The notes under the pieces: model-generated
Databases searched by the model: none
What the model was told of the DNA's origin: nothing
The model's input: only the letters and a program-made list of their open reading frames with translations
Translations under genes and position numbers: made by a program
NCBI GenBank assembly: GCA_964016885.1
Contig: OZ024742.1
Coordinates: 35,898,001 to 35,962,000, forward strand
Source: Eledone cirrhosa
Taxonomy: Eukaryota
Length of the DNA stretch: 64,000 nt
Direction: 5' to 3'
In this document: positions 1 to 64,000 of the stretch, one piece after another
How positions within the stretch are numbered: the first letter of the stretch is position 1
How the letters are laid out: each line of letters opens with the position of its first letter

Positions 1-413
1 CAAATGTCCTCCTCTCACTCAAGAAGTGTCTTAAAGTAATTGGAGATTGTATCAGATGGGAACCTGAAAATAAAACAAGAGGGTGTGGTTACCAGGTGGA
101 ACAGAGTTAGCAAGGCCGAGTGGGGCGGATAGTGGCTTGGTAGTTACCGGGTAGTAGCCAACTAATGGCCGGGTAGGGGTAATGTTTGACAGGACCCCGA
201 TGCGAATCTTCATCTAAATAAATATAGTTTTTAATAGCATTTCGCTCATCTGTAATGACGTGATACCCACTGTTCAACACACACGCATGCGCACAGACAT
301 ACATAGAGAGGCCCATACAAAATACAGTAAAGCACACGCAGGCATATATTTCGGGTGTATACAGGGTATATGTTTACACAAATACCCACACATGCACATA
401 GATTTCTTCATGA

Positions 414-870
<457 letters not shown>

Positions 871-873
<3 letters not shown>

Positions 874-1276
874 TGGCTGCCAACTCGTTTTCGAGTACGG
901 CCACTACTTTATATCCATGTAGGAGAACCCTTACCGATGCGCTGAACGAGTGTGACATTTTAGTCCAGCCTGCGACATGAAAACTCTGGTACAAACACTA
1001 CACTTGTGACAATTATTGACACATAGTGCTGGGCCCATGGTACCATGTGACGACAAGTGCAGAGAGATCTCCAGATATAAAGCAATGCCTGTGCAGTGAA
1101 GCTTTTATAGTGAGCAAAGGCACTGCACAAAGCCAGTCCCACTCTCTTAACCAAGATGATATTTACCAAAAAGAAGAACAAGTCAACATCATTGGATACC
1201 ATCAGGGTTGCAGGTGTTATATCAGAGTTTTCCTTCTCCTACAATTCTGCCTTGACAAAGGCTAAGGGGTCATCTC
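871..1276 (-). mobile_element. Non-autonomous retroelement (family R, RTE-like UTR), truncated copy
   Basis: ~400 bp near-identical to 1563-1965, 46623-47022 and 50876-51465. Contains CTAGGAGAAGGAAAACTCTGA-like motif (resembles RTE 5'UTRs) and a terminal stem-loop GTGGC-CGTA-CTCG-AAAA-CGAG-TTGGCA-GCCAC abutting a microsatellite. Strand is inferred. Confidence 0.75.
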
Positions 1277-1562
1277 GTACACACATATATATGAGAGTAT
1301 TGAAGTTTGCTTGAAGCATTGTGGAATAATAGGTAAATATCTTTAAGTCGTTTGGAAGCCTCGACAATGCAAATGGGTAAATCTCCGGGTAACAAGATCC
1401 GGTGGTGGAGAGAGAGAAGTAAGTGGGTGTACGTTGAGATGCGTGGTGTGTATAAGACGTGTAGAGGAATGAAGGAAAGAGTATAAAGGATAAAATAATA
1501 TATATATATATGTATATATATATATATGTATGTATATATATATATGTATAGATGACCCCTTA

Positions 1563-1962
1563 GAGATGACCCCTTAGCCTTTGTCAAGGCAGAATTCTAG
1601 GAGAAGGAAAACTCTGATATAACACCTGCAACCCTGATGGTATCCAATGATGTTGACTTGTTCTTCTTTTTGGTAAATATCATCTTGGTTAAGAGAGTGG
1701 GACTGGCTTTGTGCAGTGCCTTTGCTCACTATAAAAGCTTCACGGCACAGGCATTGCTTTCTATCTGGAGATCTCTCTGCACTTGTCATCACATGGTACC
1801 ATGGGCCCAGCACTATGTGTCAATAATTGTCACAAGTGTAGAGTTTGTACCAGAGTTTTCAAGTCGCTGGCGGAACTAAAAAGTCACACTCGTTCAGCGC
1901 ATCAGTAGGGGTTCTACATGGATATAAAGTAGTGGCCGTACTCGAAAACGAGTTGGCAGCCA

Positions 1963-1965
<3 letters not shown>
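1563..1965 (+). mobile_element. Family R copy, inverted relative to 871-1276
   Basis: Reverse complement of 871-1276 with few substitutions; followed by (TA)n. Confidence 0.8.
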
Positions 1966-2008
<43 letters not shown>

Positions 2009-2525
2009 TAAATCATGTCCTCAGAATTATTAGATAAAATATATACGATTTCCTCTCCCAATTAGCATAATTAACCATATAAAAATCAATTAGACCAAGC
2101 TATAAGAAGAAAGGCTCTTATGAAGAAATCTCCGACAAATAACCGAAAGTGGCCTCTTCGCTGTGGCCCCAATAGAGTATTTATCCAACATTTCGACAGC
2201 ATGAAACTGACTAAATATACCATCAACCATACACAATTAGGTGTGTAAACCTTTATATATATATATATATATATAATATAAGATCAAAAGATGGTTAAAG
2301 GAGTTCCATGTATTTTATTATGCGCATTTCAAAAACAAACATCATCAAGCAATAATATTTGTGTTTTCATCAGATAAAACAGGAGAACATGATATGAAGG
2401 CTAAAAAACACTTGTGGATAGTGCAGTTTTAAATCAACATATGTATACTCCAGTCCTACAAATTGTAGAGTGCTTCTTATCCGATATCTGCATTGCTTTA
2501 TTGTACTACAATAAAACTCACCTCC

Positions 2526-3798
<1,273 letters not shown>

Positions 3799-4484
3799 CA
3801 TTAATAACGAAGGATTACACACAAGTAATATGTACCCACGTATTTTTGTATTTGAGATTCTATATGCATGGGTGTGTGCATGTTTGCAGATCCGTGTTAA
3901 CAGCATTTAAGGTCCCCACGTAAAGCAATGCAGTAAATCCCCCTTACATACACGACTACAGTATACATAGATTAGCATTGGGCTCTTAGACTTTGTGGGT
4001 TCTTGAGCAAATGAACGATGTGCGAATTTCATAAGGCAGCACTGTGTCTTTGTATGTGTAAGTGGTATGTGTATATGTGTGCGCATGCGCCTGTGTGTGT
4101 GTGTACTGCTATTTATTTTGTTATTGGTTTCAGTTACTGGATTGTAACCATGCTGAAGTACCTCCTACAAGAGGTTTTAGTTGATTACATCAACTCAACT
4201 GCTAGTTTTATTGATCAATATCAACCTATAGATTTCCTACAATATATATAATAATGTGTGTGTATGTGTGTGTGTGTGTGTGTGTGTGTAAAGGGTAAAC
4301 AGAAATAACAACACAATCGGTACAGTATATGGAAGGAATATATTAGGTTAACACTTGAAATAGCAGAAATAGCAGAAACTGGATATCAACCTGGATTATA
4401 CCTGAACTTCCACCAGGAAATCTTTCGTATCACTGAAATTTTCTTTACTTCTTATATACATATATACATATATATATATATGTG

Positions 4485-4531
<47 letters not shown>

Positions 4532-4697
4532 ACGCTTTCGACTGAGTATCTTGCAATTGTGTGATCGGAATACACTTTAAATTAATATGCAAGGGCTTGA
4601 ATATTACATACACTTACTATAATTCTCAATGTGATTCATCGTGACACAGTGTGTGACAGGGCTAACTCTTTGAGTAACAGGTACGCTACATCTTGTA

Positions 4698-4883
4698 TTA
4701 GATTGGCAGTATCGGTTGAGCGTCAAACACCATGCTTTGCAGCATAGAGTTATGGCCCTTTGCGTTATGAGTTCTAATCCAGCTGATATTAACTTTGCCA
4801 TTCATCTTTACGGGGTCGATAAAATAAAGCACCAGTAATGTCCTGGGATAATGGCTGGTCTTGTACCAAAAATAGAAACAATT
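4698..4883 (+). mobile_element. tRNA-derived SINE
   Basis: A-box-like TGGCAGTATCGG, B-box-like GAGTTCTAATCC, core CTTTGCCATTCATC..GGGGTCGATAAAATAAAGCACCAG, tail AGAAACAATTAT. Confidence 0.85.
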
Positions 4884-5375
4884 ATAATATAAGTGGTTGA
4901 ATACTCCGTAGGTACGTGTACTCTTAATGTAATGCACAGTGGGATTCAGCATGACACAGTGTGGGACATGGCTGGCCCATTGAATTACAGGTACAGTCGA
5001 AACAAAGGGATTCAACACAGCAGTTTCCCTTTAGTCGATTTTACATTATTTACAACGCTCGGGTCGACTCTAAGCTATGGTGAATGATACTTGCCCGTGT
5101 TGCCACATAATAGGATCGAACCCGATAACTCATGTTTGGGAAGCTGTGTCCTTTAATGTAACACTGCCTGCAGAATGGGTGGGGCTCTGTTAAAGAAGAA
5201 GAGGAAGAAAAAAAGGAAAGAATCCATTTAGGAGGTTAAATTACTACCATTGTGGAGATGAATCATGCATATAGGGAGTAGGGGGGAGTATGAGTAGATG
5301 GGAAGGGGAAGTGGTTGAAATAAAATTAAAAGTTAAATAAAAATAAGTTTAAAAAGAAAACCAAAGTAAAAACAC

Positions 5376-5464
<89 letters not shown>

Positions 5465-7024
5465 CACAAACAAAATACTCCTCTACTATATAGAACACAA
5501 CTGATTCGAAATTCATTGAGAAATGCTTGTTGCGCTGTTGCTATCAACTTTCTTCCATGTTACCAAATCGTTCTGTTCTTTTCTTTTTTTTTAGTTTTTG
5601 TTTTTATTCTTTAGATAGGAAGGGAAGGGAAATACCTATGACGCTTTTAAGGGCATCGAAGATTTGTAGGAAGGTATACTCAAACCGGAGACCTCGGCCG
5701 AATACTTGTAACAGAGTGTACACTGCTCATCACACCCAATAGCCAGGTCGTGGAGTTAAGCGCGGTAACGAATTATGTCTACCACTCAACTAGATCACAG
5801 CGAGATTTGAACTCAGAATGAGCTGAAACAAATACCGCAAGGCATCCCACCTCCTCAGAGACTGGTTGTTTATTTATCAACCTTGAAATGGTTGATAAAT
5901 AAATAACTAGGGACGCAGGGGGCCGGAACAAATACCCAAACATTTCCTGTGATTCTCCAACGACTCTGCCAATTCATCGGAGTGAATTGTTTCTTATTTC
6001 ATGTTAATATTGTTTATCTTCTTTAGGACCAGATCAGCTATGGTCAAGTAGACCTAAGCTCTGAGATTTTGTCATGCCTTAAATTTTGTTTTTGTGGTTT
6101 CTTTTTACTGTATAGAGTTTAAGTTAATGTGAATTATCAGAGCCACTAATGGCTGATGTCATGCACTAGTTATTGAAACTCATTACAATCTGTCATAAGC
6201 TCGATGGCTCTCCCCAAACCTTTGTATTGATTGATTGCTTCCATTAACACACAGACGGACATTTTTAATAGATTATTTGTCGATTTAACGTTTTTGAAAT
6301 GAAACCACCTAAATCTGCTCCTGCTTCTATGATACAAAATTGCTTTCCTTAAAATGTTTATATTTGAATAAATATCTTGACTTTATGTAAGAAAGTTTAA
6401 GTTATGTTCTAAATATCATCTTAATAACCATTTAAAGGTTGATAAACATTGTAATTAATTAGAAACAACAACGAAAGGGTAAAGATAACCGCAGCATGTT
6501 ACAGGTGCTAACTTTATCGATCCTCAGATATGTGGAAAGCAAAGCTGTCTTTACACGCAGAGGAATGAAGTTAAATACGCATTTCCTTTTTGATTAGATG
6601 CGATTAATTACTCATAGATTTAAGGATGGGTAAATTATGGTTTCTATGCATTTCTAAACAATACTTAAAATTAAGTAAAGACAAACGGATTTGAACCCAA
6701 AACCACGTGGCTATGAAGTGAACTTTCTAACCACCAAGCCATGCCCGAAACCATTAACTTCGTATATATAATCACTGACGAGCCAAGGGAAAAGCAGAAA
6801 CGCAGCGGTAACTGGGATGTAAAAATGTCAAATTTTAATGGAGTGAAAATAAATCCATGAGTGGAGGCCATATTTATAAATAGAATTTACTCGGCTCCAC
6901 CCTTGTCAAATTTTGCGTCAGTTTTTGCCCAAGATTTAGTGAAATTCTAGCAACATGTTAAGAATTTTGAAGATTCTTTCTCAATTACAGAAACCTGGGA
7001 AGTTGTTACATTGCTTCCATAAAC

Positions 7025-7700
7025 CTTGTTGCTGTTGTTGCTTTTGATATTGTTGTATATGTTTTACTGTTGTTGTTGTATATGCTGTTGTTATTGTACA
7101 TGCTGCTGCAGTTGCTGTTATTGTTGCTGTTACTGTTGCTGTTGTTGTTATTATTATTGTTGTTATATGCTGATAGTCTTGCTGTTATTGTTTTTGCTGT
7201 TGTTGTAGTTGTTTCTGTCGTTGTTGTAATTGTTGTTGTTGTTGTTGTTGCTGACGTATATGTTGCTGTTTTTATTGTTGTTGCCATTGTTGATGTGGTT
7301 GTTGACGTTATTGTTGTATATGTTGTTGATATTGTTGTACATTCTGTTGTTGTTTTGTTGTACGTGCTGCTGATCAAGTTTCTTTTTCTTCTTCCTTTTC
7401 TTCTTCTTCATCTTCTTCTTCCTTTTCTTCTTCCCTTTCTTCTTCTTCTTCTTCTTCTTCTTCTTCTTCTTCTTCTTCTTCTTCTTCTTCTTCTTCTTCT
7501 TCCCTTTCTTCTTCTTCATCTTCTTCTTCCTTTTCTTCTTCATTTTCTTCTTCCCTTTCTTTTTTCTTTTTCTTTTTCTTTTTCTTTTTCTTTTTCTTTT
7601 TCTTTTTCTTTTTTCTTCTCTCTTCATCTCCTCCTCCTCCTCCTCCTCCTCCTCCTCATCATCATCATCATCATCACCACCACCACCATCATCATCACCA
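7025..7700. repeat. Compound trinucleotide repeats (GTT/GCT, CTT, CTC, ATC)
   Basis: Directly visible low-complexity run. Confidence 0.95.
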
Positions 7701-8046
7701 TCATTATTACTATTATTCCTCTTCCTTTCCCTCTTCAGTTGTTGCTATATTTATAACAATCTTTAACAGCTCTCTGTCACTGTAACATATCGTCCAGTCT
7801 TTCGTTTCATCATTTCTTTATTTCTTTTCTTTCTTTGCTTTCATTTTTTATTTATTTTGTAGTAGTAGTAGTGATGATGAGGCGGTGGCGACGGTGGCGG
7901 TGGTGGAGGGGAGTAATTTATTGATGTTGTTGTTATTGTTGTTACTGCGCAGTTTCATATGTCATTTGAATTAGTGACACCATAAGAGAGAAGGTTTCCT
8001 TAAAAACATTACCCGCCCCACAGAACAAATATATAAATAAAATTAA

Positions 8047-8121
<75 letters not shown>

Positions 8122-8123
<2 letters not shown>

Positions 8124-10343
8124 TTTCTTTATTGGCCACAAGGGCTGACATCAAGAAAAACATTACAGACGGTACAGGGCAGTACGATGTGGGTTTTGTG
8201 CGTGTAAATATGTTTATTATTTATATAAGAAAAGAAAAAAAGGACACAGAAATATATATATATATATAAACAATAAAAATGAAAATTGAAACAATGAAAA
8301 ATTCCCCAATAGGGGGGAAACCTCCGAGGGTTACTCGTGGCGAAAACCACACAAAAGACCACGGCCACCCTGACCACAAGGGCAAGCGCCCTCTCTCAAT
8401 GTTTCCATTTCTCAAACTACAGACGTATATTCAGAGCGCTCCCGGTCACTCGGACCATTCTCGCTACATTCACCCACATTTCAACAAACTTTCTTGAAGG
8501 CAGCACTTGCCTCTCCACCCTGATTTTCCTCTTCAAGTGAAACTTGAAAAAGTTAATCAGGGATTCGCCGAAGAGGAAAGTGTCTGTCTTTAACCCTTTC
8601 AACCTTGTCCACCACACAATCTCTTTCGCCATGGCCACCAGGCAGATGAAAACCCCCTGCCCTTCCTCCTCGAAGGAAGACGGCGAGACCATCTGCACAA
8701 TGGACTCAGTCGATAACCGGATCAGTCCTACACGCGACAGCAACTGTTCGACATAGCTCCACAAGTCAGCAATGCTCAGGCACTGAACGAGTGCGTGCAC
8801 GGCGGTTTCGTCGCTCTGCGCGCATCTCGGACAGGCTCGGCTGACGGCACTTCCGTGCCTGTAGAGCTTATCTCGAACCAGCAGCGCTCCCCGGTAGCAC
8901 TGCCAGGCCAGGGATTTTTGGAAGTTATCCATAGGGCTGAAAGTTCTGCGGAAGAGAGCAAACAGCTGATCTTCTTCGACGCCCAGGATCTCTCCGAGAA
9001 CGTCGTTGCTCTTCCCCTCCACTAGTCCTCTATAGAACACTGAGGTGGATGTTCCACCGATACTGGTGCCCAGCTGGCAGAGGGAGGTGAGCGCCTGGAG
9101 ACATTCCAGTTTCCAAGCACTATCCCTCGATCTTTTCCTGACCCAAGACTGCAGCTCCGTCAAGGAGACAAGCTGTGGGAAAACGTGCCTGGCGAACGGC
9201 GACCACACCTGTTCACCGTCAAGGAAGCACCAGGGATGTCGCAGCCTCAGCGCATGTTTGCGCATCATCAGCCATGGCATGCCCAGTCATCCACGCAGCG
9301 GGTGTTGACAGCAGATGGATCGTGACCATGGGAGCGCGTCCGTTCCACAAACAGCGGAAGAGGAGGCGCTCCATTTTGGTGAGAGTTGGGCCGGGACAAG
9401 GCGCGACGGTGAGGCGGTAGCAGATGACGGATGCGATGTACGTATTCGCTATCTCCGCTCGGCCTTTCAGGGACAGCTTTCTCTCGGCCCATTTCTGGGT
9501 GAGGGAGGCCAACCTGCTCGTCACCTCGCTCCAGATTTTCTCCATCTGGAGGTCCGGTCCGAACCAGACCCCGAGCAATTTAACCGGTCCGTCCGTCCAA
9601 CGCCCCACGACGCTGTCGGACGGCATGGACTTACCTCTCCAGGTGCCGAGCTGCAAGCCCACCGACTTTTTCTGGTTTATCTTTGCTCCTGTCACCGCTT
9701 CGTATTCCTTGAGAGCGGTGCCGAGAGTCTGGACGTCTCTGATGCTCGCCACCACATAGGTGACGTCGTCGGCGTAAGCCGACTCATATTTCCCGCATCT
9801 TAGTTCGCGTGGGACGCCCCTCATCGCCCCCAGTTTGTGCAGTAACGGCTCGAGAAGCAATACGTACAAGAGAGACGAGAGGGGACAACCCTGGCGGACC
9901 GAGCGCATGATGCTGAACGGCTGCGACAGGTGACCGTTCACCCTCACAACTGAGCAGATGTCGCTGTACATCGCAGCGATCCAAGCCCTGAAAACGGGCC
10001 CGAAACCGGCTGCCGCGAAGACCGCCGCCAGGTACCGATGGGCGACCCTATAGAATGCGTTGGATTGAACCAAGTTGATCAGGGCCCAACCCGTTCCAGG
10101 TTCCTTAAATACCCTCTCTACGATGTATCGCATGAGGTGGAGGTTGTCGTGTATGGATCTGTCCGGAATGGCGTATGTCTGCGCCTTGAACTCTGCGTTT
10201 AGCAGGGTTATGGGCCTGAAGTTATCAATAACATCCCCCTTGTTCGGGTCTTTTCTCAGCAGCGCCACCGCTCCCCAGCTCGCAATACTGAGAATGCTTC
10301 CGTTCTGTTGCCAGTTGCAGTAGACGTCTGCCAAGAGGTCACC

Positions 10344-10344
<1 letters not shown>
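8122..10344 (-). mobile_element. 5'-truncated Tx1/L1-clade LINE (ORF2 RT plus C-terminal Zn finger), frameshifted
   Basis: ORF 9219..10604 has FRPITLLN, SVRQGCPLS, AYADD and KLLGVWFG. ORF 8417..9280 has CPRC..ET..H...C. Frameshift near 9290. The 3'UTR ends AATAAAGAAATCA followed by (TTA)n. Confidence 0.9.
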
Positions 10345-10408
<64 letters not shown>

Positions 10409-10409
<1 letters not shown>

Positions 10410-12878
10410 CGCATGTTCGACAACAACCAGAAGATGCTGTTTGGACAGCTTGAAGGGAAAGAAAGAGGCAACGACTTGATCCCTGAGGCGGAACAAACTA
10501 AAACATTCTGGAGAGGAATATGGCAGCAGGATGTTAAACATAATGACCAGGCAGTGTGGATTGAGACAGTACAGAAGGAGATCAGTGAACAGGCACACCA
10601 ACAAACTGATTTGAGTATCACAGTTGAAACTCTTAAGGGGCAGGCCAAAAAACTAACCAACTGGAAATCACCAGGCCCAGATGGTGTGCAGGGGTATTGG
10701 ATTAAAAACATAACATCCCTCCACCCGAAACTGACAACCATGTTCAATGACTGCTTGATGTCAGGTGAGGTACCAGAGTGGTTGACAAAAGGTACCACAG
10801 TTCTGATAATAAAAGACCGAATCAAGGGTAATGATGTTACCAACTATAGACCTATCACATGCCTGTCCGTAATGTGGAAACTGTTGACAAGCATTATGTC
10901 TGAGGAAATCTGCCATCACCTCCACACAAACAACTTGTTACCGGACGAACAGAAAGGATGCCGAAAGAAGTCACGTGGTACAAAGGACCAGTTACTTATT
11001 GATAAGATGGTAAGGAGGAATTTCAAGAGGAGACACACTGGTCTTGCCATGGGATGGATAGACTACAAACAGGCATTTGACATGTTGCCTCATTCTTGGA
11101 TCACCAAAAGCCTGGAGATCTTCAAGGTGGCAGATAACATCAGACAGTTGTTGGGCAAAAGTATGAAGTCCTGGGAAACAGAGTTAACATCAACTGGAGA
11201 ATCCTTGGGAAGCGTGAAGATAAAGAGAGGTATCTTCCAGGGAGATAGTCTGTCCCCTCTGTTGTTTGTCCTTGCCCTGATGCCCCTGACCAGTGTACTG
11301 CGAGAAGTGAGAGCAGGATACAGGTTGGGAAAGGGAGGGCTTACCATCAATCACCTCCTCTTCATGGACGATCTTAAGCTCTTCGGGAAAAGTGAGAGGG
11401 AGTTGGATGTGCTTGTTGACACTGTCCGTATTTTCAGCAATGATATATGTATGCAATTTGGTATTAGTAAGTGTGGAGTCATTGTGATGAGGAGGGGTAA
11501 GTTGAGCAGAAGTAACGGAATCCAGATACCAACAGGTGAGATGATAAAGGAAATTGACTCTGAGGAAGGATACAAGTATTTGGGCATTCTGGAGGCTGAT
11601 GACATCAAGAACAAAAAAATGAAGGAATTGATAGGAACTGAATACCTTCGGAGAGTAAGGAGCGTATTAAAGTCACATCTGAACAGTAGGAATGCCATAA
11701 GTGCAGTAAATTCCCGAGCTGTGTCTATTATTAGGTACAGTGCGGGAATTCTGAGATGGAATGTTGCTGAACAAAAAGAAATGGATAGGAAGACTAGGAA
11801 GCTATTGACTATCTACAATATGTTCCACAAGAGGAGTGATGTCGATAGACTCTACTTAAGGAGATCTGAAGGTGGAAGAGGTCTTATCAGCATAGAGGAC
11901 TGTGTTCAGATGGAGAAAAACAACCTACACAAATACGTGACTGATAGTAAGGAGCCAATGCTCAGAACTGTACTGAAGGAGGGGACAATAGGCCAGGGGA
12001 TGTCCAAGGAGGAAATAACATCAAGGAGAAAGAGCAGCCTTCAGCAAAAATCCCTTCATAGTACCTTCTTTGAGAAAACTGAACTTAGAGATCCACAGAC
12101 ATGGAACTGGTTGAAAAGAGGAGACCTTAAAAAGGCTACAGAAGGAATGTTAATGGCTGCGCAGGAGCAGGCCCTCAAAACGAAGTGGTTGAAACACCAC
12201 AGTTACAAGGAGGAGGCTAGCCCACTGTGCAGGATCTGTGGAGAGAGAGAGAGGAGACTGTGGCTCACATTGTATCCGAGTGTAAACACCTAGCCCAGAC
12301 TCACTATAAGGGCTGGAGACATGATGTGATGGGCAGGGTAATCCACTGGCACCTATGCAAAGTAAACAATTTACCACATTCTGAGAAGTGGTATGAGCAT
12401 AAGCCAGAGACGGTGATAGAAAACGATCAGGTGAAGGTGCTGTGGGATTTTAGGATACAGACGGACAAGAAACTGGAACACAATAGACCTGACTTGGTGG
12501 TTTTGGACAAAGAAAAAAGATCGTGCCTGATTGTGGATGTGGCCTGCCCATTCGACACGAGAGTGCAAGAGAAGGAGAGGGAGAAAATTAACCGATACCA
12601 GGATTAAAGTGGGAGGTAAAAAGGATTTGGAACTGCCATGAAGTCAAAGTGATCCCGATTGTCATAGGCGCACTAGGGACTATCTCAAAAAGTTTCCAGG
12701 GATGGTTAAAGAAAATTGGCTCCTTCACGCTTTTTGGAACGCTTCAAAAGGCATGCTTGCTGGGAACAGCAAGAACCCTCCGATACGTCCTGAATATCTG
12801 AGGCTGCAGGTAGTGGCTTGATATTCATCTCAACAAACTTTCCAGTTAACTAACATCAATGACTGAGACTCAAAGAGT
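10409..12878 (+). mobile_element. 5'-truncated R4/Dong-like RLE-type LINE
   Basis: ORF 10413..12293 has NYRPITCL, GIFQGDSLSP and NHLLFMDDLKL, then CRIC..ET..HI...C, RHD and RPD..DVACP (restriction-like endonuclease). Frameshifts near 12245 and 12604. Flanked by (TAA)n on both sides, the known Dong-type target. Confidence 0.9.
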
Positions 12879-12904
12879 AATAACAATAATAATAATAATA
12901 ATAA

Positions 12905-13095
12905 TAATTGTTTCTACTTTTGGCACAAGGCCAGCAATTACCCAGTGTATTACTGGTACTTTATTTTATCGACCTCGTAAGGATGAAAGGCAAAGTTAAC
13001 CTCGGCGGGATTTGAACTCAGAATGGCAAGGGCCGTAACTCTACGCGTCAAAGCATGGCGTCCGACCCTCTACCGATACTGCCAATCCATCGCCC
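12905..13095 (-). mobile_element. tRNA-derived SINE
   Basis: Reverse complement of the SINE consensus, including GAGTTCAAATCC. Confidence 0.9.
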
Positions 13096-13097
<2 letters not shown>

Positions 13098-13126
<29 letters not shown>

Positions 13127-13150
13127 AAGAAGAAGAAGAAGAAGAAGAAG

Positions 13151-13182
<32 letters not shown>

Positions 13183-13263
13183 GAAGAAGAAGAAGAAGAA
13201 GAAGAAGAAGAAGAAGAAGAAGAAGAAGAAGAAGAAGAAGAAGAAGAAGAAGAAGAAGAAGAA
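13098..13263. repeat. (GAA)n microsatellite
   Basis: Direct. Confidence 0.98.
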
Positions 13264-13818
13264 GGAAATAAATAAATGAATATACAAAGTAATAAATGAA
13301 TGAAAGACCAAATAAATAAAAGTATAATATATGAAAAATGAAAAATAACATAAAAATAAAATGAAGGAATAAAATAAAAATGAAAATTTAAAGACAAAAT
13401 AAATCATTGAAAAATAAAAATATAAAAAAGATTTAAAGGAAAAATATATAAAAAAAATAGGAGAAATAAAATTTAAAAAAAATGAAAATGTAGCAAAATA
13501 AAAAATATACGAATGAATAAGTGAAAATAGAAAAAATATCAAATAAAAAGTAAATATAAAAATAAATAAATAAATAAAAATCAAAATATAAAACTAAAGT
13601 AAAAAGTTGATGGGTGTGTGGTAAAGGACTTCTCTTTCCAACTACATGAAACTGGCTTCAGCCCCACAACGTGGCCTCTTGGGCATGGATCTGGCTTACA
13701 ACCTCGGGTTGACCAATGCTCTGTGAGTGGAATTTGATAGAGACAAGAATAAATAAATGAATAAATAAAATAAAAATGGCGTAGACATTACAATACAACG
13801 GGAGGAAACATAATAGTA

Positions 13819-13858
13819 ACACTGATGATGTCACAGATGTGTGACGAAAGAACTTTGA
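13819..13858 (+). ncRNA. Hammerhead-like motif, degenerate stem I
   Basis: CTGATGA-T-GTCACA-gatg-TGTGAC-GAAA-GAAC-TT; stem I only partly paired. Confidence 0.45.
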
Positions 13859-14589
13859 TAGACTATATATATATATATATCCAATACATTAACAGAGAAA
13901 GCTTTAAGCTATACTCTGACTGGCTTCCATCTCACTCAACAAACATTAGGATATACCTTAGTATAATCCCAATTTTACGTTTGGGGTGCTAACTATATGT
14001 ATTTTGCGGAAGGCCAGTTGTATTATTTTATATGAGACATAATAAAATATATCTCCCTTTCCAAACAATTGTTTCATTATAAGTTTTCTACAAGTTGGGA
14101 GAATGTGTCCGGGTTATGTAAAAGCCTTCACATATTCCGTAGGAATATATGCAGGTGGGCACTTATAAATCATCAGTGGATGCCCGTCAAACATCGATAT
14201 AAAAAAAACTCTCTTACCGATGTCTAATCCCATGTCAGCGATGGTCTCTCTCCGTATCAGAATGACCGCCAGATTTGAAATTCAAGCAGTCTCAGTATGA
14301 GAAATCTCACACTGTCATCAAGCAGAAAGGGGAGGTCATCGCAAAACACAAGGAAGTCAAATAATATACACGTAGGTCAATTAATTTTTTTCAACAATTT
14401 TAACCTTGCGTGTGAAGAACTCAATTAGATTTTTAAAAAAAATAAATATATATATATAACTGTATTTTTAACCGTTGGTCAATCAATGATAAACGTTGAT
14501 TGCCAAATAAATTAACTATGGAGATATAAAAGATACAGAAGCGAAAACCAATCCAAACGAAACTGTGAGTGTGTTTTATTATTATTTCT

Positions 14590-14781
14590 GGCAATGGGTT
14601 GGCAGTATCAGTAGAGGGTCGGACACCATGCTTTGACGCATAGAGTCACGCCCCTTTCCATTCTGATTTCAAATCCCGCCAAGGTTAACTTTGCCTTTCA
14701 TCTTTACGGGGTCGATAAATTAAAGTACCAGTAATGCACTGGATAATTGTTGGCTTTGTGCCAAAAGTAGAAACAATTATT
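14590..14781 (+). mobile_element. tRNA-derived SINE
   Basis: Matches the window SINE consensus. Confidence 0.88.
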
Positions 14782-14924
14782 ATTTCTGGCAATATTATAA
14801 CAATATGACCCTCCCCAAATATAACAATATATATATATATTTAATATTCTACAATATATATATATATATATATTTAATATTCTACAATATTTGTCCCAAT
14901 AGCTTATTTTAGTTATTGCTCGCA

Positions 14925-14990
14925 CCAACCTGAGGTATCTGATTTTTAATGCGATGAAATACCAATGATGGTTGGCAAATCACTGATGAG
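14925..14990 (+). ncRNA. Candidate rearranged (non-circularly permuted) hammerhead with K-turn, family B
   Basis: CCAACC-TGA-GGTAT-C-TGATTT-TTAATGCGAT-GAA-ATACC-AAT-GAT-GGTTGG-C-AAATCA-CTGATGA-G; three helices, two covarying with 59797-59862. Confidence 0.65.
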
Positions 14991-15053
14991 GGACTAATTT
15001 TATAATATGTAACCCATGTGCAACCACGCAGTATTCCCCTTTCTTCCCATGTT

Positions 15054-15100
<47 letters not shown>

Positions 15101-15135
15101 ATATTCTACATATATATATATATATTTAATATTCT

Positions 15136-15210
<75 letters not shown>

Positions 15211-15286
15211 CGAGGGAAAAGTGGTAAGGAACCAGGTGGACCATAACGCACCAAAGTACTCAATACTTAGGGTAGTAGAGTGGGTA

Positions 15287-15412
15287 ATAGGAGTAAGTAA
15301 GACCCCGACGGCTGAGCTCAAGCCGTTTCGACGGCTAATTCTGTACTAATTAGTACAGAATTAGCCGTCGAAACGGCTTGAGCTCAGCCGTCGGGGTCTT
15401 ACTTACTCCTAT
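15287..15412. repeat. Perfect fold-back palindrome in a dispersed repeat
   Basis: ATAGGAGTAAGTAAGACCCCGACGGC...GTACTA-AT-TAGTAC...GGGGTCTTACTTACTCCTAT; homologous to 52979-53040 and, upstream, to 49305-49390. Confidence 0.9.
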
Positions 15413-15472
15413 ATATATATATATATATATATATTGTAGAATATTAAATATATATATATATATGTAGAATAT

Positions 15473-15526
<54 letters not shown>

Positions 15527-15659
15527 ATATTATATATATAGATATATATTTAATATTCTACCATACTAGTTCATTATAATATCATTATAATTTTAAAGCA
15601 TTGTAAATAAAAAGAGTTAATCAGACAAAGTTGGAATTCATTATATTAATATAATCTTC

Positions 15660-15832
15660 GGGCGGTGGATTGGCAGTATCAGTAGAGGGTCGGACGCCAT
15701 GCTTTCCAGCATAGTTACGTCCCTTTACGATCTCGCCGAGGTTGACTTTACCTTTCATCCTAACGGGGTCGATAAAATAAAGTACCAGTAATGCACTGGG
15801 TAATTGCTGGCCTTGTGCCTAAAGTAGAAACA
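15660..15832 (+). mobile_element. SINE with 20-bp target-site duplication
   Basis: ATTATATTAATATAATCTTC at 15640-15659 and 15833-15852. Confidence 0.92.
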
Positions 15833-15860
15833 ATTATATTAATATAATCTTCTATACACA

Positions 15861-15973
<113 letters not shown>

Positions 15974-17032
15974 CTTTACTGCACATCCTAATTGTATATC
16001 GTTAGCTTGGCCACAGCTAAAACTTCGATTTTATTAAACTTCCATTTGTATTATTATCTCCTAGACTTAATGATTAATTAATTAATTAATTTAATTAGAC
16101 AATTCTATTGATTGGTTAATCATTTATGTTTGGTTAATAACGTCTAGTTGAGAGCTTCTTTTTCGGATTGTGGAACGGAATGAATTCCTTTGTTCACACT
16201 TTGAATTTGCCCGCCAAAAACCGGGGGTTACACGTGATAGTGAAACATTGACTGCTGCCATTGTTAGCAGTTTACTGCTACACATCTCTCCGGTTTGAGG
16301 TACAGAACGGAAACCTGTTGATAACGTGAGTCTACAGTTCGATCATCGAATACCACAAACCTGCATATTAGGCAAGTAGGATTGTTGATTTAGGATCCAT
16401 AGAAACCTATCGGACGTATTGCATAATATCGTTCGATTTGGTCCAGGTCAGTTATCTAACCTGATTGATTTTTTCGTTGCTTTGGTATTATGTGGCTAGG
16501 CTTACAATTTGTCAAGCTATCTAACGTATGTTATTACTCTAAGATGACACAACCTTATCGAGTGCTTTGTTGCACATTCATAATTGTATATCGTTAGCTT
16601 GGCCACAGCCAAAACTTTGATTTTACTAAACTTCCATTTGTGTTGATTTTACTAAACTTCCATATATATATATATTTCTATACATGAGAGTCATATATCA
16701 TAAGAATAGAGGAGAAGGAACTATGATATAATATGTTAGATGCCTTTAGCCGAAGTTAAAAGTGGTCAGTGCTTAAAGATGCGAGATTAAATATTATAGT
16801 AGAATTAATATCTAAGGAGAGTTATGTGCAGAAGATAAACAGAGCGAGTATATGTAGAGATATATGGTGGAGAAAGCAAGACACTTAATAACAAAATGTA
16901 TTTCTTACACGGTGTTCCGTCGTTAAGTACATTTATAATTCAGCAGGTAGATATATGTTTATATCCTACCGTAGAGATGTACCTATAGATATTTCATTAG
17001 TGATGGAATGAAACATTCAAACGAAAGAAACA

Positions 17033-17222
17033 AATAATTGTTTCTACATTTGGCACAAGGCCAGCTATTATCCCAGTGTATTACTGGTACTTTATTTTAT
17101 CGACCCCGTAAGGATGAAAGGCAAAGTTAACCTCGGCGGGATTTGAACTCAGACCATAAAGGGCCGTAACTCTTTGCTGCAAAGCATGGCGTCCGACTCT
17201 CTACCGATACTGCCAATCCACA
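17033..17222 (-). mobile_element. tRNA-derived SINE
   Basis: Reverse complement of the consensus. Confidence 0.9.
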
Positions 17223-17666
17223 AATAATATCCGATCTTCAGCCATCCGTTCTTGACGCTGTCAGCCAAATGTATGTCTAGTTTTCGGTATATAAAAGATG
17301 GTAACCGAAACGTCCACAATATACCACAACAACTGGGAAAATTATCCCAGCAACTGCCCGAAAAGCAAACAACCGGGCAACGGGCTGGTAACGAGGCAAA
17401 ATAAATAAGTTTAGTCGTTTGAGTACACGAAGAAAACTTGCATGAGATAGGCAAACACATACATCAGATGAAATAGCTGAAACATAAAAACATGAAAACA
17501 GAGGGAAACTGTTTAAGCAAGGAACTACAGCTTGTGGACGAATAATGAAACGAATTGTAATCGTAAGATTACAAAACACCTATTGGGTGTCAGCGGATAT
17601 TGTTTGTTTGCTCCCTTTGTATCATTCCATTCTGTCTCCAATTTGATTTACAGCATTATCCTACGC

Positions 17667-17872
17667 CAGGTATATCAAACTGAGGGCCCCCGAGGGCCAA
17701 CATGGGTCACATATGTGTTGTCTGAGGGCAACACATGACAACTAATTGCGCACATTACAACTAATATTTTTTATTTCATATTACGCTCGCGCTGTAAAAA
17801 CCTTTGTGCGGGCCGCAGGTGTGCTTGTAAAGAGCCGCATGCGACCCGCGGCCCACATGTTTGACACGCCTG
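17667..17872. mobile_element. hAT-type MITE
   Basis: Imperfect TIRs CAGGTATATCAAAC / GTTTGACACGCCTG; 8-bp TSD TCCTACGC / TCCTACGT. Confidence 0.8.
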
Positions 17873-18277
17873 TCCTACGTTACACAGCGTTATTTTCAAA
17901 ACTTGCTTTCTCATTATCGATTATTATTCTCGTCCAAATTTTCTCCCCTTCTTTGTCCAATCCTAATTTTTTAATTTGCTTTAGCGTCACGATCCTCCAT
18001 GTCACGTCATTTTTTTTTATTTCAGTTTCAGAGAAAAGCGGTTACGTTTGATACTTTATTTTGTGTAGACAGAAGTCTAGTACATAATGCAAAGCTTGCA
18101 AAATGAAGATAGCACAGTCGTAATGGGAATTTCTTTGGTTGTAGATCTGAACAATCTGGTTAGACCTGGAGTTAAACAGCAGCAAATTTGAATATTGTTT
18201 ATGCAATTATTCTAGTTCCCGGCGTTCTGAATACAAATCTCGCCGACATCAACAACATGTTTATGTGTGTGTGTGTG

Positions 18278-18373
<96 letters not shown>

Positions 18374-19365
18374 AGATGCACATATATGTATGTATGAATG
18401 TATGTATGTCCATGCATGTATGTGTGTTTGCGTGTCTGTTTGATTAGGTATCGTAACCTATCAATAAAATACGTGATTTGAAAAGAAAGGTGCTGAGGTC
18501 GATATGAGGGAGTAAAATGGTTTGCAGATGATGAAAATCTCCAGCATGGCCACAGTCTAATGACTGAAACCTGTAAAAGAGTAAAATAATGTTTCCCAAT
18601 CCTCCAACGCCTCTGAAACAAAAAACATGCAACCGTTTGTAAAAAAAAGGCCATATGATAAATGATATTTATATATTTCATTTGTCTTCATTATGAAAAT
18701 ACGCCATATTTGTTGTGTACCATTTATCATGTTCCTTATAAAGTTTCCACAAAACCACCTTGTGTGTCAAGCCGATGTTTGATTTTGAGCAGCAAACATA
18801 TTGGTTTAACGCAACTGCCTTTGATTAATTCGCTAGGGAAGCAGCATTTCAAAGAATCCTATTTTTAGTTTATGTCTTCTATCATTTCATTTTATTTTGT
18901 TTGTGATTTTGTTTTATTTTTTGCTTTTTTTACACCGTGGCAGATTCATTTTAGCCATTAGGCAACAAAAGAAAAAGAAAAGAATAGAAAGCACAAAACC
19001 TATTAACTTCAGTTTAAATTTATCATCTATTTCCTAGTGTCAACATTTTCATCGCGCATTTTGCGACCTGGTCATTAAAACCTGGCCACGTGAGAGAAAA
19101 TGTGAGAGAAAGCACAAACACAAGGACAATTCCTGCTCATCGACTGTCTTTTGTGGATCACTAATGTTTCGAACGCATTAAAGACAGTACATTTCACCCC
19201 AGTGCGTTAATAGCTAAAATGGATAGCTATCCGGGAAGAAACACAATGGACGATTACGAAGATATATATATATATATATATAAACTCAGATTTACATTTC
19301 TTGTATTTAGCCATGTAGAGCTATAAAACTATTTGTTATGTATATATTTATATATATATATATAT

Positions 19366-19459
<94 letters not shown>

Positions 19460-20146
19460 ATCGTACCTACGTTTACGTTTGTACCTGTGTCTGTGTTTAT
19501 GGCCCGTAATTTAAAGGTGGCTAAAAAGAGATTGATAAAATAAGTACCAGACTTGAAAAAAGTAGTACTTGGGGGTTGATATGATCGACTAAATCAAGAT
19601 GCTGCCCCAGCATGGTCGCTGTGTAATGACTGAAACCTATAAAAGAATGTTTCGAGAAATTAAAAACCATGCACATATGAAGAATATCAGTTTATAGTTT
19701 ATAGGTATATTTCACGGTTTCGCGTGGTTTAAAATTCATATTTTTAACCACCACGAACTTCACCCCTACGTCATGTCTCCTTTAATTTTGAAGGAAATTG
19801 TCAAACCAGAATGGTGGATAGGGCTGAGGGAGAAATAAGAGTGAGAGAAAGTGAGAGAAAGTGTGTATTTCTGAATGAGAGAGAGTGTATGTGAGAGAAA
19901 AAGTATGGCTGGGGTAATAACGAGTAAGAGAGAGAGAGAGAGAAGGGAGGATGTAATGTAGAAGAGAGTAAGAGAAAGTGTGATTGAAAGAGTGAACATG
20001 AGAGAGATAGAGAAATAGAGAGGGGGGGTAGGGAGGGGGAGAAGTGAAACAGATGTAAGAGAGAAGGAAGTAAGATAGAGTGAGATGTAGGAACGAGAGA
20101 ATGATGTGAGAGAGTGGGGGAGTTTAGAGAACGTTTGAGAGTGTGA

Positions 20147-20242
<96 letters not shown>

Positions 20243-20545
20243 GTGTGTGTATGTGTGTGTGTGTGTGTGAGAGAGAGAGAGTGGGAGAGAGAGGGAGAGA
20301 GAATAACTAATACACCGACAGACCGACTACAAGCATACTGATAGAAGGAAGCAAAATAAATAAATGAATGCATAAATACATAAATAACGGAATCAGCAAT
20401 TTCTAGTAAGTTAGTGGTTCCGTCATAAATCATATTTGTGTCAAATTGTAATTAAAAAAAACCTAATAATAATAATCTATGTTGAATAGATAGGTCATTT
20501 TTACAGATATTACTACTTCCATATATACATAACTAGAGCTCACAT

Positions 20546-20680
<135 letters not shown>

Positions 20681-20692
20681 TATATATATATA

Positions 20693-20750
<58 letters not shown>

Positions 20751-20757
<7 letters not shown>

Positions 20758-21105
20758 GTGAGGTTTTTTTTTTTTTTTTTTTTTTTTTACAAAATGAAAA
20801 ATAACCGAGGTGTCCTACACGAGTGAAAGTATAAAGAAAAAGAGATGAAATCGAAAATGCAACTGGAGTCTTATTTTTTTTTTAAATATATATATTTATT
20901 TGGTTCCTTTACCGGTTTCGCAGTTCTTCTGCTTTTCAAAAGGTGAGTTGAGATGGAGGGTCTGTGGTTTAAAACCACAGACCCTCCATCTCAACTCACC
21001 TTTTGAAAAGCAGAAGAACTGCGAAACCGGTAAAGGAACCAAATAAATATATATATTTAAAAAAAAAATAAGACTCCAGTTGCATTTTCGATTTCATCTC
21101 TTTTT

Positions 21106-21112
<7 letters not shown>
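20751..21112. mobile_element. HHR-bearing fold-back repeat, family C copy 1
   Basis: ~140-bp arms (20830-20970 / 20972-21112) between (TA)n tracts; homologs at 52621-52965 and 57451-57802. Confidence 0.85.
20999..21036 (+). ncRNA. Minimal type I hammerhead, U3-A8 core variant (mirror copy on minus strand)
   Basis: CCTT-TTGAAAA-GCAG-aagaa-CTGC-GAAA-CCGG-TA-AAGG; palindromic stem III ACCGGT; GUA site. Confidence 0.7.
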
Positions 21113-21142
<30 letters not shown>

Positions 21143-21232
21143 CAGTGAGATCGTATTTCGGCGGCCGCCAAAACAAAACGAAACGCAATTTTCGAGATAT
21201 GCCGGCAAGCGCTCAATGGACTAGGAAGAAGC

Positions 21233-21323
<91 letters not shown>

Positions 21324-22216
21324 ATTTTTAAAACCATTCTGTTGAGTGCTTAATTCGTTTTGTGATATTTTGCAATTTTGCAATAACACACATACTGAAT
21401 TCATCCGCCAAAACTAAGAGTTGCCCCCCTTGTCTAGCCCCACGTGGGTTTTGATAACGGTCAGTCTTTGGCTTTGAACAGAACTAAATGCCTGTTGAAA
21501 AAGTGACTTCCTTGTTCGATCATCATACCAAAAGCTTAACATTATTTGTTTAAGCAGACAGTACCTGATTTAGGAGTTGCAGAAACCCCATACTGGATAT
21601 TACCAACGTTTCCAGGGGTCAGGGTATAATTTTCAATCATATTTTATTATTTGTTTGACCCGAATTACTTGGTCGTTTCTATGGCTGTGCGGATAATGGT
21701 TTAACCATCGTCTCAGTGTGTTTGGCCTTTTAACTTACGTTGTTGCTCTGGTTCACTAGTTTCTATGGAGCGCTTACCTCACATTTCGGAAGCTGTTTTT
21801 CGCTAATTTCCAATAGCCGAAATACGATTCTCGCTAATTTATATTTATATAGGTCAACTTTGCCTTTCATCCTTTCGAGGTCGATAAAAAAAATACCAGT
21901 CTAGTATTAGGATTGATTCTTCCACTATATCTCATTTCCTCTCTCTCACTTTCTATCTCTCTCTGGAAGAAATCTGCTGTACTCAGGCCTGGAGAGGGAT
22001 GGACTCCGCCAGGCTTAAAATGCCCAACAAACGCCATATGTCAATATGGCGCCCCTACGACTCTATCAGAAGTTACGAGATACATACATACATACATATA
22101 TACATATATATACATACACGTATACAGAAACACACACACACACATACACATTGACACATATAAGCACACTGGTAATAAGCTCAGTATAGATGTGAATATA
22201 GACCCTCAAATAGGTC

Positions 22217-23117
22217 AAGGCCAGATGTGAAATGTAGGTCACTAAAGCTAGTAATAGGTTCAGGTCAGATGTGAAATGTAGGTCACTAAAGCTGGTAATA
22301 GGTTCAGGCCAGATGTGAAATGTAGGTAACTACAACTGGTAATAGATTCAGGTCAGTTGTGAAATGTAGGTCACTAAAGCTAGTAATAGGTTCGGACCAG
22401 ATGTGAAATGTAGGTCACTAAAGCTAGTAATAGGTTCAGGCCAGATGTGAAATGTAGGTCATTAAAACTGGTAATAGGTTCAGGTCAGATGTGAAATGTA
22501 GGTCACTAAAGCTTGTAATAGATTCAGGTCAGATGTGAAATATAGGTCACTAAAGCTAGTAATAGGTTCAGGTCAGATGTGAAATGTAGGTCACTAAAGC
22601 TGGTAATAGATTCAGGTCAGATGTGAAATATAGGTCACTAAAGCTAGTAATAGGTTCAGGTCAGATGTGAAATGTAGGTCACTAAAGCTGGTAATAGATT
22701 CAGGCCAAATGTGAAATGTAGGTAACTATAACTGGTAATAGATTCAGGTCAGTTGTGAAATGTAGGTCACTAAAGCTAGTAATAGGTTCGGACCAGATGT
22801 GAAATGTAGGTCACTAAAGCTAGTAATAGGTTCAGGCCAGATGTGAAATATAGGTGACTATATCTGGTAATAGGTTCAGGCCAGATGTGAAATGTATGTC
22901 ACTAAAGCTAGTAATAGGTTCAGGCCAGATGTGAAATGTAGGTCACTAAAGCTAGTAATAGGTTCAGGCCAGATGTGAAATGTAGGTCACTAAAACTGGT
23001 AATAGGTTCAGGTCAGATGTGAAATGTAGGTCACTAAAGCTAGTAATAGGTTCAGGCCAGATGTGAAATGTTGGTAACTATATCTGGTAATAGGTTCAGG
23101 CCAGATGTGAAATATAG
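22217..23117. repeat. 44-bp minisatellite, ~20 copies
   Basis: Unit AGGTCACTAAAGCTAGTAATAGGTTCAGGCCAGATGTGAAATGT; degenerate edges extend to ~23235. Confidence 0.95.
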
Positions 23118-23591
23118 ATCCGCAAACCTGGTAATATGTCTTGAACCTATTACAACTGGTAAAACGTTCAGGGCAGAAGTGAAATATAGTCCGCCCTCAG
23201 AACTGGTGATATGCCTAGGTTAGATTTGAAATATATCATGTGAGACATTTTATTTATTGAAAGAAAAAAAACTACTGCTAAAATCATCACTTGTTATTTT
23301 TGCAATGTGGTTTAAATAGTAACACGTGACCACGCATTGAACTCAGAATGAAAAGAGCTGGAACAATTATCGCCAGATTCTATCAGACGCCAAAAAGACT
23401 GTCAATTAGCCGCATATATTTAGTTATTTAGTGCCCCGTAATGTATTGAAACAAGTTAGCAACTGGAAACGACCTTGGTTTAGCCAATTTTTAAACAGAG
23501 ACCATGTCAAGATGAAAGTCTTGACTGATGACTCACTCACAGGTGATATATGAGACATGAAAGTGCAAGGCAGTGGGTTTGGCAAGGAGCA

Positions 23592-23696
<105 letters not shown>

Positions 23697-23740
23697 AGCG
23701 TGGACCTAATAACACTTATTGTTTTTTATCACTATGTTTG

Positions 23741-23794
<54 letters not shown>

Positions 23795-25114
23795 AAAGAA
23801 AAGTTTTTCAAATTTTGAACTGCAGTTTGAGAATTGTAAGTCGCTTATTAGAGATCAGCTTGACGTTTTGGGGTGTAACCATAGACGACAGCGAGCTCGT
23901 GTGGGCGGAACATAATTCCACTGCATGTAACATAGCTGCAACAGAGGTCTGGAACTCTACAAGGAATCACAAACAAGCAGCGTGCGCAGAGAGAGGGGGG
24001 ATAGCTATTGTTTACACAACCAAAGTATGAATCATCAACGTGTAAACGCCTGTATATATATCTTGGATGATTGCTTCATATAATATTCTCAGCCGGCCCA
24101 ACTCAGTCGAAAAGAAAAAAAAATGATCGGTGTTGGTGCTGAAGGTACCAAAAATGATTACTCTTAAACAACCTACACAGAATGATACAGGCTGGTTGCT
24201 GTAAATACAATATTTTTCTATGCTTTTTATTCTTTTGTTGTGGACACCGCATTACCGTTCGTTTTGTATTCATTAGATCCTCAGGTCAACCAATGCCCTG
24301 TGAGTGAAATTGGGTAGGTGGAAAATGTTTAGAATCCCGTCAGATGGAATGTGCTTGTAATTCAAATGGTCAACCTTGTCACGCTGAATATCCACGAGAA
24401 TTACATTAAAGGTAAACATATTTGTGGAATGCTCAGCTACCTGTAAGTCAATTTAACGAGCAGGCTGTTCCCTTGATCCAACCACTAAAACACATAAAAA
24501 TACCAAATAAGATATGGCGCAATACTTTATTCTTTTGCTATTCTTAACTCTTTCACTAGACTGTGGTCATGCTGAGACACCAACTACCTGCAAGAGTAGT
24601 CGATCATATAAACCTCCAGTACTTTTTTCCAAGTCTGATACTTATTTCATCGATCTCATTTTGTCGAATAGGTATATTACGGAAGATAAGCACAGACACA
24701 AACTCAAACGCTAACAGACACTGGCAAAGAAACATACAAACATACTTACGCATCTATCTATATATGAAATAGAGGAGATAGAAACTGTGTGGAATCCCGT
24801 CGAATGGATTGTACCCGTAATTCAAAAGGACCAACCTTGTTAGCTAAAGTGTCACGTTGATTCTATCCCAAGAGTTACGTTAAGCATACTCGTGTTTGTG
24901 GAATACTCAACCACTTACACGTTTATTACACAAATAGGCAGTTAAAGGTACACGTGACTGGAGAAGACTCCATTGACTCAGCAACCGTCGAAATCGACGA
25001 AGGATCCATTTTCTTAACACTTTTAATATCAAACCACCCAAAACTACTTCAATTAAATATATTCAAATTTAAATAAAAATCTTGGGCTGAAATCTTGTTA
25101 CACACAGATAATAT

Positions 25115-25883
25115 TAAATTTAAGTAGGAAACCTGCACTCTACATGTGAACGGAGTTCCACTGAAACAGGTAGAGAAGTTCAAGTATCTCGGGTCGTATC
25201 CACGTGTTATGGAAGGCAGGAGGCTGAATTAAGTGCAAGAATTGCAGGAGTTGGTGCAGTAATGCGCCAATTTCAACATTCAGTAATAAGAAGGGAGGTA
25301 GGTGTAAAAGCCAAACTGGATATCTTCAATTCGGTTTTCGTGCCAACCCTTACCTATGGTCATGAATCTTGGGTAATGACTGAAAGAATACAATTGCAAA
25401 TAAAATGGGATTCCTCTGAAGGATCTTTGGAATAATATTACTCAAAGTACCAGTAATGTACTGTGTAATTGCTGGTTTTGTGCCAAAAGTAGAAACAATA
25501 TTACTCGATAAAGTGCGTTGCTCGGAGATCAGAGAGTCACTCCGGGTAGAGTTGCTACTTCTCCGAGTTGAGAGATCATAGCTCTGGTACTATGGGTATG
25601 TGGTTAGAATGTCTCAGGAAAGAATAGCTAGGCGGATTTTACAGGCAAAACCAGCGGCAGGAGATACAGAGGTAGACCTCGAGCAAGATGGTTGGGTAAC
25701 ATCCAAGAGCTTGGCTGGTCACGCTTGGAGATCCAGTGGGGTCAGTTGGAGACTGTCGCTTCTGACAGGACCCGCTTGAAGGAGTGTTTGAGGACTCTTC
25801 CCGCACGATCCTCTATAGAAGAAGAAGAAGAAGAAGAAGAAGAAGAAGAAGAAGAAGAAGAAGAAGAAGAAGAAGAAGAAGAA
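25115..25883 (+). mobile_element. Decayed RTE-clade LINE 3' fragment with (GAA)n tail
   Basis: Translates to LKQVEKFKYLG, FVPTLTYGHESW and RGRPRARW; interrupted by a SINE piece at ~25445-25500. Confidence 0.8.
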
Positions 25884-26496
25884 CTGGTGGCAATGTTGCT
25901 TACATTTTGGAAAATATATAATTTTAAAAGTATCTGAGAAATGTTGATAAAACGGTACTTGAGTTTAATTAAATCTAAAGACATTAATATTAATTCTAAA
26001 AACAGTTAATTGCACTTATTCACTTATTAACACAATTCCAGGAAATAAAGATCAACGAAGATTAAACCACAAGTGTGTGTGTCAAACTCTGACTGCTGAC
26101 TTCCACTGTATCTTTTATGATGTAACTAATTATTTAGTTTATGTGTTTTTAACGTATCCAACATGACGGCGAATTGTAGTATGCTTTGCAGTATTCGCTC
26201 CGGTTCTCTTCTCTCTCAGTTCAAATCCCACTGAGACCAACTTGCCTTTCATCCTTTCGAGGTCGATAAAAAAAAGTACCAGTCTAGTACTGGGGTTGAT
26301 TCTTCCTCTATATCTCTTTCTCATTTCCTCTCTCTCATTCTCTATCCTCCTCCGAAAGAAATCTGCTGTATTCAGACCTGGAGGGGGGATGGGCGTCATT
26401 AGGCTTTAAAAAATGGTTTAGAAGCGCCTTATGTCACTATGATGCCCCCACGACTCTAACAGGAGTTACGGTACTAAGAAAAGAAGAGAAGAAATA

Positions 26497-26890
26497 TACT
26501 GGGATAATTGCTGGCCTTCCTTGTGCCAAAAGTAGAAACAGTTATTATGTTGAAAGTTAGCTTTGCCATTCATAATTACAGGGTCGATAAAATAAAGTAC
26601 CAATAATGTACTAGGGTCGATTTAATCGACTTTCCCCTCACCCAAATTTGCTGGCCTTGTGCCTAATGTAGAAATCATTATTATGTTGAAAGTTGAGGGC
26701 CGTAGATTGGCAGTATCGGTAGAGCGTTGGGCAACATGCTTCGCGGCATAGAGTTACGGCCCTTTACGTTCCGAATGCAAATCCTACCGATGTTAGTTTT
26801 GCCTTTCATTCTTACGGGGGTCTATAAAATATAGCACCAGTAATGCACTGGGCTTAGATTTCTACCCGTTGGCTTTGTGCCTAAATCCGA
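26497..26890 (+). mobile_element. Cluster of SINE fragments and copies
   Basis: Three consecutive pieces of the SINE consensus. Confidence 0.8.
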
Positions 26891-27563
26891 AAGTTAGTTT
26901 CATAATTCTCGATAATTAAAACACAAGGCCTCACTGTTATTGTTCGGAATATGGTCATCTGTAATTTAAGTATATAAATTAGTAATTAAACGAGTATGTC
27001 GTTCCGTTTAACGGGCAACCGACATACACAAACATCATCGTAGCTGGTGGAGATTCCATGATTCTGCGTGTTGGCGTATATATTGATTAAAAGAGTAGTT
27101 CTCCAGTCGAATTCCCGAAATAAATGCTGACAGGAGGTTTCAATAGCTACATTAATTTAATGAGATGTATGATAATAAAATCGTTCAGTCCTACAAATAA
27201 TCTTACAGCTCGACAGTTGAGAAGTTCAGAAAAGAAATTTTGATTGACGACTTTAGAATTGATCAAATGATAAAATGGTATGTACGTAAATAGAAACAAA
27301 TAATAGAAGTTGACTCGAATGGAATTCTCTAACTTTTTCTGTCTGTTTGCCCCCACCCACTTACCGTGATATATATATATATAGTCTTTCTCTTTCTCTC
27401 CGTCTTTCTATATATATATACACAGATAAATCTACCAATCAATAGTAGGGTCTAAACCGTATGAAGAACTCAATGTAATCCGTATGTAGAAGATGTCGTG
27501 AAGTGAAGTTTAAAATACTAAATTTTTAACGATATAATTCATTGGATACAGAGTCAAAAATAG

Positions 27564-27688
27564 AAATATTAAAACAATGAAAGTAAACACAAAACGGTTA
27601 ATTCATAGTAAAAGTCATTATTTTATGAGTTTTAATGAGTTTTACTATGAATTAACCGTTTTGTGTTTAATTTCATTGTTTTAATATT

Positions 27689-27690
<2 letters not shown>
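27564..27690. repeat. Fold-back palindrome
   Basis: GAAATATTAAAACAATGAAA..CACAAAACGGTTAATTCATAGTAAAA mirrored by TTTTACTATGAATTAACCGTTTTGTG..TTTCATTGTTTTAATATTTC. Confidence 0.85.
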
Positions 27691-27740
<50 letters not shown>

Positions 27741-27759
27741 CATACATATATATATAAAT

Positions 27760-27818
<59 letters not shown>

Positions 27819-28235
27819 AATACATATCGTCAAGTATGAAATTTGTAGAAATTTGTTTTTGTTCTACAAATTTCATACTTGACGAGCCAAATATATATAT
27901 ATATGTATGTGTGTATGTGTCTGTGGGACAAAAATAACTTCTTATTCCTCTGCCAATATCCTCACTCAATATTTACTTCTTCATCTATATTAAGACAATT
28001 ATTTTTTTTTGGATATCCTATCATATAATTATATACGTCTATCACTTACACAATGACAATTTGAGCTACTTAAAGCTCTCGCACCCTCTACTTCGCTTCA
28101 CGCATCCTTGATCTACCCTACCACTGGTACCGATAGAGGTAGCCTACCACTAGTAACGCATAGTTACGTCCTTTTACGGTCTGAGTTCAATCGACTTCCC
28201 CCTGCCCTCAAATTGTTGGCCTTTACGAACAGAAA

Positions 28236-28447
28236 TAATTGTTTCTACTTTTGGCACAAGGCCAGCAACTATTCCAGTGTATTACTGGTACTTTATTTTA
28301 TCGACCTCGTAAGGATGAAAGGCAAAGTTAACCTCAAATCCCGTCGAGGTTAACTTCGCCTTTCATCCTTACGGGGTCGATAAAATAAAGTACCAGTAAT
28401 GCACTGGGTATTTGCTGGCCTTGTGCCCAAAGTAGAAACAATTATTA
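28236..28447. mobile_element. Head-to-head inverted pair of SINE 3' halves
   Basis: Minus copy 28236-28335 joined to plus copy 28336-28447. Confidence 0.85.
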
Positions 28448-28591
28448 CCATTGTTACTCTCATTCTACACCTCTACTATCTTACCCCTCCATCTTTATTA
28501 CTCATCGGACATATAAATCCCCGTATTTATATCTTTTGATATATCTTTTGATTTACTTTAATGTATTTTATTATATTGTTTCTCCCCCCTG

Positions 28592-28775
28592 CTGGATTGG
28601 CAGTATCGGTAAAGCGTTGGACGCCATGCTTTGTAGCATAGAGTTACGCCCCTTTATGATTTGAGTTCAAATCCCGCCGAGGTTAACTTTGCCTTTCATC
28701 CTAACGGAGTCGATAAAATAAAGTACCAGTAACATACTGGGTTATTTGATGGCCTTGTGCCAAAAGTAGAAACAA
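28592..28775 (+). mobile_element. tRNA-derived SINE
   Basis: Consensus match. Confidence 0.9.
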
Positions 28776-29256
28776 TTTTTTTTTTCATCGTAACGTCTGT
28801 ATACCTATATTTATAGTTTTATTTTATTTTATTTTATTTTATTTTATTTTATTTTATTTTATTTTATTTTATTATTTCTTATCTCATTCTGCCTTTCATC
28901 TTGTTATTTTTCATGTTTTTGTCTGTACACCTCAGTATAAATACGCTGTATCGACAGTTCCAAAATAGTATTTGGATAATTTGGCTGGTAAAAACTATTT
29001 AAAATCAAATGTCACGACAGTACTGCAGATAGCGATTTTTAGAAACATCCAGCAGATTTGATGTTGAGATTAGACCTGTCCAGCGTCTTTTACAGCTATT
29101 GAAAGATAGAGACTTGATAGATTTATGACCCTGACTGAAGACGATAGCAGTTGGCGTGTTTTGCTGCTGAATCTTCATATGGGGAACAGAACTCTAGTGA
29201 GTGAACATCGTTAGTTTTTCTTCCTTCATATCAAAGATTTGAAGACAATTCATTAT

Positions 29257-29330
29257 TCACCTGATGAGATCAGTGATAATCGATCATGACCACACGATCG
29301 ATCTATCCCTTATTGAAACATGTGTCGTGA
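29257..29330 (+). ncRNA. Type I hammerhead with long stem II
   Basis: TCAC-CTGATGA-[long hairpin]-GAAA-CATGTG-TC-GTGA; GUC site; homolog at 49486-49559 (-). Confidence 0.75.
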
Positions 29331-29573
29331 TTAAAATGATTGGAAATTTATACCATGCCTTCGGATCTTTATCTTGATACAAATACTCCGTTTTACATCA
29401 TCTAGCTGTTCCCATAAATGGAATTGGAGATATACAAAAGCGTGGAGAACTTAATATTGCTAACAAAAGTTTATTGGACCGTTTTACACAACCAATAATA
29501 CACCTTACTATATAACAACTATATATATATATATATATATATATGATATATATAATCCATATGTATATATATG

Positions 29574-29628
<55 letters not shown>

Positions 29629-29812
29629 CACCCGCCACCACCCCTACACGCCCCACACCCTTCCACCACCTGTTTTACTTTATGTTTATTTTTATTTTTA
29701 TTATGCTTTTATACTTAATTTCATTTGTACCGTTTCCTCTCACCCCCTTTTTTCTATATGTCTCTCCACCACTCCCCTACACACCCTTGGAACTCTCTTC
29801 ACACACACTTTT

Positions 29813-29846
29813 CACCTGAAGAAGGGCGTATGCCTGAAACGTCGTT
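29813..29846 (+). ncRNA. Minimal PLE-type hammerhead, weak stem I
   Basis: CTGAAGA-A-GGGC-gtat-GCCT-GAAA-CG-TC; palindromic ACGT stem III. Confidence 0.55.
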
Positions 29847-29932
29847 CCCCACCACCACCCCACTCTCAAGAGCGTGAAACTAATAAACCTTTGTTCGTAC
29901 TGCCTCTCTGTTTTGTTCCCGTACAAATTTTT

Positions 29933-30032
<100 letters not shown>

Positions 30033-30360
30033 ATAATAATAAATTTGAAGACTAAAATCCAAAGAGGGCTCGATAAGGATAAATATATACCAAATATATA
30101 AGAACCGTAGAACAAATATACATATATGTATGTATATAGAGTTTGTTACCCTCTATTAGGTAATTTGATAGGATAGACGTCATTCATTTAACGAATTTCT
30201 ATGATGTTTTCTTAATTCAGCACAAAGATTTTTCTTTACTCTTTATAAGGCAACATTAAATTTCCTAATATTTTAAGTAACTACTATCATGACTGTGTTG
30301 TTTTGATATATTTATATTGGTAGTGCCCTATCTAGTTTCACAGATCTCTCTCTCTATATA

Positions 30361-30446
<86 letters not shown>

Positions 30447-30775
30447 CATATTGTATATATTTTGGCATATGTAAGTGTGTTACACAAACAGACACATATA
30501 TTCATCACCAACAGAAGCTAATTATGTGATGTCTCATCTTATTATCAAATATTTATTTCTCATTCTTCGTTTTCCCGTTTCCTAACTCCATTGTAAGATG
30601 TGCAATTGTCTCGAAACCATGAACTATGTCATCACACGTCGAGAATGATGTTGGTAACGACGGCAACGTCGACAACAGCAGCAACAGTAGCAGCAGCAGC
30701 AGCAGCAACAACAACAACAACAACAACAGCAATAATAATAATAATAATAGTAATAATAATAACGATAATAATAAT

Positions 30776-31749
30776 AGAGACCTTAAAAAAGCTACAGAAG
30801 GAATGCTAATGGCTGCGCAAGAACAAGCCCTCAGAACGAAGTGGGTGAAACACCATATTGACAAGGAGGAGGCTAGCTCACTGTGTAGGATCTGTGGAGA
30901 GAGAGAGGAGACTGTGTCTCACATTGTATCCGAGTGTAGACACCTAGCCCAGACTCACTGTAAAGGCTGGAGACATGACGTGATAGGCAGGGTGATCCAC
31001 TGGCATCTATGCAAAGTAAACAATTTACCACAATCTGAGAAGTGGTATGAGCATAAGCCAGAGTCGGTGATAGAAAACGATCAGGTGAAGGTGCTACGAG
31101 ATTTTAGTATACAGATGGACAAGAAATTAGAACTCAATAGGCCTGACCTGGTGGTTTTGGACAAGGAAAAAAGATCGTGCCTGATTGTAGATGTAGCCTG
31201 CCCATTTGATTCGAGAGTGCAAGAAAAGGAGAGGGAGAAAATTAACCGATACCAGGACTTAAAGTGGAAGTTAAAAAGGATTTGGAACTGCCATGAAATC
31301 AAGGTCGTCCCGATTGTCATAGGCGCACTAGGTACTATTATTATTATTGATAAGGCGGTGGATTGGCAGTATCGGTAGAGGGTCGGGCGCCATGCTTTGC
31401 AGAAAAGAGTTACGGCCCTTTATGATCTGAGTTCAAATCCCGCCGAGATTAACTTTGCCTTTCATCCTTACGGGGTTGATAAAATAAAGTACCAGTAATA
31501 CACTGGTATAATTGCTGGCCTTGTGCCAAAAGTAGAAACAATTATTATTGATCTTTGAGTCTCAGTCATTGATGTTATTTAACTGGAAAGTTTGTTGAAA
31601 TGAATATCAAGCTGCTACCTGCAGCCTCAGATATTCAGGACGTATCGGAGGGTTCTTGCTGTTCCCAGCAAGCATGCCTTTTGAAGTGTTCCAAAAAGCG
31701 GGGCTGGACTAATCTTCTTTAACCATCCTTGGAAACTCTTTGAGATAGT
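30776..31749. mobile_element. Rearranged 3' fragment of the Dong-like LINE with an inserted SINE
   Basis: 30776-31336 (+) matches 12117-12680, and 31552-31749 is the element 3' end on minus. SINE 31352-31540 has TSD ATTATTATTGAT. Confidence 0.88.
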
Positions 31750-32274
31750 ATGATGGATAGTCCTGGCTTCTATTTCTAATTCTTCATTTTATTATATATA
31801 TCATATTTGCAACAACACAGCTCGCAATTTTTCATTCATATATGTTTTCCCCCTTCGCTGTGACCTGTCTTTTTCTCTTCCCTTACTGCTATCCTCTTTC
31901 TCTCTCCTTCTCCCTCTTACTTTCACTCACACCCTCTGCTAGTCACCCTCTCTCGGCTAGCTTCTTCCTCACACGTTCACTCACCACTCTCTACCACTCA
32001 CCCTCTCTCTCACTTCCTCCATCGTCCCACACCGTACGAAATTCTTTCCTCGCTCACATTCACACGGCCAAGATGTGTCTTTTGCCTTCTCGTCAATGTT
32101 CGCAAGTTCTTATGTTCAAAATGAATCATTGACTTGATTTTCTCATTTTTTCCTCTCTTTAAGTTGCCTCACCATTCGTGTTTGTTTTCCTCTCTTTCTC
32201 CACCCAATTCTTTTTATCCCAATAACTTAATTTAGTTATTGTATTGCTCTAGCCGGAGGTATATGGTCTGTAAT
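31750..32274 (+). mobile_element. Family A non-coding repeat, near-complete monomer
   Basis: Colinear with 59284-59822. Confidence 0.85.
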
Positions 32275-33824
32275 CTTTACGAGATTCAGCATCGCACAAT
32301 ATGTGATAAGGTTGGCCCCTTGAAATACTTTCTATCAACCCAATTTCACTTACAAGTGCTGAGACTATAGTAAATGACATTTACCAAAGATACAACGCAA
32401 TGGCGTCGACAGAATATATCTAATGAGAACTCGACATATTTGTGATAATAATTGTTTTGGGAAATATAATAATTATATGTACCATTTATACAATATATAA
32501 AATCTGACAATGTCATGAAAGGCCAATGACATTATATAAATATATTTGAGCAGTATCTAACAAAATACGATAGTAAAGGGAGCAGAAAAAGAAGAAAGAG
32601 AAGGAAAGGGAGAAGAAGAAGGGGGGGGTCAAGCAGCGAAAGAATAGAAGAGCATGGGTGGAGGGACTGCCACTACACCCCAGTCTGAGCGGACGTTGTT
32701 GCTGCTGTTGTTGTTGTTGCTGTCGCTTTCGCTGGTGGTGGTGGTGGTGGTGGTTTTTAGGGGGGGGGGGTTAGGAGACTGTCACTACACCCCAGTCTGA
32801 GCGGTGCCTCAGCCGTGCCGCGTGGACGTTGTTACTGCTGTTGTCGTTGTTGCTGTCACTGTTGTTGTTGTTGTTGTGAGGCAGGGTAGTAAGTGTCCAC
32901 AAACAAGAGACCTGGCCCCTAATGCTTGCAACAGTAAATACTACACTAAAGGATCGAAGATGAGGCCATTCCCAGGAGCCAAAGACAAGAGACGGAGTTT
33001 GAACTCAGAAAGCAAAGAGAGTGAAAATCATCTCGCCTGACGCTCTACTGATTTCACCAATCCAGGGGTGTTGTATGAGTGAAGCAGACAAAGTTAAAAT
33101 GCCGCCCCTCTACGAAATATATCCCCCAGTCATCAGTTATGTTGACATATTTTACTGGAAGCTGTATTTCTTGTCACCACATTCTTGGTAATACATACTT
33201 CCTGCTCAGATTCCAACATAGCAGTCAGTTTGTATGTATGTATGTATGTATGTATGTATGTATGTATGTATGTATGTATGTATGTATGTACGTACGTACG
33301 TATGTATGTATGTATGTATGTATGTATGTATGTATGTATGTATGTACGTATGTATGTATGTATATATGTATGCACGTATTTACGTATGTATGTATGTATG
33401 TATGTACGGACGTATGTATGGTTTTTGTATGTATGTAGGTATATGTGTGTGTGCATGTACGTACACCCCTACACATATATACATATACACATACATATAC
33501 ACATACACGCACACATATACACTCACATATATATATATATACACACTCACATACTATTTACACTATCTAAAATCTACTTTCCTTAAAATATGATTTACTT
33601 GGGTGAATAATGGTCTTCATTAGTGTCATTAATTAGTAACATCTTTCGCCCCCCCCTCTCTCTCTCTATATATATAAAAAACCAAAGATTAATATGGTTC
33701 ATTGATTACTCAATGAATACAGTTTTACAATAGATTAAAAGCACTCAACAAGGAAATATTCCTGGAGTTTTAATATTATTCAAAATATTAACAAATGAAG
33801 ATATTCACATAATCAAAATATATG

Positions 33825-33888
33825 CTTTATTATATATATTTCGAAGGTACTGTGTTGTTTTTTTCCAGTACGTCCTCGTCAGATAAAA
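33825..33888 (-). ncRNA. Type I hammerhead
   Basis: TTTTAT-CTGACGA-GGACGTACTG..CAGTACCTTC-GAAA-TATATA-TA-ATAAAG. Confidence 0.75.
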
Positions 33889-34056
33889 TATATAATTTGA
33901 TATATGACATACCTCTACGGTCTTGATATTTCAATTCCAGTATTGTGGTCTACCTTTCGTGGTAGGGTCTATACCGTAGGTAGAACTCAATGTAATCCGT
34001 TAGCAAGTAATTCACTGAACTTGCCTTCGTTATTATTATTATCATTGTTAAATTAA

Positions 34057-34280
34057 GGGCGGTGGATTGGCAGTATCGGTAGAGAGTCGGACGCCACGCT
34101 TTGCAGCATAGAGTTATGGTCCTTTATGATCTGAGTTCAAATCCCGCCGAGGTTAACTTTACCTTTCATTCTTACGGTGTCGATAAAATAAAGTACCAGT
34201 CACGCACTGGGGTCGATTTATCGACTTTCCCCTTCCCCCAAATTGCTGGCCTTGTGCCTATATAAGAAACCATTATCATT
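34057..34280 (+). mobile_element. tRNA-derived SINE (long variant)
   Basis: Consensus match plus a GGTCGATTTATCGACTTTCCCC segment. Confidence 0.9.
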
Positions 34281-34292
34281 GTTAAACAAATA

Positions 34293-34334
<42 letters not shown>

Positions 34335-34656
34335 TAGAAAAAAACGAGGAAGTTTCGTTAACACATGAAAAATATTTATTGCGTATCAACCTGTTACGCG
34401 GGTTTCGCAGAGGATTGGCTCAAGGTGACCCATAGGGGTTATGGACCCAACTCCAGTATCGATCTACTCCTCAAACTGGTGATGCGGCAAAAGATATATT
34501 TTTGTTACATCACCAGTCTGAGGAGCAGATCGATACTGGAGTCGGGTCCATAACCCCTATGGGCCACCTTGAGCCAATCCTCAGTGAAACGGGCGTAACA
34601 GGTCGATACGCAATAAATACTTTTCATGTGTTAACGAAACTTCCTCGTATTTTCTA
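34335..34656. mobile_element. Fold-back repeat carrying a hammerhead in each arm
   Basis: ~150-bp diverged arms. Plus arm 34512-34603 reads ACCAGT-CTGAGGA-GC...GT-GAAA-CGGGCG-TA-ACAGGT; minus arm HHR is 34389-34480. Confidence 0.75.
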
Positions 34657-34860
34657 TCATATACACTCTGCCTGTGCATAGAGAGCTTGATTTGGTAACA
34701 ACACCAATATTTCACCGTACTACCTACACTATATATATGTGTGTGTGTATGTGTGTATGTGTGTGTGTGAGAGTGTGTGTATGTGTGTATCTGTGTGTGT
34801 ATGTGCATGTATGTGTGAGTATGTGTGTGTATGTGTGTGTGTGTTTATGTGTGTGTGTAT

Positions 34861-34901
<41 letters not shown>

Positions 34902-34906
34902 TGTGT

Positions 34907-34988
<82 letters not shown>

Positions 34989-35089
34989 ATATTAAATGTA
35001 GTTGTCCCAACGCTATTGACCATATTAATAGTCGATTACTATAACTGTGGTGTCTGTGTTTGTGTTTGTGTTCTCTTATACTCTCGACA

Positions 35090-36130
35090 ACGTTTCTTAC
35101 AAAGAGTTGTTCATAGCCTCTCTTTCATATTGTTTCCGAAAGTTGTTCGGCACGGATCTAGCTTGAGTAGGCTCGTTGCATCTGTTCGTGCGGCGTATAA
35201 GTTCGTTCCTGGCTGCGTGGTGCTTTGGACATTGTGGATATGCGGAGTCTGGGCGGATGAAGATATTTTTTGGGGCTTCTTTCTCATAGAAGCTGATGTT
35301 GGCCTTTCCTCAAGTTAGTAATAGAGTAAAGTCGAGGAGACTTAGGGAACCATCGGTTATTGGGTGTTCGATGTCGAATTTGATGGTGTTGTATAGTTTA
35401 TTAAGTATTATATTTTTTTTTCTGCCTCATCCCTGAAATGGGTTAGCACTAGTGCGTCATCTATGTATCTCCGGTGCAACGTAATGTATCGTCCGGCGTG
35501 TAGTGCTCGTCTTTCTAGGCTATCCATTGTTAGGGTTACCGGGGTTCCGCTGTGTCGGGATCCCATCCAAAGGCCATGGGCTTGCCCGGAAGTAACGTTT
35601 TTATATCTAAAGAATGTGTTGTTAGAGAATTCTAGGAGCGAAGTGAGGCCTGTTCATAGAATGTCTGCAGCAGGTCTCTGTCCTTCCTCTAGGCGCTGTT
35701 GAAATGAGTGTATGCCCCCAGCTGGTGGTATGCTGGTATACCTGGTACGTATATAAAGGCTGAATCCGTATTTATTATTTTTTACTGTCATATTGGGGCT
35801 TTTATAAAGGAGTTATAAGCTGCCGGCTATTTTCAAGGTGTGTTGGTATGTGTGCAATCGCTAGATTTTAGTAGCCATATTAGGAGCCATTGTATTTTCC
35901 AGAGTAGGAATCTAGTGCTGGCGTACTTTTATTTGGGTTAGGTCTCTGGTGTGAGTCGTGATATGGTAGAACCGCGGTATTATGGATCGGTAGGTAAGGA
36001 AGCTTTTGTGTGTGCTTAGTTACATGCTACCAGAGATGCTTTTCCACAGGTTGTTGCACTGGTTTTCTATTCTGTGGGCGGTGGTGTTGTGTGTATGTAC
36101 TGCTTTGTGAGATGTGTGTTAGGGCAGCTT
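35090..36130 (-). pseudogene. Heavily decayed Penelope-like RT fragment
   Basis: Minus-strand remnants IPRFY, YTSIP, HGLWMGS, RYIDDA and FYEK..IRPDSAYP in PLE RT order, with many stops and frameshifts. Confidence 0.65.
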
Positions 36131-37254
36131 CTTGGTAAGTGTTTTTGTATACTACCCAGACCTCTCTTCATTTATCTGATGGTAGACAGACAAGGTTTCT
36201 GTACTTCAATGAGCGGCTTTTTTTTTTTCATTCTGAGTTCAAATCTTACCGACCTCAAATTTGCCTGTCATCCTTTTTAAGTTGAAAAGTACCATTCCAG
36301 GTATTTGTGGACTGGTGGAATTGATAGAGCAATGCAAGAAATGATTCTCAGTATTTTTGCTCTAGGTCTTCACATTTAGAGCCCAGACAGTAGTGAGGTT
36401 GTCTGTATTTAGATGACATGGAGGCAGCACAGAAGCGACTAAAGTTTTCTTCCTTACAATAGATGATAAGGTATCCTGTGGAACAGGACATGAAAAATTT
36501 AACATCTTGAAAAAAATTGATATTTTCCGACCATGTATAATGGCGACTTCCTTATTTAAAACCGCGTAAGATGAGTATCGACTGTATATGAGAAATGAGG
36601 AATGAGAACGGACCTCCCAGAAAGCAAAACAAAATTGCCCCTACCAAAATATTTAAAAAAAACAAGATAAGAAAATTATTTAATCGAAAAATGTCTTGCT
36701 GCACTTGATGACAGGCATGTTTTAAAAGATGTATTTTTGAAAAAACAGGGCTGTCAGATGTTTAAAAAATGTTAAAGGTCGCCAATATAAATTACTTTGA
36801 ACGAGACAAAGATGTGATATCAGAAGGAGCAAAGTGTGTCAAGTAGAAGGACAAGATTAGAAGTTTCTAGAAACGTCTGGAACCGATTGGTACACATGTA
36901 GATGGTTACTTTATAAAACATAGTAAATGGGTCCATAACTTTTGATGGAGTCATAGGGGCGTTGTCGTGATATGCTACTTCTCTTGTGCATTTAAACCTG
37001 ACGTGGTATATCCCTCTCCAGGTTTGATTACGGCCGATTCTTTACAGAGAGAGAAGGGGGGGGGGGGAGAAGTGACTCCAATATTTGACGGTCACATTAT
37101 CTGTCGACCCCGAAGCAATGAAGAATTGACCTGGGCCGTATTTGAATTCAAAACGCAAAGAGATGGAAGAAATAACGTGAAACACTCTGCTAATTCGCCG
37201 TCTTCACGCCACGTACAATGGGACCTTTGGTTTTATCAGAAGACGTAAACTGGA

Positions 37255-37580
37255 GTTAAAGGGGAGTGGGGAACTGCCCCTGGAGCAGATACAAACTATG
37301 CAGTGTGGAAATGCCTAAACAGACTACGATCTGGTGTTGGACGTGCAAAAGGCAATCTTGCAAAATGGAGATATTTAAAGGATGGGGATGTTGTGTGTGA
37401 CTGCAACATCGAACCACAGACTACGCAGCACCTCTTGATGTGCTCCCTGCTGAAACACCCCTGCACAGCATTGGATTTAATGAGAAAGGACAGCAATGAG
37501 AAAGGACAGCAATGCGGCGGAACCACATCTAGCCAAGATTTGTAACTTTCACTCTTGTGGACACGATAAGAAGAAGAACC
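37255..37580 (+). mobile_element. Ingi/Vingi-like LINE 3' fragment
   Basis: WKCLNRLRSGVGR..LAKW..CDC..QT..HLL.C, followed by a short UTR and (AGA)n. Confidence 0.7.
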
Positions 37581-37631
37581 AGAACACGTACCAACACAGA
37601 CTTATTAGTTAGTTACGTTACAACACGTGCA

Positions 37632-40600
37632 ATGGGACTGCTGGTTACATTACAATATATACAGTGGGACTGCTGGTTACATTACAATATATACAGTGGG
37701 ACTGCCAGTTACATTACAATATATACAGTGGGACTGCTGGTTACATTACAATATATACAGTGGGACTGCTGGTTACATTACAATATATACAGTGGGACTG
37801 CTAGTTACATTACAATATATACAGTGGGACTGCTTGTTACATTACAATATATACAGTGGGACTGCTAGTTACATTACAATATATACAGTGAGACTGCTGG
37901 TTACATTACAATATATACAGTGGGACTGCCAGTTACATTACAATATATACAGTGGGACTGCTGGTTACATTACAATATATACAGTGGGACTGCTAGTTAC
38001 ATTACAATATATACAGTGGGACTGCTAGTTACATTACAATATATACAGTGGGACTGCTTGTTACATTACAATATATACAGTGGGACTGCTAGTTACATTA
38101 CAATATATACAGTGGGACTGCCAGTTACATTACAATATATACAGTGGGACTGCTGGTTACATTACAATATATATAGTGGGACTGCTGGTTACATTACAAT
38201 ATATACAGTGGGACTGTTGGTTACATTACAATATATAAAGTGGGACTGCTGGTTACATTACAATATATACAGTGGGACTGCTGGTTATATTACAATATAT
38301 ACAGTGGGACTGCTGGTTACATTACAATATATACAGTGGGACTGCTGGTTACATTACAATATATACAGTGGGAGTGCTGGTTATATTACAATATATACAG
38401 TGGGACTGCTGGTTACATTACAATATATACAGTGGGACTGCTGGTTACATTACAATATATACAGTGGGACTGCTGGTTACACTACAATATATACAGTGGA
38501 ACTGCTGGTTACATTACAATATATACAGTGGGACTGCTGGTTACATTACAATATATACAGTGGGACTGCTGGTTACATTACAATATATACAGTGGGACTG
38601 CTGGTTATATTACAATATATACAGTGGGACTGCTAGTTACATTACAATATATACAGTGGGACTGCCAGTTACATTACAATATATACAGTGGGACTGCTGG
38701 TTACATTACAATATATACACTGGGACTGCTGGTTACATTACAATATATACAGTGGGACTGCTGGTTACATTACAATATATACAGTGGGACTGCTGGTTAC
38801 ATTACAATATATACACTGGGACTGCTGGTTACATTACAATATATACAGTGGGACTGCTGGTTACATTACAATATATACGGTGGGACTGTTGGTTACATTA
38901 CAATATATACAGTGGGACTGCTGGTTACATTACAATATATACAGTGGGACTGTTGGTTACATTACAATATATACAGTGGGACTGCTGGTTACATTACAAT
39001 ATATATAGTGGGACTGCTAGTTACATTACAATATATACAGTGGGACTGCTGGTTACATTACAATATATATAGTGGGACTGCTGGTTACATTACAATATAT
39101 ACACTGGGACTGCTGGTTACATTACAATATATACAGTGGAACTGTTGGTTACATTACAATATATACACTGGGACTGCTGGTTACATTACAATATATACAG
39201 TGGGACTGCTGGTTACATTACAATATATACAGTGGGACTGCTAGTTACATTACAATATATACACTGGGACTGCTGGTTACATTACAATATATACAGTGGG
39301 TCTGCTGGTTACATTACAATATATACAGTGGGACTGTTGGTTACATTACAATATATACAATGGGACTGCTGGTTACATTACAATATATACAGTGGGACTG
39401 TTGGTTACATTACAATATATACAGTGGGACTGCTGGTTACATTACAATATATATAGTGGGACTGCTAGTTACATTACAATATATACAGTGGGACTGCTGG
39501 TTACATTACAATATATACAGTGGGACTGTTGGTTACATTACAATATATACAGTGGGACTGCTGGTTACATTACAATATATACAGTGGGACTGTTGGTTAC
39601 ATTACAATATATACAGTGGGACTGCCAGTTACATTACAATATATACAGTGGGACTGCTGGTTACATTACAATATATACAGTGGGACTGCTGGTTACATTA
39701 CAATATATACAGTGGGACTGCTGGTTATGTTACAATATATATACTGGGACTGTTGGTTACATTACAATATATACAGTGGGACTGCTGGTTACATTACAAT
39801 ATATACAGTGGGACTGCTGGTTATGTTACAATATATACAGTGGGACTGTTGGTTACATTACAATATATACAGTGGGACTGCTGGTTATATTACAATATAT
39901 ACAGTGGAACTGCTGGTTATATTACAATATATACAGTGGGACTGCTGGTTATATTACAATACATACAGTGGGACTGCTGGTTATATTATAATATATACAG
40001 TGGGACTGCTGGTTATATTAAAATATATACAGTGGGACTGCTAGTTACATTAAAATATATACAGTGAGACTGCTGGTTACATTACAATATATACAGTGGG
40101 ACTGCTGGTTACATTACAATATATACAGTGGAACTGCTGGTTACATTACAATATATACAGTGGGACTGCTGGTTATATTACAATATATATAGTGGGACTG
40201 CTAGTTACATTATAATATATACAGTGGGACTGCTGGTTATATTACAATATATACAGTGGGACTGCTGGTTACATTACAATATATACAGTGGGACTGCTGG
40301 TTATATTACAATATATACAGTGGGACTGCTGGTTACATTACAATATATACAGTGGGACTGCTGGTTACATTACAATATATACAGTGGGACTGCTGGTTAT
40401 ATTACAATATATACAGTGGGACTGCTGGTTATATTACAATATATACAGTGGGACTGCTGGTTACATTATAATATATACAGTGGGACTGCTGGTTATATTA
40501 CAATATATACAGTGGGACTGCTGGTTACATTACAATATATACAGTGGGACTGCTGGTTATATTACAATATATACAGTGGGACTGCTGGTTACATTACAAT

Positions 40601-43600
40601 ATATACAGTGGGACTGCTGGTTACATTACAATATATACAGTGGGACTGCTAGTTACATTACAATATATACACTGGGACTGCTGGTTACATTACAATATAT
40701 ACAGTGCGTCTGCTGGTTACATTACAATATATACAGTGGGACTGTTGGTTACATTACAATATATACAATGGGACTGCTGGTTACATTACAATATATACAG
40801 TGTGACTGTTGGTTACATTACAATATATACAGTGGGACTGCTGGTTACATTACAATATATATAGTGGGACTGCTAGTTACATTACAATATATACAGTGGG
40901 ACTGCTAGTTACATTACAATATATACAGTGGGACTGCTTGTTACATTACAATATATACAGTGGGACTGCTAGTTACATTACAATATATACAGTGGGACTG
41001 CCAGTTACATTACAATATATACAGTGGGACTGCTGGTTACATTACAATATATATAGTGGGACTGCTGGTTACATTACAATATATACAGTGGGACTGTTGG
41101 TTACATTACAATATATAAAGTGGGACTGCTGGTTACATTACAATATATACAGTGGGACTGCTGGTTATATTACAATATATACAGTGGGACTGCTGGTTAC
41201 ATTACAATATATACAGTGGGACTGCTGGTTACATTACAATATATACAGTGGGAGTGCTGGTTATATTACAATATATACAGTGGGACTGCTGGTTACATTA
41301 CAATATATACAGTGGGACTGCTGGTTACATTACAATATATACAGTGGGACTGCTGGTTACACTACAATATATACAGTGGAACTGCTGGTTACATTACAAT
41401 ATATACAGTGGGACTGCTGGTTACATTACAATATATACAGTGGGACTGCTGGTTACATTACAATATATACAGTGTGACTGCTGGTTACATTACAATATAT
41501 ACAGTGGGACTGCTGGTTACATTACAATATATATACAGTGGGACTGCTGGTTACATTACAATATATACAGTGGAACTGCTGGTTACATTACAATATATAC
41601 AGTGGGACTGCTGGTTATGTTACAATATATATACTGGGACTGTTGGTTACATTACAATATATACAGTGGGACTGCTGGTTACATTACAATATATACATTG
41701 GGACTGCTGGTTATGTTACAATATATACAGTGGAACTGTTGGTTACATTACAATATATACAGTGGGACTGCTGGTTATATTACAATATATACAGTGGAAC
41801 TGCTGGTTATATTACAATATATACAGTGGGACTGCTGGTTATATTACAATACATACAGTGGGACTGCTGGTTATATTATAATATATACAGTGGGACTGCT
41901 GGTTATATTAAAATATATACAGTGGGACTGCTAGTTACATTAAAATATATACAGTGAGACTGCTGGTTACATTACAATATATACAGTGGGACTGCTGGTT
42001 ACATTACAATATATACAGTGGAACTGCTGGTTACATTACAATATATACAGTGGGACTGCTGGTTATATTACAATATATATAGTGGGACTGCTAGTTACAT
42101 TATAATATATACAGTGGGACTGCTGGTTATATTACAATATATACAGTGGGACTGCTGGTTACGTTACAATATATACAGTGGGACTGCTGGTTACATTACA
42201 ATATATACAGTGGGACTGCTGGTTACATTACAATATATACAGTGGGACTGCTGGTTATATTACAATATATACAGTGGGACTGCTGGTTATATTACAATAT
42301 ATACAGTGGGACTGCTGGTTACATTATAATATATACAGTGGGACTGCTGGTTATATTACAATATATACAGTGGGACTGCTGGTTATATTACAATATATAC
42401 AGTGGGACTGCTGGTTATATTACAATATATACAGTGAGACTGCTGGTTACATTACAATATATACAGTGGGACTGCTGGTTATATTACAATATATACAGTG
42501 GGACTGCTAGTTACATTACAATATTTACAGTGGGACTGCTGGTTATAATACAATATATACAGTGGGACTGCTGGTTATATTACAATATATACAGTGGGAC
42601 TGCTGGTTACATTACAACAAGTACAGTGAGACTGCTGGTTATATTACAATATATACAGTGGGACTGCTGGTTACATTACAACAAGTACAGTGAGACTGCT
42701 TGTTATATTACAATATATACAGTGGGACTGCTGGTTACATTACTATATATACAGTGGGACTGCTGGTTATATTACAATATATATATAGTGGGACTGCTAG
42801 TTACATTACAATCTATACAGTGGGACTGCTGGTTATATTACAAAATATACAGTGGGACTGCTGGTTACATTACAATATATACAGTGGGACTGCTGGTTAT
42901 ATTACAATATATACAGTGGGACTGCTGGTTACATTACAATATATACAGTGGGACTGCTGGTTATATTACAATATATACAGTGGGACTGCTGGTTATATTA
43001 CAACATATACAGTGGGACTGCTGGTTACATTACAATATATAGAGTGGGACTGCTGGTTACATTACAATATATACAGTGGGACTGCTGGTTACATTACAAT
43101 ATATACAGTGGGACTGCTGGTTATATTACAATATATACAGTGGGACTGCTGGTTATATTACAATATATACAGTGGGACTGCTGGTTACATTACAATATAT
43201 ACAGTGGGACTGCTGGTTATATTACAATATATACAGTGGGACTGCTGGTTACATTACAATATATACAGTGGGACTGCTGGTTACATTACAATATATACAG
43301 TGGGACTGCTGGTTATATTACAATATATACAGTGGGACTGCTGGTTATATTACAATATATACAGTGGGACTGCTGGTTATATTACAATATATACAGTGGG
43401 ACTGCTGGTTATATTACAATATATACTGTGGGACTGCTAGTTACATTGCAATATTTACAGTGGGACTGCTGGTTATAATACAATATATACAGTGGGACTG
43501 CTGGTTATATTACAATATATACAGTGGGACTGCTGGTTATATTACAATACATACAGTGGGACTGCTGGTTATATTACAATATATACAGTGGGACTGCTGG

Positions 43601-44490
43601 TTATATTAAAATATATACAGTGGGACTGCTAGTTACATTAAAATATATACAGTGAGACTGCTGGTTACATTACAATATATACAGTGGGACTGCTGGTTAC
43701 ATTACAACAAGTACAGTGAGACTGCTGGTTACATTACAATATATACAGTGGGACTGCTGGTTACATTACAATATATACAGTGGGACTGCTGGTTACATTA
43801 CAATATATATACAGTGGGACTGCTGGTTACATTACAATATATACAGTGGAACTGCTGGTTACATTACAATATATACAGTGGGACTGCTGGTTATATTACA
43901 ATATATACAGTGGGACTGCTGGTTACATTACAATATATACAGTGGGACTGCTGGTTATATTATAATATATACAGTGGGACTGCTGGTTACATTACAATAT
44001 ATACAGTGGGACTGCTGGTTACATTACAATATATACAGTGGGACTGCTGGTTATATTACAATATATACAGTGGGACTGCTGGTTATATTACAATATATAC
44101 AGTGGGACTGCTGGTTATATTACAATATATACAGTGGGACTGCTGGTTATATTACAATATATACAGTGGGACTGCTAGTTACATTACAATATTTACAGTG
44201 GGACTGCTGGTTATAATACAATATATACAGTGGGACTGCTGGTTATATTACAATATATACAGTGGGACTGCTGGTTACATTACAACAAGTACAGTGAGAC
44301 TGCTGGTTATATTACAATATATACAGTGGGACTGCTGGTTACATTACAACAAGTACAGTGAGACTGCTGGTTATATTACAATATATACAGTGGGACTGCT
44401 TGTTACATTACTATATATACAGTGAGACTATTGGTTACATTACCACACGTACAGTGAGACTGTTTGTTACATTACAACACGTACAGTGAG
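37632..44490. repeat. 32-bp satellite array, ~214 copies
   Basis: Unit GTGGGACTGCTGGTTACATTACAATATATACA; degenerates to ~44650. Confidence 0.98.
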
Positions 44491-44654
44491 ACTGTTGGTT
44501 ACATTATACCACAAATAATCCGAGTATTGGTTACCTTAGAACACATAGAAGAGGTTTTTAGATACATTAGAAAACATAAATTGAATAGTTGGTTACATTA
44601 CAACACATACAATGGAACTTTTGGTTACATTACAACATATACTGTGAGGTTCTT

Positions 44655-45300
44655 GTATACTTTCGTCTCTTCTTTTCTTAGTACCGTAACTCCTGTTAGA
44701 GTCGTGGGGGCATCATAGTGACATAAGGCGCTTCTAAACCATTTTGTAAAGCCTAATGACGCCCATCCCCCCTTCAGGTCTGAATACAGCAGATTTCTTT
44801 CAGAGAAGGATAGAGAATGAGTGAGAGGAAATGAGAAAGAGATATAGAGGAAGAATCAACCCCAGTACTAGACTGGTACTTTTTTTTATCGACCTCGAAA
44901 GGATGAAAGGCAAGTTGGTCTCAGTGGGATTTGAACTGAGAGAGAAGAGAACCGGAGCGAATACTGCAAAGCATTCTACAATTCGCCGTCATGTTGGATA
45001 CGTTAAAAACACATAAACTAAATAATTAGTTACATCATAAAAGATACAGTGGAAGTCAGCAGTCAGAGTTTGACACACACTTGTGGTTTAATCTTCGTTG
45101 ATCTTTATTTCCTGGAATTGTGTTAATAAGTGAATAAGTGCAATTAACTGTTTTTAGAATTAATATGAATGTCTTTAGATTTAATTAAACTCAAGTACCG
45201 TTTTATCAACATTTCTCAGATACTTTTAAAATTATATATTTTCCAAAACAATCTCCTCGCAGATTAACAAATGTAAGCAACATTGCCACCAGTTCTTCTT
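44655..45300 (-). repeat. Inverted duplicate of 25880-26499 (includes an old SINE)
   Basis: Near-identical reverse complement; both copies adjoin (GAA/CTT)n. Confidence 0.9.
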
Positions 45301-45663
45301 CTTCTTCTTCTTCTTCTTCTTCTTCTTCTTCTTCTTCTTCTTCTTCTTCTTCTTCTTCTTCTTCTTCTTCTTCTTCTTCTTCTTCTTCTTCTTCTTCTTC
45401 TTCTTCTTCTTCTTCTTCTTCTTCTTCTTCTTCTTCTTCTTCCTCCTCTTCTTCTTTTTCTTCTTCTTCTTCTTCTTCTTCTTCTTCTTCTTCTTCTTCT
45501 TCTTCTTCTTCTTCTTCTTCTTCTTCTTCTTCTTGCTTCTTCTTCTTCTTTTTCTTCTTGTTGCTTCTTCTTCTTCTTCTTCTTCTTCTTCTTCTTCTTC
45601 TTCTTCTTTTTCTTCTTCTTCTTCTTCTTCTTCTTCTTATTCTTCTTCTTCTTCTTCTTCTTC
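45292..45663. repeat. (CTT)n microsatellite
   Basis: Direct. Confidence 0.98.
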
Positions 45664-46064
45664 TCTACACACACTCAAAGAGAGGGGGTGGGAGGGAAAG
45701 AAAGTGAGATAGAGGGGAGGGGAGGGAAAAGAGGGTGGAAAAGAAAGAGAAGATAAAAAGGAGAGAGAGCGAGAGACTCTACATTCTTGGATAGGTGGTA
45801 TATCTTAACTGCTCCTCGTGGATAGGAGGCTGACAGGGTAACCCCGAAGAACAAGCCATCGATACCTGCTACATCAGCCACTCCACCTTGCGGGGTTCCT
45901 TCTTCAGGCGGGATTACCTCACATTCCGAGATGACAAGTACTGTCTCTTTAATTATAGTTTATCTTTATTTCTTGGATTCTTGGAGTTGTATGATAAAGT
46001 CACTCAGTGCAAATGACCGTGGGGCTGTGGTTCCCCCATTGCACATACACACATACACACACAG

Positions 46065-46197
<133 letters not shown>

Positions 46198-46622
46198 CTC
46201 TCTCAGCGAATTGCACTGAGTCACTTTGTCATACAACTTCAAGAAATACATATACATATACATACGTACATACATACATATGTACGTACATACATGCATG
46301 CATATATACATACGTACATATATACATACATACATACAAACATACATACATACATACATACATATGTACATATATACATACATACATACGTACATATATA
46401 CATACGTACATATATACATACATACGTACGTATATATATACATACATACATACACACATACATACACACATACACACACACATATATACATACATACATA
46501 GATACACACACACATACATATATACACACATACATACACACATACATACATACATACATACATACATACATACATACATACATGCATACATACATACATA
46601 CATACATACATACATGCATACA

Positions 46623-47022
46623 TGGTGGCTGCCAACTCGTTTTCGAGTACGGCCACTACTTTATATCCATGTAGGAGAACGCCTACCGATGCGCTGAACG
46701 AGTGTGACTTTTTAGTCCAGCCAGCGTATTGAAAACTCTGGTACAAACACTACACTTGTGACAATTATTGACACACAGTGCTGGGCCCATGGTACCATGT
46801 GAGGACAAGTGCAGAGAGATCTCCAGATATAAAGCAATGCCTGTGCTGTGAAGCTTTTATAGTGAGCAAAGGCACTGCACAAAGCCAGTCCCACTCTCTT
46901 AACCAAGATGATATTTACCAAAAAGAAGAACAAGTCAACATCATTGGATACCATCAGGGTTGCAGGTGTTATATCAGAGTTTTCCTTCTAGAATTCTGCC
47001 TTGACAAAGGCTAAGGGGTCAT
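46623..47022 (-). mobile_element. Family R copy within (TACA)n
   Basis: Near-identical to 871-1273; (TACA)n on both sides. Confidence 0.8.
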
Positions 47023-47281
47023 ACATACATACATACATACATACATATAATAAATTGCCATGGCCGACATTAGGCCACACCATTTCCCTACCTTCTCCTT
47101 TCTCTTTACATTTGATTACACTACTGAAGAGGCGACTACACTAATGAGGAGTGAGACCTCTAGGTGATTCCTTGATCTTCTAGAAATAGCAGCCAAATCA
47201 TATTCACAGCTACATGAGATAGTATAGGATATCGCAACACTGAGACTTACAAAAGAATGAGTTCTAGGGTCATAATAAGAT

Positions 47282-47329
<48 letters not shown>

Positions 47330-47809
47330 GTGTGAGTCTGTGTGTATGTATGTGTGTGTGTGCGTGGGTGTGTGTATGTGAGTGTGTGTGAGAGTGTGTG
47401 TGTGCGTGTGTGTGCGTGTGTGCGCGTGTGTGTATGTGTATGTGTGTGTATGTGTGTGCGCGTGTGTGTGTGTGCACGTGTATACTCATACATGTATAAG
47501 ATTGAGTATCGACTATCAGGGGAAATTAACCTTAAAAGATTTGTCTCCCTTGAAATTTAAAGATTTGTTTCCCTTTATACGTAAACATTATCTTTTTTTT
47601 TTTTTAGTTGACTAATTTTCTAATTTCAACTTCAATAAATAATAAGACGTTCACCTGGATAATATATGACATGCTATATTCCATTACAATGGTTTCTGAT
47701 AGTTAGTGTGGAGGAGAATTTTATTCTCTCTCTCACACACACACACTGTTATTATAGTGAAAGTTTCTTTTGAAGTCCGTGTTGCATTATCTATATGTTG
47801 AAAGTCAAA

Positions 47810-48528
47810 CAGAAACACACACAGAAACACACACTCACAGAAACACATACACACACAGAAACACACACAGAAACACACACAGAAACACACACAGAAACAC
47901 ACACAGAAACACACACTCACAGAAACACATACACACACAGAAACACACACAGAAACACACACAGAAACACACACAGAAACACACACAGAAACACACACTC
48001 ACAGAAACACATACACACACAGAAACACACACAGAAACACACACACACACACACACACACAGAAACACACACAGAAACATACACATACAGAAACACATAC
48101 AGAAACGCACACAGAAACACATACAGAAACACACACACAGAAACACATACAGAAACACACACACAGAAACACATACAGAAACACACACAGAGAAACACAC
48201 ACAAAAACACACACACACAGAAACACACACAGAAACACACACACACACACAGAAACACACACAGAAACACAGAAACACACACATACACACAGAGAAAAAC
48301 ACACAAACAGAAACACACACACACAGAGAAACACACACACAGAAACACACACACAGAAACACACACAGAAACACACAGAGAAACACACACACAGAAATAC
48401 ACACACACACACACACAAATACACACACACAGAAACACACACACAGAAATACACACACACAGAAATACACACACACAGAAATACACACACACAGAAATAC
48501 ACACACACAGAAATACACACACATACAA
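47810..48528. repeat. (ACAGAAACACAC)n compound micro/minisatellite
   Basis: Direct. Confidence 0.95.
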
Positions 48529-48898
48529 CAACAAAAATCTCCATATTTTCGTTTATTAATGTGTTAGGTTTTATTTAGTTAGAGAGGTAGAGTGAGAGAG
48601 GGGGCAGCTTGAGAGAGGGGGTTAGAGTGAGAATGGGGGGGGGGTATAGTGACGAACAGACAGAGAGACACGCCTTTTATTATAGTATGGTTTATATGGG
48701 TTGAACAATGGAAGTTAAAAAAGACGAGGTTTAGTGCTCAATTGGTTAATTAGTTTATTATATTATAATGTATTATATATACAGGAGACGCTGTTCAGTG
48801 ACTGTGACTGGTTTATTCAGTTGAAATTTTATATCTTAACATTAAATTAAGTGTATCGTATATATATATACATACATACTCGCCACCCCCCCCCCCCC

Positions 48899-48959
<61 letters not shown>

Positions 48960-49177
48960 CAAAGAGATATTTAATTTGTTGGTAATTCAACAAATATATT
49001 TATAACAGATTCGAAGCACTCGACATATTTTTCTGGAGTATAATATCAATGATATTAATAAATAGAAACTATATTTATAAATATAAGTATGTATAGTTTC
49101 CATTTATTAATATCATTGATATTGAGAAATGAAATTGCGTTTCATTTTTTCTGTTTATATTTATAAAACCATATTTA

Positions 49178-49234
49178 TTCTATTATATATATTTCAAGGG
49201 TACCAAAGCTTTGGTACGCCCTCATCAGATAAAA
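49178..49234 (-). ncRNA. Type I hammerhead
   Basis: TTTTAT-CTGATGA-GGGCGTACCAA-agct-TTGGTACCCTT-GAAA-TATATA-TA-ATAGAA. Confidence 0.75.
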
Positions 49235-49388
49235 TACAAAATTTGTTTTATAAATAGTGACATATCCAGGAATCAGACCCCTTAACAGTCGGGGTCTTGA
49301 ACATTTTCCTATTACCCACTCTACTACCCTGAGTATTGAGTACTCTGGTGCGTTATGGTCCACCTGGTTCCTTACCACACTTCCTTCG

Positions 49389-49444
<56 letters not shown>

Positions 49445-49485
49445 AAATGAAAATCCGAAGGCAAGGTAAAATTCCAATCATTTAA

Positions 49486-49559
49486 TCACGACACATGTTT
49501 CAATAACAGATAGATCGATTATGAAGCCACGATCGATTATCACTGATCTCATCAGGTGA
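49486..49559 (-). ncRNA. Type I hammerhead, homolog of 29257-29330
   Basis: TCAC-CTGATGA-[hairpin]-GAAA-CATGTG-TC-GTGA. Confidence 0.75.
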
Positions 49560-49820
49560 AAATGAAATTGTCTTCAAATTGTCTTCAAAATTCTTGATAT
49601 GAGGGGGGAAAAACGATGTTTCCCCACACAATTCATTCCCTCAGATTAAATGATTGGAATTTTACCTTGCCTTCGGATTTTCATTTTGATACTTATACTC
49701 CGTTTTACATCATCTAGCTGTTCCCTCGATTGGAATTGGAGATGTACAAAAGCGTGGAGAATTTAATATTGCTAACATAAAGTTATTGGACCTTTTTACA
49801 CAACCAATATTGCACCTTAC

Positions 49821-49858
<38 letters not shown>

Positions 49859-49983
49859 TAAACTTAGTCCTTCATCAGTGATCTTTCAACCTTCATTGGT
49901 ATTTCATCGCTTTAAAAATCACTGATGAAGGACTAAGTTTATTCATATGTAACCCATGTGCAACCACGCAGCACTCCATTTTT

Positions 49984-50037
<54 letters not shown>

Positions 50038-50144
50038 CACCACATACATATTTATATATATATATATACAGAGAGAGCGAGAGAGAGAGAGGGGGGGGGA
50101 GATTATCTATGTACGTACATACATACATACATCCGTAGAAAAGA

Positions 50145-50604
50145 TATCCCCGATAATAAACACATTAAAAGCTACAGCAATGTGGAAGACATCCATGTAC
50201 ATAATATGAAAGAGTACTGGTGGAATGTTCCAGTAAAAACCCCAATAAAAGGCAGGCATAACAGACCAGATATTATGATATGGGACAGGGAGAAGAAAGC
50301 ATGCACAGTAGTGGAAGTTAGCTGCCCAGCAGATGCCGCCAATATAATATCAAAGATTAGCGAAAAGGAGAATATTTATGCAGAACTGATGAGAAATCTG
50401 CAGATACTCCACCCTGATTGCACCTTCAGATTTATGCCTGTGATTATTGGAACACTGGGGTATGTTAGTAACTGCTTCAATACAAATCTTGAGAAGCTAG
50501 GCTTCACAGGAACAGAAAGAACACAACTAGTTAGGAAATTACAAGTACAATCCATTAATGGAACAGTAAAAATATGTAAAAGATTCCAAAATTTTTGCAT
50601 CTAA
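50145..50604 (+). mobile_element. RLE-type LINE C-terminal fragment
   Basis: WWNVPVKT..HNRPDIMIWD..VEVSCP..K..Y..PVIIGTLG. Confidence 0.8.
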
Positions 50605-50875
50605 TAACTGCATATACACATGTACAGATACAAAGCATATACACATGCACACATACAACTCAAAACATACACATCCACACATACAATAACATCCATATGC
50701 ATACATACATAATCTACCTAGTTGATGTTGTGTAAATTCCAATGAGAGAATCTTGTGTCTATCTTAGAAACCGACTCTCCCTCTATTGGGAAAAATTTGT
50801 GAAATTATAAAACCAGAAGAACATACATACATACATACATACATACATACATACATACATACATACATACATACA

Positions 50876-51465
50876 TGGTGGCTGCCAACTCGTTTTCGAG
50901 TACGGCCACTACTTTATATCGATGTAGGAGAACCCCTACCGATGCGCTGACGAGTGTGACTTTTTAGTCCAGCCAGCGACTTAAAAACTCTGGTACAAAC
51001 ACTACACTTGTGACAATTATTGACACATAGTGCTGGGCCCATGGCACCATGTGATGACAAGTACAGAGAGATCTCCAGATATAAAGCAATGCCTGTGCTG
51101 TGAAGCTTTTATAGTGAGCAAAGGCACTGCACAAAGCCAGTCCCACTCTCTTAACCAAGATGATATTCAGATATGATACCATCAGGGTTGCAGGTGTTAT
51201 ATCAGAGTTTTCCTTCTCCTAGAATTCTGCCTTGACAAAGGCTAAGGGGTCATCTCTCCCGCTGATTTTGGATGGCCATTGACTCTTAAGAGCTCCTTTG
51301 CCCTTTGACAGGTTTTGTTTTTAGTCCTGCAGGATGTCCAAAGTCACCCTCCTCACCAAGAAACCTTGGTGGGGTTGCCAGTTTAGTCGCCAACGACCCG
51401 ACCATGAGACAGGTTGTACTGGGATACATGTTACCAGTAGCACCATCTGGTGACCTGATACAGAT
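50876..51465 (-). mobile_element. Family R, longest copy
   Basis: Extends ~210 bp beyond the shared end of the other three copies; (TACA)n on both sides. Confidence 0.8.
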
Positions 51466-51555
51466 ACATACATACATACATACATACATACATACATACA
51501 TACATACATACATACATACATACATACATACATACATACATACATACATACATAC

Positions 51556-52266
51556 GTGGGTACTTGGTACGAAAATGCCGACCATAGATAGAATAAACTT
51601 CACTAAAATCCTGACATAGAGTTCCGATAAGTTCATAACATCCGAATTTGAAGGATTCCTCTATACAATCCAGGGCCAAGAAATCCCCACCAAGTACCAG
51701 ATGCACAAAAGGGGAAAATCATCAGGTGACAATAAATGTAGGCTGTGCACGACAAGCACCGAAGATGTTAACGACATTCTTGCCAAGTGTCTTCAAGTTA
51801 CTAGCTCCCCATAAGACATGATGTGATAGCTAGAATGATCTGGAATACACTACAGAAAACGTAAATAAAAACAAACGAATATATTGAGAATGATGGTTTA
51901 AAGGAATTCTAGTGGAAGTTAAAAATAAATCCGCGCCCAAATTAAAGCACTCCCTGCCTGATATTGCTGTTTGGGACTACACGTTTAAAAATATACTGTT
52001 GTAGAAATCAGTTGCCCATTCGATGTAAAAATACAAGAGAAGGAGTATACCTGAGGCGTTTGCAGATGCAGTATCCAAGGTACACGTTCAGCTTCTTACC
52101 TATTATTATTCGAGCTACAGGATATATAGTAACCCATCAGGCTCACAGTGTGCTTGAACTTGAGTTTGTGGAGAAAGGATGTAGGTTCCTAATTCATAAA
52201 CTACAAATGGCCGTAATATCTGGAACCTTCAAAATCTGTAAAACATTTTTACGATTCAAAAAATGA
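51556..52266 (+). mobile_element. Decayed RLE-type LINE fragment
   Basis: KCRLC..ED...ILAKC, RHDVIA and FLPIII..KICKTFL remnants, related to 50145-50604. Confidence 0.65.
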
Positions 52267-52390
52267 TCAATTGCGCAAAGGACGACGAAAATTTCCATTT
52301 GATTACAAACGTAAGACCTGGAAGGTGGCCACTCATAAATAAATCAAAAATTAAAATGTGGTCTTTTCAGTCTCAGTACTGGTGATTATC

Positions 52391-52491
<101 letters not shown>

Positions 52492-52549
52492 ACATACACA
52501 CATATATATATATAAGTGTGTGTATATATATATGTATATATATATAAGA

Positions 52550-52620
<71 letters not shown>

Positions 52621-52622
<2 letters not shown>

Positions 52623-52965
52623 AGAAAGTGAGGTTTTTTTTACAAAATAAAAAATAACCGAGGTGTCCTACACGAGTGAAAGTATAAAGAAAAAAAGATG
52701 AAATCGAAAATGCAACTGGAGTCTTATTTTAAAAAATATATATATATTTATTTGGTTCCTTTACCGGTTTCGCAGTTCTTCTGCTTTTCAAAAGTAGAAT
52801 TGATATGGAGGGTCTGTGGTTTTTCTCACATCAGACCCTCCATATCAATTCTACTTTTGAAAAGCAGAAGAACTGCGAAACCGGTAAAGGAACCAAATAA
52901 ATATATATATATTTTTTTAAATAAGACTCCAGTTGCATTTTTGATTTCATCTTTTTTTCTTTATA
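52621..52965. mobile_element. Family C fold-back copy 2 (U3-A8 HHR at 52854-52889 plus mirror)
   Basis: Arms 52683-52816 / 52832-52965. Confidence 0.85.
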
Positions 52966-54251
52966 TATATATATATATAGGAACCAGTAAGACCCCGACG
53001 GCTGAGCTCAAGCCGTTTCGATGGCTAATTCTGGACTAAATGAAAGTTTATCCTGGTATATAAATAGCCGAGCTTCTGAAGGGGTAATTCCATATATGGT
53101 CAAAGTGATTGTCACAAGGATTGGTCACAAGTTAGTAGTAATTCTGTGATGGCAGATTAGTGGGGGAGAGGGTGGCTAAACCTGCCAGTAGGAGAAAGAG
53201 GGGAGGGAGTGGAGTAGACCCAATCATGCGTTGGTAGTGCCAGCTACAGCTGGGATTGAGGTCAAAGAAGATACTAGGGAGGGGGAGGGGGAGGAAGTCG
53301 AAACGGTAAGTAGAACAATGAAGGGTAAAAATATGAAAAAAAAAATACTGAGTGATAAAAAGCGAATAAATGTAAAGAAAAAAATATAAGCAATTTCTAC
53401 GACCTAAGTCTCTAGCTATTGCTAGGCTAGATAAATAAATAAATAAATAAATAAATAAAGAAATAAAGAAAGAAATAAAGAAATAAAGAAATAAAGAAAT
53501 AAAAAAATAAGTAAATAAACTAGGTGGGACGGAATAGGAAAGGACCCTTTTAAGAGGTATAAGTACGTATATCATACGGTGACGGGTCAACAATGGGGGC
53601 CAAAATACTAAAGAAACTACCACGAAATAATTAATAAAGGTTTCTACCCCGGGCACAAGGCCAGCAACCACCCAGTGCAGAAAAGTAAACTAGTACGAGA
53701 TAATAATTCTGCGTCCCGAAAAATATATACTAATGCTAACTCTAATGGTACCGCCACGCTACAAAAGTTCTTATACAAGCTACATGAAAGTTCGTACGAG
53801 GTAAAAGTAGAATACGGAAAAATAAATTCAGAATCCACCCCGCCCAAAAGAAAAGAGAAGAAAGAAATACTGAAACGAGACATTATAGGCAGAGGTGCCA
53901 CTAAGAAATATAGAAGGCACGGGAAAAAGAGGGAGCGGTCGGATAAGGGGGCAAGTATCCGAGGTCTAACACAACTGCTATAAAAAGCGGAGTCCGCCAA
54001 ATCTATCATAGACTAGGGGAGGGGTGGGGGTGGGGGTACTGAGGCTACAAGGGGCCAAAGGGCTGCCTCGGGTGGGCGAGAAAAATACCCCGACAAAGAA
54101 AAAGAACTGGGGTAGAAGGACTAGGGAGGGATGGGGGGAAGAAGGAAATATAGAGGAAGCGATAAAAGAATAAAAAGAAGATCTTACGTCTCCCTTGGCA
54201 AGCAGGGGTTACCCATTACAAAATCGGCAAGTGGGGTGTTATAGCCCTAGT

Positions 54252-56419
54252 CTACCCCCCCCCCCCCCCCGCCGGGTCATTATGGGGTTTGAGAGCGAGG
54301 TAAGTCCTACGCAATCTATGTTTACATGCAGTAACCAGTTCATCTTTCTTGTTTAGGAGTTGGTCCGTCGTAAACAGTATTTGTAAAGTTTCCTCCGAGC
54401 ATAAATTGCACGGACGGCGTCCTCCCGTGTAAGAGTTTGCTCTGGACAGTAATCTCCAAGTGAGATCATAGGTGATGTTGTTGTCCTTGAGGTCCCATAT
54501 GTGGCCCGAAAGTGTAGTGGCGTGACGCGGGGCCGGGTTTCGGAAGGTATGTCTATGTTGGTATAGCCGGGTCTTGAAGTCACATGCGGTTAGTCCTATA
54601 TAAGCTTTGTTGGAGGTGTTCGTCCTCACGTTGCACTGGTAGATCACATTACGGTCTCTGCATCTGTTGTCGAGGGGGCAAATGGATCTATCAGGACAGT
54701 TGCACCTCCTGGTCGGCTCTCCACGGCTATTTAGGTTATTTCTTCCATCGGGGTTGAGTTTTTTGTTGTTAGAGGAGACGATGTTTTGTGCGAAGTTTGG
54801 TGTAGTGCTGTAAGAGAGTTTGATGGTATTTTTGTTAATTATGTTGTGGTAGCGGTGTTGTAGTGGGAAGTGTTTTTCAATGAGCCTAAAGAATATTTTC
54901 CCGATGGGAGTTGTCACCTCTGCGCTGTGGGGAGGATTGAACCATGTTACATTGCGTGAGCGGCGGTGTCGCCTGCTGGTTCCGCTAATGGGAGCTGGAC
55001 AGTAGGATATTTCCTCCCGGAAACCACTCCGCTTGAGGGCCTGGTTGTAATAAGGCGCATGTTCATCGAATATCCGCTCATTAGCTGACAAACCGGATAT
55101 GCGGAGGGAGATGTTTTTGACCAGGTTGTTGGGGATGTTCCTAGGATGGTTTGATCGGCGGTGGATGTAGTGCAGGTTGTCATTAGGTTTCCTGTATGGG
55201 TAGTACAGGTCGTTTTCGAGGTCGAGGGTAACGTCCAGGAAGTTTACTCGGGTCAGGGACGTTTGTAGGGTTATTTTAAATCCCCAGTCGCGGAAGAAGC
55301 TGATTAATTGTTTCCGGACCCGATCTGTACTACTGGGGTTGTACCCTTTAAGGGTAAGGAGCCCATCATCACGGTACAATCCACCACCTAATGCAGGAAA
55401 CATATCGGTGAGTTTGGCTATTAGGAATAATCCTATAAGATCTGTGACCTCCGCCGAATCCGTAGCGCCCATGCTGACGTCGAAGGGTGAGTCGGGAGCT
55501 CTTTTTATCCATTTGGAGTTGTCAAAGAGTAAGACTGTCTTCCTGGCGTGGAGGATGATTTTTCTTTCCTGGTCGGTGATGGGCAAGTGTTTCGGCGAAG
55601 TCCAAGGCAGCGGTAAGTAGCGGTAAGGTGATTGAAGCATAGTAGCTCTCTATGTCGAACTGGATGAATTTAGTGTCTCGTTTATCCTCCATATTGCTGA
55701 ACCATGAGATTACTTCCTGGGTGTTGATCCATAGGCTAAGTCGGGCGTGTTGCTTGACTTTTGGTATCACGCGGTCTAGGATTTTTTTGCTGATTCTCCC
55801 TATGTCGGACTTCGTTGGGTTAATAAGCCTGATAGAGGGTTTACGGTCAAAATCGGATTTGTGGTCCTTCAGTGTGAAGTAGGGTGTCCGTGGGTCTAGG
55901 GGTTCCGTGCGGTCGGCGACCCCGAGGCTGGAGGTAATTTGTTGTCCATCTCGATTTATGTCCTCGATGCATGAGTGGTTGGCCTTTTTATAGGTGGAGT
56001 TTAGGCTGCTCCTGATCAGTGTGTGGTATCTGTCAGGGTTGACAAAGTATAGGTTCCCAGTTTTATCCGAATGCACCATGATGTCATTGGTGTTATCATA
56101 CTCTGTTAAGTTGCTACGGAGTTTTTGTAGGAATCGGTTGTGTCTGGGTTTGAATTTAATGTTCTTGACCAGTTGGAAGAGGTCATTCTCGAAGGGTGAG
56201 AGCAAAGGGTTCGGGGGTGGGGGGAGATTTGTAGGTAATAAATCCAAATCTCTCCTTGGTGCCGAAGTCCTGGTTGTCGCAATATCTGTCGTAGAAAAAA
56301 GTTCTCCATCTAAGTCTTTTCGCAAATAGATCGATTTTTTGCGTGAGCATCCGAAGGTAAAGTTTTTTCGGTGGGATTGGGATGTTCTTGGTAGAGAAGT
56401 CGATGTTGTGTTTTCGCAT
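54252..56419 (-). mobile_element. Penelope-like element, Naiad-type, RT plus GIY-YIG endonuclease, two frameshifts
   Basis: Three ORF pieces: FSTKNIPIP..KRLRW; SDKT, FDIESYY; FDVSMG, GLYRDDGL, NFLDV, linker CxCx5Cx5C, NVIY..YIG, CNLC..CKH. Frameshifts near 56220 and 55585. Confidence 0.92.
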
Positions 56420-56504
56420 GGTGCAGGTTCATAATGTGTGGTGACAGTCAAGTTTGCAATTTTCAACTGTTGAAAATTGTAAACTTGACTGTCACCACAC
56501 ATTA

Positions 56505-56543
56505 TGAACCTGAAGATTGCGAAAGCATGAAAGTACTTGTTCA
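56505..56543 (+). ncRNA. Minimal type I hammerhead adjoining palindrome 56424-56512
   Basis: TGAAC-CTGAAGA-TTGC-gaaa-GCAT-GAAA-GTAC-TT-GTTCA; palindromic AGTACT. Confidence 0.7.
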
Positions 56544-56816
56544 ATTAACACTTAACATTTAATATTCTATCATACTATTTCATTATAATACCATTATAAA
56601 TTTTAAATAAAACGAGTAAATCAGACAAAGTTGGAATTCCTCTTATTAATATAATCTTCTATACACAATCATACACACCCGTGTATATTTATCTATCTAT
56701 CTCTCTCTCTATATATATATATGTATGTATATAACTGAGATGAGCTGAACAAGTAAATTTTAAACATTCTTTTAAAATAAATTAAAATACAATTTAAATA
56801 TTCACCTATCCAAATT

Positions 56817-56895
56817 GCTTTTACCGACGGTTTCGCCTCACAAAAGATTGGGAATCCAAAGGACTTCCAATGGAAAGATCGACTCTTCAGAAAGC
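56817..56895 (-). ncRNA. Type I hammerhead, canonical core
   Basis: GCTTT-CTGAAGA-GTC...GGC-GAAA-CC-gtc-GG-TA-AAAGC; GUA site. Confidence 0.75.
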
Positions 56896-57129
56896 TATTT
56901 CCATTACATAGGATTTAAAATCCCATAGCAAGCAAATACACCGCTAACTGCCAGCTAGTGAAAGATCGAGTAGGCCGTTAAAAATTGACCTACACGTGAA
57001 CTGGACGTCTAGTGAAAGCGGGGATATTATAGACTTGTTGTATGCCACACTACTAAAAATAGCAGCTAGGTACAACGTTTTTTTTCTCTACACATGGGAG
57101 AATATACATAAAATGAGATTAATATCTCA

Positions 57130-57217
<88 letters not shown>

Positions 57218-57271
57218 CGTTTCTGAATTTGTTTAGCAAGATTCTTTATCTGAAATCGTGTGTTGAAACCG

Positions 57272-57385
57272 ATATTGTTATACTTTGGGAGGGTCATGTT
57301 GCCAATAAGAAACATATATAATAAATTGAAGTGAAAGCAACTGGTGCGTGTGTTTCTTATTGGCAACATGACCCTCCCAAAGTAT

Positions 57386-57393
<8 letters not shown>
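57272..57393. repeat. 43-bp-arm inverted repeat
   Basis: 57272-57314 mirrors 57351-57393; related to 14795-14830. Confidence 0.85.
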
Positions 57394-57445
<52 letters not shown>

Positions 57446-57450
57446 AAAGT

Positions 57451-57795
57451 GATGAAATCGAAAATGCAACTGGAGTCTTATTTTTTTTTTAAATATATAT
57501 ATTTATTTGGTTCCTTTACCGGTTTCGCAGTTCTTCTGCTTTTCAAAAGGTGAGTTGAGATGGAGGGTCTGTGGTTTTTCTCACATCAGATGTGAGAAAA
57601 ACCACAGACCCTCCATCTCAACTCACCTTTTGAAAAGCAGAAGAACTGCGAAACCGGTAAAGGAACCAAATAAATATATATATTTAAAAAAAAAATAAGA
57701 CTCCAGTTGCATTTTCGATTTCATCTCTTTTTCTTTATACTTTCACTCGTGTAGGACACCCCGGTTATTTTACATTTTGTAAAAAAAAACCTCAC

Positions 57796-57802
<7 letters not shown>
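57451..57802. mobile_element. Family C fold-back copy 3 (U3-A8 HHR at 57626-57663 plus mirror)
   Basis: Palindrome centred at 57588. Confidence 0.85.
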
Positions 57803-57883
<81 letters not shown>

Positions 57884-58044
57884 TTATTAAAATAACAGAT
57901 TAAAGTTTAAGCAAAGAATCGCTGCTTTCACCCTTAACGGGATCTTCTGAAACTAACAAAGTCAATCTGTAAACGCAGAACTGGATATTTCAAAAAACGT
58001 TGCAACCGGAGGAAGACAGGAAGACGATACTTTGGTTCGTGGTA

Positions 58045-58300
58045 ACGTTCGCTGGCAAAGAACGGGAAAAAACGAATAATACGTCATTAATAGGAGCGGT
58101 GAAAACCAATTACGCGCAAAGACAAAACCACGTTTATGGTATAAAAGAAGTCGTAGACTAATGTTCTCTTAGGTGGTGCATAGAGACGTTCTCTGGCAAT
58201 GAACGAAAAAACGAAGATAATACGTCATATGTGGAGCGTGGAGAACAATAGCACGCAAAGACAAAACCACGTAAATGGTATAGCAGAAGTCGTAGACTAA
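58045..58300. repeat. Diverged tandem duplication, ~141-bp period
   Basis: ACGTTC.CTGGCAA.GAACG..GACAAAACCACGT..ATGGTATA..AGAAGTCGTAGACTAA occurs twice. Confidence 0.8.
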
Positions 58301-58653
58301 AATTCTAACTAGGAGACCAAATGAATCTCCGCTACAGAGTTAAGAACAAAGTAAATAAATACAATACAGAAGTAATAGAAATAAATAAATACATACACGC
58401 AAACAAATACGTACATACACAAGCATACGCATACACTTATCATAGGTATACAAAACCACGCACATATAAATATGTGTGTGTATGCGTGTATACAAATAAA
58501 TAAATAATTATATAAACGTATATGAATAAATAAATACGTATATAACAAGCGCACACACATACCTACATATAAATACACGAATGTTGGGAGACGTAAGTCA
58601 ACTAAAACAAGAAGTACACATATACACACACCCATCATCAAATTTATTATTAT

Positions 58654-58685
<32 letters not shown>

Positions 58686-58688
<3 letters not shown>

Positions 58689-59075
58689 CAGGTCGATCTG
58701 CCGGCAAACGAAGGATGTGGCCCGCGAAGCGCCGTCTCCTTTTCGGGACAATGTCCCTTAACCTCTCCAATCCTGACCTCCTTATCACTTCCTCGTTGCT
58801 AACTTGGTCTCTCCAAGCTTGGTCCCTCAAGCTTGTTACATACACTTTCCGCACTCTTCCATGTCTCACAGGCATATTGCCATGGATTGGGTACCAGAAG
58901 GTGGCAGGAGAGAACGGGGAAGACCACGAAAAACATGGCGGAGCACATTCAGGGAGGACCTGCGGGAGATGGGAATTACCTGGAGAGGTGCTAGAAGGGC
59001 CGCCAGTGACAGGATCAAGTGGAGGAAGCTCGTCGCCCAATGTTCCACAAGGGACTGGGGGAACTAAGACTAAGA
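58686..59075. mobile_element. RTE LINE 3' fragment with 5' inversion
   Basis: Minus part WRDQVSNEEV..FAGHILRLPADRPA; plus part HIAMDWVPEGGRRERGRPRKTW. Confidence 0.85.
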
Positions 59076-59087
59076 TAGATATATATA

Positions 59088-59178
<91 letters not shown>

Positions 59179-59248
59179 AGATTATAGTAGTGATTGGATT
59201 TCCTCCCAACAGCCCAGATGTTCCCGAAACTGAAGGAAAAGCCTAGGT

Positions 59249-59897
59249 GAAGAAATACCTATGATGGCTAGTAGACCACTGATGATGGATAGTCCTGGCT
59301 TCTATTTCTAATTCTTCATTTTATTATATATATCATATTTGCAACAACACAGCTCGCCATTTTTCATTCATATATGTTTTCCCCCTTCGCTGTGACCTGT
59401 CTCTTTCTCTTCCCTTACTGCTATCCTCTTTCTCTCTCCCCCTTCTCTCTCCTTCTCCCTCTTACTTTCACCCCCCCCCCCCCCTCTACTAGCCACCCTC
59501 TCTCGGCTAGCCTCTTCCTCACACTTTCACTCACTCACTCTCTGCTACTCACCCTCTCTCTCACTTCCTCCATCGTCCCACACCGTACGAAATTCTTTCC
59601 TCGCTCACATTCACACGGCCAAGATGTGTCTTTGCCTTCTAGTTCGCAAGTTCTTATGTTCGAAATGAATCATTGACTTGATTTTCTCATTTTTTCCTCT
59701 CTTTACGTTGCCTCACCATTCGTGTTTGTTTACCTGTCTCTCTTACTCCACCCAATTCTTTTTATCCCAATAACTTAATTTAGTTATTGTATTGCTCTAG
59801 CCGGAGGTATATGGTCTGTAATGCGAAGAAATACCTATGATGGCTAGTAGACCACTGATGATGGATAGTCCTGGCTTCTATTTCTAATCGTTCATTT

Positions 59898-59905
<8 letters not shown>
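59249..59905 (+). mobile_element. Family A non-coding repeat, 576-bp monomer plus ~80-bp terminal direct repeat
   Basis: 59249-59330 repeats at 59825-59905, followed by (TA)n. Confidence 0.85.
59797..59862 (+). ncRNA. Candidate rearranged hammerhead with K-turn, family A
   Basis: CTAGCC-GGA-GGTAT-A-TGGTCT-GTAATGCGAA-GAA-ATACC-TAT-GAT-GGCTAG-T-AGACCA-CTGATGA-T. Confidence 0.65.
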
Positions 59906-59960
<55 letters not shown>

Positions 59961-60051
59961 AAAGAATAGAGGTGTAACACACAAGTTATTATATATTGGT
60001 AAACGGAATAGAAAATGCTGACAAATTGTTCACAGTTGAAAAATGGTTTAA

Positions 60052-61200
60052 TCTATATATATAAAACTGAGGTTGTCTGTCTGTCTACTAAAACCTTCGG
60101 CACACATCTCCTCTTAAACCGTACGTTCAAATTTCGGTGAAATTGCTACACTTATAGATGAAGGTCCAGCGGAACCATCGGTCAAATAAATTTTCAAATA
60201 AGTTCTTGTTTTTGATTATGTCATCTATATATATAAAACTGAGGTTGTCTGTCTGTCTACTAAAACCTTCGGCACACATCTCCTCTTAAACCGTACGTTC
60301 AAATTTCGGTGAAATTGCTACACTTATTGATGAAGGTCCGGCGGAACCATTGGTCAAATAAATTTTCAAATAAGTTCTTGTTTTTGATTATGTCATCTAT
60401 ATATATAAAACTGAGGTTGTCTGTCTGTCTACTAAAACCTTCGGCACACATCTCCTCTTAAACCGTACGTTCAAATTTCGGTGAAATTGCTACACTTATA
60501 GATGAAGGTCCGGCGGAACCATCGGTCAAATAAATTTTCAAATAAGTTCTTGTTTTTGATTATGTCATCTATATATATAAAGCTGTGGTTGTCTGTCTGT
60601 CTATCGATTTTTGGCACACATCTCCTCTTAGAATCTCTCACGGAATTGCACCGAAATTGCTATACTTGTACATTGAGCCCTAGCGAAGACATCGGAAAAA
60701 AAATATTTCAAATTGACCCACCCTATGTGACGAAATCGAATCTAATGTATCGATTTTTGAGCGTAAGTGACGAATTATTTCCCTTTGTTCTGTTTACATA
60801 GAGCGTCTCAGCGTTTAAAATGACATTAACACAATACACGAACAGTTGTCGAGCCAGCAAAATTTTGACCTGCAAAATTCATCAGTTCGAACACTAAGCT
60901 TCCGTTTTGCTTCATTTCCATTTAAAAGCCTTTTAAAACAATATTTTTACTTGAAAACAAGTCTATTTAAAGACTACGTAAAACAAGCAAATATTTCCTC
61001 TTTTGTTATAACATTCGGGTTATTGTTATGTTTTCTTAACTTCATAAGGCATATTGTTGGTTGAGGGAATATTAATCAAAAACACCACATGCAAGTCTGC
61101 ACAGTAGACACTACAGTTTTTAAGCCAAAAAAGAAACTTAACATTGTAACTTTAACACAGCTACTGAGCGACCCCGAGCAACGCCGGGCTTTACTGCTAG
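60052..61200 (+). mobile_element. Non-autonomous Helitron with tandem 172-bp 5' ends
   Basis: Starts TC after A, and ends with hairpin CCCG-agcaacgc-CGGG then CTAG before T. No TSD. Confidence 0.9.
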
Positions 61201-61532
61201 TTAGGAATAAAAGAGTATTAGTAATTGTATGGGTTAGTATTCAGTTGTGGTTTTAAGTTTTTAAGGTTTTACCGGTTGCGCATTTCTAAATGCTTTTCAA
61301 AAATAATTTTGAGATAGAGTGTTCGTGTTGTTTGCTCTGATCAGAGCAAACAACACGAACACTCTATCTCAAAATTATTTTTGAAAAGCATTTAGAAATG
61401 CGCAACCGGTAAAACCTTAAAAACTTAAAACCACAACTGAATACTAACCCACACAATTACTAATACTCTTTTATTCCTAATTAAACCATTTTTCAACTGT
61501 GAACAATTTGCCAGCATTTTCTATTCCGTTTA

Positions 61533-61542
<10 letters not shown>
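61201..61542. mobile_element. Fold-back repeat related to family C (left arm continues at 59989-60051)
   Basis: Palindrome centred at 61340/61341; HHR-like 61378-61414 TTT-TTGAAAA-GCATT-taga-AATGC-GCAA-CCGG-TA-AAA. Confidence 0.85.
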
Positions 61543-61609
<67 letters not shown>

Positions 61610-61768
61610 GAAATAGGATTTCGCTTCAAGCATAGCTTTATACAATTTGTATAAATATTTCGTATCTCCAAAGAAATACGGTTTTAGGAAGCCGTAGCTA
61701 TGCAAACACCGGGGGGGGGGGGGGGGGCTAACGCCCTCTGGTGATGTCCAGCAGAAGCAAGGGGGACA

Positions 61769-61812
61769 ACCGTCTATGCGTTTCAGGCTTAACTGGCCAT
61801 CTTCAGGACAGT
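61769..61812 (-). ncRNA. Minimal type I hammerhead
   Basis: ACTGTC-CTGAAGA-TGGC-cagttaa-GCCT-GAAA-CGCA-TA-GACGGT. Confidence 0.7.
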
Positions 61813-61875
61813 CCCTCTCACCGCTTGCGACTGCTGGACTAGAAGGCAGGCGAGAATATATAGTTTTCTCGTTCT

Positions 61876-61916
<41 letters not shown>

Positions 61917-62689
61917 AACTTCTGCACAGTTTCTGTCTACCAAACTCCACTCACCAATCAGTATGACTATACTAGAAGACACTTGCCCAAGATGCTATGT
62001 AGTGGGATAGAACCTGAAGCCACACAGCTACTCTACTCCATGCCTGAACCTATATTATATATTTACTTTAACTTATTGTTTCCCGTTTATATTTAACATA
62101 TCCCTGCTGGTTGATAGACTTTAGAAGTGGCTTTTGACACAACAATATGCACCCAGTACACTCTGTAAAGCCAAAGTGCTAGTGTCATGATTATAAGCAT
62201 CCAGTGTACCTAGTCAGATGGTAGTGCTTGTGCCCCAATAAACTTCACTAGAGTCATACTGTAATGTGGGTGACATTAAGAAGGGCTTCTGGCTGGAATG
62301 TATAGAAAGATACAATTATCTGCCCTATCTTGTCTCAGATTGTAACAACCCATCTGACTCATTTTGAATCCCAAAAGATCCTCTGATCAATATGAAATTT
62401 GTCATATGGCCTGCAAGGCTAACTGTTGCTTCAACTGGGGAAATGCCTTACTAACATATATACAGTTTGTTGAATAATATACCTTTAAAATCCATTCTAG
62501 GATAATGTATCTTATAAACTATAACAAATAGGTGCAGACATGGATGCATAGTTAAGGAATTCACTTCACAATGACAATATCTTTGATTCAGGCCTCCTGC
62601 ACAGCAACTTGAGAAAGTATATTCCACTAGAGCATCAGGTTGACCAATGCTTTGTAAGTGAAATTTGATAGATGGAAACTGCAGTAGTG

Positions 62690-62800
62690 GGTGTTGGATG
62701 GACGGACCAATAAAGTTGCTCGGAGTTTGGTTTGGACTAGATCTCCAGGTGGATAAGAATTGGCACAAAGTCATGATCAGGGTAGCCACTTTCACCCAGA
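62690..62800 (+). mobile_element. Short Tx1-like LINE fragment
   Basis: WMDGPIKLLGVWFGLDLQVDKNW resembles the 9540-9600 (-) translation. Confidence 0.75.
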
Positions 62801-64000
62801 AAAGAAACTTCCATCATAATCTTGTGTAGCAACCTTTTGGTTCCAAACACCAGCTTAATAATAGGAGTTTTAGTTATATTAGTAAATTTCTCTAAATTAT
62901 TAATTATTTAAAAAATTATTTGAAAGTAATAGGCAGTGTCTTTTATTAAAAATATGGTAAAAAAAGGATTGATATGCCTTACAAAATAACAAATAATCAC
63001 AGAGACAGACAAGAAGTAATCTATCTAAGCTAATCTAGCTGAGTTTACACTCACAAATAAGAAGAACCAGAGCCACCCCTAGGAGCATTGGATTTGGTGT
63101 ACATCATATTTGTTTCAGTTGCTGAATACAATCAGGAGTCGCTGCTTCTCCTAAAGGTCAATAGTTCTCTTCTAACTCGAGCGGGAGCACCTTTCCATTG
63201 TCAATTTGCATTGATCATCTGCAAAGCCACATTGTTCTCAGAGAACCACTACACTAGTCTTTCAATGCATGCAGCTGGAACTACCCATTGATTTGGCAGG
63301 AGGGCAACTCATTTCTACAGCTTAGTAAACTGGAGCAATGTGAAATAAAGTGTCTTGCTCAAGGACACAACACATCACCTGGTCTGAGAATCAAACTCAC
63401 AACTTTTCGATTGCAAGCCCAATGCTTTAACCACTAAGCCATGTGCTCTCACCAAAGATTTCACAAGAAGTAATCATCATTATTTTATGTCCTCTTCCCA
63501 TATTAGAATGAGTTGAATGAGTTGTCATGGTTCAAGACCAGACGAGTTAGTGTGACCAAGTTTACACATTACATTCCATATTTTGTATGGTTTCTGAAGA
63601 TTGATGATCTTCCTTATGCCAACCACCTTAGATGATCTACTTGATGCATTTTATCATGGCACCAACACTAGAAAGGTTGTTACAGGCTAGGCCAGACTGA
63701 AGAGTCCTCTCAAACCCTATATAGTCTGTGTTTGATTTCAGTTACAAAACACTGTAGCCTCTTGTCTCTCACCACATTTACTTTTAGAATCATAGTGCTT
63801 GTACTGGTGGACAGGTCTTTTGCATTATGGCATATCACCAGTCAGCTCAATCCTGTATTATCTTCTTCATGCAGCTCAGTTCCTTCATTGCTTCATCCCT
63901 AGCTTTCCATCAGTTCCATCTACCTCAAGCACTTAGCATTTTATATAAAACTCTCCCCCTCCTTGTGCATCACATGCCCATACCGATTCAATGATCTCAA

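What the first reader, a model, noticed from the sequence alone, without database searches (positions are those of the whole stretch)
14894..14993. Second, diverged repeat carries the same rearranged motif with compensatory changes (family B)
Seen: the flanks are unrelated to family A, yet spacing and core are the same. Stem I is TGATTT/AAATCA (versus TGGTCT/AGACCA) and the K-turn outer helix is CCAACC/GGTTGG (versus CTAGCC/GGCTAG). The triplet is AUC (versus AUA, both NUH). The single stem II pair is G.U (versus U-A, and A-U in the 49.9-kb copy). GGTAT/ATACC, TAATGCGA, GAAA, both GA dinucleotides and CTGATGA are invariant, and an upstream hairpin CAATARCT/AGTTATTG is also shared. Inference: selection on RNA structure on the plus strand. 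This is the main internal support for the ribozyme model.
Basis: partly seen in the sequence, partly recalled or inferred. Interest (0 to 1): 0.85.

Follow-up and report, generated by a model that had tools for sequence, protein, structure and literature searches.

The report
Scrambled hammerhead ribozyme with kink-turn
A multi-copy mobile repeat in an animal genome carries what looks like a self-cutting hammerhead RNA whose three building blocks are in a scrambled order and are braced by a kink-turn, and the same design sits at the tail of octopus "Naiad" jumping genes that were reported to lack the usual hammerhead; cutting itself is untested.

Summary
Confirmed and extended. 14893-14994 (+) holds every hammerhead core base in the non-circular order cleavage-site / GAAA / CUGAnGA ("type SGC", Eckert 2023), with a box C/D-like K-turn on stem III. 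I found two more helices, which split stem II around a hairpin. Against family A (59761-59865), 34 of 35 pairs hold and 6 change on both sides. The descriptor hits only these two sites, and none in 150 shuffles. Reads show many copies with three matched compensatory pairs. The published Octopus Naiad retroelements end in the same scaffold: read by eye, 32 of 35 pairs are kept and 21 are swapped on both sides. Coral and spider Naiads show SGC without the K-turn, and six nematode Naiads show CSG. Best reading: a self-cleaving ribozyme that processes RNA of (TA)n-targeting Penelope-like elements. Corrections: A and B are subfamilies of one element, the "invariant" blocks vary, and the single stem II pair is doubtful. 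Cleavage, expression and K-turn protein binding are untested. The SGC order is known, but its authors report it from no genome of a known organism.

The parts
14893..14994 (+). Whole motif, family B: type-SGC hammerhead-like RNA with K-turn and split stem II
14893..14896 (+).
14897..14918 (+). Hairpin b, 8 bp, 6-nt loop; loop positions vary in reads
14920..14924 (+).
   Evidence: 3 of 5 pairs swapped in Naiad_Ovul (by eye)
14925..14933 (+). K-turn non-bulged strand: NC helix 14925-30, 3n U, 2n G, 1n A (box D-like CUGA)
   Evidence: nomenclature from PMC5689011
14934..14945 (+). Block S: stem III strand, U16.1 14938, H17 14939, predicted cut 14939/14940, stem I 5' strand
14950..14963 (+). Helix a 3' strand, 11.1 (14955), block G: G12 A13 A14 A15.1 and stem III strand
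14964..14975 (+). K-turn bulged strand: L1-L3 AAU, 1b G, 2b A, 3b U, NC helix 14970-75 (box C-like AUGAUG)
14977..14994 (+). Block C: stem I 3' strand, CUGAUGA 14983-89, 10.1 (14990), helix c 3' strand
14995..15058 (+). 3' tail of family B, ending in (TA)n; shared with 49916-49988
   Evidence: loose ends
59761..59865 (+). Family A full motif at the end of a 576-nt unit, preceded by a 5'-truncated copy at 59249 (partial tandem)
31750..32274 (+). Second, truncated family A unit (90.5% identical)
49856..49988 (.). Fold-back copy of family B in (TA)n; the minus-strand arm starts at the first base 3' of the predicted cut; the tail is on one arm only

Best explanation
The motif is a non-circularly permuted (type-SGC) hammerhead ribozyme in the terminal region of a (TA)n-targeting Penelope-like repeat family. 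A and B are diverged subfamilies, with no ORF in the copies seen. The same scaffold ends the autonomous Octopus Naiad elements.

Fold (sequence and covariation shown; 3D inferred): helix c, hairpin b, the K-turn NC helix and stem III form a nested frame. The 20-nt loop of stem III donates two pseudoknot strands, stem I to the 3' side and helix a to the 5' side. These assemble CUGAUGA, GAAA and the NUH site into the standard core. The K-turn bends the far end of stem III back, so the NC helix tethers the outer ends of stem I and helix a. This would replace the loop I-loop II contact of ordinary hammerheads (inferred). Coral Naiads use a long stem III plus a bulge at the same place.

Function (inferred from PLE and retrozyme biology): cleavage at 14939/14940 frees unit-length RNA from tandem or read-through transcripts (576 nt for A, possibly circularised). 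A PLE reverse transcriptase, most likely a Naiad, then copies it into (TA)n.
For: All core bases are present in SGC order. A versus B keeps 34 of 35 pairs with 6 double-sided changes. Descriptor: 2 hits versus 0 in 150 shuffles. Reads: 14944T>C / 14978A>G at 44% / 44% in X7 and 18% / 20% in X1, plus 14927/14973 and 14930/14970. None of 17 core or K-turn positions is among the 26 variable positions of 102 shown (hypergeometric 0.004), while N7, H17, L1 and 3b/3n vary. The Naiad_Obim and Naiad_Ovul 3' ends have the same scaffold, K-turn included: 32 of 35 pairs kept, 21 double-sided, among them all 6 stem I pairs and 4 of 5 stem III pairs (by eye). SGC scaffolds also appear in three Acropora and one spider Naiad. 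PLE hallmarks: partial tandem, inverted 5'-truncated arm, one-sided tail, (TA)n target. The fold-back joint lies at the predicted cut. Natural SGC ribozymes cleave in vitro at 0.007-0.19 per min.
Against: There are no cleavage or expression data. Read variation is unphased and only 40 of 66 rows were shown. Of 18 rows at paired sites, 11 are compatible and 7 are unexplained (null mean 7.0, P 0.058); these include 14934 G>A, 14953 G>A and 14955 T>A. The 17 'invariant' positions were listed after seeing the table. Stem I of this copy is weak (-2.3 kcal/mol). The 10.1-11.1 pair is U.C in the octopus Naiads and A.C in Acropora, so stem II is non-standard. The fold-back joint also coincides with the stem I self-complement, so it does not need cleavage; one search listed no joints and no pile-up of ends at 14940. 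No Naiad RT motif was found in the window, so the partner is inferred. All Naiad comparisons are by eye, from consensus sequences.
Confidence: 0.8

Rival explanations
1. The core is real but not active as one SGC unit. It assembles across two tandem copies or two molecules (for example S and C of one unit with G of the next, which is a canonical order), as PLE hammerheads often work as dimers.
For: Metazoan PLE and retrozyme hammerheads often need dimers and cleave weakly. Family A occurs as a partial tandem. B stem I is weak.
Against: Stem III is locked inside one unit by the K-turn and NC helix, which ViennaRNA predicts unaided. Stem III is a full 5 bp here and 11-12 bp in coral and spider Naiads, unlike the 0-2 bp palindromic stems of dimer-type motifs.
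Confidence: 0.1
2. It is a hammerhead-derived but non-cleaving scaffold, kept as a binding or priming signal for the PLE reverse transcriptase or for Snu13.
For: The stem II closing pair is non-standard. Craig 2021 notes that Naiads spread without canonical hammerheads. The K-turn has protein-bound-type features.
Against: Catalytic positions and NUH are kept, while N7 and H17 vary in the way catalysis allows. Three different block orders or braces recur at the same place in Naiads.
Confidence: 0.06
3. It is a box C/D snoRNA-like RNA; CUGAUGA and the K-turn are boxes, not a ribozyme core.
For: CUGA and AUGAUG form a C/D-type K-turn. There are weak Rfam C/D matches (E 0.82 and 2.3).
Against: No box C lies 5' of the motif in B, and in A there is only the neighbouring unit's own core. 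The Rfam scores, 22 and 17 bits, compare with cut-offs of 65 and 85. This reading does not explain GAAA, NUH or stem I covariation. Coral relatives lack the K-turn.
Confidence: 0.02
4. It is a chance or DNA-level symmetry, left by fold-back insertions in a repeat-rich region.
For: The window is full of palindromic insertions. The fold z-score is only -1.48.
Against: The helices cross each other and cannot come from one inversion. There are G.U-tolerant changes on one strand. The scaffold survives near-complete turnover of paired bases.
Confidence: 0.02

Closest known systems
Type-SGC hammerhead ribozymes (HRIMA-1 and SGC variants; Eckert et al. 2023, PMC10085705)
   Same: Block order S-G-C, full core, stem I joined to the stem II side by a short linker (about 3 nt there; 4 nt here), pseudoknotted core.
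   Different: The paper reports them from environmental (almost all metatranscriptome) contigs and none from genomes of known organisms except one GCS candidate. They have a normal stem II plus helix 'I'. Here stem II is split into helices a and c around hairpin b, stem III ends in a K-turn, and the host is an animal repeat. 'K-turn' and 'kink' have 0 occurrences in their text and supplement.
Naiad Penelope-like elements, 3' ends of Naiad_Obim and Naiad_Ovul (Craig et al. 2021, PMC8557442)
   Same: Same seven-element scaffold with K-turn (L3 = U, 3b.3n = U.U) and the same hairpin loop; (TA)n target; tandem/inverted copies with a tail.
   Different: The paper says Naiads lack canonical hammerheads and marks Ovul only as 'HHR_half_core'. 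A and B share almost no paired bases with the Naiad version and show no ORF here.
PLE pseudo-LTR hammerheads and non-LTR retrozymes (PMC4209133; PMC7229834; bioRxiv 10.64898/2026.07.22.740005)
   Same: Hammerhead in the terminal repeat of PLEs and in non-coding tandem units derived from them.
   Different: Those are type I (circular order), often minimal and dimer-dependent. The 2026 search used type I descriptors only.
Box C/D and U4-type K-turns (PMC5689011)
   Same: 3-nt bulge, tandem G.A/A.G, U.U at 3b.3n in this copy, G-C at 4b.4n.
   Different: Embedded in a ribozyme scaffold; no terminal box C; 3b.3n varies among copies (U.G in A; A at either site in reads).

Membership tests
Hammerhead ribozyme | Core CUGAnGA, GAAA and NUH with A15.1-U16.1 | tested here: met
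   no listed variant at the conserved positions (40 of 66 rows seen)
Hammerhead ribozyme | Stems I and III flank the core and covary | tested here: met
   Stem I: 2 double-sided changes A versus B, and 6 of 6 versus Naiad_Ovul. Stem III: invariant A versus B, 4 of 5 changed versus Naiad_Ovul (by eye).
Hammerhead ribozyme | Stem II closed by a 10.1-11.1 pair and continued as a helix | tested here: inconclusive
   G.U, U-A and A-U in window copies but U.C and A.C in Naiads; the strands continue into two different helices
Hammerhead ribozyme | Site-specific self-cleavage that depends on the core | not testable with these tools
   no assay; the fold-back joint at the predicted cut is compatible but not diagnostic
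Rfam hammerhead families (types I, II, III) | Covariance-model match, circular block order | tested here: not met
   no hammerhead hit at gathering threshold in the window or at E up to 10 in 14700-15450
Type-SGC hammerhead | 5'-to-3' order S, G, C | tested here: met
Type-SGC hammerhead (HRIMA-1 / SGC variants) | Helix 'I' joining the free sides of stems I and II directly | tested here: not met
   The free sides pair with upstream strands instead (NC helix, helix c), so this is a different peripheral architecture and not an HRIMA-1 member. No model of HRIMA-1 was run.
Standard K-turn | C helix, 3-nt bulge, G.A and A.G pairs, NC helix | tested here: met
   NC helix has 2 double-sided changes versus A, 2 matched pairs in reads and 4 versus Naiad_Ovul
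Standard K-turn | Kinked fold; L7Ae/Snu13 binding | not testable with these tools
   sequence only; folding rules read (part 1 of 5)
Box C/D snoRNA | Box C near the 5' end and box D near the 3' end | tested here: not met
Penelope-like element or its non-autonomous derivative | Partial tandems, inverted 5'-truncated copy, one-sided tail, (TA)n bias | tested here: met
   against the description
Naiad clade | N-terminal GIY-YIG plus RT ORF linked to the motif | tested here: inconclusive
   No Naiad-type RT motif in the window and no genome held; the link is shown only for the published octopus Naiads
Non-LTR retrozyme | Tandem non-coding units expressed as linear and circular monomers | not testable with these tools
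   576-nt partial tandem seen for A; expression could not be examined

The most novel reading that the evidence does not exclude
Non-circularly permuted hammerheads are a normal part of Naiad retroelements across animal phyla (SGC in octopus, coral and spider; CSG in nematodes), which explains part of their 'missing' ribozyme. The octopus form is a natural protein-gated ribozyme whose K-turn must bind host Snu13/15.5K to fold and cut, tying retroelement RNA processing to a snoRNP/spliceosome protein. The first half is likely (about 0.75); the probability given is for both halves.
Probability: 0.27. Interest if true: 0.92.

Novelty: new variant of a known kind. Interest (0 to 1): 0.8.

Why it matters
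Non-circular permutations of a natural RNA were first described in 2023, from environmental sequence with no known host. This places them in animal genomes, in many copies, with a plausible job. It bears on a stated puzzle, Naiads 'lacking' hammerheads, and suggests that standard descriptors miss a class of genomic ribozymes. A K-turn built into a natural hammerhead would be a new architecture and possibly a protein switch. Both are testable with a 110-nt transcript.

Tried and rejected
Own genome: none held, so no phased alignment or R-scape run was possible.

Pattern scans. Metagenome contigs: 2 matches, both in bacterial-looking DNA without block C. Viral contigs: 26 matches to a loose pattern, none showing the scaffold on reading, and 0 to a strict pattern. 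Prokaryote genomes: 0.

Rfam: only a marginal tRNA in the window; sub-threshold C/D and hairpin matches near the motif.

Sequencing runs: no RNA holder listed. One search gave no joints and no pile-up of ends at 14940; one of 18 listed pieces starts there.

The PLE at 53.0-56.5 kb (minus strand; RT then GIY-YIG-like motifs by eye, no Pfam hit) was rejected as the carrier: it ends in the 3' half of a canonical-order hammerhead that matches 15290-15409, not B. The REL-type LINE at 10.4-12.9 kb and 30.8-31.7 kb abuts an A copy only by nesting.

Earlier findings by sequence and by place: none.

Naiad ends: 40 of 52 showed no permuted hammerhead that I recognised in the last ~330 letters, among them Naiad_Omin, Esco and Adux. 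This was not a systematic scan.

Literature. Searches that found no description of a K-turn hammerhead or of SGC/CSG hammerheads in animal retroelements: (judged from listings except for the papers named as read). The library lacks most subscription journals. The bioRxiv supplements were not seen.

Full report
Setting. The window is repeat-rich animal-type DNA with (TA)n arrays, LINE fragments, a SINE and many fold-back insertions. It is probably an octopod: the SINE resembles an octopus repeat (recalled, from no call) and the motif matches octopus Naiads. No whole genome is held.

Observation. In Eckert's block names the order is S (14934-45), G (14955-63), C (14977-90), which is type SGC. 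I added helix a (14920-24/14950-54) and helix c (14893-96/14991-94). ViennaRNA's centroid gives helix c, hairpin b, the NC helix and stem III unaided. Stem I and helix a are pseudoknots out of the 20-nt stem III loop. The nested fold is not unusually stable (z -1.48). Family A (59761-59865) keeps 34 of 35 pairs, 6 changed on both sides; the one loss is the outer pair of helix a. On 5 aligned copies (2 full, 3 partial), 97.7% of 87 cells pair, versus 26-47% for slid registers; 6 to 13 of 500 shuffles reach the observed measures. An SGC+K-turn descriptor finds only A and B, with 0 hits in 150 shuffles. The core-only descriptor finds 4 sites, against a mean of 0.04.

Many copies. Laying four runs on 14876-15058 gave 1453 contigs (X1), 2 (X4), 29 (X5) and 2305 reads (X7), under three organism labels. 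Forty of 66 variant rows were shown, and 28 fall in the motif, at 26 of 102 positions. Three pairs vary on both sides with similar frequency: 14944/14978 (44/44% in X7), 14927/14973 (26/18%) and 14930/14970 (20/26%). Of 18 rows at paired sites, 11 are compatible and 7 are not explained by the rows shown (null mean 7.0, P 0.058). Three of those 7 (14898, 14922, 14923), and also 14934, come from 10 or fewer read starts and are near zero in X1. This evidence is modest and unphased. None of 17 core and K-turn positions is listed as variable (P 0.004; set chosen after seeing the table), while N7, H17 (mostly A), L1 and 3b/3n vary. Loose ends show an alternative hairpin b with changed pairs, a 5' flank matching A's at 20 of 30 (by eye), and 3' ends running into (TA)n. 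So A and B are subfamilies of one element.

Element type. A is a 576-nt non-coding unit preceded by a 5'-truncated copy. The copy at 49856-49988 is a fold-back: its minus arm begins at the first base after the predicted cut, and only one arm carries the tail. A cDNA running off a cleaved 5' end and snapping back on stem I would give this, but so would a template switch inside stem I. These are the hallmarks that Craig et al. list for Penelope-like elements. They also report that Naiads prefer (TA)n, lack canonical hammerheads, and in 8 cases have a 'half core' with GAAA on either side.

Naiad comparison (by eye, from the supplement of PMC8557442). The 3' ends of Naiad_Obim and Naiad_Ovul carry the same order of elements: helix c, a hairpin with the same loop, helix a, NC helix, K-turn, GUA site, 6-bp stem I and CUGAUGA. 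Against B, 32 of 35 pairs are kept and 21 change on both sides (c 1, b 3, a 3, NC 4, III 4, I 6). The misses are one A.C in the hairpin, the outer NC pair and 10.1-11.1 (U.C). K-turn L3 stays U and L2 stays a purine. Among 52 record ends seen (for more context), 2 are SGC with K-turn, 4 are SGC without it (three Acropora, one spider) and 6 nematode ends are CSG with all three stems. Forty showed nothing I recognised. In Acropora a 12-bp stem III, a 7-nt bulge and a 10-bp helix stand where the K-turn and NC helix stand here. This suggests that the K-turn supplies a needed bend. There and in the octopus Naiads the base before GAAA can pair upstream, extending helix a, so the 'single stem II pair' may not be the real geometry.

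Mechanism. Shown: core bases, block order, covarying helices, K-turn consensus, multicopy PLE-like anatomy, and the same scaffold on autonomous Naiads. Inferred: a hammerhead 3D core; the K-turn/NC helix tethering stem I to helix a in place of the loop-loop contact; cleavage at 14939/14940 releasing unit-length RNA; and mobilisation by a Naiad RT. Box C/D-type K-turns with U.U at 3b.3n often need L7Ae/15.5K to fold, and Eckert et al. raise a helper protein for slow SGC ribozymes. Snu13 gating is therefore possible but speculative; 3b.3n varies among copies.

Comparison with what is known. It works like a type-SGC hammerhead and meets the order and core tests. It is not an HRIMA-1 member, because the peripheral helices differ, and no Rfam family matches. 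Eckert et al. found 583 SGC sequences and report none in genomes of known organisms. I found no description of this architecture.

What I read. PMC10085705: parts 1-6 of 8 and a supplement word search. PMC8557442: passages, supplement parts 24-25 and searches. bioRxiv 10.64898/2026.07.22.740005: parts 1-2 of 5 and passages, no supplement. PMC4209133, PMC7229834 and PMC13725137: passages. PMC5689011: part 1 of 5. Two earlier AI notes mention rearranged hammerheads in PLEs of other genomes; they are unchecked and not counted as support.

Verdict. A real, strongly conserved RNA structure and very probably a ribozyme (0.8). It is a new variant of a known kind in a new setting. Interest 0.8, limited by the lack of cleavage and expression data and by the by-eye nature of the cross-species comparison.

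Noticed in passing
PMC8557442 supplement, 3' ends of six nematode Naiad records (Nbra x3, Hcon, Hpol, Asuum; the first header was not seen): [quoted passage not shown]
   Followed up: partly
PMC8557442 supplement, 3' ends of Naiad_Amil, Naiad_Aacu, Naiad_Anas, Naiad_Smim: Type-SGC hammerheads with a long stem III and no K-turn; the Acropora ones share helices a, b, c and the 1-nt linker.
   Followed up: partly
window 17228-17350, minus strand: A possible third, K-turn-less SGC scaffold (hairpin, helix a, 6-bp stem I, CUGAAGA, weak 3-4 bp stem III), cut off by a SINE; single copy, fold z -1.25.
   Followed up: partly
window 29255-29335 (+), 49180-49235 (-), 49490-49560 (-): Canonical-order (type I) hammerhead-like motifs with short or palindromic stem III, PLE style, not detected by Rfam.
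   Followed up: partly
window 52975-56544, minus strand: Frameshifted Penelope-like element, RT then GIY-YIG-like motifs, ending in the 3' half of a canonical hammerhead; that end recurs as a perfect 120-nt fold-back at 15290-15409.
   Followed up: partly
window 10380-12900 (+), 30777-31749, 50150-50400: REL-endonuclease LINE fragments (R4/Dong-like by recalled motifs), the first bounded by (TAA)n.
   Followed up: no
window 20789-21108, 27565-27688, 28234-28446, 34331-34660, 52622-52961, 56409-56527, 57442-57801, 61198-61483: Many long perfect or near-perfect fold-back insertions, several next to (TA)n.
   Followed up: no
window 37484-44500: 7-kb tandem array with a 32-nt period.
   Followed up: no
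window 63384-63441, minus strand: Marginal tRNA-like match, 29.1 bits.
   Followed up: no
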